Assembly: GCF_023055435.1 (NCBI RefSeq)
Contig: NW_025964001.1
Span: 20,088,001-20,152,000, forward strand
DNA: 64,000 nt
DNA from: Haliotis rufescens
Lineage: Eukaryota
Direction: 5' to 3'
This document shows positions 1 through 64,000 of the stretch, one piece after another (positions within the stretch are counted from its first letter, which is position 1; every line of letters begins with the position of its first letter). The translations under genes were made by a program, and so were the position numbers. The notes under the pieces were generated by a model that was not told where the DNA came from, did not search any database, and saw only the letters and a program-made list of their open reading frames with translations.

Positions 1-1879
1 CTTCTGCCTCTGGCAGTTTTGACACGGCAGCTCCGGCTATGGCATTGATTTGGATTGTGTATTTTGACCGAAGATACTTTATCATCTTTTGTTGTCCCCT
101 CTGCAACTTTGCGAAATATTACACTTCTGCCCAGACAGGTTTTAGCAAATGGCTACAAATCTACATAAAGCCTTTTGGTCCTTTCGCCGGTTACGTGACT
201 GATTACAGTCGCCTCGCTTTGTGTTGGCTGATGCAGGTACTCATGGCCTATCGACTTATGCGCCTGTATCAAATTCTGTATTTAAAAATGGCAGACATTA
301 CAGACTGTCATGTTGTGTGGGCAACTATTGATGCCAACTGTGCCAGACGAACAGGTATATATTTTCACCTAATCATGCTAAGTTATTATAAATTTATTGA
401 AATGTAGAAATCTGTGTAGTGAACTCTCTTCCCTCTTCAGAATGAGCTGGCAGTGTTGGAACTGATGCAGAATATCTTGGAAACTCTGGACCAGTATTTT
501 CAGAAAGTTGTAAGTGGTTCTAATGTTTGTCATATGAAGAAGTCTTACCCAGATATCCAGGTTGAATACAAAGTATTGCAGTTCACATAACTTCACAAGG
601 AGTATGATGAATAGCCTTTATTGGTAATGATATGCTCACCATGATTATGTCTTTATGAATATTGGCTTCTAGAGTTGGAATTGTGTGATCATGATTCTTG
701 GATTCAGAGATCATGTTTTTGAATTCTACCGGTGTATCATGAAATAATTCAAAGCTTTTCTGGCTCTTGCAAGAGTGAACTCCAATTTTTAGCTATTTCC
801 TTCAACCGAAACAATAAATTCACGTAAAGTATTTTGATTATTACTACAGGTAACTTTTCTTACTATTGCATTAAGTATGTTCAAGTTCCTTAAAATATTT
901 AGTTATATTGTTTATATTTACCTGGAAGAGCTTGTGTTTATTAAGGTTGAATCCTAGCTTTGCATTTGTGTGGTTCACACCCAGTTAACTTTGTTTTGCA
1001 GCTCTGAATGAACATGTACCCGTTGCGCTACAGTGTCTAAAATCTGATCTTTTCTTCTGTTTCAGACCGAGGTAGATGTATCCTTGCAAACCAAAATCTG
1101 GCCCAATAGCCTATTTAATAACAAGTCCTTACCTGGTGTCTGGCTTCATAATGTACACTTATGACAGTAAACACATAAACATGTAAACATAAGGCTTTTC
1201 TGATGGAGGAACACAACACCACATTGTTTGAAAGACAAACAACAAACAGGGCTAACAATAATAGTTTGAGTCATTGAGTAGTTACTCAAATATTTCCCAT
1301 CACACTGGGTATTGGTACTTTGGTTTGGGTATTCAATATTATGTTTCTCCCATGAGTCAAGTCTTATTGGGTATTTTGTTACCAATTAATAGACCTTTTT
1401 TTGAAAAAATATGTTTGAGCTTAAAATGTTTAAGACGACTTCTAATTTGCCTCTAATAATGTGCTATCCCAAGTATGTCACATGTTGCATGGTAATTACT
1501 CAGTGTTGTTATAATTTTGGTTTTGGGAATTATTCATGCATATTTGTATGCAAGCAACTCAAGAATAATTGGGTTATGCTGATTTATTTTACAGATTTTA
1601 TGCAAATACGCTGCTTATCTTTAGCTTTGAATAAACTAGTTTAAGCTTAGGCAATGTTAATGAATAAAACAAATCTTTGCATATAGGACTAACAATATGC
1701 ATTGTGATTCGATATATCTCGACAGTAAGGTCATGATTTGATACACGATGCAATTCCTGAAAACTCTACACTTGGCTCGTGCAGGAATCATCTTCATCAT
1801 CAAAAGAAATGAAAAGTAGCCCTATGCCAAATAAGACATTTAGTGAGGGGGAATTGAATTTGAAATTTATTATTATTAT

Positions 1880-2677
1880 TATTATCCCCTGCCACAAAGT
1901 GGAAGGGGGATATAGGAATGGGTGCCGTCCTTCCGTCCGGCCATCCAGCCGTCCGTCACATTTAGTTTCCAGAGCAGATCTTGAAAACCGTACCATATTT
2001 CTTCACCAAACTTGGCACATAGATAGATCTAGTGGTGATATGGTGCCTTTTGATTGTTTGGGATTTTAAAAAAAATTACTTTTCGAGTTTCCATGGCAAC
2101 GACTTTGATTTAGACTGAAAATGGCGGTAGTCCTCGTTTCCGGAGCAGATCTTGAAAACCGTACAAAATTTGGCACATAATGTCATCTCACAGTATTGAA
2201 TACATTTCCTTTCTTGTCGGTAAGTTCTGCATTGCTTGAGTGTATGTTCCTCCAAAAGTGTCATGGACACAGTTGTTGCATTCACTGACCAACTTCATAC
2301 AGAAACACAACTCATTACAAATACAACAGTGTAACTGATCTTAAACCTACTCAACTGTATAAACAATATATATTCTTGTCAACCATATTCTGTACTTCAC
2401 TTGCTTGATAATGGTGTTAGAACCTACACCGAAACCATCGCTCCTAATTGTAATAAATAAAGAAGTTGTTCGTCCATATGTCTTATCCTTACTCATTACA
2501 AATTCAGTAACATATTCTATCATAAACTGCAGATGGAAAAACAACACCAGTAATAACTTTTTTTTAGTGCTGCAATTAGGCCATTTACAAAAAGGCCCAG
2601 TGAACATAGTTCACAGGAGCTAATGCATTGCACACACCCAACATGTCATATTGGCGGGGGATGTGAGTATTTCATGC

Positions 2678-2682
<5 letters not shown>
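1880..2682 (+). mobile_element. HINE/pearl-type element
   Basis: TTATCCCCTGCC..GGGGGATA subterminal inverted repeat, (CCGT)n, internal ~170-bp repeat, 3' GGCGGGGGAT..CTTGTT; related pieces at about 54643-54945 and 60330-61060. Confidence 0.7.
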
Positions 2683-2709
<27 letters not shown>

Positions 2710-2784
2710 TTAATCCAAAACATTCTTTAATTTGACTTTTTAAATGAAGTTGTGGTATGAGGTAAGCATACTTGAACATCAAAA

Positions 2785-3316
2785 CGTCCGCCTCTGTGGT
2801 CTAGTGGATAGGGCATCTGCCCAGAGAGCTGAGGTCGGGGGTTAGCAACACTATATAATACAGATTACTACAGTGAATTTGCATTAAATTTTCATAATTT
2901 TAGCAAATTTTGATTTGACGGTATCAAAGTAGCTTTAGGACATTTTGGTTGACAATGTACTAGAAAAAATAAAATGATCTAAAATCCTGTTATTTAATAC
3001 ATCCTTTCCAAAGCCAGATCTTGATCATATGTTTGCTAGTGGTAGAGCGGAAAGAAGACGATGGTACGTTTTACCCTTACTGGCACTCGGCATTAAGGAG
3101 GCCACAAGGACTTGTCAGCTCTGAGTCAGTATACTTTATCTGAGGAGGGTATTCATGTTAAACTGCAGCATTGTATCTCAGTGGGCTAGCACCATAAAAT
3201 CGGCACTAGTCCGGGCAACTACAAAAGGGCACACACACATACACAAAGGTGCATGCATGTCGCTGTATATAAGTGCAACAATCTTGAACGTGACTTACAA
3301 CCCCTTTTCACCTCAG
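2785..3316 (+). mobile_element. tRNA-headed SINE (family B) with an internal interruption
   Basis: A-box head TGGTCTAGTGG, CACCT tail, 14-bp TSD CTTGAACATCAAAA at 2771-2784 and 3317-3330; its 3' end recurs inverted at 12281-12356. Confidence 0.75.
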
Positions 3317-3749
3317 CTTGAACATCAAAATATTTGAGGCCTCAAGGTGACATTGATAAACTTTGCCTTAACACTGTAACCAGATTGTGTCAAATACAGA
3401 ACGCGTACACATGGTGCTGGATGAAATGATTGTCAGTGGGTATGTTGGAGAGACAAGCAAAGTGAGAGCTCTTGTACCATTGCAGTTACTGGACGCATCC
3501 AAGAAGTGACCACATCTTCCTCTTCAGTTACTGGACACATTCAAGAATTTAAGTTATTCCAAGCATGGGCTTATGTGCAATACATTCACTTGCAAATGTC
3601 AGGCAAGGAGAAAGTTGGCACCTGTGGCACACCTTCACAATTGCTGGAACTATTGTTCACAAATGACCAGCTGGTTGATGGAGTATAAACCAGTGATGAA
3701 AATGTTGCTTTTTTAGATTCTAATTTGTTAACATTAACAGGGAAAGATT

Positions 3750-4227
3750 CAATCTCATTAAAATCAGACCTTAGTTCTCACTACCGCTAAACAAAGATCT
3801 GAAGACATCCCATTAGGGGCCACGTCAGAACGACCTTTCATCTGACCAATGAGAGCGTCGCTTACCAGATCAAGAAAGTGGCAGTCGGAATGTGATTTCT
3901 AATCATACAACCTCGAAAACTTTAACACGTGTATTCCGAATGATAGTTACAGGTTTAACAACTGAATCCATACAATCTAGACCATCTATTAGCCATTCCA
4001 GAGTGTTCTTTTGTTTAGGTTTCAAATTTGTAATCGAGAATTTGTCAAAATATGTTTCGAAGCGTAGTCGCCAATTTGAAATTAGTGCCGTGAAGCAAGA
4101 GAAAGCTGCCTTCTGATTGGTCATTCTTTTGGTCGGTCAAAGGTCGGTCTGACGTGACCCGTAATGGGATCTACTCAGATCTTTGTTTAGCGGCAGCCAG
4201 AACTAATGTCTGATTTTAATGAGATTG
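3750..4227. mobile_element. Foldback MITE with long TIRs and 9-bp TSD (Mutator-like by TSD length)
   Basis: About 90-bp imperfect TIR beginning CAATCTCATTAAAATCAGAC; TSD GGAAAGATT at 3741-3749 and 4228-4236; relics at about 26850-26934 and 39755-40150. Confidence 0.85.
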
Positions 4228-4624
4228 GGAAAGATTGGGACCTTATGAAAAATGTGTTTTGGCAAAAGACATGAGTCCTGGTTTTTTATGGGGGAAAAAT
4301 ATGGATCTCTGTGAACTGTTTGGCCATTGTTTATGAAATCACAGTTACACTGTAAGCTGGTCAATGTGCCAGGCTTTGTTGGTGATTAAATTGTTTTCCT
4401 GGTCAAGATGCAATTATCCACCAATGTTGTATGTTGAGACATGATGACATTTCTTCAAATAGTTATTAAGGGGTTTGAAAGGATCAGAAGGTTATGCAGA
4501 TATTGTCAGTGTGTTTGATGTTGATATGCATGAAGGAATGTCATATAAATTATTTCCTCCATTAAAATTATTTATGCATCTTGTACCGTTTCTTTTTTTT
4601 CATGACAAGAATTTGAAGATAGGT

Positions 4625-4830
4625 CCCATGGGCTTGTTGGATGCGAACCCCGGTTCGCCACGATTATGTTTCTTGGTTCGTCAGCACCATACCTGTGCTC
4701 ATGGGTTTCACCAAAGTGGTAAACGTCTGAGACCTGCAACACTTCGGGCTTTCCTCCCACATTAGGCTGACACGCCGTGATATAACTGGAATACTGTTAA
4801 AAGCGGCATTAAACCTGACTCACTCACTAC
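4625..4830 (+). mobile_element. SINE (family C); second copy at about 31400-31612
   Basis: Shared GGTTTCACCAAAG..CGTCTGAGACCTG..TTCGGGCTTTCCTCCCACA body, tail GGAATACTGTTAA..CTCACTCACT. Confidence 0.7.
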
Positions 4831-4859
4831 GAGGGTTGAGTGATAGGTTCTGAGCCTCA

Positions 4860-5335
4860 CGTAGAAGGAATTGCGTAATACTGATATATTTCGATGCACG
4901 AATACCATAGAGTTATATCCACACACACAACATGTCTCACGATAATCTAACTGTTTGAAGCCCACCCAGTAGGTTCTTACAACAATTTGTCACTAGATAT
5001 GAAAAGTGGGTTCACCACTTCCAGCCCGAGTCCAAACATCAATCAAAACAGTGGAAGCATTTGGCATCACCACCACCGAAAACTGGCAAAGACATCAGCT
5101 GGAAAAGTTATAACAACCTTATGTCAAAAGTCATGGCATTACTGGATGAGATTAAGACCAAGAGACGTAGGAAGCTGCCAAAGGTGTGCTCTTCTATCAG
5201 GACATTGCGCCAGTGAACAGATCAGGCATTGCCATGGCTGTAACCAACGAGTGTGGCTTTGAACTCCTCCAGCACCAATCGTATTCTCATCTGGCTCCGT
5301 CAGACTTCCATGCACCTGTTCCAAAACATGAAGAA
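4860..5335 (+). mobile_element. Decayed mariner transposase fragment
   Basis: SAGKV and YS(P)HLAPSDF..LFQNMK remnants with many frameshifts. Confidence 0.7.
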
Positions 5336-5402
5336 AGTTCTAACCTATGTATCAATGTATGTGTGGTTCTCAAATTATACAAAGTTTTCTTGTACTATTA
5401 TA

Positions 5403-6817
5403 TACCCACACGCAAAGAAACGCAAGTGGTTTAAGCAAATAGGTAACAAACACGGAACCATAAATTGATACGAGTTTTAGCATGTAGTGAGGCCTGATGG
5501 TGTTATCAATATTTTTTTTGTTGCATTTTGGAAGCCCCGAGTAAAAACGCAACATAAAAAACGAATCGCCAAAACGCACCATTTCAATGAATATGTGGGT
5601 ATCATGCACCCATTTCTCGCGAAATCGAAAATGCACGAACTGTCACGAACTGTAGTGGGTATAAAACTCTGGCCGATTCTTGGACCTACCACCCCTTGGT
5701 CCGTCATTTCAACGTTAACATAACCACAATTTACCGTATCCTGCATCGATACAATGCTACACAGACCACAGATGACCTTCCTCGGAGCGGTCGTCCTAGG
5801 GTGACCACACCTCGACAAGATCGGCAGATTACCCGTCAACACCAGCGACATCCGTTCCTAACTGCAAGTGAAAGTGCTCGACAGACCATAAGAACACATG
5901 ATCGACACATTAGCCGGGACTCTGTGATCCGACGTCTCCGTTCCAACAACCTCAGATGTCGCCGACAAGCACGACTTCAGTTGGCACAGGGTCATCGCAA
6001 TTGGCGTCATCGTGAGTGGAGGCGTGTCATCTTCTCTGATGAAAGTCGCTTTTGTGTCTCCCATGCAGACGGAAGAGTCAGAATGTGGCGGCGTCGAGGT
6101 GATCGTTTCGCTGACAGAGACGTTGTGGAAAGGGATCCATGGGGTGGACCTAGCGTCATGATATGGGCAGGGATTGGAATTTATGCGAGACTTGGACCTA
6201 TGTGCTTTCTGAATGTTGGTCAAGGTCGGGGACACGTCGTCACTGCTCAGCGGTATATCGACCAAGTGATCAGACCCCACGGTGTTCCATTTTTGCACAT
6301 CAACAACACATTTTCCAGCAGGACAACGATCGTCCCCATGTTGCCAGAGCTACCATGGCCTTTCTGCAACAACACAACATCCGTGTTCTACCGTGGCAAG
6401 CCCTCAGCCCTGATCTGAACCCCATCGAACACTTGTGGGATGAGGTTCAAAGGCGTCTGCACAACGTGCGCCCAGTCCCGACAACTGCCGATGAACTTCA
6501 CACAGCTGCTCTGGATGTATGCATGTAGGGTCTTCACAAATCGTCTGATCCACTCAGTGTACAAGAGATGTGTGGCAGTGATCGATGCTAATGGTGGTCA
6601 CACCAGGTATTGACTGACATTTTGGGTATTGACTCGAAACTGTGTAAGCCCTTAACATTTTTAAAAAAACAATTATGTCATCTGCCTTTTAATCCATTAA
6701 ACTGTCTTTAGTCAATTTTTTGTCAATCTCGCCCTATTAGTATTTCTTGTCTTTACTGTTGAAAATAAATAACATGTATACTGCATACTCGACTTGCGTT
6801 TCTTTTGCGTGTGAGTA
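5403..6817 (+). mobile_element. Tc1-family (DD34E) DNA transposon, frameshifted, copy 1
   Basis: TIR TAC(C/T)CACACGCAAA(A)GAAACGCAAGT at both ends in TA context; GRPR linker, FSDESRF, QQDN..H, SPDLNPIE with 34 residues between D and E; ORF split between 5696-6418 and 6163-6528. Confidence 0.93.
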
Positions 6818-7149
6818 TATATATATATGTCCTTTTAAAACCTAAACGTCTATTAAATCCGCTACACTGGTATCCCGTGCATGGGGCGAATAGGTCCTCA
6901 CTAGCTTAGGTTTGTCTAAGCGTCAACTGTGTGGTCAGGCTTATTGTGTGTTGTCATATCTGGATGTGGATTGTTGCCAGTGGTTTCATGAATTGGTTCG
7001 TCAGACTCGGGTCCAATTATGTACAGGGCATCGTTGTATGACTTATGTGTGAGTAGGCGGAAGTTAAGAGGGTTTTATAGCACTTTTAGCAATATGTATC
7101 AATGTATGTGTGGTTCTCAAATTATACAAAGTTTTCTTGTACTATTATA

Positions 7150-8561
7150 TACCCACACGCAAAGAAACGCAAGTGGTTTAAGCAAATAGGTAACAAACAC
7201 GGAACCATAAATTGATACGAGTATTAGCATGTAGTGAGGCCTGATGGTGTTATCAATATTTTTTTGTTGCATTTTGGAAGCCCCGAGTAAAAACGCAACA
7301 TAAAAAACGAATCGCCAAAACGCACCATTTCAATGAATATGTGGGTATCATGCACCCATTTCTCGCGAAATCGAAAATGCACGAACTGTCACGAACTGTA
7401 GTGGGTATAAAACTCTGGCCGATTCTTGGACCTACCACCCCTTGGTCCGTCATTTCAACGTTAACATAACCACAATTTACCGTATCCTGCATCGATACAA
7501 TGCTACACAGACCACAGATGACCTTCCTCGGAGCGGTCGTCCTAGGGTGACCACACCTCGACAAGATCGGCAGATTACCCGTCAACACCAGCGACATCCG
7601 TTCCTAACTGCAAGTGAAAGTGCTCGACAGACCATAAGAACACATGATCGACACATTAGCCGGGACTCTGTGATCCGACGTCTCCGTTCCAACAACCTCA
7701 GATGTCGCCGACAAGCACGACTTCAGTTGGCACAGGGTCATCGCAATTGGCGTCATCGTGAGGAGGCGTGTCATCTTCTCTGATGAAAGTCGCTTTTGTG
7801 TCTCCCATGCAGACGGAAGAGTCAGAATGTGGCGGCGTCGAGGTGATCGTTTCGCTGACAGAGACGTTGTGGAAAGGGATCCATGGGGTGGACCTAGCGT
7901 CATGATATGGGCAGGGATTGGAATTTATGCGAGACTTGGACCTATGTGCTTTCTGAATGTTGGTCAAGGTCGGGGACACGTCGTCACTGCTCAGCGGTAT
8001 ATCGACCAAGTGATCAGACCCCACGGTGTTCCATTTTTGCACATCAACAACACATTTTCCAGCAGGACAACGATCGTCCCCATGTTGCCAGAGCTACCAT
8101 GGCCTTTCTGCAACAACACAACATCCGTGTTCTACCGTGGCAAGCCCTCAGCCCTGATCTGAACCCCATCGAACACTTGTGGGATGAGGTTCAAAGGCGT
8201 CTGCACAACGTGCGCCCAGTCCCGACAACTGCCGATGAACTACACACAGCTGCTCTGGATGTATGCATGTAGGGTCTTCACAAATCGTCTGATCCACTCA
8301 GTGTACAAGAGATGTGTGGCAGTGATCGATGCTAATGGTGGTCACACCAGGTATTGACTGACATTTTGGGTATTGACTCGAAACTGTGTAAGCCCTTAAC
8401 ATTTTTAAAAAAACAATTATGTCATCTGCCTTTTAATCCATTAAACTGTCTTTAGTCAATTTTTTGTCAATCTCGCCCTATTAGTATTTCTTGTCTTTAC
8501 TGTTGAAAATAAATAACATGTATACTGCATACTCGACTTGCGTTTCTTTTGCGTGTGAGTA
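7150..8561 (+). mobile_element. Tc1-family (DD34E) DNA transposon, copy 2
   Basis: Near-identical to copy 1, with an extra 2-bp deletion near 7760. Confidence 0.93.
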
Positions 8562-8789
8562 TATATATATATGTCCTTTTAAAACCTAAACGTCTATTAA
8601 ATCCGCTACACTGGTATCCCGTGCATGGGGCGAATAGGTCCTCACTAGCTTAGGTTTGTCTAAGAGTCAACTGTGTGGTCAGGCTTATTGTGTGTTGTCA
8701 TATCTGGATGTGGATTGTTGCCAGTGGTTTCATGAATTGGTTCGTCAGACTCGGGTCCAATTATGTACAGGGCATCGTTGTATGACTTA

Positions 8790-8950
8790 TGTGTGAGTAG
8801 GCGGAAGTTAAGAGGGTTTTATACCACTTTTAGCAATATTCCAGCCATATCAGGTTTGGGGAATGTTTTCACACATTGTATCCATATGGGGAATCGAACC
8901 CGGGTCTTCCGCGTGACGAGCCATCGCTTTAACAATTAGGCTTCCCCATT
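8790..8950 (-). mobile_element. tRNA-derived SINE (family A), degenerate
   Basis: GGAATCGAACCCGGGTCTTC B-box and family A body; its 3' part is duplicated at about 7048-7094. Confidence 0.75.
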
Positions 8951-9451
8951 GACTCCCAATGGTTTAAACAAATACAACCAACAAAATAAAGTTTTGTAAA
9001 TGTATTATATTGACGAAAAAAGGTTTTATGTATACAGCTAATAAATAAATAATGGAGTTAATTTCAGCAATATGTTTTAAATGGACATATGCCTAAAACA
9101 CATTCTAAAAAGCGGTCTAAGGTTTGTTTGGTTTACACATGTTGACAACAAGCACGGTGTTCACATGGTGCGTATGGTGTTCGCAATTCTATGAAGAACC
9201 TGAAACACACAAGCAAGCATTTAAGTTCAAGTCTATGCTGTTTAGTTAAAGCCCGAAGAATTTACAGATGTACATAAAACACATTAATGTCAATAGATTA
9301 AGCTAAGTATACACACGGACCTAAATTAGTTTATATAACACGTCCGTGGTATACATAACGTAAAATTTAGTTTTTGTTTATGTGAGACCAAAAGAACCTT
9401 TTTCTTAAGAACCCTCATAGTGTTAAGTTGGTTATCAATGAGGACAGGGAA

Positions 9452-10560
9452 CTATCCCAGGTTTTGGCGAAAAAACCCAATTACCTCGGAAAATCGATTC
9501 CAGAAAGATTCAGTTTTCTGACATTTCACTCCAGGGGTCATCTGTTTATCATCTTGGTCATCCGAGTGGTCATTGATGTCCTCGGTGTCCGGTGCTGGGC
9601 GACCAAACAGGCAGTACAGAAGATCGACAGGCTGCTGACCAAAGCCGTGGGCGTATGTGGGGTCGCTGGTGCAGCAACGAGCATGGACTAAAATGAAATA
9701 ATCAGTACATTTTATCAACATCTTCCAATTCATGGACAGTAACGCTATTTCAATATTATTGAGAAAGGAAAGGGTCACAAGGACCGCTGTTTGAACTGAA
9801 AGGAAACTACAGAATCTGACATACCATTTAACTTGAAGTCAGAATCGTCTATGCAATATCGTGAGATCGGCCATGGAGACACGCTGTCAAATAGATCGAC
9901 ATTTCTGTCCTTGTGGTTACAGAAAGTTTCCGAGCTAACCTGCACACTAGTTGCCATCATATTCGCCTCATGGACTTTATCCATCCACTCCTTCACCTTC
10001 TCATTGCCGCTAATTCGCTCCACCTCGACAACAACTCTCTCCTTTCTTGTATCTCTATGTCGTCTGCTTAGATTTTTCTTCACGGACTTTGACCTTCCAC
10101 TGTAGTCTGCCTCTTTCCCCGCAGCCAGTTTTAATCCATCTCCTAGCTGCCACCTCTTTCCTGCATCTCTGATCACATTATCATTCTTAGGTGCTCTCTG
10201 TCCATTTTTTCTTGCTTCATTTAAAGATACCCGTGTTTTCTCTGGAACAGCTGCCATCATGATCTTCCTTCTATCGTCCTTCACCATTTTCTCCTTCCTC
10301 TTCATGCTCTCCTCATACCTCGTCATTCTGTCCATCTCTTTCCTACTTCCTCTTGTCTTTCGTTCTCTCCCTTTCTTCATAATTCTCTCTGACTCTCCTT
10401 CACCGCCACCCACTTTCCTCGACTTTCCAAGTTGACAGTCTTTCATCCATTTCGGTAATGGTTCAAAGTCGTCAAGGGGTATGTAAAATATACGTGGCAT
10501 CCTATAACGAAGACATTGTTTGCATGTTAAATTGGCTATTCCTTGTTTGTAGCATGACAT
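9452..10560 (-). CDS. Two-exon orphan gene, about 323 aa (Cys-rich N-terminus, K/R/E-rich middle, amphipathic C-terminus)
   Basis: Exon 10560-9825, intron 9824-9688 (GTATGT...ttcattttAG), exon 9687-9452. The phase-1 splice joins the 261-aa and 108-aa ORFs into one frame, and the same intron is present in the paralog at 12875-13050. Confidence 0.6.
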
Positions 10561-12239
10561 CTTAGAAATGTATATTCATTGATATTCACTGGTTTCGCCT
10601 GCATTAATATGATAGAGTAGCTAATTTCAAATTTGCATGTTAAGATATTCTCTTTATGTCAAGCGTCATTAAGTTGTTCTTTTACGCTGTTTTCCGAATA
10701 GCCACAGCCATAATGATACCACGATAGGGGACACCAAGAAATTCTTTTGAGGGGTGACGCGCCAACGATTTAACTTGTTTTATAAAACTTGTTATATCTG
10801 TCATATATATATTATGAGTTGTGCCATACATGAATTACCAAAGTAAACCACAAGCAACAACTTGTTTATACTTGAAACGTGAGTGTGTTCTATGATTTTA
10901 ACACCCGCCTAAACAAATATAAAAAGTAATAAGAATAAAAATGGTGTTCAATGGTGTTGTGATTTCTTTCATCAACATAGCAATTAGTATATTTTTTGTT
11001 TGTGGTACGTATTTTTCAGCGACTTGATTCCATTATCTTTAAATTGAAGGCAGAAAAAAGCAGGACTACCAGCCATCACCGCGGGCGATTAATACTCTCA
11101 TGTATTGACATTAGTAAATTACGATTTACAATAGAAGTAACAACAAGTAAACTACTTACTTTACTGGCGAGGATGATACAGTTTGGACTTTAAATAACAC
11201 AAATACCCAATGGATCTTGTCCCCTGATATACACGATGTGTGCATCAACAGAACAATGAGAGACTCTCACCTAGCAACCGCATCCCATAATACTTACTGG
11301 GTGTGTTCCTGTGACGTCATATGGACTGTGACGACAGACAATTATGACGTCAACAGTAGAAATGGTAGTAGTAGACTGGTTCCCGTTCGTTCCTGCGATA
11401 GGCAATATGATATGAAAAACTGATCGGTAAGGTAGATTTTGTAGGCTTATAACTAACTGTAGATATATATTTTTAAAATTAAAGACAGGAATGACTGATT
11501 GATTTTCATTCTTTCAGTGTGTGTTTAAACTATGCGACCCCAGGCACACATTCGTGTTCGGCCTTCAACATAGCCATTGTTATGAAGAAAACATAGCGCG
11601 TTTGTTCCATGGGTCACCAGTTACTGGTACTTTGTAATGGATCATAGCCCTTAAGTCAGCAAAAGAGTCACATGTTTTTACCAAAGTCTTTTGCAACAAC
11701 TCATGATATGTGAGTTATCGTGATGTCATGGACTGTTTGTCTGTGACTATCCTCGCCTCAGAAACTCGTGGACTTCTCTCTCTGCAGACCTAGACTGACA
11801 TTTAGTCCCTGAAATAAAGTTTCAAATTTATAAATTTATGAAAAAATAAACTCCAAAAGGAGCCCAGAACAATGCTTAACAGACTGCCGTCATATAGCTG
11901 AGTGCTGAGTGCGGCGTTAAACAACGAACAAACAAACAAAGATGCCCCACCTCATTTCGGGCAACTGCTGTATGACTGTCATTTAAATGTTGATTTCAGT
12001 GAGGTTTTGATGTTTTCAATACATTTTACTTCATGCATATATCTTTTGTGGTTTTTAAATTAGAGTGATAAAAAATTATGGTAAAGATTCTTTTGGCCGT
12101 CATTTTAATAATTCTGGTCAGTTAAATAATTTTGGTCAAAGCATAAATTGTGATGCTTCATTGATTGATTTTGTTGTTTTGTTTCAATTAACTTCAGTAA
12201 ATCACAACACCGAGTCGTGTCATTGAAACGTGTGACGCA

Positions 12240-13263
12240 AGTTCCGAGATGCAAGAAAGGAGAGAGTTGTTGCGGATGTTAGGTGAGGTGAGGTGAAATT
12301 GGGTTTAACGTCGCGTCCAAGATTATTGCACTTATATAGCGACGTGCATGCACGTGTGTGGATGTTGGGCGATATAGCGGCAGGGAGAAGGTGAAGGAGT
12401 GGCTGGATAAAGTCCATGAGGCGAATATGATGGCCACTAGTGTCCAGGTTATCTCGGAATCTTTCTGTAAACACAAGTACAGGATTGTCGATGTATTTGA
12501 CAGCGTGTCTTCATGGCCGATCTCACGATATAGCGGGCACACGGGTATCTTCAAATGATGCAAGAAAGAATGGACAGAAAGCAGCTAAGAATGATAATGT
12601 GATCAGAGATGCAGGACAGGGATGGCAGCTGGGAGGTGGATTTAAACTGTCTCCGGGCAAAGACGCAGATCCAGCGGAAGGTCAAAATCCGTGACAAAAC
12701 ATCTGATCAGACGACATAGAGATGCAAAGAAAGAGGGACTTTGGCAACCTAGTGTCCAGATTAGCTCGGAATGTTTCTGTAGCCACAAAGACAGAATAGC
12801 CGACATATGTGTCAGTGTGTCTCCATGGCCGATCTCACAACATTGCATAGACGATTCTGACTTCAAGTTAAATGGTATGTCAAATTCTGCAGTTTCCTTT
12901 CAGTTCTAATAGCGTTTCTTGTTAACCTTACTTTTCTCAATAATAATAATAATAATAATAATTATAATAATTATAATAACAATAAAATCGCGTTACTGTC
13001 CATGAATTGGAACATATTGTTGATAAGATGTACTGATTATTTCATTTTAGTCCATGTTCGTTGCTGCACCAGCAACCCCACAGACGCCCTCCAATCGGCC
13101 TGTGAATCTTCTGTACTGCCCGTTTGGTCGCCCAGCACCTGACACCGAGGACATAAATGACCACTCGGATGACCAAGGTGATGAACAGATGACCCCTGGA
13201 GTGAAGTGTCAGAAAACTGAATCTTTCCAAGGTAATTATTTTTTTCGCCAAAAACTGGGATAG
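12240..13263 (+). pseudogene. Degenerate, internally rearranged inverted paralog of the 9452-10560 orphan gene
   Basis: Shares EKVKEWLDKVHEANMMATSVQV, DDSDFKLNG and RPAPDTEDINDHSDDQ; has frameshifts, an internal duplication, a SINE-tail insertion at 12281-12356 and no 5' end. Confidence 0.75.
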
Positions 13264-13535
13264 TTTCCTGACCTCATGGATAACCAACTTAAAAATGTCA
13301 GCGTTCTTAGGTTAAAGATTCATTTGGTCTCGCATGACGAAAACTCAATTTCGCTGTATGTATATTCAGCTTAATCTATTGACAAAAATGTGATGTGTGT
13401 ACATCTATAAATTATGTATATAACATTCGGATTTAACTCGACTATATAAACAGACTGGACTTTAAGTCTATGCTTGATGTGTTTCAGATTCTCCATAGAA
13501 TTGCTGCCTTCTTCATCAGTTCACGTTAACCGGGA

Positions 13536-14272
13536 TGCCAAAGGTGTACTGGACGTCGCCAAGGGTGTACTGGACGTCGCCAAGGGTGTACTGCACGTCG
13601 CCAAGGGTGTACTGGACGTCGCCAAGGGTGTTCTAGACTTCGCCAAGGATGTACTGCACGTCGCCAAGGGTGTACTGGACGTCGCCAAGGGTGTTCTGGA
13701 CGTCGCCAAGGGTGTACTGGACGTCGCCAAGGGTGTTCTGGACGTCGCCAAGGGTGAACTGGACGTCGCCAAGGGTGTACTGGACGTCGCCAAGGGTGTT
13801 CTGGACGTCGCCAAGGGTGTACTGGACGTCGCCAAGGGTGTACTGGACGTCGCCAAGGGTGTTCTGGACGTCGCCAAGGGTGTACTGCACGTCGCCAAGG
13901 GTGTACTGGACGTCGCCAAGGGTGTTCTGGACGTCGCCAAGGGTGTACTGGACGTCGCCAAGGGTGTTCTGGACGTCGCCAAGGGTGTTCTGGACGTCGC
14001 CAAGGGTGTTCTGGACGTCGCCAAGGGTGTTCTGGACTTCGCCAAGGATGTACTGGACGTCGCCAAGGGTGTACTGGACGTCGCCAAGGGTGTTCTGGAC
14101 TTCGCCAAGGGTGTACTGGACGTCGCCAAGGGTGTACTGGACGTCGCCAAGGGTGTTCTGGACTTCACCAAGGGTGTACTGGACGTCGCCATGGGTGTTC
14201 TGGACGTCGCCATGGGTGTTCTGGACGTCGCCAAGGGTGTACTGGACGTCGCCAAGGGTGTACTGGACTTCG
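13536..14272. repeat. 21-bp minisatellite, about 35 copies (GCCAAGGGTGT(A/T)CTGGACGTC)
   Basis: Directly visible; unit length divisible by 3 gives long heptad ORFs on both strands. Confidence 0.97.
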
Positions 14273-14589
14273 CGCGGTGTCAACATCTGCAATCCAAACA
14301 AAATTGTGTCGGGATCTTAGAATTTGTTGTTATGTAAATGTAATGTATTGTAATGCAACTATTTTCAGATATTGTTGCGATACTCATTATATATAAAGTG
14401 TACATAAAATTATATTTACGTCAATATAATATACATGTAGTAATTAAAATGTTATAATATGTCTATCTACAACATAATGCTGACATTTGTTCTCCATTAT
14501 ACATTTTACAGAAATATTGTGCAATATTTTGGTCTTAATGAAAATTGAATTAAAATAACATTACTAAAGTGTTTTTGTGTTACTTATGT

Positions 14590-15560
14590 TTGTTCAACAC
14601 ATAAGCCCTGAAAGGAAGGATGTTTACAGATCCCAAGCCGCAAGAGAAACGAGTTGTAAGAGGCATGTCACCAAAGGATATACACGAAACGATTACAAAC
14701 TCACTTGGGGGTGACTTCCCCTCATATTCAACTGTTGAAAAATTGGCTGCGATATTTTAAGCGGGGCAGAAGTAGCACGGAAATTTACTTCTACTGAATA
14801 AACATTTCTAGTTATGCATACTAATTAGGTTTGAAGTGAAAGGCAACCATCGGGCTGTTCGTCCTGGTTGTTGTGCTATTCGGCATATTGCTGACACTAT
14901 TGGGATCAGCCCGGGTCAGTACAGTTCATTTTAACTGACACCCCACGACGGCAAGCTGGGTACCCAGGATGTTGACACAAGATGAGAATCTCATCAGACG
15001 AAATACATCCATGGACCTTTTGACCAGTTACCAGCAGTATCTTTATTTTCAACAGTATTCCACTTGTACACCAGGATAGACATGAATTCATCACTTTGAT
15101 CAAGAGTCAAAACTTCAGAGCAAACAATGGAAACAGTTGGCCTCATCCCTAACAAGGAAGTACGGGCGTCAGTTGGCAAAGTCATTACTTCGGTTCTCTG
15201 TGACAGTATACAATAAATAAGGGGATCATCATGATTGACTATCTGCATCGAGGTCGTGCCATGCCACAGCGCCATGTCACTGGAGGAAAACTCCGCTTAG
15301 GTGAGTTACTGCTTCAGTACAATGTGCTACATGCACACATCACAAGTGGCAGTTGCTTCAGCTGCAAATAGTGGCTTTCAATTACTTCTCCATGCAACTT
15401 TCTCTCCTGACCTAGCATCCTCTGACGTTTATCTCTTCCAAAAACACAAATCACACATACGTGGTAGACTTTTTACCAGTATAAACGACTTACCAGTATA
15501 AAGTGATTTTCATCGTTAAGGCCTATCTGGGGCACCAAAAGGAACACTACTGGGCAGGAA
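14590..15560 (+). mobile_element. Decayed mariner transposase fragment
   Basis: FSPDLASSDVYLFQKHKSHIRG (YSPDLAPSD motif), ASVGKV remnants. Confidence 0.75.
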
Positions 15561-15749
15561 TATCAAATAAGAAACTTCAATGCCACATGTGACTATATAT
15601 GTATTTTGTAAAAACATAATTTGGTCTCATTAATAACGATTAGAATTTGTAAAATGTACATCTTGTCCAAGAGCAAGGTGAAAGCATTCTTGTGTTTCTT
15701 TATATGGTGTTATATTTTCTCAATCTTAAACTGTATTCTCTTCCCTCCA

Positions 15750-15918
15750 GGGGCGGTCGGGTACCCTAGTGGTTAAAGCGTTCGCTCCTCACGCCGAAGA
15801 CCCGGTTCGAATCCCGACAGGGGTACAATGTGTGAGGCCCATTTCTGGTGTCCCCCGCCGTGATATAGCTAAACGCAGGGTAAAACCATACTCACTCACT
15901 CACTCACTCACTCACTCA
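15750..15918 (+). mobile_element. tRNA-derived SINE (family A, CACT tail)
   Basis: A/B boxes, (CACT)n tail, 12-bp TSD CTCTTCCCTCCA. Confidence 0.9.
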
Positions 15919-16775
15919 CTCTTCCCTCCATGCTCTACTTAGGCCAAATTATAATTTTAAAAACCAAAACCAATACATAATTACTGGAAACCATTAGTTG
16001 TCATTTACTAGTTTCATCTTCGTGGCTCAATACTTAAAAACTATTTAGATTTCTGCTTTTCGTTTTATGGCAAATATTTCCATTAATTTCATTTGCTTGT
16101 GATAATTATCTGTTTTAAACTTTTCCTTTTGAAGAATGGGTGAAATGGAAACTCTTCTTTACGAAATAAACTGTCACGTGTGTCTTTATGACTACATGTA
16201 TACCAAGGAGTACATACAATTTAAGCTGGGTTTATAAAATAAATATGAAATAAAATTTTATTTCATGAGCTGGCCATACAAGAATATTTTGAACAAATAT
16301 CTTAGTAAGGCAGCCGGATGTGAAGTACAAGGAGAAACGAGGGTGTACGTTTGGTGATAGTGAAACAAATTTGTTCAGATTTGAGCACATAAACACCATT
16401 TACAAAAGTCGAAGTGATTCATCTTTTCGTATTTTTCTCTTTCACTTATTCTATATATTAATTATAATTGTACTGTAAAAACAATAATATTTCCTTCTTT
16501 CACCTTCGCAAGTTATCGTTTCCTTGTATTAAAAATAGCCTACTCAACGCTTCTTGTGTTTTAAAATTTACTGGTATTAAATGTGTCCAATTATTTTAGG
16601 TGTCGGGCTTTTTTATAAATTAGGTTTAAACCGTTAACAACGCATAAAACACAAGAAGTATAGATATACGGCCTGTATGATTGCACAACGAAGCGATGCT
16701 GATGAAAACTTTTCAACGATTTTGATTGAAACTACGTGTAGTCCGATACTTGGCGATGTCACTTTGAGGATTGTT

Positions 16776-17760
16776 GATTTAAACATATTTTATTCAGATT
16801 GAAATGGATTGGGAACAAGTTATCCAACTTAGGACTCCCTCTCCATGGTATTTACAAAGCTTGTACAGTAAATCATATACAAGGAAAACAGAAAAGAAGA
16901 TGAGTGTAAAGATAACAAGAAACGTACAGAAGAGAGAGACTAGTATATGTACATTAAAGTGTTTCCCAAATCTCTTTGTATGACTTATAAACATTTGCAC
17001 TGATTTAAAGATGTGTTGATTTTCGATAATGGACAAACATTCATTTCCGTTTAACATCAAATTTAAATCTAATTTAGCATTTTTGTTCACGGCGTTCTGT
17101 AAAATGTCCCGAATTATTATTAACATAGTTTTTCTTTGGTGGACGTACAATGGACACTTTAATAAATAATGATATGCGTTTTCACATGGATCACCCCATT
17201 GACATGTTGGATCACATTTTACCTCTATTCTGTATAAATCATAATTTAACTGGCTTTTCATGTATCTTAATCGAGTATGATAAATATTCAACTTTCTAAC
17301 ACCATAGGAAAAATATGGAGGTGCAATGACTTGCTCTTTTTGTATGTATGTCTTGAATTGGGATGTAGATGTACAATTTCTACCTGCTGCAGGAATAGTG
17401 TTCCATAACCTTACAGTTGATGGAATAAAAGAACACGTTGAGTGTTTTAATCTAGTATATGGAATCTCAATATTGTCTGAATTTCTTAAATTATATGATA
17501 CATTTGAACCTACAGTGGTTGGTACAATGTCTTTAAGGTAAGTTGGGGCAATATTACTTTGTATTTTGTAGAACAAACATAGCTTACGTTTCCTTCTTCG
17601 TTCTATTAACGTTTCCCATCCTGTTTCATAATACAGATGTGTGTGCGAAGTATACTTTGGGAGCCCAGTAACTACTCTGGCAGCTTCTAGTTGGAGATTT
17701 CCTAACTGAGTTGATAATTCTATATTACACCCATCCCACACTTCACACGCATATTCGAAA
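16776..17760 (-). mobile_element. 5'-truncated LINE (CR1/L2-group-like ORF2 C-terminus)
   Basis: 315-aa ORF with WD..LQLEAARVVTG, L..RR..KL..FYKI, SFIPSTVRLWN and a C-terminal Cys/His knuckle; AATAAA near the 3' end; flanking direct repeat TG(A/G)GGATTGTT at 16765-16775 and 17761-17771. Confidence 0.88.
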
Positions 17761-18069
17761 TGGGGATTGTTCCTTTGGACCTTTTAGCCGCCTTTGATAA
17801 TGTCCGATGTCAGTTACCCCGAAGTTGTTTTATCACTAATGAATGAGTACTGACACCTATGGAAGAAACCGGAATCTCTTCATGATATATGATCCAAACT
17901 GTCATTTTTCGTATTGAACGTATTGAATCAGCTAGCTGCGTATGTACTAATCACGGCCACTTCCGTCAATTTTATTTTGACGTCATAAACACTGACATTT
18001 TCATTGGGATTTTTTGTCGGTAAATTAAACTCACGGGCAATTTTCAATGATGATATAAATGTCATATGT

Positions 18070-18292
18070 TTGTTTGTTTGTTGTTTAACGCCGCACTCAG
18101 CAATATTCCAGTCATATAATCGAGCATTGACCAGACAATCCAGTGATTGACATCATGAGCATCGATCTATGTAATTGGGATACGATGACATCCATCAACC
18201 AAGTCATAGACTGACCACCCGATCCCATTAGTCGCTTTTTACGGCAAGCCTCGGTTGCTGAAGACATATTCCACCCCGGATCTTCACGGGTC
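18070..18292 (-). mobile_element. Family D retroposon
   Basis: 8-bp TSD TCATATGT; begins GACCCGTGAAGATCCGGG. Confidence 0.88.
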
Positions 18293-18955
18293 TCATATGT
18301 CTATCATCGTTAGGATATGTACTTTTCAATAATATGAATTATTATACATCTAGATTTCCAACACGGATGATTTCACTTTCAGGTACATTCAGGTGCTTCC
18401 ATATTACGGGTAATGTAGAAAAGGAGCAAACCAAAGACGTATATATACGCCTTTGAGCAATCTTAGAATACCAGCACTTTCATCCCCTTTTAGTTTGGAT
18501 TTGCTGAATTTAATTTAGATATTGTTGGAAAAACAATCAACTCAAGTTGAATATTATCCAATTCGATTACACTGTGTGAAGAAATATGAACATGGTAACC
18601 CTTGTTTACAATGTATACGTTTTTCGAAAACGCGACCTCAGCAAACCTAGACTGGTTCGCTGTCCTCTCGACAAAGCGCTCAAGTTGGCAAACCTAACAC
18701 CGAATACCGTCTTGTGCGTAACAGATAAAAAATACCAGTTTATCGTCTCGCTCTACGTAGACTGGAACCGGTCCACGGGTTATGCCGCTTGTGGCAATGA
18801 CATACGCTATATATGCCAACTCTCATGCGACATCGAAATAAAATATATTATGTTCTGACCAAAATGTCGTACTTTCTACTACTTTTAGACAAATGAAAAA
18901 CGTAATCACGTGACAATCAATATTGTTATTGATATATGAGGCATAATAGAACAGC

Positions 18956-19681
18956 ATGGCGGACAATGACCGTTCCTCTCCCGTTTCGGACGAATCAACA
19001 ACGACGCACGCGCCGTCAGATGCAGACAAGGCGGCAACGTCGGTTGATTCAAGAAATACAGTTGTCGAGAAAACGACCACGATGGATTTCAAAGTGCCAG
19101 TTAACATGCTGATGTCACCAGTGCCAACAACAAGCGATCTTATATCGGATGTTAAAATTAAACAAGAATCCAGTTCTTCAGAAAAAGACAGGAAAGCAAA
19201 CGAAAATAATGCAACAGAAGACTCTTCAGGACAAAACACAAACAATAAAAAGAAGACTGACACGACATCAAATGCTTCAGGCTTTTCTCCTGCTGAACAA
19301 TTGAGGAATGCGCAGGTTACTATTCCGTACAAAGAACCTTCATGGAGTGGACTGTGCGACGAGTCTTATCAGTTTGAAGTGCTGAAAAATGGTTCTATTA
19401 TTGATAACATTGATCTGACAAAACAACCATTCTATGTTTTTGGACGATTACCAAGCTGTGATGTAACAATGGAACATCCTTCCTTATCTCGTTACCACGC
19501 TGTTATACAATTTTCAACTAGTGACAGTGAAAAAAGAGAGAAAGGGTGGTATCTGTATGATTTAGATAGCACACATGGAACTTGGATAAACAAAGTTAAA
19601 GTAAAGCCTAAAGTATACAACAGAGTTCGAGTGGGCCATGTTGTGAAATTCGGAGGAAGTTCTAGGCTGCACATACTCCAG
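18956..19681 (+). CDS. SLC4A1AP: Kanadaptin exon 1 (N-terminus and FHA domain)
   Basis: ATG at 18956; PYKEPSW, FGR..SRYHA..STHGT FHA motifs; donor CAG|GTATGT. Confidence 0.95.
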
Positions 19682-22600
19682 GTATGTATTTCTTTTATAC
19701 AGTACAGATTCCCAACCAGAATAGGTACCCCATAACCCACATGAAATTTGATTGATTATCATGCTGTCAGTAACTGGTTTGCTTGGCCAAGATGTGATTG
19801 TTATACGGACATCATATACCTGGAACATTTCTGACTGCAATGTACTGAATCAGTAATTATTAACACTAGGGTTAAGAAAAGGATCCCTTGACTTTCAGTC
19901 TAAAGTCTGAATATTGTAACTTCGGCCTACCTTTAGATTCAGCACCACAACATTTACCAACACATCACAATATCAGCGTTAGAAATTGGCACTAGTCCCG
20001 TAGTCCTTGCCTAACTAACCAATAGTTAAGGTGTCTTAAGGACTAGTAGAAATTTTCATTTTTTAAGGGTTTTGATGATATCATTAATGTTATCATTATA
20101 AGGCCTAGTGGACTAATTTCTACCACTGAATACCCTATGAAGTATGAAGTAATCATGGTAATGTGTGAATGTTTTTGGAAGGATATACCAGCAAAACAAT
20201 ACCCTGTGACATCAAGTTTTTAATGGGAGTTAATTTTATGTATTTTGTTTGTTTTTTGTAAACAACTCATTACTAATGCTCAAATGACAAAGCAAAAGTG
20301 AATGATTACGTTAAGGGAAGTGGCTGATACATATAAGTTTTTAATTGTGGGGATGATTTGATTATCAAAGGGACTGAGAAAACATTGAAAGTGCTGGAAG
20401 AAATGGTTTGGTTTCGAAAATATTTGAGCTTCAGGAAACTGTCATGGAACTTCCACACAAACCGCTTTAAGTTTCATTCATCACCATTTCACAGGGATTG
20501 CCCTCACAAGAATTTGTAGTGCTGAATTCTAAAGGTGCTCTGTAACTACCTGCACTTTTTGAAACAACCAGTTATCGAAATTGTTCATGTGCCAATTTTT
20601 TCAAATATGCCCTCCCTAATTAGATCAGCTACATTCTCTTTGGATAGGGTCCAGATGATGACAAGGAGGAGGAATCTGATTTGAGTGTGACCGAGATAAA
20701 GGAACAGAGAGAACGACAGAAAAAGGAAGCAGAGGTGCTCCACCAGGCAGAACTGATAGAGGAAGAAACTAGAATGCAGAAGGAGAAACAGAGGCTAGAA
20801 GACAAGGGCTGCACATGGGGAATAGGTAGGATACATAACTTCAACAATAGGGGCAACATACTATAAACAACAAAATATATTAATCCTTTACTAACAAAAT
20901 AAATGTACCTTTACTCTGGGTTAGGTTTAGATTTAGAACTTACACTCTCTCTCTCTTCAAATGCCTGACATGTTGTCGCTCTTAAAAGCAGAATCTCTAT
21001 CTACCTCAAGGCTGTTGGAATATAATGTAGTTGTGGGCCTTTGCTAGGCTTTTCAGTTATAGATGGAAACTTTCTTCTGTTGTGTTGTCGACCCGCTGAG
21101 ATCCGGCGTAGAATAGGTCTTCAGCAACCCATGCTTGTTGTAAAAGGCGACTATGCTTGTCATAACAGGCGACTAACTGGATGGGGTGCTCAGGCTCGCT
21201 GACATGGTTGATGCATGTCATCGATCCCAACTGCGTGGATATTAATCACAGGATTGTCTGGTCCAGACTCGATTATTTACAGACTGCTGTCATATAGCTG
21301 GAATATTGCTGAGTGCGGCATTAAACAACAAATCATCCAACCAACTGTTGTGTTGTCAGCAGTCTTATCACTGTGATTGACCCAGAGATAATATGACTGT
21401 TGCTTCTAACTGTAAACTAACCCATTTAAAAGCAGTTTAGAAAGAAAAGAATAAATGCTTTTATGATTTCAGAGATAGAAATGTTGTTTTTCTTGTGTGC
21501 CACAGGACACTTACAAAAATGTTTAGGCATGCCCTTTGGAATTTAAGAGAATGAATGCGAATGCATATTTGAACTTAAGCTAGATGATAAACGGTTGTTA
21601 TTTAGATGTTTGTCTCTTTCCTTTTCATTGAGATTGATAACATCCAGGGTGTTATTTAAAGAAAAGATATTCTTCTATAGTGTGCTGTTTAGGCACCGGT
21701 GATGTATTGTAACCATGCATTTATTTATGATTTTAACAGTGTCATTTCCACTCCAGTAGAAGGACTTTCAAACCCTGAATTTTCAAATGTTAAGACTCAC
21801 ATGAATTATCAGCTCAGTCAACTAAGCTCAAAAGCATCTACTTATTCCAAATGTTACTTGACTCTGACTCTTAGCTTGTGTGTTGCCATAAGCTAATTGT
21901 ACTGGGTTGAAAGTGACACAATGTAAGTGGTCCACTGCAATTAGCTGTCGTTACTGGCATATATTTCAGTGCTGATGGCACGCTTAAGATCATAACAACA
22001 TGGTGAAAATAAGTTCCAGGTGCTTGAAGGACACACTTAGAAAACATATAAATTTAACAACTCTAACTTGTGACAATGTTTGTTTTATGAAACCACAAAT
22101 ATATATTTAAAAAAACATAAAAAATAATGAAAAAATGAACTTGCTTAATGCACAGTGTGATTCATAAAAAAATATTTTGGTTTCAGAAATGAGAAAGAGT
22201 ATTATCACAATTATCGATCTCAATGGAAAGGAAGGGGGAAAGGATTCAAAATTACACCTGGTAATTAGCTTAGCCTTGGTGAAGTGGCATTATTGATTCT
22301 TCTGGTTAGCACACTTTAATTAAAAAAAAGGCACACATCAACATCTTTATGAGCGTCCTGTTGCGCACATAAAATATTATCCCATCCTTTTCTAGGGTAT
22401 AAACATGTTAATTAACGTCAAGCTGCATCAATTGCATCTTTCCTCCCACATTAAGCTGACACACTGTGATATAACTGAAATACTGTCGAAATTTATCACA
22501 CTCACTTCTTGCTTGAAAGAACTGTTGCCAGATGCAGACTTGAATTTAGTGGTTGAAGTTTGAAGAGATATTATATTGTACGGCTGGATGTAGTTGGATG

Positions 22601-25600
22601 AGTTATTATGGCATGTTGCACTCATACTATTTACTGTTTTCCTTGCTGTAGATGAAGATGCTGAAGAAGCTAATGAAGACAGTCCGTTCATGCCGTCTTC
22701 AATAATACCAGAAAATGAACATCTCTATATTGATGATCCTAAGAAAGCACTCAAAGGCTACTTTGAGAGAGAAGGTGGGGTACTTGAAATTTACGGAAAT
22801 TATCAATGAGAATTGCAGCTGAGACATTTTGTTAATAGTTGCGGTTTGCCGTTGACACTTTCGAGATGTTTGGAAGCGGCAGTCTGCATTATTCCAAAGC
22901 TGATTACAAGTATTGACTTCTGAAAAAAGTATTGTATTTACAAAACGAGATCAACTCCACTATGAACAATATATAACAGAAACTGAAATTGAGACTAAAA
23001 ACCTCATAATTAACAATTGAATTGACAGTTATTGATCTCACCATGATCACAGAGTATGAAACACACATTGTTATTTTTCAGGATATGATTTACCGGAATA
23101 CCAGTTTGTGGAGAGCGGACAAGGAAAACACAAGTGTATGGTGGAGTAAGTACAAGTTAAATGTTAACATCCTATTAAAAAATGTCACATTTTAGGTGCC
23201 ACAAAATATATTAATGCATCAATTAATTGACATATATGTTTTCTAAATCAATACATGTAAAAGTGATAGATCGCGAGTAACATATCTGCCAGATGAAAGT
23301 TGTAGTGCTGCTTAATATTTCCGAACAAGTTTAAACTGAAACGTGCAACACTAAAGGTTTCGTAACAACATCGACTTGGTAAATGTGAATATTAATTGTG
23401 GGCAATTTACATCTGCCCTTGGTCCAGTGAATATTTTCAATGGTTACCTCCAGTGGACCAAAGGTTCAGTTGAGCTTATGGCATGCCATGTTATTCCTTG
23501 TCTGTCCATCAATCTGTCATCTGTCTGTGCATTAAGCGTGCAATGTCTTCTCCAAACAGAACCCTTCAGCCAGTTTGATGATTTCTTGAAATTCTTCAAC
23601 AAAACCACAATACCGTATTCGACGTAATAAGCGCCCAGGGCGCTCTCAAAATTAGAAATAGGGGGGCTCTTATTAGAATATTATTTTAGTGGAAAAAAAC
23701 AGAGTTGAAAGATAAAGTTCGTGGTTTATGCTGACGGTCTGAACTGTTTATATACGACAGATATATTTTTCCAGATTAATTAAGGGGGCATATAACACAC
23801 GAGTGCGTATTATACACGAATAAATAAGTCTTGTGTACATTGATCAATCGGAAGGGATGCTAAGTGGGATTGTTCACTTGCCAATATATTAGCAAATATC
23901 GCCATGGGCGCTTATTAGAGCGGGGCGCTTATTACGTCGAATACGGTACTTCAATTTGGAAAAGGTTTAAGCATGATCTTCTTAAAGGCGACATTTTAGT
24001 AGGACAAGTAGAACTACCATGGGTCACATTTAATCATGGCATTTAGAATTAAGCATTTTTGTGAAAATTGAAACTTTAAGTGAATGTTTGTAGACATAAT
24101 TTGATGAAAATGTGCTTTATAATTATTATTTGTTTGTTTGTTGTTTAACGCCACACTCAGCAATGTTCCATCTATTTGACGGCGGTCTGTAAATATCTGA
24201 GTCTGGATCAGACAATCCATTGATTGACATGAAGAGGCCTTGTTGCCGTTATCCCTGCATCTTGCTCCTCTGTAGTGACCAGTATTTATGTGTGTGTGTG
24301 TGCAGGCTGCCTGTAGATACCCCGACTGGGGAGCCGGTTGTCGCAGAGGTGGTGGTGTCGGGGAAGAGGAAAGATGCCGTTGTTGCCTGCGCACTGGAGG
24401 CATGTCGCTTGCTGGACAAGCATGGGGAGCTTCGGAAGTCAAAACATGGTATTCATTTCTATTCTAACCATACAACAATGGATGTCTCCAAAACCTGCTG
24501 GAGATTTCCAGACATAGCGTAGACACTAGTTGGGGCTGTGTGACATGGTAACTAGGTGTTGCTAAGTAGAAGTTTCTTTTCATGTATATCCTACCCCTTT
24601 ATTTTAAAATTTGGTGACTTTGCAGATTAGTTTTAGAATAAAAGCAGTTCTGCAAATGGACTTTTCAGTGTTTTGATTTCTTTGGAAAACATAAATACAA
24701 ATCTCTTCCGTTTTCTTACACCATGCACACGTAATGTGTTGTAAACATGATGCAGGCCGCATAAAACACAAAAGTCCTTAGATTATCCTCCCCTCGATCT
24801 CAAAGGTTTTCTATTTGTCTGTCCCAAGCACCCAATTGTTGTCATGGAAACTGATTAAAATATTGTTGACTGTCTTTAACAACATTCTCAGTTGTTCGAC
24901 TGCTCGAAGCCTTAAACAAAAATCTCAGAATGTTTGCATGTACATGTTTATGAATGAGCTGCTACAGGACTCCAGGGCTGTATTGGTTTTGAAGACAAGA
25001 ACACATTTTGGGCTTGAGTGTATGAGTGTTGACTTGCTTGTCAGTGTTTGTGTGGGGTGTCACTAGTGATGGGACGATACGACGATACAGTATTGAATAG
25101 CGATACGAGGCCGACGATACAATACATCTATTTACAACCCCTGTATCGCGATACATATGATACATTTCATTACGAGTTATATTTGTGTAAAAACATGTGA
25201 ATAATAACAGAAACTGTTCAACCACAAGCTTATGCAGATTCTCTAGTATTTCATGGCTGGACATGAATAGCATGACTTTCACCGTGCCCTCTACCAATAT
25301 GTTTCTGCCTTACATATCCCATCTTTGATCTCTAAAATTTAATAACAAATACCGGTAATTCAGGGTTGTGATTCATTTGCAAGAAAAAAGATCAACTTGT
25401 GAAATAAAAGTACTGTATTATATCTCACCCATAGTATCGGGATATGTATCGTATCGCAACCCCACCGTATCGTGTCACCTCTACGTGTCACAAGCCAGAA
25501 CAACACAACGCTGTTTACATCCAGTAAAGCTTTAATTCAAAATGAGTTCAGAATTTAGTTCAACCTGGTAACAATATACACAATATTTTATGTTAACTTC

Positions 25601-28600
25601 TGGACATGGAAGGGTTTGTGTCAGCCAAATCTGATTTGAAAGCACATGGCTGGCAAGCAGCTGTCTTTGTTTACAAAAGACACAACCATTATTGTTGGTG
25701 TCGTTTGTAAACAAACTTTCATGGCATTTTGACATACCATTTTGACCAAACTTTCTGGTGCTGTTGTTACGTTCTAAACTTTTATAATCATGGGATGACA
25801 GTCATGATAGAATAACCAAATCTTTTTTTCAGAAAGTCACAAGAGGAAAGCAAAAAACTGGGAAGACAATGATTTCTATGACAGTGATGAAGATACGTTC
25901 TTAGATCGGACCGGTACCATAGAGAAGAAACGTGTGCAGAGAATGAAGAAAGCAGGGAAGATAGAAGACAAGGCAGAGACATACGATTCCCTTGTGAGTG
26001 GACACACACTGCCCAGTTCTATCTATCACAAAGACTATCATTACTAAATGCCATATTTGTGTTTTTAAGGACTGTACAGTGTTTTGGTTCTCTGGTAAAT
26101 TCAAGGGTTGTTGGCCTGGTGTCTGGTAGAAATATAGTACACCTTTTAACTGTGAAGCATTATCTCACCCCTACAGTATTACAATAATTATTTTGTTTTC
26201 ATTTTGCCGTAATGTCGTATATGGTTAAAGAAAAGAAGCATGGATGTTTAATGAAAGTGAAATAACTTGCAGGGAGGTCTGTTCTAAATGTCATGTTATA
26301 CACTTAAAATGTTACACTAATAGCGAGGGGCGGTCGGGTAGCCTAGTGGTTAAAGCGTTCGCTCGTCACGCCGAAGACCCGGGTTCAGTTCCCGACATGG
26401 GTACAATGTGTGAAGCCCATTTCTGGTGTCCCCCGCCGTGATATTGCTGGAATATTGCTAAAAGCTGCGTAAAACCAAAATCACTCACTCACTCACTACA
26501 CTAATAGCGTCAGTTCACAGGAATACTCTAGATACACATTCTTGATTTGATTGATGATATGATATTTTATCACACCTGTATATTGAGCTGTGTATGTTTT
26601 CAGATGACGAAACATACTAGTATATCCAAGGAAATTGAAGAAATTGAAGCCAAGCTAGAGAAGGCAAAAGCAGGTAAATTTGTTCACTTACGTCTCCTAG
26701 ATGTTATTTACTATATACACAAGATACAATTTTTGAGAAACCTAGAGACTTTCTATAGCATATGACAGGAGGCAAAGGTTTTATTCTTGACAGATTTCCA
26801 GGGTTCCAGGATTGTTGTCAAAAGCTTTGTGAACATCAGTCGCATACAGATCATTCTGACATGACCTGTAATGGGATGTCCTCAGATCTTTGTTTAGTGG
26901 TAGCGAGAACTAAGATCTAATTTTAATGAGATTGCTCCCACAATAGGCTGACACTCCATATATAAACTGTTTATCGTGGCATTAACCAAACTCACTCACT
27001 CACTCACTCACTCACTCACTCACTCACTCACTCACTAATCACCCCACCCCACCCCAACCCACCCCACCCACCCACCACATAATCATTGTCTTAGTCTCCG
27101 GATGCTACTGCATATTGAGAGTATATCAAACAACTTATTTTGTCCTGCTTTTAATAATGAAATATACTTCAAATGTCTAATATTCTCAGACGCTGCTGCT
27201 TTTGATAGTGAGGAAGTGGATGCTCTAGATGCCTACATGTCTGCAATCAAATCGGGTGTCATGGATACGAAGACAAAGATGAAGCTCAAACGTCAGCTGA
27301 TTGAGTTGAAGCAGGAAGAACAGAAGCTACGAAGACTAGTCAATCTAGCGAAGCCTGCTGCACTCCCAGAACTCAAGAAGTAAGTACTGTTCATTAGTGT
27401 GTGTGATTTCACAATGAACACTTCCTTGTCACCTTTACCAGTGTGCCCAACTGACTGCTTGTTCCTGATATTCTGGTAATTGTGGGCCATTGTATTGTGA
27501 TGGTGTTGATGTTGTTCATGCCGTTGATAACTTCACTGATGTGTTCCATGATGTAGCTGAAATATTGTGGACTTCAATGGGACACCATTAATTCACTCCC
27601 TCACATAAAATGATGTGAGCACCGTGAAGATCCAGGTTAGAATTGGTCTTCTGCAACCCAGGGAATCGGGTGGTCAGGCTCACTGATTTGGTTGATGTCA
27701 TATCCCAATTGCGTGGATCTATGCTCATGATACCAATCACTGATTTGTCTGGTCCAAACTCAATTATTTACAGACTACCGTCATGTAGCTGGAATGTTGC
27801 TGACTGCGGAGTTTAACAACAAACAAACAACCAAACAAATGATGTAAACAGAAGCAACATGTTCCGTAACAGAAAAAATGAATGTACTTTTCTGTGATAC
27901 TGATAACAGGCTCAGGGCTAGTCCCCTTGTCCTATGAGATCGCAACACTAAAATACAGAATATTACAGTGCAGTTGCATTACCGGTTAAAACATTTTCAT
28001 AATTATGGCAGTTTTTGAATCGACAATATCAAAATAGCTAGAAAAAATTTGGTAATTCTGTTGATGTCCTGTTTCTCTGCTTCCAGACCAGTCCCCCCTC
28101 CACCGAAGCCTGTGGTGAAAGCTGCTGTCCCTTCAGTTGGGAAGATTCATGTGGGACCCAAGAAACACTTGCCATTGGTGGTGAGTGTGCCCAACTTCAC
28201 CGTTACCGAGGTGTACAGCTTTCACAACGCTGTTCCTCACCTTGAGTGTAGTTGCTATAAATATACTAATCAAAGAAAGTTAAGGACCACTCGATTCTTT
28301 CATATTACTTAAAGGGCAAGTTCACACGGAAATGAACCTATTTTTCTTGTACTTTTTCCACATTAAAAGTGTTAACCTAGAAGTGTCATAGTCAAAAATA
28401 TAAAAATATCACTAATAATTGACATATTTTTTGCATTAAAATGATTTATATTTTTCACATTTACCAAGTGTTCTATTTCCATAACAAAAACACCATGGCT
28501 TATGCCCCTTACAATATGACGTCATTGGTGCCAATTGATAAACATTATGACGTCATCATGCTTTGTTAGAGCCGCTTCACGTGGTGTAGGTACAGGTATG

Positions 28601-31600
28601 TGATTCTAGCGTCTCAGATGCCAGCCAGCATAGTGTTATGCTGAGTCACCTCTGTGCCGGAGTGTGTCGTAGGCCATGTTGTTTTACCACAAACTGGTAC
28701 TTGATATCTTTTGCGTTGAGAATAGACAGGCACCCAGTTGAATTGGCACCAATTACGTCATAATCTAAGGGGGATAACTCAGGCCTGTTTAGCTCGAAAA
28801 ACGAAGGCCTCATAACGGCATTTCATTTTCACACTATTGTGAGCTTCCTACTTTCACTGTGAAAAAAATGAGTGTATATTTTCAAACACAGATACTAACC
28901 AATTCTAAAATTGCGTTTTGTTTAGAAAAAGATAGAAAGTGATTTTTGTGTGTACACTTCCCCTTTAAGTTAATCGTCATGCCCATGATGCTATGACAGA
29001 TTAACTATAGTAATGTGAAAGAATTGGGGAATCCTTAACTTGTTGTGAGTAGTATATGTAGCCTGGCCCTTTTTAATGAATAACATATTTGGAATAGTTC
29101 CATATCCTAGTGAAGATAATTTTCATGCAATGAAAAAACCCTGTTAATCCCATCAGTATGGTTCCCAGTGAAATCCTTTCGACTAACAGGGTTTCACTGA
29201 CAACTCGATGAAGTAGACCTATGAAATCAGTTTAATGTCATATCTGAAATTAACTTCACGTAATTATGTTTCAGTGACTTATGTCAGAGGAAGGGCTTTA
29301 AGAGGTTAATACCCAAAATTAACTACTCACATGAAAGTTGAGGCTATAATGAATTAGTAATTCTACTTTCATCCAAATTTCTCAAAATGCGATGCACGAC
29401 ACATTATATTTTGTATATAATTTTTCTGTTGTACAAACTGTTCAAGGCATCTATGTTCATTAACTATCGACTGATATGATTCACATGAAATGTGATTTAT
29501 TTGCTCACAGTACAATATTTTCATTTTTTCACAAGAGATGAGTATGCTGTTTTAACAGAGCATTGTGAACTTACATCACAATAGTTTGGAGTAGTTCTTG
29601 TAGACATTAGTATAATAAATAGATCTAGAGATTGATAGTCTGTATATTTACTAGGATTACTTAGTACATTAAAAATGTTAGTAAATTTTGGGAGCCATGC
29701 TTTACCGCGCGCTATAACCGAGTTAGCACTACATCTAAGAGCGCAGTAACGAGGGACCACTGTATGCATTCCTGTCAATTAACAATTTTGGTTCATATCA
29801 GCATTAAGTGAAATTTATCTTTTACACATTTCAAAGGACATGTACAGATGGTACCAGGAAATTTCCATTCATAAAACATTTGGTTATCGTATCCTGATCG
29901 GAACTGGTAAAGGGATACACAGACTGTCTGTACACAAATGAGTGACATAAATTGAGATAATCTTCACATAAGAACTGCTGCTGAAACAGAGTTAGCATAT
30001 TATGTGTACAAAAGCTATAACGTATCTGTTACCTGTACTTCATTAATTATAGCCTACACAAACAACAAGTGCAATATCGGGAGATGCTGGTGAGGAAGAA
30101 GAAGAAGAGGAGGAAGAGGATGTTACATCTACGAACTGTAACAGGAACACCTCTGTAGCTGGTAGTGAGAGACTGCAGCCCGAGGAGCCGGACAGTACGT
30201 CAGGCAGGGTTAAAGCTCCTGCCAAGCAGACTCCTTCCAACCAATCAACTGAGAGCGTGTCCTCAAGCACTGTTAAAGGTCCTGCAATGCCTCCGCCCCC
30301 TTCAGCTCCCAGCCAACCAGCAGAGAGTGTGACGTCTAGCTGCGTCAAAGCACATGGCAAGTCCTTTCAGGTTCCTGCTGGTTCCGGAGACCCTGACAGT
30401 ACAGAGGGTATGTGTGGCATGGTTAAGGTCATGGCTGGAGAAGTTTATGCAAAAATGGCTCAATTTATGTACCAGTATTGCAATACCTAGATCATATCTT
30501 TCTTCAAGTATGGGGATATGTATCAATACGTGGGAAAGGCCTTGTGTATAGTATGTATGAGCTGAATGGCCTCATGCTAGCCATTGAGGGATGTACAGAA
30601 ACATTCAGATAAAATGTGTGTGTGTGTGCGCTTGCGTGTGTGCTTTTTGGGCTTTGTTTTCAAAATGGAAATAAAAACAAAAAGTGTGGCGAACTTTATG
30701 ATGATGCAGGGACCTGAGAACCAAGACTATTACTTTTTTAGCCTTAACAATGATTTATTTTGGGAGATATATTTTTGTGTCCTACAAGCATGTTGTGTGG
30801 CCAGTAAATGTCAGGACCTGTATGTGTTGATGGTGGCTAGCCTTTCACATAGTAAGATTTTATGAGGCTAATGATAAAATCCTTTACAAAATAACTGTAT
30901 TTTTTTGTATGCTTTGTGTGACTGTATCTGTAAAAACAGACTATGTATTTGTTGTTGGAGTTACAATATATTTGCATTTAGATGGTGCAGCACATGTACT
31001 TTTTCCTTGTTTTAAATAAGAACTTCATATATTTCAGAGCAAAGTCAAAAGAATGTTGATACAAAATCCAAGAAACGATCGTCTCTGGAAGATGTCAAGG
31101 TAGGTGCTGCTTTATATCAGATATATTATTCCAATATCACAGTCATCTGACGTCACATGTAATAATGCAGCACTTCACGTCTAATGCAGCTGTCTTATTA
31201 GCCTATGGTCATGTTAACCCCGACAGCTGAGAGTTGCTGTAGCAGGGATAACATGACACTCTTGTTACTGTGGTGATAAGTGTTGAGGTCAATGTATGTC
31301 ATGGTATGTTATCCATCCTTGTATGTTTTAAACTCTTACGAGGCATGGGCCCAGTGTTCTAAGGCACTGCAATTCATTGTGCAGATTTGCATCCCTTGGG
31401 CACACCAGAAACCTATGATCGTGGGTTCGAATCCTGGTTCACCCGATTATGTTTCTAGGTTTTTCCTCACAATGCCCGTGTTAGAGGGTTTCACCAAAGA
31501 GGTAATCGTCTGAGACCTGTATCATTTCGGGCTTTCCTCCCACAGTAAGCCAACATATTGTGAAATATTTGGAATACTGTTAAGAGCAGTTTTAAAACCA

Positions 31601-33285
31601 GCTCACTCACTCGAACCTTTACATTTTCCACAAGACTTATGAAGCTGAAGCTTTGCATGGTGGATCTCAGCGATGGCGTCACCAAAACATGCTCACATTT
31701 AAACAAGGCTACCTTGGAATGCCATTTTTGTCTGATCAAGAAGTTGGTTGTTATTCAGGTGAAGAGCAAGAAGCCAAAGACTGGTGGCAGGGGGAGGACC
31801 GGGGGCTATGATGACACAGATCCAGACTATGCTGTGTGGATGCCACCACAAGGTATGGTTCCGAGGCAGACACGAGAGACATATGTTCCTCTCAAAATGT
31901 ATGGTTTCTGAGTTATCTCATGTTATTTGTTAAATTTGTGCGATAGGTTGAGTTGGTTTGAAATTTTAGGTTTCTGTCAGCTTATAACTGCAGCAGCTTT
32001 AGTTTTGAAATAGGAAGAAGACAAATTGCCAATATCCCAAGCTCTTTCAAACATATCACAAAACGACATAAGCCTCATTACACCAAAAAATGCTAATCCT
32101 AAAGCTTGAAAAAATAGCCCAATCCCCCACCTCCAAAATAAACAATTCCTGAATTGACATATGATGCTGTGCTTGTTTTGTAATCTACACTGCATGATGA
32201 GCAGCGTCCCTCTCAAGTAACCAAGTCACTAAGCCTGACCATCCAGTCAGTTGCTGGAGACCTATTTTGACATGGAACCCAACATGGATGTATGATATAT
32301 ATCACATCTGATGTGCTTACAAAGTTTCATCGAGAAATATTTAATGGTTATGCTAGTTATAGCCTTAGCAACACAACATCTAAAAAAAGATTTTTTTAAA
32401 AACCCACATGAATAGCAAAGACACCAGTTCAGCACTTGCCTGATGTGTACACCACGTTTCACAAAGAAATGAGAAAGTTTGATTTATGAAACGATCTTTA
32501 TGCTCTAGAAATGAATCTAGGTCCAACTTGATGCCTTGAAAATGCAAAAACATAAATGTTTTCAAAACGTCCTGAATAGTAAAAGAAACCAGTTTAATGA
32601 ATGTCTGATGCGTGAACAAAGTTTCATTAAGAATATTGAATGGTTTTTTTAGTTTGGGTCTGGAAACAATCCCTATCCTCTCTTGAACCTGTCTATCTTG
32701 TTGACTTGAGAATGCAAAACATTTCAAAATTTCCTGAATAGTAAAAGGCACCAGTTCAATGCATGCCTGATGTGTGAACAAAGTTTCATAAGGACATATT
32801 GAATGGTTTTTGTTTGTTGTAAAAAAAGCAGGTGTGTCATTGAACAATACCTAGTTCATATAATCCTGCCAGCTTGAAGTTTCCCTGGTATGAAGAATGT
32901 TGAATTTTTTTATGTTCTACACTTATAAGATGACTTCCTAAGCACATAGTTTATGTAAAATACTGTTTTTTAGGTAGCTTCACACTTATAAGTTGATTTC
33001 ACTGCATATTTTGCATTGTTTTCAAGGGTAACTGTGTTTAGGCACTACTCACCATTCTGTTACACTTGTGTTGATATGCAAGTTAACACTAAAATGTATT
33101 CATTGTAGGTAGCCATGCACTTAAAACAACCAGCATTAACATGTCTTTTTGAGCCAAGTGTTTCAGAATGCTGTATTGAAGATAGCCTTACTGAGTAAAA
33201 GTATGTACTTATTTATAATACAATATGTGTTGCAGGTCAGAGTGGTGATGGCAAGACCCATCTGAATGCAAAATATGGATACTGA
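18956..33285 (+). CDS. SLC4A1AP: Kanadaptin (SLC4A1 adaptor protein; FHA domain plus dsRBD-like region), whole gene span, 13 coding exons
   Basis: Exons 18956-19681, 20648-20825, 22652-22774, 23082-23145, 24306-24448, 25833-25993, 26604-26673, 27190-27379, 28087-28180, 30053-30407, 31038-31099, 31759-31852, 33236-33285, all with GT-AG introns and compatible phases. FHA motif (FGRLPSCD..HPSLSRYHA..DLDSTHGTWIN), NWEDNDFYDSDEDTFLDRTG and C-terminus DPDYAVWMPPQGQSGDGKTHLNAKYGY* are characteristic of kanadaptin. Confidence 0.95.
19974..20128. mobile_element. Small (~150 bp) MITE; copies at 41055-41200 and 41656-41803
   Basis: CAGCGTTAGAAATT...AATTTCTACCACTG TIR and shared ACTAGTCC subrepeats. Confidence 0.75.
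20648..20825 (+). CDS. SLC4A1AP: Kanadaptin exon 2
   Basis: GPDDDKEEESDLSVTEIKEQR...GCTWGI; AG/GT flanks, phase 0 to 1. Confidence 0.92.
21090..21344 (+). mobile_element. SINE-like retroposon without a tRNA head (family D)
   Basis: 13-bp TSD CTGTTGTGTTGTC, (CAA/CAAA)n tail; many copies in the window. Confidence 0.88.
22652..22774 (+). CDS. SLC4A1AP: Kanadaptin exon 3
   Basis: EDAEE..LYIDDPKKALKGYFERE; AG/GT flanks. Confidence 0.92.
23082..23145 (+). CDS. SLC4A1AP: Kanadaptin exon 4
   Basis: GYDLPEYQFVESGQGKHKCMVE; tttttcag acceptor, gtaagt donor, phases fit. Confidence 0.88.
23613..23946. mobile_element. Tc1/mariner/pogo-type MITE
   Basis: Perfect 24-bp TIR CCGTATTCGACGTAATAAGCGCCC, TA TSD. 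Confidence 0.92.
24306..24448 (+). CDS. SLC4A1AP: Kanadaptin exon 5 (dsRBD-like)
   Basis: LPVDTPTGEPVVAEVVVSGKRKDAVVACALEACRLLDKHG. Confidence 0.92.
25064..25483. mobile_element. hAT-like MITE
   Basis: TAG...CTA termini, subterminal CGATAC repeats, 8-bp TSD GGTGTCAC/CGTGTCAC. Confidence 0.75.
25833..25993 (+). CDS. SLC4A1AP: Kanadaptin exon 6
   Basis: RKAKNWEDNDFYDSDEDTFLDRTGTIEKKR..AETYDSL; gtgagt donor. Confidence 0.93.
26326..26496 (+). mobile_element. tRNA-derived SINE (family A)
   Basis: TAGCCTAGTGG and GGTTC boxes, CACT tail, 13-bp TSD TACACTAATAGCG. Confidence 0.9.
26604..26673 (+). CDS. SLC4A1AP: Kanadaptin exon 7
   Basis: MTKHTSISKEIEEIEAKLEKAKA coiled coil; AG/GT flanks. Confidence 0.88.
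27190..27379 (+). CDS. SLC4A1AP: Kanadaptin exon 8
   Basis: DALDAYMSAIK..KLRRLVNLAKPAALPELK; gtaagt donor. Confidence 0.92.
27617..27836 (+). mobile_element. Family D retroposon
   Basis: TSD AAATGATGT; same body and CAAA tail. Confidence 0.85.
28087..28180 (+). CDS. SLC4A1AP: Kanadaptin exon 9
   Basis: Pro-rich PVPPPPKPVVK; ttccag acceptor, gtgagt donor, phases fit. Confidence 0.82.
28313..28964. mobile_element. Non-autonomous Kolobok-like DNA element
   Basis: TTAA TSD, AGGG...CCCT termini with about 15-bp imperfect TIR; internal inverted repeat 28504-28533 versus 28741-28773. Confidence 0.75.
30053..30407 (+). CDS. SLC4A1AP: Kanadaptin exon 10 (acidic, low-complexity)
   Basis: PTQTTSAISGDAGEEEEEEEEED..GPAMPPPP; open frame, AG/GT flanks, phase 0 to 1. 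Confidence 0.82.
31038..31099 (+). CDS. SLC4A1AP: Kanadaptin exon 11
   Basis: QSQKNVDTKSKKRSSLEDVK; tttcag acceptor, gtaggt donor; restores phase 1 to 0. Confidence 0.78.
31759..31852 (+). CDS. SLC4A1AP: Kanadaptin exon 12
   Basis: VKSKKPK..YDDTDPDYAVWMPPQ. Confidence 0.92.
32400..32812. repeat. Degenerate ~163-bp tandem repeat (about 2.5 units)
   Basis: TGAATAG..ACCAGTT..CTGATG..GTTTCA recurs at 32409, 32573 and 32735. Confidence 0.7.
33236..33285 (+). CDS. SLC4A1AP: Kanadaptin exon 13 (terminal)
   Basis: GQSGDGKTHLNAKYGY then TGA. Confidence 0.93.
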
Positions 33286-35276
33286 TCGATGTCACACGCT
33301 TCAAAGACTTTGTGGGTGCTTAACTTAGTCAACAGATGTTTATATGGTTCCTTGGCAATTGTATAGTTTTGTACAGATATGTGAATAAAATGAAAAAAGA
33401 GTGCAGCCGTTTTTTTGTCAACACTACTGGAAGCAGTTCTATATCTAACATGAAACTCTGCTGTATGCCAATACAGAGTTTGTCTGTATTTTGTTCATCA
33501 ACATGACAAACACTTCCTGTCACACAATCCACACCATAAGCCAAGTCACAACCACCAGATCTCCTTTAGTCAGATGTTCTGAAAGCATGGGATTCATCCT
33601 CTATAATCCAGTATATCAAATGATTTATCTCACCTTAGATTAAAATACTAGCTTCTGATTGGTTAAGGAGCAGGCAATTATTTTCCCTGTAGAACCTTGA
33701 GAAATCAATTGGAACACATAGTTAACTAGTATATCTTGAATAAGTATGGTTGATTTGAAATGAACTGATGAATATCACAATGCATTGTGTATAGGGAAGT
33801 AAATCATTTCATTTGCATCGTCTGCTACAAGTTTTGCTAACTCAGTGAAATGGCGGACATATATTCTGGACCTGTATGAATGAATGTTGGTAAGATAAAA
33901 ATCGTTGTCATTGGTCATGTGATCAGATGTGATGTACCCTGTCTGTGAGCCTATGGTCTGAATGACATTGCTAAACAAACGTCCAATCATGATTGTAATA
34001 AACAGTGATATCACCATTACTCTAAGCATAAAATGCCTTCAGAGATTACTGTACTTGATTTTTAATTCACTACACATTCAATTGTTTCACAACAGTGCAA
34101 TTTAAATGTCTGCACAAATTCAAAGGACAACAGTAATAAACAAATATGTAACTTACTATCCATAATGTTTCCAAATATGCAAGAATGATTGTACTATTGC
34201 AGAATATTGTTGCATTACACAACTGTTGAATTTATTTTAGACATTTCAACTCATAAAACCTAAGTAAACTACGGTTATAACAGACTCAAAGGGGCCACTA
34301 ACTATAGTTTGTTGTAACTGTAGATCGTTACAAGCATATACCTAGCATATATACAGCCAATGGACCAGACCAAAAAGCAGTTCGTTATATCCGTCAGTTT
34401 GTTATAAGCGGTTTGTTATAAACGTAGTTTTTCCATGTTTCACAAAAGACACAGTAAAATCCTAATGAGCAACCTGTGATGTAATAAGGAGAACACATGC
34501 CAAAGTTCAGCTCCCTCAGTCTGGCATTTTCAAAGATGTTTACAAAGCAAAAACTACATTTTGAGTGAATGAGATTATTCCACTATAATTTGAGCAGTGG
34601 CCATAAAAAGCTTTTTCAACACAACTCCCAAGTTGGAAATCAGATTCAGACCAGCGAGGAAATACATTTTGAAATTATATAGGAGCAAAGGTCAAAATTC
34701 AAACATAACACATACATGTGTTGGACCCCACTACTAACCTCAAATATACCAATATTACATGTAGACACAAGGGGCGAGTAATGGCCATATGCAGCTTTCA
34801 GTATGAAATTAAGGAAAATATTTCAAATATCACAAAATTGGAACATGTATCTCAAGTTCCACTACTAACAACACATGTACCAAATTTCATTCTACTTTTT
34901 AACAAAAGTGAGCGAGAAATGGCCATAAGCTCTTTCCACATGGCTGCCATATCCAAACCTCTTGAAAAAATTTATGTGACATCAGGTGAAAAGTAGTGTT
35001 CAAGAATGTTGCTCTTACATATAGTGCTGTGCATGCATGGTTGATTGAACTATTCCAGACTATTGTCAGTTTCACAGTATCATTTTAACACCCCACATTA
35101 TCCTGATGCTGAGCCCACCAGTCCTTGTGTTGCCACTAGAGTGCCAGGCAGGGTAAGAACAAGTACCACCTGTCTTTTGGTGTACCGAGAACTGGGATCC
35201 AACCTTCCGCTCTATCCACCTGACCACATAGGTCACAAATTGAGGTGTCTGATTGGCATTCTAGAAGTTGGTGAGC

Positions 35277-35414
35277 AAGAAAACATACAACTTTATGGAT
35301 AACAACTGGTTTATTGCACATAGCAACTGCTTGATAACAGTGTAGGAATCTACATCGAAACGTTGCTATATGCAATAAACCAGAAATTGTTATCCATAAA
35401 GTTGTACGTTTTCT
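35277..35414. repeat. Inverted repeat with ~50-bp arms and ~34-bp spacer
   Basis: 35277-35327 is the reverse complement of 35362-35414 with 2 mismatches and a 3-bp indel. Confidence 0.88.
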
Positions 35415-36015
35415 TTGATGGGAACAAGTACCTGAAGTATGATGCATGCGGGATGAGGCACATGGCTTTGAACTACAACTCTGATGCTATAACTAAAGAC
35501 ACTAACAACAGAACAATATTTTACAGGTGATCATGATGTTTTATTTTTGTCAGTGAAGGCTAAAAACTACAGATATTCATTAATTGTGCAAAATAGCACA
35601 ATGAATAGTATGAATCTCTACAAAGACATTATATCTCAAGAAATATCATTCTTGAAAAATGAAGTATATGCCTCAAAAAGATATTAATTCCTTTAAAAGG
35701 AATCTGATCTTTCAAGCATGAGCAATTAAAAAACATGATCAATGTTACAAAGGGAGACGATTCTAACCAAGGACTGATGAGCAAAAGTTGAGTATGATGA
35801 AATGCAATCAATGGATATAATCTCAGGTTAGAAAATGACCTGTAGTCGATGAACAGATGATTGTTTAGAAAGTTTTCGTCATGACATTTAACTTATTCAC
35901 ACTTTCTTTCAAGCTTCTCAAAATAATGAACAAATTCTAAACACATTTTCAGGCTGAAATAGTGAGTGTTGAGATTTGATGCCATCTTTTATGTGGATAT
36001 TCTGAAGTCCGATAT

Positions 36016-36274
36016 CTAATCTTCATTATCTGACTGTTGCCTCTGTTCATCCCTGCTTGGAGAGCCATCTTTATCTGGTGTTCTGGATTTAGAGCGAGAA
36101 TACGAGCGTGATCTTGATCTCTTAGCTGGACTGGCTGATCTGCTCCTGTTGCTACGGGGGCTCCGGCTCCTGCTCCTGCTGCGACTAAGGCTCCTGCTCC
36201 TTGACCGGCTCCTTGATCGGCTTCGACGAGATCGAGAACGGCTGCGACTCCTGCTACGGCTTCTTGAGTAAGAT
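36016..36274 (-). CDS. SRSF5: SR protein coding exon 7 (RS domain and stop)
   Basis: [26 protein letters not shown]...DNED then TAG. Confidence 0.93.
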
Positions 36275-39200
36275 CTGCAGCAGAAGAGATGATGGCATAC
36301 TGATATTGTTTTTTATTTATTTGTATATTTGTTGTTTAGGCTTAAAAAAATCTAGGTTCTGAGGCACTGCTGCATCATCACCAAGTCTGCCGGATGTTTT
36401 TGAAAAAAATTTTTTTTTTAAATCCATATATTTTCTGCGTCACAAACACACAACCCCGGCAGTGAAATGCTACAATACTTAAAAACATCACGATCCAATA
36501 TAGCATGCAGTTACTTCCCTATACATGTGCACTGCTTTACTGCGCACCTCATGTTATGGTCATGGCAGTAATAGGAGTTTGCATGCTTGTTTTGCCGTTT
36601 GCAAATTGGGTCAAGGAAAACCTGAAACTTACAATGTCAAAAAGAGGGTATAAATGTAATGACCAATCATTAGATTACACAATTACCTCCTTCTTTTGGG
36701 TCTGTCTTCAACAATATGGATCCTTCTTCCATTGATTTCTGTGTTGTCCAATTTGTCAATTGCTGCCTTCATATCTGAGTGGGTAGCAAACTCCACAATA
36801 CTACAAAGAAACAATTCATAATATCAGGTAACGACAATCAAATAACACAAATTATGTTTTAACACTATGACACAATGACCTTCCCCTATCTTGCTTCGAA
36901 AAATGTATGGTAGCATATACCAGACAGGAATATTCAGTAATTGTTTTAGTAAGTACAGTTTATGAAATACAAAACATGTGAAGTGACTTTATTAGACCAA
37001 GATGCTATTTACATACCCTTCATTCTTATGCTTTTTGTGTGCATCTGCATAGGTGACCTCTCCAGCTTGACGCATGTAGTCCTTCAGGTCCTTTGTAACA
37101 GAGGGAAACACGGGTCACAAAATAAACTAACCTGTACCTAACAGTTACAGTAACTTACACATTTACATACACAACTACATACCTAGATATGATGGCAATG
37201 AGCAACAGAGTGAATGGTGTTTTATGCCATTGTCATTTCTACAGCAGTAGAACATAGACACACAAAACTTGTGGCTGACAGTGAGATCAATTTCACACTG
37301 GTTTGGGCAAATGTCACAAACTCAGCTAGGTCCAAGGCCAACCAGGCATAAGTCATTGTCATCAGCTATTGTGAACAGATCATAAGATCATTCTTCGCCT
37401 TTTAGGGCAAGCATTGGGTACAGTGACACCTACATCCATTTTCCTCAAATTCTCTTAGTTTTCTGTTTAGATATGTGACTCAAAGTTGGTGCAGAAAATA
37501 CATCGGCCAGCAAAAGACTGTCCCAATGTATTGCACATAATTCTCTTGATTACCTACAAAATAATGTACATAATGATAACTTAAGGCCTTAGGCTTCACG
37601 AAAAGTGAAAAAGTTTCACACAACATGTTCACTGTCATAATATAACCACAACTATTCCACAGCCCTGATATCTACCTTCCAGCTGAGCATGATCTTCCTG
37701 TATTTCTATTCACAATTTATGACGTTTAATTAATTACAAGTGGCATATTCCTCTTTGGAACATTATTTGGAATTTTGCGGTATGAATTTCACAAAGAATC
37801 AAAAAGATGTAGGCTGATTTACCAAAGATTAAAACTTGAACTGAAAATGCTGATATTAGACCTTTAGTTATGTTTGGTTTCTCGTTATTTGACAAGCAAT
37901 GTTTCAATTAAGTATCATGTAAAACAAGCCCATTAAGCATCCCCAAGTCTGGGGAGACATGATCTTTGTTAACACACATCTGAAAAGAAGACAAGCCCAG
38001 CATAACAAAACAAGATAAAAAAGATTCAGACATTTGTTTTGAAAGAGAAAACTCTTTGTTTGTTACCTGCTGCCCGAAAGCAATAGTCAAAGCTGGAATG
38101 GAACCCTATGAGGCTGGCACTCAACCTCAGAGGTCAAATGGACAGCACACGTCACAGGTCAGTCAATTGGCCATGATGACAACATCGAGGAAGCGGGACA
38201 CGTCTAGGATTTGTTTTTCTATCGACATTACATCTGAGGAGGGCAGACTCTACATTTAAGGCCAATTCATCTACAGGAGTCATCATGACGTCTGGTCACA
38301 AAACGGTCAATTTCCCTTTTACAACTTTTAACTTCAGGACGTCTGAAGGTTTCCAAATGTTTCCCTTTCGGAAAAGTGATTTTTCATCTCTTGACAGGTA
38401 TACACCTGATCAAGGGTGCTGCAGGGTCATCTTTCTGTCAGCCCTGAGAGTCCCTCGTCTGACTCCCATGCACGGACCAAGCACGTTCAACACTAGGTGC
38501 CCGTCATCACACCTAAGGACCCTCGGGTATGTGTGACCATGACCTCTAAGAATGACTTTTGCCCCCGTCTAGCCTCTCGTCATCTTTGCGGTCATCTTTG
38601 AGGGAAGGAAGATAAGAATTTAAAATGAAGAATTTGCCAAAGACTGTTTTCTACTCATATACTAAGCAGATGCTATTTGTGTGCTTATAAACAATTACTA
38701 TTAGGATCTTTTTACCTCATTTGCTTGACCAAACCATACACATGAAGTCAAGGACACAAACTAGGAAAAAGAACCATTCTGCAACAGTTTCATTGAAGAG
38801 GTTGTGCTCAACCGGATTTTAAAATGTAATTTCAAAAGCATTTTAACGTTAATTTGTGTATAGTTGTACCATTACCATGATAACAAATTAAAAAAAGAGA
38901 AAAAGTTTAAATAAACAAATTAACACAAGGGTATTCACAAAATGGTATTGATTTGAAATGTTAGTACATTATTAGTCTAAATATCTGAAATGAAATCTAC
39001 CATCTTTTACACATGGAATTACAACAGACAGTGCAGCCTACAAGTAACTCCTCTGATCTTTGATCAAGAAAGTCAATTCAGACTAAACCTTGTGACAAAG
39101 ACAGTACCTTAGTGAATCATTTATCAACTTACTCTTCAGCTTTAATTCGGGTCAAACAAAAGAAACTTTACATCTTACATGATTCATAAAAACACCACTC

Positions 39201-42018
39201 ATTTTTGAGACACCTAGTGAAAACATTTCCTCAGATGAAAATGAGACAGGAAAAGCGAAACTTCACAACTTTCAGTAAACACAGACCTGCCAGCTGACCC
39301 TTGAAGAAAGGTTTTCAATGATAAGACGAAATTCCGTCCTTGTTGGGGGTCCGTATCTGAAGCAAAACATTATAATTCTTAACAATCTTTACATAAAATT
39401 ATACATAATTTCCAAGTTAATTTTTCTGAACATTGAGGTAATACAATTACATATTTATTGCTTACTCAAACTCACTAAATTTGTTTGTTTGTTGTTTAAC
39501 GCCGCACTCTGCAATATTCCAGCTATATGACGGCGCCTCTGTAAATAATCAAGTCTGGACCTGACAATCCAGTGATTGACATCATGAGCATTGATCCACT
39601 CAATCACAACATGATGGCATGCATCAACCAAATCAGCGAGCCTGTCCATCCAAACCGTTAGTCGCCTCTTACGACAAGCACTGTCACCTTTTAAGGCCAG
39701 CATGGGTTGCTGAAGACCTATTATAGCCCAGATCTTCACGGGTTTCGAACTCACTAAAATCAGATGAGATCTTAGCTTCTGTTAAGCGAAGGCCTGAGGT
39801 ATTCCCATAATGGGTCACATCAGAAATACCTTTCTTCTACCAATCAGAGCATTGCTTACCATATCGGGAAAGCGACAGTTGGAACATGTTTTCTAATCAT
39901 GCAGCCTTGAAGAGGTTTACACAGGACATTATCTGAACGACAGTTAGGGGCTGTAAGACTGATTCCATCAAAGACATCGCTTCAATGAAAGTTCGAGAAG
40001 GCTGCTTTCTGATTAGCTAATGTTGACTTCTGGTTTGTCATTACATTGGTCAGCAAAAGTTTGCGAAAGGTCATTCTGACGCAATCTGAAATGGTATTGC
40101 CTCAGATCTTGTGTATCAGTAGTAAGCACCAAGATCTGATTTTAATCGCAAGTTTGTAAACTACAATATTTCTTCCCGTCAATTATCTCCACAAAACCAG
40201 AATCTTTACATACAATTTGTGCGAATCAATAAATATCAAGTAGAAGAAAACTCACTTGTCTCTTCCGCCGCCACCGCCACCACCACCACCACCTCCGCGA
40301 CGTCTGGACGGATAGCCGCGATCTCGCCAATCATCACCGCCGCCACCACCTCTTGAGCCTCGGGCATGCTCAACAATTACTCTGAAACATTTCATTGTAC
40401 ACTTAAAAGCACTTACTTAGAAATATTACTCGCATGAATTGAGACGACTTTTGAGTCTTAGCTTGGGTTAACGTTTCTTTTAGCAATATTGCAGCAAAAT
40501 CAAGGTATGAGACATTGTAAAATGTACTAATGCATAGAATGAAACTCAGATTTAAAGTGTGCTTGTATTTGCTTGCAACATCAGATCAACACACTATCCC
40601 TACCATCCACTGGTTTTGATGAATCCAAGCACCAGATCAGAAAAATTCAAACAAACCCAGAAAATATTTCTAACGCTAGCAACTGACTGATGTGGGTATA
40701 ATGACGCCTAATAGAAATTCAACAGAGCAAAGGTGACATCACTAATCATAAAGCTGGCTGGTAGTATGACTACTCAGACATCAGATAGGGCAATTCTACA
40801 AAATTTGAGGGAAAAAATCTTCAATTTTGAAATGAGCAAAAGATAATCCTGTACCAAATGACCAAATGCAGGATTTAATTATATCTTAGCCTTTATCATT
40901 GTCAAAGCTGTTGCAACATTTTCCATGCTAAATGGTCTAACGAACATAAGGATTTGTACTAACCTTTCACCACAGAGTTCCTTTCCATTGAGCTCATACA
41001 CAGCATCTTCAGCATCACGATAATCCTCAAATTCCTGAAATTAAACACACTAGTCAGCAATGAAACTAACAGGCCCACTAGTCCTTATAACATATAGCAA
41101 AACCCTAAAACAAAGTGCCAAATTCTACTAGTCCTTAGGATACCTTAACTATTGGGCAGTTTGGCAAGCACTATAGGACCAGTGCCAATTTCTAACGCTG
41201 CTTGTGAATTGATACACAAATTAATGCAGTTGTTTGTCAAGATTTGTTTTCAAACAAATCTTGTTATTGTCACTAAATATATATGCATATGTAATTCAAT
41301 TTTCTAACCATGAAAAGTAGAATAAGGCATACATTGATGATACATAAAAATCTCTAGATTTTGTCAGGTAACAAATTTCATGAAGTCAGTAGCAACACAT
41401 ACAGACCATATTGAATACTCTGAATCGTGAATACACACTTAGAAAACACCAAATAGGATCATATTTCAATGTCATGCTAAATTAATTCAATCCCAAAGAA
41501 GAATATATCTGTAAAATATGTTACAAGTTTAAATCTAAATATCTCGAGCGGTATGTGTATAGGTATTAGGTAGAGTGAACACGACGAAGGACCCCTTTGT
41601 GGGTCTTATATAAAAGTCACAATATTACTAATGCAGCTTTACACAAAACATTATCCAGCAATAGAAACAAACATTAGTCTACTAGTCCTTATAATAACAT
41701 TGAACAAATCCTAAAAAGGACAAATTTCTACCAGTCCTTTTGATACCTTACCTATTGGGCAGTTTGGCAAGGACTATAGTACTAGTGCCAATTTCTATTG
41801 CTGATTACGAAAGTATATCATTTACACACAATATATATCATTGCTTATTGTCACTTGGATGGCATTTCTATTTGTTTGCAGTTATGAATACATACCACAA
41901 AACCATATCCATTTTTCAGCATGAGGTCTCTCATTCGTCCATAGTTTCTGAAGAACCTCTCCAAATCCTTTTCTCGAACATGGTACGACAATCGCCCAAC
42001 ATACACCCTTGTTCCCAT
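36016..42018 (-). CDS. SRSF5: SR splicing factor of the SRSF4/5/6 (B52/SRp55) family: RRM1, Gly linker, pseudo-RRM2 (SWQDLKD), RS domain; whole gene span, 7 coding exons
   Basis: Exons (minus strand) 42018-41896, 41034-40964, 40381-40256, 39356-39287, 37090-37017, 36800-36687, 36274-36016, all GT-AG and phase-compatible. [73 protein letters not shown] and an RS tail. Probably co-orthologous to vertebrate SRSF4/5/6, so the symbol is approximate. Confidence 0.95.
36687..36800 (-). CDS. SRSF5: SR protein coding exon 6
   Basis: [36 protein letters not shown]. Confidence 0.95.
37017..37090 (-). CDS. SRSF5: SR protein coding exon 5
   Basis: [24 protein letters not shown]. Confidence 0.95.
38067..38595 (-). 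other. Candidate poison (NMD-inducing) cassette exon / conserved non-coding element in the SWQ|DLKD intron
   Basis: Pyrimidine-rich acceptor ttcttatcttccttccctcaaAG, donor CAG|GTAACA, in-frame TAG at codon 9, repeat-free and GC-elevated relative to flanking intron. Confidence 0.75.
39287..39356 (-). CDS. SRSF5: SR protein coding exon 4
   Basis: [23 protein letters not shown]. Confidence 0.95.
39480..39747 (-). mobile_element. Family D retroposon
   Basis: 11-bp TSD AACTCACTAAA. Confidence 0.88.
40256..40381 (-). CDS. SRSF5: SR protein coding exon 3 (Gly-rich linker)
   Basis: [35 protein letters not shown]; gtgagt donor. Confidence 0.93.
40964..41034 (-). CDS. SRSF5: SR protein coding exon 2
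   Basis: [23 protein letters not shown]. Confidence 0.95.
41896..42018 (-). CDS. SRSF5: SR protein coding exon 1 (RRM1 N-terminal half)
   Basis: [41 protein letters not shown]; acceptor ttccag at 42025-6, donor gtatgt. Confidence 0.95.
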
Positions 42019-45000
42019 TTTTTCCTGGAATAAATACAAAATCTAAACAAACAGGATAAACATCAAGAATGTATCATTTCAGGATACCATTGAATTCCTT
42101 TTCAGGCTGGTGATTTTGCTTCTTTTAAGTCACACTACAAGAAACATCCTTTGCCACGAAGGTCCAAAGACAATCTAACAAAGTCACGGAGTCTGACAAA
42201 AAAAATCCATTTATTCTGTAGTTACCTTTTACAAGCATTAGTAGCTATGGATCTTTTCCAACCCAAATTCCCATTGGGACTTGGTGTTATGTACTTGGCC
42301 CGATTTACAAAGCATTTGCAGGGCTACGAACATGATGAACATCATAAAACCAACTGTAATTTTGTAACAAAATTACGACCAAAAATTGTTAAGCAATCAA
42401 CACAGCAATCTAAGTGATAATGTTTTGTAAATTAAGATAAGAATTCATATAGTCTAGACCTATTGTAGTGACTTACAGCAAACAAAGTAAGATGTTGGGA
42501 GCATCTGCACCTTGTTACCTAATAGCAATTGACTCTTCTCGCTAGAACATTTCATGTGATATAACATTTTGAATAATTTCTTCACCTAACAATCTTCAAA
42601 ATGTTCCCAGAATATTGAACCTTTCGGAGTTCATTTTCTAAAAGTAGTAAACAAACAACTTTTAACAACCTTAAAATGCTCCAACATATTCATAAATTCA
42701 TATTCATAATTACAGATAGGTGCATGCATGTATACAAAGGTTTTCCTGGTGAAGCCTAGACATTACTTGGAACCTCCAACAATTTTCACTTCCATCACAA
42801 GAGAGTGATAATCTTATGATTGGATTAAGATAACCTCTCACATGGCGAATCTAATTTTGAACGCTTTGTGTCTGGTTACCCAGGTTTCTAAATCTGATTA
42901 CTGATTGTATTACATCTCAGTCACAGTGATTCAAATGGTCAATAAAGAACATGTCCTAATAGGTTTTGTTTGTTCAAATATTGGATAACACTGCAGTCAG
43001 CAATATTCCAGCTATATCACGGAAGCCTGTCAAAAATTAGGGCTGGGTCAGTCAAACCTGCGATTGGTATCATGAGCCATGACCCATGTCCTTAAGTTAC
43101 AATCACACAAAACCTTGTCATAGTTTGAATGCACATTTCACCTCTCATAACAACCATAGGTTAAAGGGGGGGACCTTTCTTAACCAACATCTAAATGTGA
43201 CCGAATTGGTTTGATAAAATATAAAGGGCACAATTGTGAAAATAGAAGGAAAATAATACCCTTTCAACAGCTGCTTTTCTGATGGTGATTAATTAAAATA
43301 TATCTTATTTCATTTCTTCTCAATATTTTAAGTAATTTTGCAAGAACCTGCATAGGCCCTTCCAATTCTTTCTGTCTAATAAGTCAAGCTGGGAAGAATG
43401 TATTTTGTCATTGTTTGCTGGCCTAATATGTATGTATTGTCCATGGAATTATATATTATATTTTTTGAAAATGATCAATTATTTATTTTATGCAGCTATG
43501 TACAAGAGTTGATTTGGCGGGTCAAAAGGGGTCTTACTCTCTTCTCAAAATATTGTTGGAGGGTAGTTAATACTAGTTATCAAGAGTAGGTACAGGCAAA
43601 GTTCATGTCTCCCACTCAGCTAATATTGTCTAATATATATTAAGGTCTACAACTAGTTTGTGATATTTCAGTTTGAAAGCATTTCCTTGCTTAGCAATTA
43701 GTGCAGTTTTATTATTCTTATGACATTCCCTCAAACTCAGGTTCAGTATGTGAAGATGCCACATTTCATCGAGAATGTTTTCATCAAATTTTCTTTTTTT
43801 TTAAATACAAAAGATAAGTCACATTTGAATGGGTGTCAATGTAGAGAAATTATACAATTTTAATGACACACACCTGTCGGAGTACACTGAAAATATATTG
43901 TTTGGGGTATTGCACATTGATTGATATAGGCCAATATGTGGTTATCCCAAACATGTTGGAAGAAATTCACCCCAGAGTAGTGCACTTTAAGGAGTGCATT
44001 TTTTTTCACTCCAATTAGCACCACATGGAGGATCAAACTCATATTACCAGCTTGAAGCTGAGCTTGGCTAATGACTTAATCTATTTAGCAAACATTTTAT
44101 AAATGGACAATAGGTGCTGTAACAAATAATTAGTGTTTGTCTAACAAATGATCAGCACCCAATTGTTTTCCTTTAAGTACATGCATAGTTGCCTGTTTTT
44201 CTCTGCAAAACGAGAAACTTGAAAAACAAACGTCTGACTACTGTGACTAGTGTCCCGTGCCATTCTCACTTTGCGAAGTGACACCTATCAGAGGAACGAG
44301 ACACTGGATACCTTAAGTTGTTTAACGCCACACTCAGCAATATTGCAGCTATGACGGCAGTCTGTAAATAATCAAATCTGGGCAACACAATGCAGTGATT
44401 GATATAATGAGCATCAATCAATTGGGATACAATGAGATGCATCAACCACCAGATATTGTTAATGACCTCTTAAAACAAACATTGGTTTGCTGAAGACATT
44501 CTAACCTGTATCTTTAAGGGTCAAACTGGATATCCTGACAATGGATATAATAAAGAGCTGCAGCCAGGTTGTCATGTTTTGGGTTTTTTTGTTCATTAGT
44601 GTATACACGACTTGCATGGGTGACTGGATGCAACTGTTCAACATTATAATATGTGCAGTAAAAATTACTAAAATAAAATACATCATCTCCTATTATGAAA
44701 TTCAGGTAAAAGAACAGGTGAAAAACTGTTCTGTTCTGCTAGGCAGTGCATTAATTCAGAAACTTAGATTACCATGTGTATTTTCTCTTAAACTGAGCTG
44801 CAAATAGCTGTCAGTTGTACACAGTTTCTACCAATCTATCAGCAACTTAGTTTAAAAAATACCCAATATAATGTCAAAGAATTTTGATGCAATGATCAGA
44901 AGAATTGCATAACTTGAAAACTTATATTTCATCAGAAAATATTTATTCCAATACTTCCAAAATTCATGACATTTTTACGATACAATTCCCATGTTGATTT

Positions 45001-45713
45001 TAAGATTTTCGATAAATGAAATTTTAATTCAATCAATATTATTTATTAATCTATTGCATTACTGTCTAATATTATGCTGTAAGTAATATCAGGTCATCAA
45101 CTTGACTTTTTACAAGAACCCAAATGATGACTGCCTTTATATTTAATTATTGGTCACCAAAAGGAAATTGGCGACCAAACTAGTAGCAACTTAAAGCCTG
45201 CCGTCGACATGTCATTTGGCAAAATGTATCTAACTGGTGTTAATGGCCTATCTTTAATATATACCTACCTTAACTTATAATTTCACTTCCAATCACATCA
45301 AAGTATCCTACACATCATATATTCACTTTCATCCACATGCGCACACTCTGACACATTCATATACACTCTTATTTACCTTAACATAGTCACGCTACGTAAG
45401 GTTACCATCATAACATAATTATACACTCTGTAATAATTCAACACCCTTCGCTTCATACCATTTGATACCTTCCCTCACTCCTATTGCAGCTTCATGTACA
45501 TTGTGACTTAAACTTCAGGTACTATTAATGTTGTTAGTGTTTATCAATGGTAAGTGTCTTAATAAATCTTGTTAGGTGTGGCCAAGTTTAAGTCTGAGTA
45601 TGGCATTAATGATATAAATGCATATATCCATTCTCTGTCGACTAAAGTTTGTTTCAATCCGTAAATAGGGTGGCTGGTGTAAATAATGGTAAGTTTGTGC
45701 GATCTTCCAATCT

Positions 45714-45751
<38 letters not shown>

Positions 45752-45984
45752 ATTTTGCACACACTCTACTAAGCTGTGTTGTTGGGTTAAAAAATGTGTA
45801 CCATACTCAAGAAAATATAGTACATGTTATGAAAGTGACACTTAATGTTATTCTTTTACTTGTTTATTCATACACGAACATACAACAGCAACTGTCAAAA
45901 ATGAAGTAATATTGATCAAAACACAAATGTCCTGATGGCCAAGGAAAATTCCGGATCCCTGGTTACAACAAAGGCAAACCTGGC

Positions 45985-46242
45985 GTTGTTTGCATGTTGA
46001 TTAACGCCACACTCAGCAATATTCCTGCTACCAACGGTCTGTAAATAATCAAGCCTGGACCGGACAATCCAGTGATTTACATCATGAGCATCATCTATGC
46101 AGTGGGATACGATGACATGCATCATCCAAATCAGCAAACCTGACCACCCTATCCTGTTAGGTGCCTCTTACGACAATCATAGTCGTCTTTTATGGCAAGC
46201 ATAGGTTGAAAAAGACCTTTTCTAACTCCAATCTTCACGGAT
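45985..46242 (-). mobile_element. Family D retroposon
   Basis: Full family D body; further partial or decayed copies at about 24128-24232, 44316-44522, 60120-60290 and 62330-62503. Confidence 0.85.
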
Positions 46243-46938
46243 AGTCCCCCAAATGCCCCATCACTGGTCTGAAGCCCAGTTTGTGGGGTCGCTGATGTGA
46301 ACTGGCATCTGGTGATTATGCAGGCTAATGGAAGCTGTACCAGAGAGACGACAGAGTATTGGTGCCCTTTAAGGAACAGAAAGGGGAAGCTAACCCTAAC
46401 ATTTGCCCTAAGGATCGCAAAGATTGGCAAGTTTGATTGGCAAGTGGTGCCCAACCCTAGGATTGTGAAAGGGTGTTTGATCGAAAAGGGTATCCAACAT
46501 CTAAGGGTTGAGTTGGCACTCCAGATCTGTGAAGCGAGAGCCACAAACTGCAGTCAGAGTCAATATTGCGCTACAGAAGTTGTATCTGGTAAACTGCAAT
46601 GTTGCCATTCGCCCAATAAGCAGTTTATCGGCGAGACGGCTGGTGGTTTCTGTTTTCAAGCTGCCTTCTTGGCGAAGTTTACGATGATGCACGATGCATA
46701 AACGTCGAAATCGTATGTGAAACGACTATGGATCATTCAACATGATAAACATAACACATCGTCCCTAATGTGCTAACAACTTTTCGGGGGAAAAAATTAA
46801 CAAGTATTCACTAAAATAATTGCATATTTCGCAACTTTCATCAGAATTATTCAAAACAATGCAATTGCACGGCTTTCCTTCTAATATAATATGAACATGA
46901 AGTTTGAAATAGGAATACTGTTCAAAATATCCACTTAC

Positions 46939-47110
46939 GCACCCACAGTTCTTTCCAGCAAACAAAATGTCTACTTTCACGTAAAACTAGTACCGCTGTT
47001 GAACTGCGCCGGCGCCTTTGCGCGTTTAGTCAAGGAGCCAAACGCCAGAAAACCAACCAAGCCGAAATCTCGGCAGTCAGAAACCCAGTCTATTGTCACG
47101 TGACAATAAG
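46939..47110 (-). promoter_or_regulatory. Putative promoter and non-coding first exon of the SR gene
   Basis: GTAAGT donor on the minus strand at 46933-46938, CpG-enriched patch, palindromic E-box TATTGTCACGTGACAATA at 47091-47108. Confidence 0.6.
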
Positions 47111-49542
47111 GTTTGATTACCCACTAAGCTTTGCGCAATTCTTTATACTAGAGTTTGTTACATGATACGCATTCACAATTGCTACCATGCGCGTTTTCAT
47201 TCAAAAATACACAAGCTATTAGCAGAGAACCGACACCGATCGGTATATAGACTATTCAAATATAATTCCTACCTTTAGGTGAGTTTCATGTCCTGTTAAT
47301 CTGCGATGCTTTTGCTTTCCAAAGGAAGAAATATTTATCACACTTAGAAAATATATACGTAATCACCAAGTAATGTAAATTTACTCAACTCAAATGATGA
47401 AAATACTATTAAGTCAGAAACTATCTTTATCAAACACATTTTCTATAAGATTTCTAAACGTTGTTAATTAAGTATTGCATAAATACGTCTGCTAGCTGTC
47501 TATATTTTCATTTGACTGAGTAAGATAACTTTATTATAAAAGCCAGAAGTTAACAGAAGGGACTAATATAAATGAATAGATTAATTTCTTCGAGTAATAA
47601 GGACAGTATAATTAGGCCATCGGGTAAATATAGACCATCGAGTAAATAATAATAAGTAATTTAAACAAGTTCGTGTGGGTCAAACCCCCCAAAACTAAAT
47701 TAATGCATCTACATATGATTATTTCGTACAACACCGGGATAATAAATAGAGGATACACGTGTATTTGTCTTTTCTTGTCAAATAACATGTTTGTCTGACA
47801 TCTTCGTGAAAGGCGCATCTTCGAAGTTGATATTTTCATCAGTTGCGCAGTCGTTTTTTAGGAATTTTACAGTAGTTATAAGTGAACCTAGAATTTCGCG
47901 TGAGCACCATGTCCACTGAGGGGCTCATTCAGACAATCTGTGTCAGCCTGGTTATACTCCATGTCAGACTAACTGTCAGTATCTAAAAAATATTATTTTT
48001 TAAAGAAACAAATAACTCCATTAAAATTGAAAGCGAGCCCCAGTGAGGTAGGAATTTCAGAACCCGAGGACAATCTAGACTTGCTTCCTTTAGGGCTTTT
48101 GGATTACAGAAAAGGCTGGGCAGAAGGGACAAAAATATGGTTCAGGGAGTGTACGTGAGCCAGACTAACGTCATGGTCAACTTTCCATGTCACGACATGA
48201 GATAAAGAAGAAAAAGACAAATGTTCCATTTATTATGTATTTCACTGCGCATGATTTTCATTATCTTACTCTGAAAACCAAAGTGTCATTGAAGTAGATT
48301 GAAAGTAATTCCGGGATCAAGTGTTATTTCACTGGAGTGAAATATTGATCATATATTTGGGTACGAATACAGTATTACACCAATAAATTCATCATAACTT
48401 AGTTTATTAGTAAAATAAGGGATAATAATTTGAAAACATGGATTAGATTCTAGCATAAGTATTTCATACCACACATGGTTTTCAAATTTTAATTTTGAAA
48501 CAGTTGTATGTTTTATATTTTCCAGGCGGGTAAGTAAACTCTATCAAAGGGGTTGTGCCCAGTACCTTTCCGCCCCTGTGTTGAAGTTATATAACGACAT
48601 GGACTTGCGTTTTATCCTGACTCTCCTGGGCCTTGTGTGTTACGCGTGAGCAACATGTGCATGGGCTCATTCAGACGATCTTCAAATAGAGACTATCATC
48701 CTGGGTACTATACATGATCTGGTACCCATTTTCAGCATATAGCCCAGGCAGACATTGTGTAAAATTGAGACAGTGTTATCAGTGTAGTAGGGTAATCATT
48801 CACATCTAGATTTATCACTACCAGCAAATACGAGGCAGCAATGTTGCGTGTATAACTTCAATCATATTTGCTGTGACACCAATTGGCCCGAGTCCAATGT
48901 CCCTAGGTATGTTTTGTTTGTTGTTACCGTCACAGTCAGCAATATTCCACAACAATAGCAATAATATATCACGATAACATGTACATATTCGATCTTGGAA
49001 AAATCAAACCAGTGATTGATATCATGAGCAACGCCCCACGCCTTCAGGCTATGCGCTCGACCAAGTAGTTGAAAATGAAATATTGATTACTGGATGTATT
49101 GTTATCATGATGGTAATTGTACATGTTTACTTTATTGGGATATGCGGGGTAATATTGAGGAACTGTAAGACTATTGTCCGATTTCGGTGAAAACGATAAA
49201 TGTGATACAAGTTGCTTTCTGCGAAACTGAAATTGACATGAAGAAGTTATAGGCCTCTACTGGCAAGTATATCATGTAAGACTATATAGCCAAACACCAA
49301 TTTGTCCCCTATGGTGCTCATGAATCCAAACAGTGAACAACTTACGTTAGCTAGTGTTAGCTTTTGTAAATTAAAATCTATTTAGTGCACCGTATCTTCT
49401 CGGGGAATCATTCATTTGTATTACCGACCCGATACCAGGATGTTCTTTGGTGTTCAGGTATAAGTGGATGCTGATGGTTTTACGCTGCTTCCGGCAATAT
49501 TTCTGATTTGGCGGATACAGCAAAAATTGTCTTTACAAGTTT

Positions 49543-49700
49543 TGGGGCGGTGGGGTTGCCATTGGTTAAAGCGTTTCCTCGTCACACCGAAGGCCGTCGG
49601 TAGATTTCCGCGTGGGTACAGTGTGTAGCCCATTTCTGGTTTTCCCCTCCTGGAATGGAGCTGGAAACGGAGTAAACCCACACTCACTCACTCACTCACT
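49543..49700 (+). mobile_element. tRNA-derived SINE (family A), degenerate
   Basis: GGGGCGGTGGGG head, GCCCATTTCTGG body, CACT tail. Confidence 0.8.
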
Positions 49701-50479
49701 CGCACATTTTCTATGTGAGGAATGGAACCCACTCCGGTGAAACGAACGAACGTTTTAACCAATAGGCCCCACCGGATATGAGTCTTATATCCTATTTTAC
49801 ACGCCGCTGATTAGGTATCTCTTTATACTTGTCATCCTCAAACAGGAATTTATTTTTATTTTTCTAAGTTGGACAGGGCCATACTTTAATGTGGTCATAC
49901 GACGCTCCAACATTGACTTAAAAAACAAAACAAAATACCTATATCGCGCTCCTGTGACTGTATTTGCATTTGTTAAAATATCGAAAACTCAAGCCATTTA
50001 TTAACAATTATCTGTAAACCAATAACAACTATAAACTACAATATAATATTTTTTATATTGAGCAAATGTAAAATACATTATGATTTTGCTGTTAAGACAG
50101 AGCCCAGCTTTAAATGCATTATGGAATTCTGGGTAATAGTAATGCGCATAGTTATCATTCAATTTTTTTTAATAGGATTGTTTTTTATGTTGATTATTAT
50201 ACGATGTGTATTCTATATAAATTACAAGACTATTACATGGTGTATTTGTTACTTCAATCGTAGTAACTTTGCATTTATTTATTCCCGTAAACTCCCGTAA
50301 TGTTCAAAGTAGGTTACACTCTCTCACTATCCGAAAAGTATTTTGTAAATATCTTTTCAATTTGACAATAAAACACTTCATAACTTCACTCACAAAATAT
50401 AATATAATTTTAGAAGTTGTTGCGATACAAATAAACTGTCTCACATGTGGTAATTCTGCAAACGCAACATAACATTTTG

Positions 50480-50670
50480 CGTTCGAGATGAATGCGAATA
50501 ATGGCGGGAGACCCCCTGCGTAGCGAGAGGAAAGTCATGGTTTATTTGCGGCTGCCTGCCATTGCCCGCTCCCAATACTACAACTCGCAAATCGCCATAT
50601 TGGTAGCTGGCGTTCTGGGGACTTTGCTCCGGATGCAAGCAGACATTTTGTGCATAATACTACCAAGAAG
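50480..50670 (+). promoter_or_regulatory. Putative INO80 promoter and 5' UTR exon
   Basis: CpG-rich patch, two YY1-like ATGGCG motifs (50498-50507 plus strand, 50593-50601 minus strand), donor AAG|GTATGA at 50670/50671. Confidence 0.6.
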
Positions 50671-53511
50671 GTATGAAACAATCATTTGTTGTCATTGCCT
50701 TCGCATTCGTAGACATGTTTTCGTCTGCTTTTGCCGGTTTTGAAACAAGGTTGATGATTTTAGCGAGAGAATGAAGGAAATGCTGACGAGCAGGCGAAGG
50801 AAGAATAAGAAGCACGAGGTCGCGGGGACCGCAGTGCTGTGTTGTGATATGCAATAAATCTCATTCATAGTACATATAGACGGCCACATGAGCCAACTTG
50901 TTGATTAGTCTACTTACGTGCCTATACACAATTATTTAAAACACTACAGAAATTGATCCGATTCTCATCGGGATGTTATAAGAAATAACCTTGATAAATT
51001 CATTACCTTGGAAATCGGAAGCACGTGGAAAGATACTCGTCGTCCTATATCATACTCATTGCCATCATAATAAATGGCATTCTCTACATACGACACAACG
51101 TGAAAAATAAAAACAACGATTCTCTGAGGAAATAAATGAGACCGTAGCCTAATAATAATACCAGCCCTTGATTCTGATTACGCTGATATCACAGACAAAT
51201 CGTATGTATGTATTGGGGCTAAATACAGTTATTTGTCAAACATTGGAGTAAGAAATCATTAATTTTCTTTCATGTTTTTTTAGTAGCACAGACCAATTGG
51301 TGCCTCCTTAAATCTGGCGTAAGGTTGTAGTCCTATGTCAGGATGGCAAAAGTAGGCCTATATTATTTTGAAGTAGGGATCTACCAGCAACCATATACTT
51401 ATATATGGTATCTTACTGCAGTTAGGACAATAATTAATGGGGAATTCAAATGAAGAATTTGAACCGAAATATTGCAAAAATTGGGTTGGCTGATGTTTTC
51501 TACACAAAAGTTTTCTTGTAATTTTATATTGACATGGTCACAAATATTTTTGATTGACACAAAATCAATCATAGCCAATACGCCTGAATGGATTTATCTA
51601 GGCAATCTCAGAGGCCAATTTTCTGCCAGAAGTCTGTTGTAAATTCACAAATTATCAGTTATAACCAATGTTTCAGCTTTGCAAAGGTGACATGTATTGA
51701 GTGAGAAAAGGCTTTGATATATTACAGCTTATATCATTACATTGAGTGCAATGTTAACATAGATCTGATATGAAGAAAATCAGAACTTTACAATATCCTA
51801 TTATATTAAGAAAGATGTTCAGTTTTTCCTGTTGGTTTTATATATGCTGGTCATAGGGACTGGGAGCACAAGACAATAGCAGACTTTGTTTTATTTGCTG
51901 TTCACTGTTCACTAACTTCCATTTCAACATTTTGTGTCCTGACCAAATAGTTTTCCCAGATGAACTTTTGACAATTGTTGTCTGCAATGTTCTTGAATGT
52001 TCGTTGTAATGTTCTTGAATAATGTTACACACATGTCCCAGTCATAACATGTTGGCATAATTCGAACACATTGTGTTATTCTTCTGAGAAGTTCTGGGCT
52101 AACAAAGATTGGTAAACTAACCAATTGACAATGACAATAATTCATCTCTGTAACATATGTATATTCTAAAAATGGAAATCTCCGCATGTCATTTACATTT
52201 CAGTAATATTTGTTGATACATTTACAATGAAGTCTTACTGAGAGAAGCTCTACTGTCAGTCTGTGCCCAAAACTAGTACTAGCCCAAACATGACTCTTTG
52301 CTTCAATTTCAGTCAATGTAAGAGTTAAAACATGGACTATTATTAGCTACGCTTACTAGACTGAACAGAAATTTACTAGATTAAGATTCAGACAAGTTGC
52401 TTAAGTTGCAGACTGCTGTAGCTCTGTAGGCAGTGGCACTTAGAATTTGAGGGGGGGTGGGCATCTATTAAAACTATACACAAGAAGTCAAATTTGTTTA
52501 CAGAAATTGAGCGGTAGTGAACGAACTTAGTTCGAACATTGATAATAGTTAGGGGGTAATCTACACCTCCTGCATTGCTGTTTTCTGTGTAAAAGTCGGT
52601 AACATACACCAAAAAAATATGAACTTTCGTAAATTTTAGTTTCAATACCTAGTTGCTTACCTAGGGGTCTTACCTCACTTGACGTGAAGGGCTGTGTGAG
52701 CTTATGTTTTATCAAGTTGTCATCATCCAAAGACCTTTTACATGCTTGTTCCCATCAACACTCAAATTTTTCAAGATGTTTTTAATACAGCTGTATTTTA
52801 AACCCTATTTATGACATTTACTCAATACTCGGGCAATATTGTTCAAATTATGATGAAATTGGTGTGTGTTTAATTAGTAGAAGGGCTCAAGATGTCTGTT
52901 TTGGGTGGATATTTTAAATTTGTACCTTCATTTCACCTTTGCACATTGACCATTCTCCCAAATGCTCTCGGAATGCAATTCTGTGCTTTGTAAGCATTAA
53001 GGGTGAAACAAAACTCAGATGCACCAGGAATGGTACATGGCCTTCAATATGATACATATGGACATGTATCGCAATACCCGATGATAACAAAATGCATAAA
53101 TAACCCTATCTAAATAGGGATAAATATGTACTTGAAATGCCACCCGCATCTCACAAATCAGCAGTTTTGGATATTTTGGTTGTAATTAACTTACGGATTA
53201 TCACACAGTATTCTGACTTTAAACCATTTATTTCCATAGCAGCAAATAGAAAAGCTAGAGTCATGTATTTCACCTTACATAATATTGAAACTGCAATTTG
53301 GTGTGCGATAATTCTGATGGCCATGTTAGAAATGTTGTTTAGGATGACTTCTCACCAATTTTGTCAGTGTGTACACAATATAAGTATTGATGCATTTAGA
53401 ACCCCCACAACAGTGTCAGTTTCCTTATTTTGATAGCCGAAAGTTGCTTTTGTTTTGGGCCCTTGTGTGACTTATCTTCAAAGAAGTTGACTTCAGTGCA
53501 GATTTAAGTTA

Positions 53512-53854
53512 CCGTATTCGACGTAATAAGCGCCCAGGGCGCTCTCAAAATTAGAATTAGGGGGCTCTTATTAGAATATTATTTTGGTGGAAAAAACAGA
53601 GTTGAAAGATAAATTTCGTGGTTTATGCTGATGGCCTGACTGTTTATATACGACAGATATATTTTTCCAGAATTTAATTGCCCATAATTAAGGGTGCATA
53701 TAACACATGAGTGCGTATTATACACGAATAAATAAGTCTTGCGTACATTGATCAATCAGAAGGGGTGCTAATTGGGATTGTTCATTTGCCAATATATTAG
53801 CAAATATCGCCATGGGCGCTTATTAGAGCGGGGCGCTTATTACGTCGAATACGG
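53512..53854. mobile_element. Same MITE family, copy 2
   Basis: Same TIRs, TA TSD, near-identical interior. Confidence 0.92.
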
Positions 53855-54157
53855 TAAGTGTTTTCTGCAACCATAATGAAGAAGGAAATCACATTTAAAA
53901 CTGGGACATCCCACTTGACCGTTTGTTCTCAATAAGAATTGTTTGAATAGTCATGTTATTTTATCAAATGTAGTCTGTCACCTTGTCACACACACACCCT
54001 CTCTCTCTCCCACCCCTGAAATATTTAACATGCAGTCAAGTATATTGTTACAAGCTGATTCAGTATGATTCAGAGTGTTGAAATATTTGATGCTATATAA
54101 ATTCAAAGTGGGCATCATGGGACTTGTACTATTACATCCATGGGATATAGTAATCAG

Positions 54158-54633
54158 TAGGGCTGCAATGAATACACTATGCAGCGAATATGATTTATAT
54201 CACGAATATAGGGTCACGAATATAGGGTAACGAATACGAATATTAATTCACGAATGCAATTACAAGTCAGGAGTTGATGTATTATTTGTTATATTAAGTG
54301 AAACAATAACATGATAAATTATTTGACATGGTTTGTTAATTATAAAGATATTAAACACTCATATACTGCACTTATCTAGGTAATAGTATCTGCTCAAATG
54401 CGACAATGACCAGTGATCACAATACTGTCAAATTAAATATTATAAGAGTGTTCTTTTTTAAGAAAACAATGCATATAATATGTTTTTATGGATATTTTTA
54501 GGTACAGGGTATGTAAATGCACATGATTGCATATTCATAAATATTCGATTCTAGTGGCTACGAATAAGGAATTCAATTCATGAATGAATACGGTTTGATT
54601 CACTGAATACACAAGTAAATCGTAACAGCCCTA
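54158..54633. mobile_element. hAT-like MITE
   Basis: TAGGGCTG...CAGCCCTA TIR, CGAATA subrepeats, TSD GTAATCAG/GTAATCAA. Confidence 0.78.
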
Positions 54634-55182
54634 GTAATCAACGTGTCCGTGTATATTTTTTTGTAATCATATTTTATCCAGACCATATCTCTAAAACTAA
54701 TAGGTATTCTTTCATGAAATTTAGCACACACAAAGACAAGGTTGTCAACTGGTGCCTTTTGCTAAAAAAGGATTTGTAGAGTTTATATTTTTTCCGTTTC
54801 CATTGCAACAAGTTTGACTTTGGCTCTGTTCATAGTGGTGTGTTTGTCCAGACCATATATCAAAAACTAATAGGTATTCTTTCATGAAACTTTGCACACA
54901 CAAAGACCGGGTTGTCAACTGGTGCTTTTGCTGTTTAGGGAGTAGTGCATGACTCCACGCATAATGCATTCTCAAAGCGCACAAAATTTACTAGCTAGGA
55001 AGGGAAAGGTAGCTTAAAGAGATGGATCTTAAGAAAAGTTATGAACACAGAAAAAGTTTCCAATTTTTTAAGTTTATGGGGAAGACGGTTCCATTCAGTG
55101 ACTGCAGTTACCAAGAAGAAATATAGAGTTGTCTTCACTTACTAAAAAACTGGAACTCTGCTTGGTTTTAGGACAATGCACA

Positions 55183-55325
55183 ATGTCCTCGGAGGCCTCC
55201 TTGGAACATAACTATGGACAACAGCTGGCAAAACCTTTACCTGTTCAGGGTTTGGAGCGCTCTCTCAATCTCGCACCACTCCTCACATATGTAGAAAACC
55301 TACTAACAGAACCAATTGGTGAAAG
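55183..55325 (+). CDS. INO80: INO80 coding exon 1
   Basis: MSSEASLEHNYGQQLAKPLPVQGLERSLNLAPLL; acceptor at 55170-1, donor gtatgt. Confidence 0.9.
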
Positions 55326-58300
55326 GTATGTGTAATTCTTTGAAGGGATTGACTTATTGGCATTTGGATGTGATTAGGGATGTCAGCATTTGGAATGTTA
55401 TTATCTATATTTAATAGATGTGTCTAATCAGTAGATCTCATAGATTGATTTTTCATCAATCAGGATTTCTTTGGATGAAATTGTTTTTGCTGAGAAATCT
55501 GTTTTTTTTAAATGTGTTATGTGACTTGAGGTGAAAAATACCCCAAAGGATTTTACCATGATCCATTTCCTACATGGGGATGATTGATAATGATTTTACT
55601 TGTGATTTCCAATATTGTCCAAGTTTTAAGAGTGAGCTTCATGATATGAATTTCTCCGATATCACAGAAAAGTTTTTTGTACAAGTAGATTTTTGGATGA
55701 GGTGTATAATGACAGTAACGTGTCCAGTGTAACACTTCCACATAGCAGAATAGTCCATTTATATTCGTTTTGTAGTATTTTACGCTTCTTTGTTTTGCCA
55801 GTGATGGTACTGATACAGATGCAGAGACCGATATTCTCAAGCCATGTATAAAGGACGGAGAAGGAAACAAGATCCTCAATGGCATTACAATCACTAAAGA
55901 TGGTATGATGATGTGGGACATTATCAGTCACATGTTGTTTACATGGACACACTCCTGAAGCACAATTATGGTTGCACACATAACTTTGGTTTCCAATTTT
56001 GACTTTTTCTGACATTTTACTTGTAAAGTAATTGAAAATCACATTTCATAAGAAATTTCAAAGCACAAAATATAGAATTTCAGTTGTCTCTTTGTCAAAA
56101 CTGAATATTTATGCCAAGGCAATCCTGTTATGTACATTACTATGGGTTTGTGCTTGAAAAAACTTGATATGTTCAGAATCTATATCTATGCTGTCAATTT
56201 AGGAATTTTGAGGAATGATGTATGGTTGAAATACATTTAAGTTGAGCAACTAAATAGGACTTTAAAACATAACTTTTACTGCCTTTCAAATGCAAATTGA
56301 AAAATATTTTACTCCAGTAATTTTAAGGGCATTGAAATCTTTCATTGCAGAAAGAAGAGCAGATAAAACTAGGCTCTACAACTTTAGTAGAGTGAAGAAG
56401 AGTCGTAAGTGGTTGAAAGTAAGTTCTTTATATTTGACCCACTCAGGTCCCTGAGTACAATGGGAAGTATGCGTGACAAACAGTGGGTGTTTACATTCAA
56501 GTGTAAATTTCCCTGTGTTTGTGCATTGTTGACAAAGATGTTTTGCTCACATCACAGAAAGTGCCAGTTTGATAGGGAGCATGTCACAGTGCAGCTTTCA
56601 GGCCCCATGTAGGACAAGCAATCTGTGTAATTCACTCATATTATCCTATTCTAGTCATTCATGACGTTTAGGGATGAATTAGATATAAAAGTGGTTTATG
56701 TGAAAGTCAATCAATTTTTGGTAAGAGGTAGAAACATCTGTTTATCTTAAAATATCTTTTATATGTATATATGTGATCTTAGAGGTACAACGGTTACCGA
56801 CATCCGGTATTGCTGGTTGTGTCTTAGAAACAAATGGCTTTACAGATTATGTTAAAAGGGAACAGATCCATTCTGTTCAAACAGGTTCTTAAACTGACAA
56901 GTCAGTGACTCATGCATTTTAGCAAGTCGGAGATGTTATTTCATTATGGTGATTTATGATGTCTTCAGTTAATGATGGGTTATTAACAATGCATGTAGGT
57001 ACATATATAGGTTACTTCCTTCCATTAGGCTATTGTTTTATGTACAGTCAATGTTTCAGTGTTTAATATTTCTCTTGTACTTCTGTTTTCTATATTCCAA
57101 TGTATGTTACCAAAGTACTCAAAAATGAAAAATATATATCAAATACCATGTATCAATCAATTTGGCTTTTAAGGTGATCTATAATGTATGGTATCACCAA
57201 GGAAGATGGTAAGATAGGGGAGAATATCTGAATGTTCATAATGAATTGTTTGATAGGCATTACTTGGAAGTTGACTGATGACGAAGTATATTCTGTACCA
57301 TGTTCATCATTTATTAGTGCTTGACAACGAAATAAGGATCTATACCGAAATGTCACCTACAGTAATTATAGAAGTTGTTATCCATAAATTGTGTCTACTT
57401 TGGTTAATAATGAAAATATGTTTTTATAATGAGAATATGTTTTTCAAATGAGACAAGGTTTTATTTTTATATCTGTCATAACTCATTTCTATCTTGGCTC
57501 TGTACTGAAACTTACATCTTTCATGTAACATTATGAGATGTCAAATTACTCTGTAATTCCTTCTCTCTACCAGAATATTCTGCTAAGCGACAGCTCATCA
57601 GACGAAGATGATGACCGAACAATCTCACAAGAAGAGCTGCAGTCCATGCTCAAATTCCACAAATTCCAGAAGAAACATCAGATGCATTTCTACCAGGATA
57701 CTGGGGTATGTTCACTCATGTGTAAAATGTCTGTAGTTATTGGACTGAAACCATGGCAACATTGAAAGAATATGCATCTCTTTGAAAATGAAGCTGTTAA
57801 TGCTTTGGATTGAATTTGACCATCACCACTCTTTTCAGCTCACTGCACATGTTATAGACTCCTGGGGATGTTTCTAGTGTGTGATCATTGCTGGTGTGCC
57901 CCTGCTGTGATTGTACTGGAATATTGCTAACATTGGTATAAAAACTTACTCACACTCTGCTATGTGATTGGCAGACATGCAATGTGAAGGTCACTGATAA
58001 ATGACTTGAGTGAGTTTGGTTTTACGCAGTTTTGAACAGTATTTCAGGGATATCACTGCGTGTCTGCAGATACTGGGCACTTACCACTTTGGTGAGATCA
58101 AATCAAGACACATACCATATTCGACTTAATAAGCGCCCAGGGTGCTCTCAAAATTAGAAATAGGGGGCTCTTATCAGAATATAATTTTGGTGAGAAAAAA
58201 AAAACAGATATGAAAGATTTTAAATTTTGTGGTTTATGCTGACAGCCTGAAATGATACAAATGAAAAGTCGGTGTGTATTATACACGACAGATATATTTT

Positions 58301-61300
58301 CAAGAATTTAAATGCCCATAATTAAGAGTGCATAAAACACACGGGTGCGTATTATACACGAATAAGTAAGTCTTGTGTACATTGAGCAATGGGAAGGGGT
58401 GATAATGGGGATTGTTCACTTGCCAATATATTAGCAAATATCGCCTTCTAATATTACGTCTGATACGCTAATCTGTGTAAATTAGGGATTCAAACCCATG
58501 ATCTTAGGTTTCTGATATGCCTAAGGGACACAACTCTGCACAGCAATTTGCAGCATTTTAAAGAACTTGATCAATTGGCCCCAGGAAATTAAGTGTGTTG
58601 TACAGTCATTCCCTGCTTATACGGACTACAGATATCCGGAAACCTCGGTTCCCGGACGATTTTCATTCAATTACTATACTAATTACTATATAAATTTACC
58701 CGTATATCCGGACGGTCATTTTCATACACACAACACTGAAATGCACACAAAATTGTCTCACTTATCTGGACAATACACTTCCGCTGGTGGTAATCCTTCC
58801 GCTGGTGGTAATCCTTTGATTCGTGAGAAGTCAATTAACCAAGTGACACTAAGTTACGTTTGAGACGAGCTTGTTTATAGTATTCACGACCGTCCGTACG
58901 TCCCACCTGTTTGTTGCCGCGATATCTCAAGAACTAAACACTGGATTGTCTTCATATTTGGAACTATGGTGTATATACAGACTCCGCAGACACCAGTCGG
59001 TTTTGGTGACCTTGACCCCATTTTCAAGGTCACAGCAGGCATATCTGCTTTTGGAGTTGGAAAACGGTGTTGCCGCGATATCTCAAGAACTAATCCCTGG
59101 ATTGTCTTCATATTTGGAACTATGGTGTATATACAGACTCCGCAGACACCAGTCGGTTTTGGTGACCTTGACCCCATTTTCAAGGTCACAGCAGGCAAAT
59201 CTGCTTTTTGAGTTGGAAAACGGTGTTGCCGTGATATCTCAAGAACTAATCTCTGGATTGTCTTCATATTTGGTACTAGGGTGTATATACAGACTCCGCA
59301 GACACCAGTCGGTTTTGGTGACCTTGACCCCATTTTCAAGGTCACAGCAGGTAAATCTGCTTTTGGAATTGGAAAACGGTGTTGCCACGATATCTCAAGA
59401 ACTAAACACTGGATTGTCTTCATATTTGGTACTATGGTGTATATACAGGCGGGGGACATTTCGTCACTTCTGTGACAAATACTTGTTGTACATGTAATCC
59501 CCTTCGATAAATATGGCGTCTGTGGAGGTCAGAGGTCAAAGTTGTGTAAGTATGGCCTGTCAACCAGCGAAACGTAAGTGACACGCAGTTACAGCACGCG
59601 AAAAAAAGGGAAATTTTTCTGTTTAAAGAAAAACAACCGTCAGCAAGTTTAGAAACCATCAGTAAGCATTATGGCACTGAATTTGGACATACCATAGGAA
59701 AATCGACAAGTGGTGACAGTTCAAACTTACATGACAGACTTTTTGAAACGTGTATGAATAAAGATTGAGTGGATGTATCTGTTTGCTCTGTCATCTGTCA
59801 TGAGTTGCATAATTGAAGGGAAGTAACTCTTTCAGTAAGAAGCTGGTTTCAGTTATACTGAAATTCGTTTATACGGACGAATTGTGAAATGACGCAAGTG
59901 TCCGTATAAACGAGGCACGACTGTATACACAATCAGCTATGGTTCAATTCTGAATGATGGTGTATTGTCCGTGATACTGAAACTGCTTCATAAAGCATAT
60001 TTTTTGTCATGTCAGTCTCACAGAATTAAGGGACTGCACTCTCAGAGTAAAAACTTGAGTATCATGGATATAGACCATGATGATACACATCAAGATGCTC
60101 AATATGTCAAGATATCCTTCCCTGTGGGGATTGTGGGTTACAATAGGTCCACAGAAACCTATGCTACTTGCTGAGACTAAATGGATTGGGTAGTCAGACT
60201 CCGTGACTTGGTTGATAACCTGATGACGTCGAGTCCCAATAGCCAACAATATCAATCACTGGATTATCATTCTATTATTTACATGCAACCATCGAAAAGC
60301 TTGAAGATGTTAAACCCACATGTTTTATCTGTTATCCCCCCATCTATTTGCAGAGTTTTGCATTTTACTTTTTCTCGATTTGGACTTAGTCTCAAAAAGG
60401 AGGGAAAGGTGTCGTTTCTGGAGCACAACTTGAAAACTGTGAAAGACTTTTCATCTACACCTTGTACATGTATTATCAAGGGCTGAAGTGATGCCTTTTG
60501 CTGTTTAGGAACTTAAAAAAAATAGAAAATAGACTTTTTGATTTCGTTCAGTGTGGTGTTTTTGTCTGGACCACATCTCTAAAACTAATAGGTATTCTTT
60601 CATGACACTTTGCATACACAAAGACCAGTTTGTCAAATTGTGCCTTTTGCTACTTAGGGGTGTGTAGAATTTATTTTATTTCTGTTTCCATGGCAAGAAG
60701 TTTGACTTTGACCCTGTTCATAATGGTGTGTTTGTCCGGCCATATCTCTAAGACTAGTTGGTACTCTTTCGTGAAACTCTGCACACACAAAAACCAGGTT
60801 GTCAACTGGTGCCTTTTGCTATTCGGGTATTTTTAGAATTTTTATTTTTCTGTTTCCATGGCAACACGATTGATTTTGACTGACATAGAAATACAAAGTG
60901 CCAAATAACAATTCCATGGTATTGTTTTGTTAGCTCAATAACTACTCTTGCATACGGACAGACAGATAAGAAAGAAATTCTTTCATCAAGTTGGACTTAA
61001 AGTCACAGATGAATTGTTCTTACAAATTAGTGGGGTCCGGGGGGGGATTTGTCATTTCCAGTAAAGAAATTTAAATTAACATGGTGCAGTTTGTGTTGTG
61101 ATACTGTTTAATCAACTGCATCATATTGCAGTAGGATGCTGTATCTCGGTATAATTCCTTCACTTATAACAGGCTGTTACTTCAGCCTCAAGTCTGAAGC
61201 CTAGGTCAAGTGAAGTTCTGTTTGGTCCAGTAAGTTCATCTTCCCGAGGCAAGGGAGTTAACTGACTTTAAAAGTCCAGTTACCACCCTTGCCTAGCTAG

Positions 61301-64000
61301 GCTTTATTTTCTGGTCTAGATCGTAGTGCCCCCATTGGCTATTACGAGTTATGTCCCTTCTTTGTCCCTTCTATGACCCTCCCATTGAAAATCAGATTCC
61401 ACCTCTCATATCACTTACATTTGATCAACCTGTGAGGCAACTATGCTTGTCAAAAGATTATAAACATGAAAAGATTTGGAAAATATCTGTTGATGCCGAG
61501 TTGGCAGTCCACGTGTTGCAAATCCTGCAATTGACCGAAATCTGCACTGCAGTTTACAAACGGGATATCAGTGAAAGGAAGACCAAAGACTTTGTGTCTC
61601 AACGACTAAAGTTCATTTCAAGGCCAGTTCATTGTGAGTTTATGGGATTTGCCAACCAGTTGATACATGATTTTGCCGAAATGAATGAAGACAAAATTGA
61701 ATGAGATCTTTGATGAAAGTAAGGCTAAAAAAATAATAGTCTTGGTACTCAGGCACCGCCCACATCATCATAAAGTCCGCCACTTGTTTTGTTTTCATTG
61801 CCATTTCCAAAAAAATAACTTCGTCCCATTGTGAAATAAATTCAAAGCTTATTGTATGTGTGTCTTATGCACACAGTGGTAGTCACTATTTTATCAAAAG
61901 CCATTGCCTGAGAACCAATTATTTTATTCTTTTAAGCCTAAGCCATAATTCCAGATAGTTCAGCAGCGGTGGAGACTGGACTTTTATAGTCAGTTAACAC
62001 CCTTGGCACAGGAAGTAAGTTCAGCTAATAACAGTGTGTGTGATCAGTCCACTGAAACTGATGCTTAGAGCCATGTTTGGGCTAGTAGACTCAACAGTTT
62101 TTGGCACACACTGCCACAAACCTTTTCCATCAGCCATGCTCACCTCATGTCAGATGTCTTCCGATCATTTTCTATCTTAGTGGATGTTAAACTGCTGTCA
62201 TATGGTTTATTCAGATTTATGAAATCCTTTCTTTAATAGGCCCTAAATCTACAGTTGAGACCATAGTAAATTAATTATCAGGTTTCATACCAGCCTGCCT
62301 ATTAGTATTAACATTTTTTACTCCCAATCTGTGCTGGTCATAAGAGGCGATCAAGTGGATGATCGGGTGGTAAGACTCGGTGACTGGGTTGATGGCCTGC
62401 TATCGTACACCGAATCAATCACTGGATTGTCTGGTCCAAACTTGGTTATTTACAGGCTGATATCATATAGCTGAAATACTGCTGAGTGCGCAATTAAACA
62501 ACAATGAATCATATCTGCCAAGAATTAATGTAGTCAGGTTCTTTTGACATTTTAAAAACCTATAAAAGATGCCCCACATATTTGAAAGAAATAGATACAA
62601 ATCTAATCATTTATTGTAGCCAAACTTCTCAAAATACTATTTCAACTCTGTTTGCCTTGTGTAACATTTATAGGTATTTGGGGAACCAGGTGCCACATTG
62701 CATGTTGAATCTATGAGTGAGTGAGTGAGTATGGTTTAACACGGCTTTTAGCGATATTCCAGCAATATCACGGCAGGGGACGCCAGAAATGGGCTTCACA
62801 CATTGTACCCATGTGGGGAATCGAACCTGGGTCTTCGGCGTGATGAGGGAACGCTTTAACCACTAGACGACCTCACTGCCCCTGTTGAATCTATGACTGT
62901 GATACTCTCCTCCTTCAGCTGCACCAGTACCAGTATTACAGCACAGGGCTTCTCTCCAACTATGACAAGTACCCCGAACACTTCAAGGCTATTGCAGGGC
63001 CCAGGAAGAAGATCTCCAGGGAACAGAAGAAAATGGAAAAGAAGGTTAAAGGTAAGAATATTGATAATAAATGTTATATTTCTAAATATTCAAAATATAG
63101 CTCCTCCTTACAATCGTAACTTTTATTGATATTTTGTCTATTTCTCTGCCCAGCAACGATGACTGTTGTGTAGATTTTGATTGGTCAAGATTTTTCAATT
63201 TATATTTTTTATCTTTCAAGCCAAACTAAAGAAGCTTAAGAGGGAGAAAGATCAAGAAAATGGAGATTTGGAGGTGAGTTTGATATCAGTATCACACTCT
63301 ACAAACAATGATTAAAATGGAATTTTGATGCGTTTTGTTAGAAATTTGAATATATTTATAGTCACTTCTAACTGCACTCATGCCTGCAACAGTCAGCCCC
63401 TATTGTTTCACCCCAGCAGCGTAAATCCCAGAAAAGGAAGGAAAATTCCTTACACAATATCTCCAATAATATCATTTAAGAAGCAAGTATGCATCAGGGT
63501 TTGAAATTAACAAAAAGTCTCCAAGTCTGAGACTTGATAATTCAGGAAGGACAAGTAAGATTTTCTTGTGGTCAGACACAACTGCCTTAGGAAAATGGCA
63601 ACTCTTTGGCAAGTTTTGCAGACTAATAATTCCGATGTGTCTTAAAAGTAAACCAGTGATGAGAAACAACTGTCCATGAACTCACATCGGGCTTCTGGTT
63701 ATTTGATCTGCTTGTTCATGCATATGGGTGAAATGATACAAGAATATGGTAAACTCCCTTTACAAAATGGTTTCTGACAGTTTAAAAAACAGGACATTTT
63801 GATATTTAAATCTAATTGGACAGTTTCAAGGATTTATTTGCAGGAAGGAAACAATCATTGCCACCAAGTAAAACTGTATCGTTTTGAGGGCCATGTGTAT
63901 GTTGTGTAATGCAAGAGTAGGCAACACCAGGCTAAAACTTTGCCGATCATTAGTAATAAGTGCTTATATTTTCTGTTTCAGAGTCTTGGTGAGATCGACC
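55183..64000 (+). CDS. INO80: INO80 chromatin-remodelling ATPase, N-terminal portion; gene continues beyond the window
   Basis: Exons 55183-55325, 55802-55902, 56351-56418, 57574-57705, 62919-63051, 63221-63273, 63982->64000 splice in frame. LAKPLPVQGLERSLNL, LYNFSRVKKSRKWLKNILLSDSSS, EELQSMLKFHK, LHQYQYYSTGLLS and KAKLKK match the metazoan INO80 N-terminus. Confidence 0.93.
55802..55902 (+). CDS. INO80: INO80 coding exon 2
   Basis: DGTDTDAETDILKPCIKDGEGNKILNGITITKD; phase 2 to 1 fits neighbouring exons. Confidence 0.82.
56351..56418 (+). CDS. INO80: INO80 coding exon 3
   Basis: RRADKTRLYNFSRVKKSRKWLK; gtaagt donor. Confidence 0.93.
57574..57705 (+). CDS. INO80: INO80 coding exon 4
   Basis: NILLSDSSSDEDDDRTISQEELQSMLKFHKFQKKHQ. 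Confidence 0.93.
58115..58468. mobile_element. Same MITE family, degenerate copy 3
   Basis: Diverged TIRs and interior homologous to 23613-23946. Confidence 0.8.
58603..59923. mobile_element. TA-target MITE hosting a nested tandem-repeat element
   Basis: TA-CAGTC..TTATACGGAC and GTCCGTATAA..GACTG-TA termini. Confidence 0.7.
58872..59490 (+). repeat. 156-bp tandem array (about 3.5 units) within a HINE/pearl-type (Helentron-associated) element
   Basis: GATATCTCAAG recurs at 58921, 59077, 59233 and 59389; CCGT microsatellite upstream; GCGGGGGA, hairpin GTCAC-TTCT-GTGAC and CTTGTT end downstream. Confidence 0.85.
62717..62882 (-). mobile_element. tRNA-derived SINE (family A)
   Basis: Reverse copy with 14-bp TSD TGTTGAATCTATGA at 62703-62716 and 62883-62896. 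Confidence 0.9.
62919..63051 (+). CDS. INO80: INO80 coding exon 5
   Basis: LHQYQYYSTGLLSNYDKYPEH..GPRKK; gtaaga donor. Confidence 0.93.
63221..63273 (+). CDS. INO80: INO80 coding exon 6
   Basis: (A)KLKKLKREKDQENGDLE; gtgagt donor. Confidence 0.88.
63982..64000 (+). CDS. INO80: INO80 coding exon 7 (partial, cut by window edge)
   Basis: ttttctgtttcag acceptor followed by an open phase-0 frame SLGEID. Confidence 0.6.

Follow-up and report, generated by a model that had tools for sequence, protein, structure and literature searches.

A probable poison cassette exon between SWQ and DLKD in an SRSF5/B52-type gene of Haliotis rufescens

The host gene and its SWQ|DLKD intron

The stretch of DNA analysed here, which we call the window, comprises 64,000 nucleotides of the Haliotis rufescens genome. 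Its minus strand carries, at 36016..42018, a gene of the SRSF5/B52 type whose coding part is divided into seven exons (42018-41896, 41034-40964, 40381-40256, 39356-39287, 37090-37017, 36800-36687 and 36274-36016), all of them with canonical ends. The product is a protein of 278 amino acids with two RRMs and an RS tail, a member of the SRSF4/5/6 subfamily in which no zinc knuckle was seen; an RRM_1 domain match falls on the first coding exon. When the RRM region was compared with 143 proteins, the best named matches were gastropod (Bradybaena, Gigantopelta) and the next ones came from oysters and a limpet. Among the matches listed, the nearest named relatives of the 278-residue protein are likewise SRSF4/5/6-like proteins of gastropods and bivalves. 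Neither this protein nor its truncated forms appeared among the matches listed in the protein searches.

The intron of interest, referred to below as the host intron (37091..39286, minus strand), is 2,196 nt long and in phase 0. It lies between the coding exon that ends in SWQ (39287..39356, minus strand, donor CAG|GTCTGT) and the one that starts with DLKD (37017..37090, minus strand), the acceptor of which is a weak AAG. This is the exon structure of the SRSF5 type, and its splice joint is seen in each of the four transcript assemblies described below. Fish records named srsf5a part ways directly after SWQ, and those named SRSF4 or SRSF6 after DLK, three residues further on. A phase-0 intron between SWQ and DLKD is the mark of the SRSF5/B52 exon structure. 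We take the same position to be that of intron 5 in human SRSF5. A preliminary description of this DNA had assigned the gene to the SRSF5/B52 family of SR proteins, and the intron to the ancient unproductive splicing event of that family; the exon structure and the SWQ|DLKD position bear out both assignments.

Several other features were noticed in and around the gene. A possible non-coding first exon, with a GTAAGT donor at its end, lies at about 46939-46990 on the minus strand, and the contigs of two assemblies (X2 and X10) depart at 42025-42026, consistent with an upstream exon. The first coding intron holds two repeat copies (41044-41203 and 41645-41806) that are 79% identical, and more of them are found near 19970-20117. 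A dispersed repeat in the intron preceding the host intron (39480-39745, minus strand), which is probably a SINE, has about ten more copies in the window at 69-87% identity and shows a very high contig depth. Tail to tail with the SR gene, at 18950-32000 on the plus strand, stands a multi-exon neighbour gene with an FHA domain, presumably a kanadaptin/SLC4A1AP-like one.

The 529-nt block and its signals

Inside the host intron lies a block of 529 nt (38067..38595, minus strand), the candidate poison cassette exon. Its GC content is 0.48 (0.484, against 0.318 upstream and 0.362 downstream, both within the host intron), a level attained by 3.2% of the 529-nt windows across the 64 kb. When the most GC-rich segment of the intron was sought blind to the proposed sites, it came out at 38608-38066; the likelihood ratio was 35.6, and no more than 18.2 in any of 30 shuffles. 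The edges of composition thus fall 13 nt and 1 nt away from the proposed splice sites. No matching copy of the host intron was found elsewhere in the 64-kb window, repeat scans of the block and the intron returned nothing, and contig depth over the intron is free of the repeat pile-up shown by the neighbouring introns. A search of the host intron for Rfam matches, with E up to 5, found none. The folding z-score of the block is -1.8, 5 of 100 shuffles being equally stable, and C-box-like and D-box-like words occur in it.

In phase 0 after the SWQ exon (coding length to there 390 nt), the block opens with eight codons and an in-frame TAG (38569..38571, minus strand), which ends at nt 27 of the 529 and lies 502 nt before the block donor. 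With the block included, three junctions follow the TAG and the truncated product has 138 residues; read-through into the host intron meets a stop four codons in, giving 134 residues. By the general 50-nt rule, NMD is expected when some junction follows the stop by more than about 50 nt, and the 502 nt after the TAG are well over that distance. In the frame of the block that runs into DLKD there is no Met after the last stop, and hence no Split-ORF restart inside the block. The preliminary description had placed the block, its bounding letters, its donor and its early TAG exactly where the sequence has them; it had also called the block GC-elevated and repeat-free and its stop far upstream of later junctions, and these claims stand as well. 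The acceptor, which it had called strong, is weak.

This candidate acceptor (38596..38640, minus strand) combines a pyrimidine tract and a 46-nt AG-free run with a non-consensus AAG (38597-38596). Its pyrimidine score (15 of 17) is the highest of the AGs screened; with an A at -3, the site ranks 13th among the 124 AGs of the intron. The ranking matrix, trained on 51 acceptors of other animals, is a rough cross-species instrument, which scored one real acceptor of the host gene below zero and placed the real DLKD acceptor, likewise an AAG, at rank 50 of 124. For the latter acceptor (37091-37093), the AAG of the window recurs in 13 of 52 clusters of loci from other animals, whereas the next acceptor is AAG in 0 of 19 (Fisher p 0.015); the count includes cDNA-like loci and lineages that are not independent of each other. 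The candidate donor (38061..38069, minus strand; CAG|GTAACA at 38066) follows the consensus on the exon side and misses it at +5 and +6. The top-scoring acceptor of the whole intron (37980..37999, minus strand; rank 1 of 124) ends in TTTTCAG and lies 87 nt past the block donor. It could start a second unproductive exon or end an 87-nt mini-intron; the SWQ donor joined to it would lead to a stop at 153 amino acids.

The block is also set apart by its short words. It holds 16 copies of GAYG, against 5.7 in shuffles, none of 3000 of which attained 16, and the density of the word is 30 per kb compared with 2.9 and 5.1 in the flanking parts of the intron. Enrichment in the block extends to GAY, GAYG and GAYGAY, and was not found for GAA, GAAGAA, CUG, ACHGS or USCGKM, which were tested in the same block. 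In homologous introns of other animals, GAYG is more frequent in sense than in antisense in 19 of 23, and more frequent in the intron than in its flank in 19 of 23, counts that are not fully blind, since the word was picked after viewing the enriched words of the block and the pooled words of the 23 introns. TGAC, one of the top words of the block, was rejected as a common motif, being sense-enriched in only 14 of the 23 introns (p 0.29); GAYG is therefore the only word claimed as common. In the available text of PMC9022966, GAYGAY is listed for SRSF7, whereas the entries for SRSF4/5/6 are words of the GAAGAA, CUG or USCGKM type. Of these classes, the block is enriched in GAY alone, and its words fit that class better than the ones listed for SRSF5. 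The motifs thus lend no support to autoregulation by the gene's own protein, and cross-regulation by another SR protein is as possible as autoregulation.

Transcript cover, variation and the same intron in other animals

None of the 21 sequencing runs listed is recorded as RNA, and 14 of them are RNA by our guess. Four assemblies were used, one per study (X1, X2, X10 and X12), which are likely RNA and carry no strand; among the runs left out are three small-RNA runs of raw reads and four large ones without a label. The productive SWQ-DLKD joint is present in all four likely-RNA runs, and the whole 2,196-nt host intron is covered in the same four. In X2, X10 and X12 a single contig (37063-39315) spans the intron, and in X1 two contigs do so; these intron contigs extend only 28-29 nt into the flanking exons, under the 31-letter bar for bridging. 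In every one of the four runs the contigs cross 38595/38596 and 38066/38067 unbroken, with more than 100 nt on each side, and the cover shows the intron parts beside the candidate exon to be retained. The contigs are unbroken across 37980 as well. The 15 joints listed for the four likely-RNA runs, with 189 more outside the listing, include none at 38595 or 38067; contigs drop rare forms, so that the exon-included form is limited by this to at most a minor share. Given unbroken contigs without listed exon joints, the visible form is retention or slow removal of the whole intron. That the exon-included form is unseen in the contigs could be expected of a scarce NMD target. The RNA evidence also moves the focus from exon inclusion to whole-intron retention as the visible regulatory pool. 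As a minor point, two X1 contigs meet at 38453-38467 with a 15-nt overlap, at a short hairpin that has a GACG word in its loop and no splice signal.

The other introns of the gene present a different picture. Five of the six coding junctions are listed as joints in all four runs; the sixth, 40256>39356, is not among the 15 joints listed (189 further). The next intron (37016-36801) is joined across in all four runs without a listed piece inside it, and the remaining introns hold, among the pieces listed, only short ones, the longest of 691 nt (X12, in the intron preceding the host intron). End-to-end cover is limited to the host intron among the pieces listed. Cover and joints were used for this comparison instead of ratios, because contig depth is unfit to rank the parts of a gene.

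The contigs also reveal a stretch free of substitutions. Relative to the window, the host intron differs at 14 positions in X1, 1 in X2 and 19 in X10, which amount to 26 sites, and none of the 26 falls in the block. The gap extends over 821 nt (37910..38730, minus strand; X1, X2 and X10), that is, the block with about 135 nt upstream and about 157 nt downstream of it, and includes the acceptor at 37980. Under uniform placement the block would be missed with p ~8e-4 and an 821-nt gap would arise with p ~1.3e-4, values made optimistic by linked sites and drawn from three haplotypes about 1% from the window. X12 was left out of the test; 19 of its 32 differences are listed, and none of those 19 lies in the block. 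Most indel positions are absent from the difference listings. Constraint on the block above the intron background is seen at a shallow depth only, that of three close haplotypes. Together with the edge signals that recur in other animals, it speaks for the block behaving as an exon under constraint.

Homologous introns of other animals were collected through a pattern of acceptor and DLKD exon, which gave 75 loci, no mollusc ortholog intron among them, or 52 clusters after near-identical ones were merged. The counts below rest on 23 introns held whole and at least 400 nt long, one 59-nt intron and 28 partial ones being left out, and the 23 loci are not phylogenetically independent. When the host intron was compared by blastn and nhmmer with the 75 loci, some holding the intron only in part, the lowest E was 0.7. 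Local alignment to 40 cluster representatives of at least 400 nt reached a z of 4.4 at best, from long, gappy, motif-driven alignments that do not amount to homology. What is common to these introns lies in the edges of their GC-rich blocks. An AAG acceptor with a pyrimidine tract stands within 30 nt of the block start in 10 of the 23 introns, compared with 2 in antisense and a mean of 3.0 (maximum 9) in 300 shuffles that keep the GC pattern. Canonical YAG acceptors at the block start show no enrichment (6 of 23, against about 4-6 expected). A MAG|GTAA(A/C) donor stands within 30 nt of the block end in 7 of the 23, against 0 in antisense and a mean of 0.12 (maximum 2) in 300 such shuffles; this donor class was fixed after inspecting the loci and matches the donor of the window. 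The AAG signal is missing from 13 of the 23 introns and the block-end donor from 16. Counted anywhere inside the intron, the donor occurs in 10 of 23 (antisense 2; mean 2.2 and maximum 5 in 150 shuffles), and GC drops across it in 15 of 15 loci, partial introns included. The block in the window has all three features: the AAG acceptor, the MAG|GTAA(A/C) donor and the GAYG enrichment.

Two groups of loci deserve separate mention. At 24 of the 75 (e.g. L074, L044 and L038) the DLKD exon is fused to the next exon with intron sequence upstream; many of these are probably RNA-derived contigs with the host-type intron retained, and some may simply be without the next intron. In a divergent paralog group (L021, L028, L040 and their relatives) the exon reads QAGEVTFTQCHRDRIGE, and the introns are long, with conserved internal blocks and canonical internal donors, and without the GAYG and GTAAM signature.

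There are further indications from short protein relatives, of which 120 were listed out of 523 found. After SWQ, 50 of the 120 listed have a tail that is neither DLKD nor a V-starting read-through, some of these tails being artefacts of gene models or contig ends; the others listed comprise 36 with a V directly after SWQ, 25 with DL, 4 that end at SWQ and 5 in which SWQ is missing. The AAG acceptor of locus L046 is matched by the tails of ant and unnamed protein records, and that of L003 by the tail of a record clustering with Daphnia; with an internal donor, these acceptors delimit exons of 693 nt (L046) and 572 nt (L003). Two cDNA-like loci, L038 and L011, have SWQ joined to an internal acceptor, and in L038 the rest of the intron is retained up to DLKD, its CAG|GTAAAT donor unused. 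Two neighbouring acceptors are indicated in related species by L003 and L038. Together, these sequences support the use of internal acceptors of the SWQ|DLKD intron in other animals, and such use probably extends to molluscs, to judge from the post-SWQ tails in two gastropod records (slug P0146 and sea slug P0276).

Known systems, alternative readings and a possible common design

We consider it likely that the block is the abalone version of the ancient poison cassette exon of SRSF5/B52, lying within an intron that remains unspliced in four likely-RNA assemblies. The reading builds on features that are directly seen: the anatomy, the productive splice, the intron cover, a block devoid of substitutions, and the common edge and motif signature. 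The poison-exon mechanism has already been published (Lareau and Brenner 2015, PMC4379411) and is known in human, fly and other animals; in the available text of that survey the unproductive event of SRSF5/B52 is described as essentially universal in animals. Its Table S1, in the version accessible, lists no mollusc or other lophotrochozoan, and a literature search, thin on subscription papers, found nothing on this event in molluscs; a single locus such as the present one mainly fills the mollusc gap of the survey. As described in the same source, intron 5 of SRSF5 (SRp40)/B52 resembles the abalone intron in subfamily, exon structure, intron and an internal stop-carrying exon candidate, and also in being a surrounding intron that is abundantly retained around a strongly constrained exon. 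In the human EST counts given there, retention has 87 and 68 and the exon junctions have 20 and 5, and abundant retained-intron transcripts are reported for fly B52 in the accessible part of PMC4528329. Exon junctions and NMD have been demonstrated in the SRSF5/B52 system (PMC4379411); in the abalone, the exon is a candidate with predicted junctions and predicted NMD.

Two mammalian systems are particularly close. In mouse Srsf5, according to the text available, the poison exon has detained introns on either side that NMD does not act on (Boutz et al. 2015, PMC4281565), and inclusion of the exon is promoted by Srsf4. The abalone gene may resemble it, in that cover among the listed pieces sets one internal intron apart from its neighbours and this intron flanks a predicted NMD-switch exon. 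The mouse introns are further marked by nuclear location, poly(A) status, NMD resistance and response to Clk inhibition. Human SRSF5 binds around its own poison cassette exon, the inclusion of which drops from 10% to 4% on depletion (Arnold et al., PMC10726014, in the part accessible), which supports, in human SRSF5, an SR protein on the exon region setting inclusion. By analogy, these mouse and human precedents would fit the mechanism proposed below. SRSF7, as far as the available text of PMC9022966 goes, offers a likeness of another kind, a dense GAY-type array in a retained regulatory intron of an SR gene. The abalone case differs from the SRSF7 Split-ORF in host gene and intron, in that no zinc knuckle is seen and in that there is no in-frame restart AUG.

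In the mechanism we propose, the pre-mRNA would pause with only the SWQ|DLKD intron left in, and this intron-retained form would stay nuclear. The intron would be slowed by weak competing sites: the poison exon and the DLKD exon each have an AAG acceptor, and the donor of the former does not match at +5/+6. Skipping of the block would then give the full protein of 278 amino acids, and its inclusion would bring a stop after eight codons, with NMD as the predicted outcome. Inclusion would be promoted by an SR protein sitting on the GAYG words of the exon; with the choice tipped in this way, rising SR activity would lower output. For this species, the exon inclusion, the NMD, the nuclear detention and the identity of the binding protein are inferred.

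The same intron cover could be read differently. The block might be a decoy exon or detention element that is hardly ever ligated; splicing factors would gather on its weak splice sites and its GAYG array and hinder removal of the intron, and output would be throttled by nuclear whole-intron retention, not by NMD. Whole-intron cover is indeed the sole unproductive form seen, in all four runs, and the available texts provide parallels: detained-intron transcripts of mouse Srsf5 are not stabilised by Upf1 knockdown (PMC4281565), SRSF7 keeps an intron with 76 binding motifs that builds nuclear bodies (PMC9022966), and retention is the only mode in fungal orthologs (PMC4379411). However, an NMD-degraded form is expected to be scarce and lost from contigs, SWQ is spliced onto internal acceptors of the same intron in other animals, ESTs included, and an acceptor and donor pair is kept at both edges of the block. 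We hold the decoy unlikely.

Less likely still is unproductive splicing with other edges, either through the AAG acceptor with the downstream intron kept, or through the acceptor at 37980 joined from SWQ or from the block donor; every variant would still have an early stop. The first rank of 37980, its place inside the substitution-free stretch and the 153-residue stop from the SWQ donor speak for such edges, as do the cDNA-like L038, in which an internal acceptor is used and the CAG|GTAAAT donor passed over, and the two adjacent acceptors indicated in related species by L003 and L038. Against them, the GC elevation and the GAYG words begin at 38596 and stop at 38066, not at 37980, and the contigs run unbroken over 37980. 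Finally, other identities of the block are very improbable and already largely refuted, whether a non-coding RNA hosted by the intron, the remains of an old repeat, a DNA-level element, or a GC-rich patch that arose by chance on a common haplotype: the C-box-like and D-box-like words are compatible with the first, and shared ancestry can explain low variation among three close haplotypes, yet there is no Rfam match at E up to 5, a fold z of only -1.8, no copy elsewhere in the window and no repeat pile-up, and the strand-specific motif and splice-site signature is common to the same intron of other animals.

The probable poison exon may also say something about the design of such exons at large. 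The common splice-site and motif signature is the new element of this work. Sequence requirements of these exons are stated as not yet dissected in the available text of PMC4379411, where the AAG acceptor, the MAG|GTAAM donor and the GAYG array go unmentioned; our literature search, thin on subscription papers, found no description of an AAG/GTAAM/GAYG signature either. We suggest tentatively, rating the chances somewhat below even, that invertebrates share a common design without alignable sequence, in which a pyrimidine tract closes on a weak AAG acceptor, the GC-rich body, about 350-700 nt long, is dense in GAYG words, and the donor is MAG|GTAA(A/C), which would pair with U1 on the exon side and not at +5/+6. 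If true, this design would supply the cis code that has been missing for one of the oldest alternative splicing events known, and the pool of intron-retained message would be gated by a factor that reads GAY words (SRSF7-like, or B52 itself with an unrecognised specificity). The AAG acceptor, the GTAA(A/C) donor and the GAYG array are three features open to mutation, and the signature offers a means of locating the exon in unannotated genomes.

A few features of the rest of the window may be recorded here. Two near-identical, frame-shifted transposase-like pieces at 5477-8272 give an HTH_32 match below the cut-off; we take them, by their look, to belong to the Tc1/mariner family. A 21-nt tandem repeat at 13450-14400 is open in several frames, and a tandem repeat of longer period occupies 58850-59530. 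At 16794-17783 there is an open reading frame of 329 amino acids without a Pfam match, which presumably resembles the tail of a LINE reverse transcriptase.
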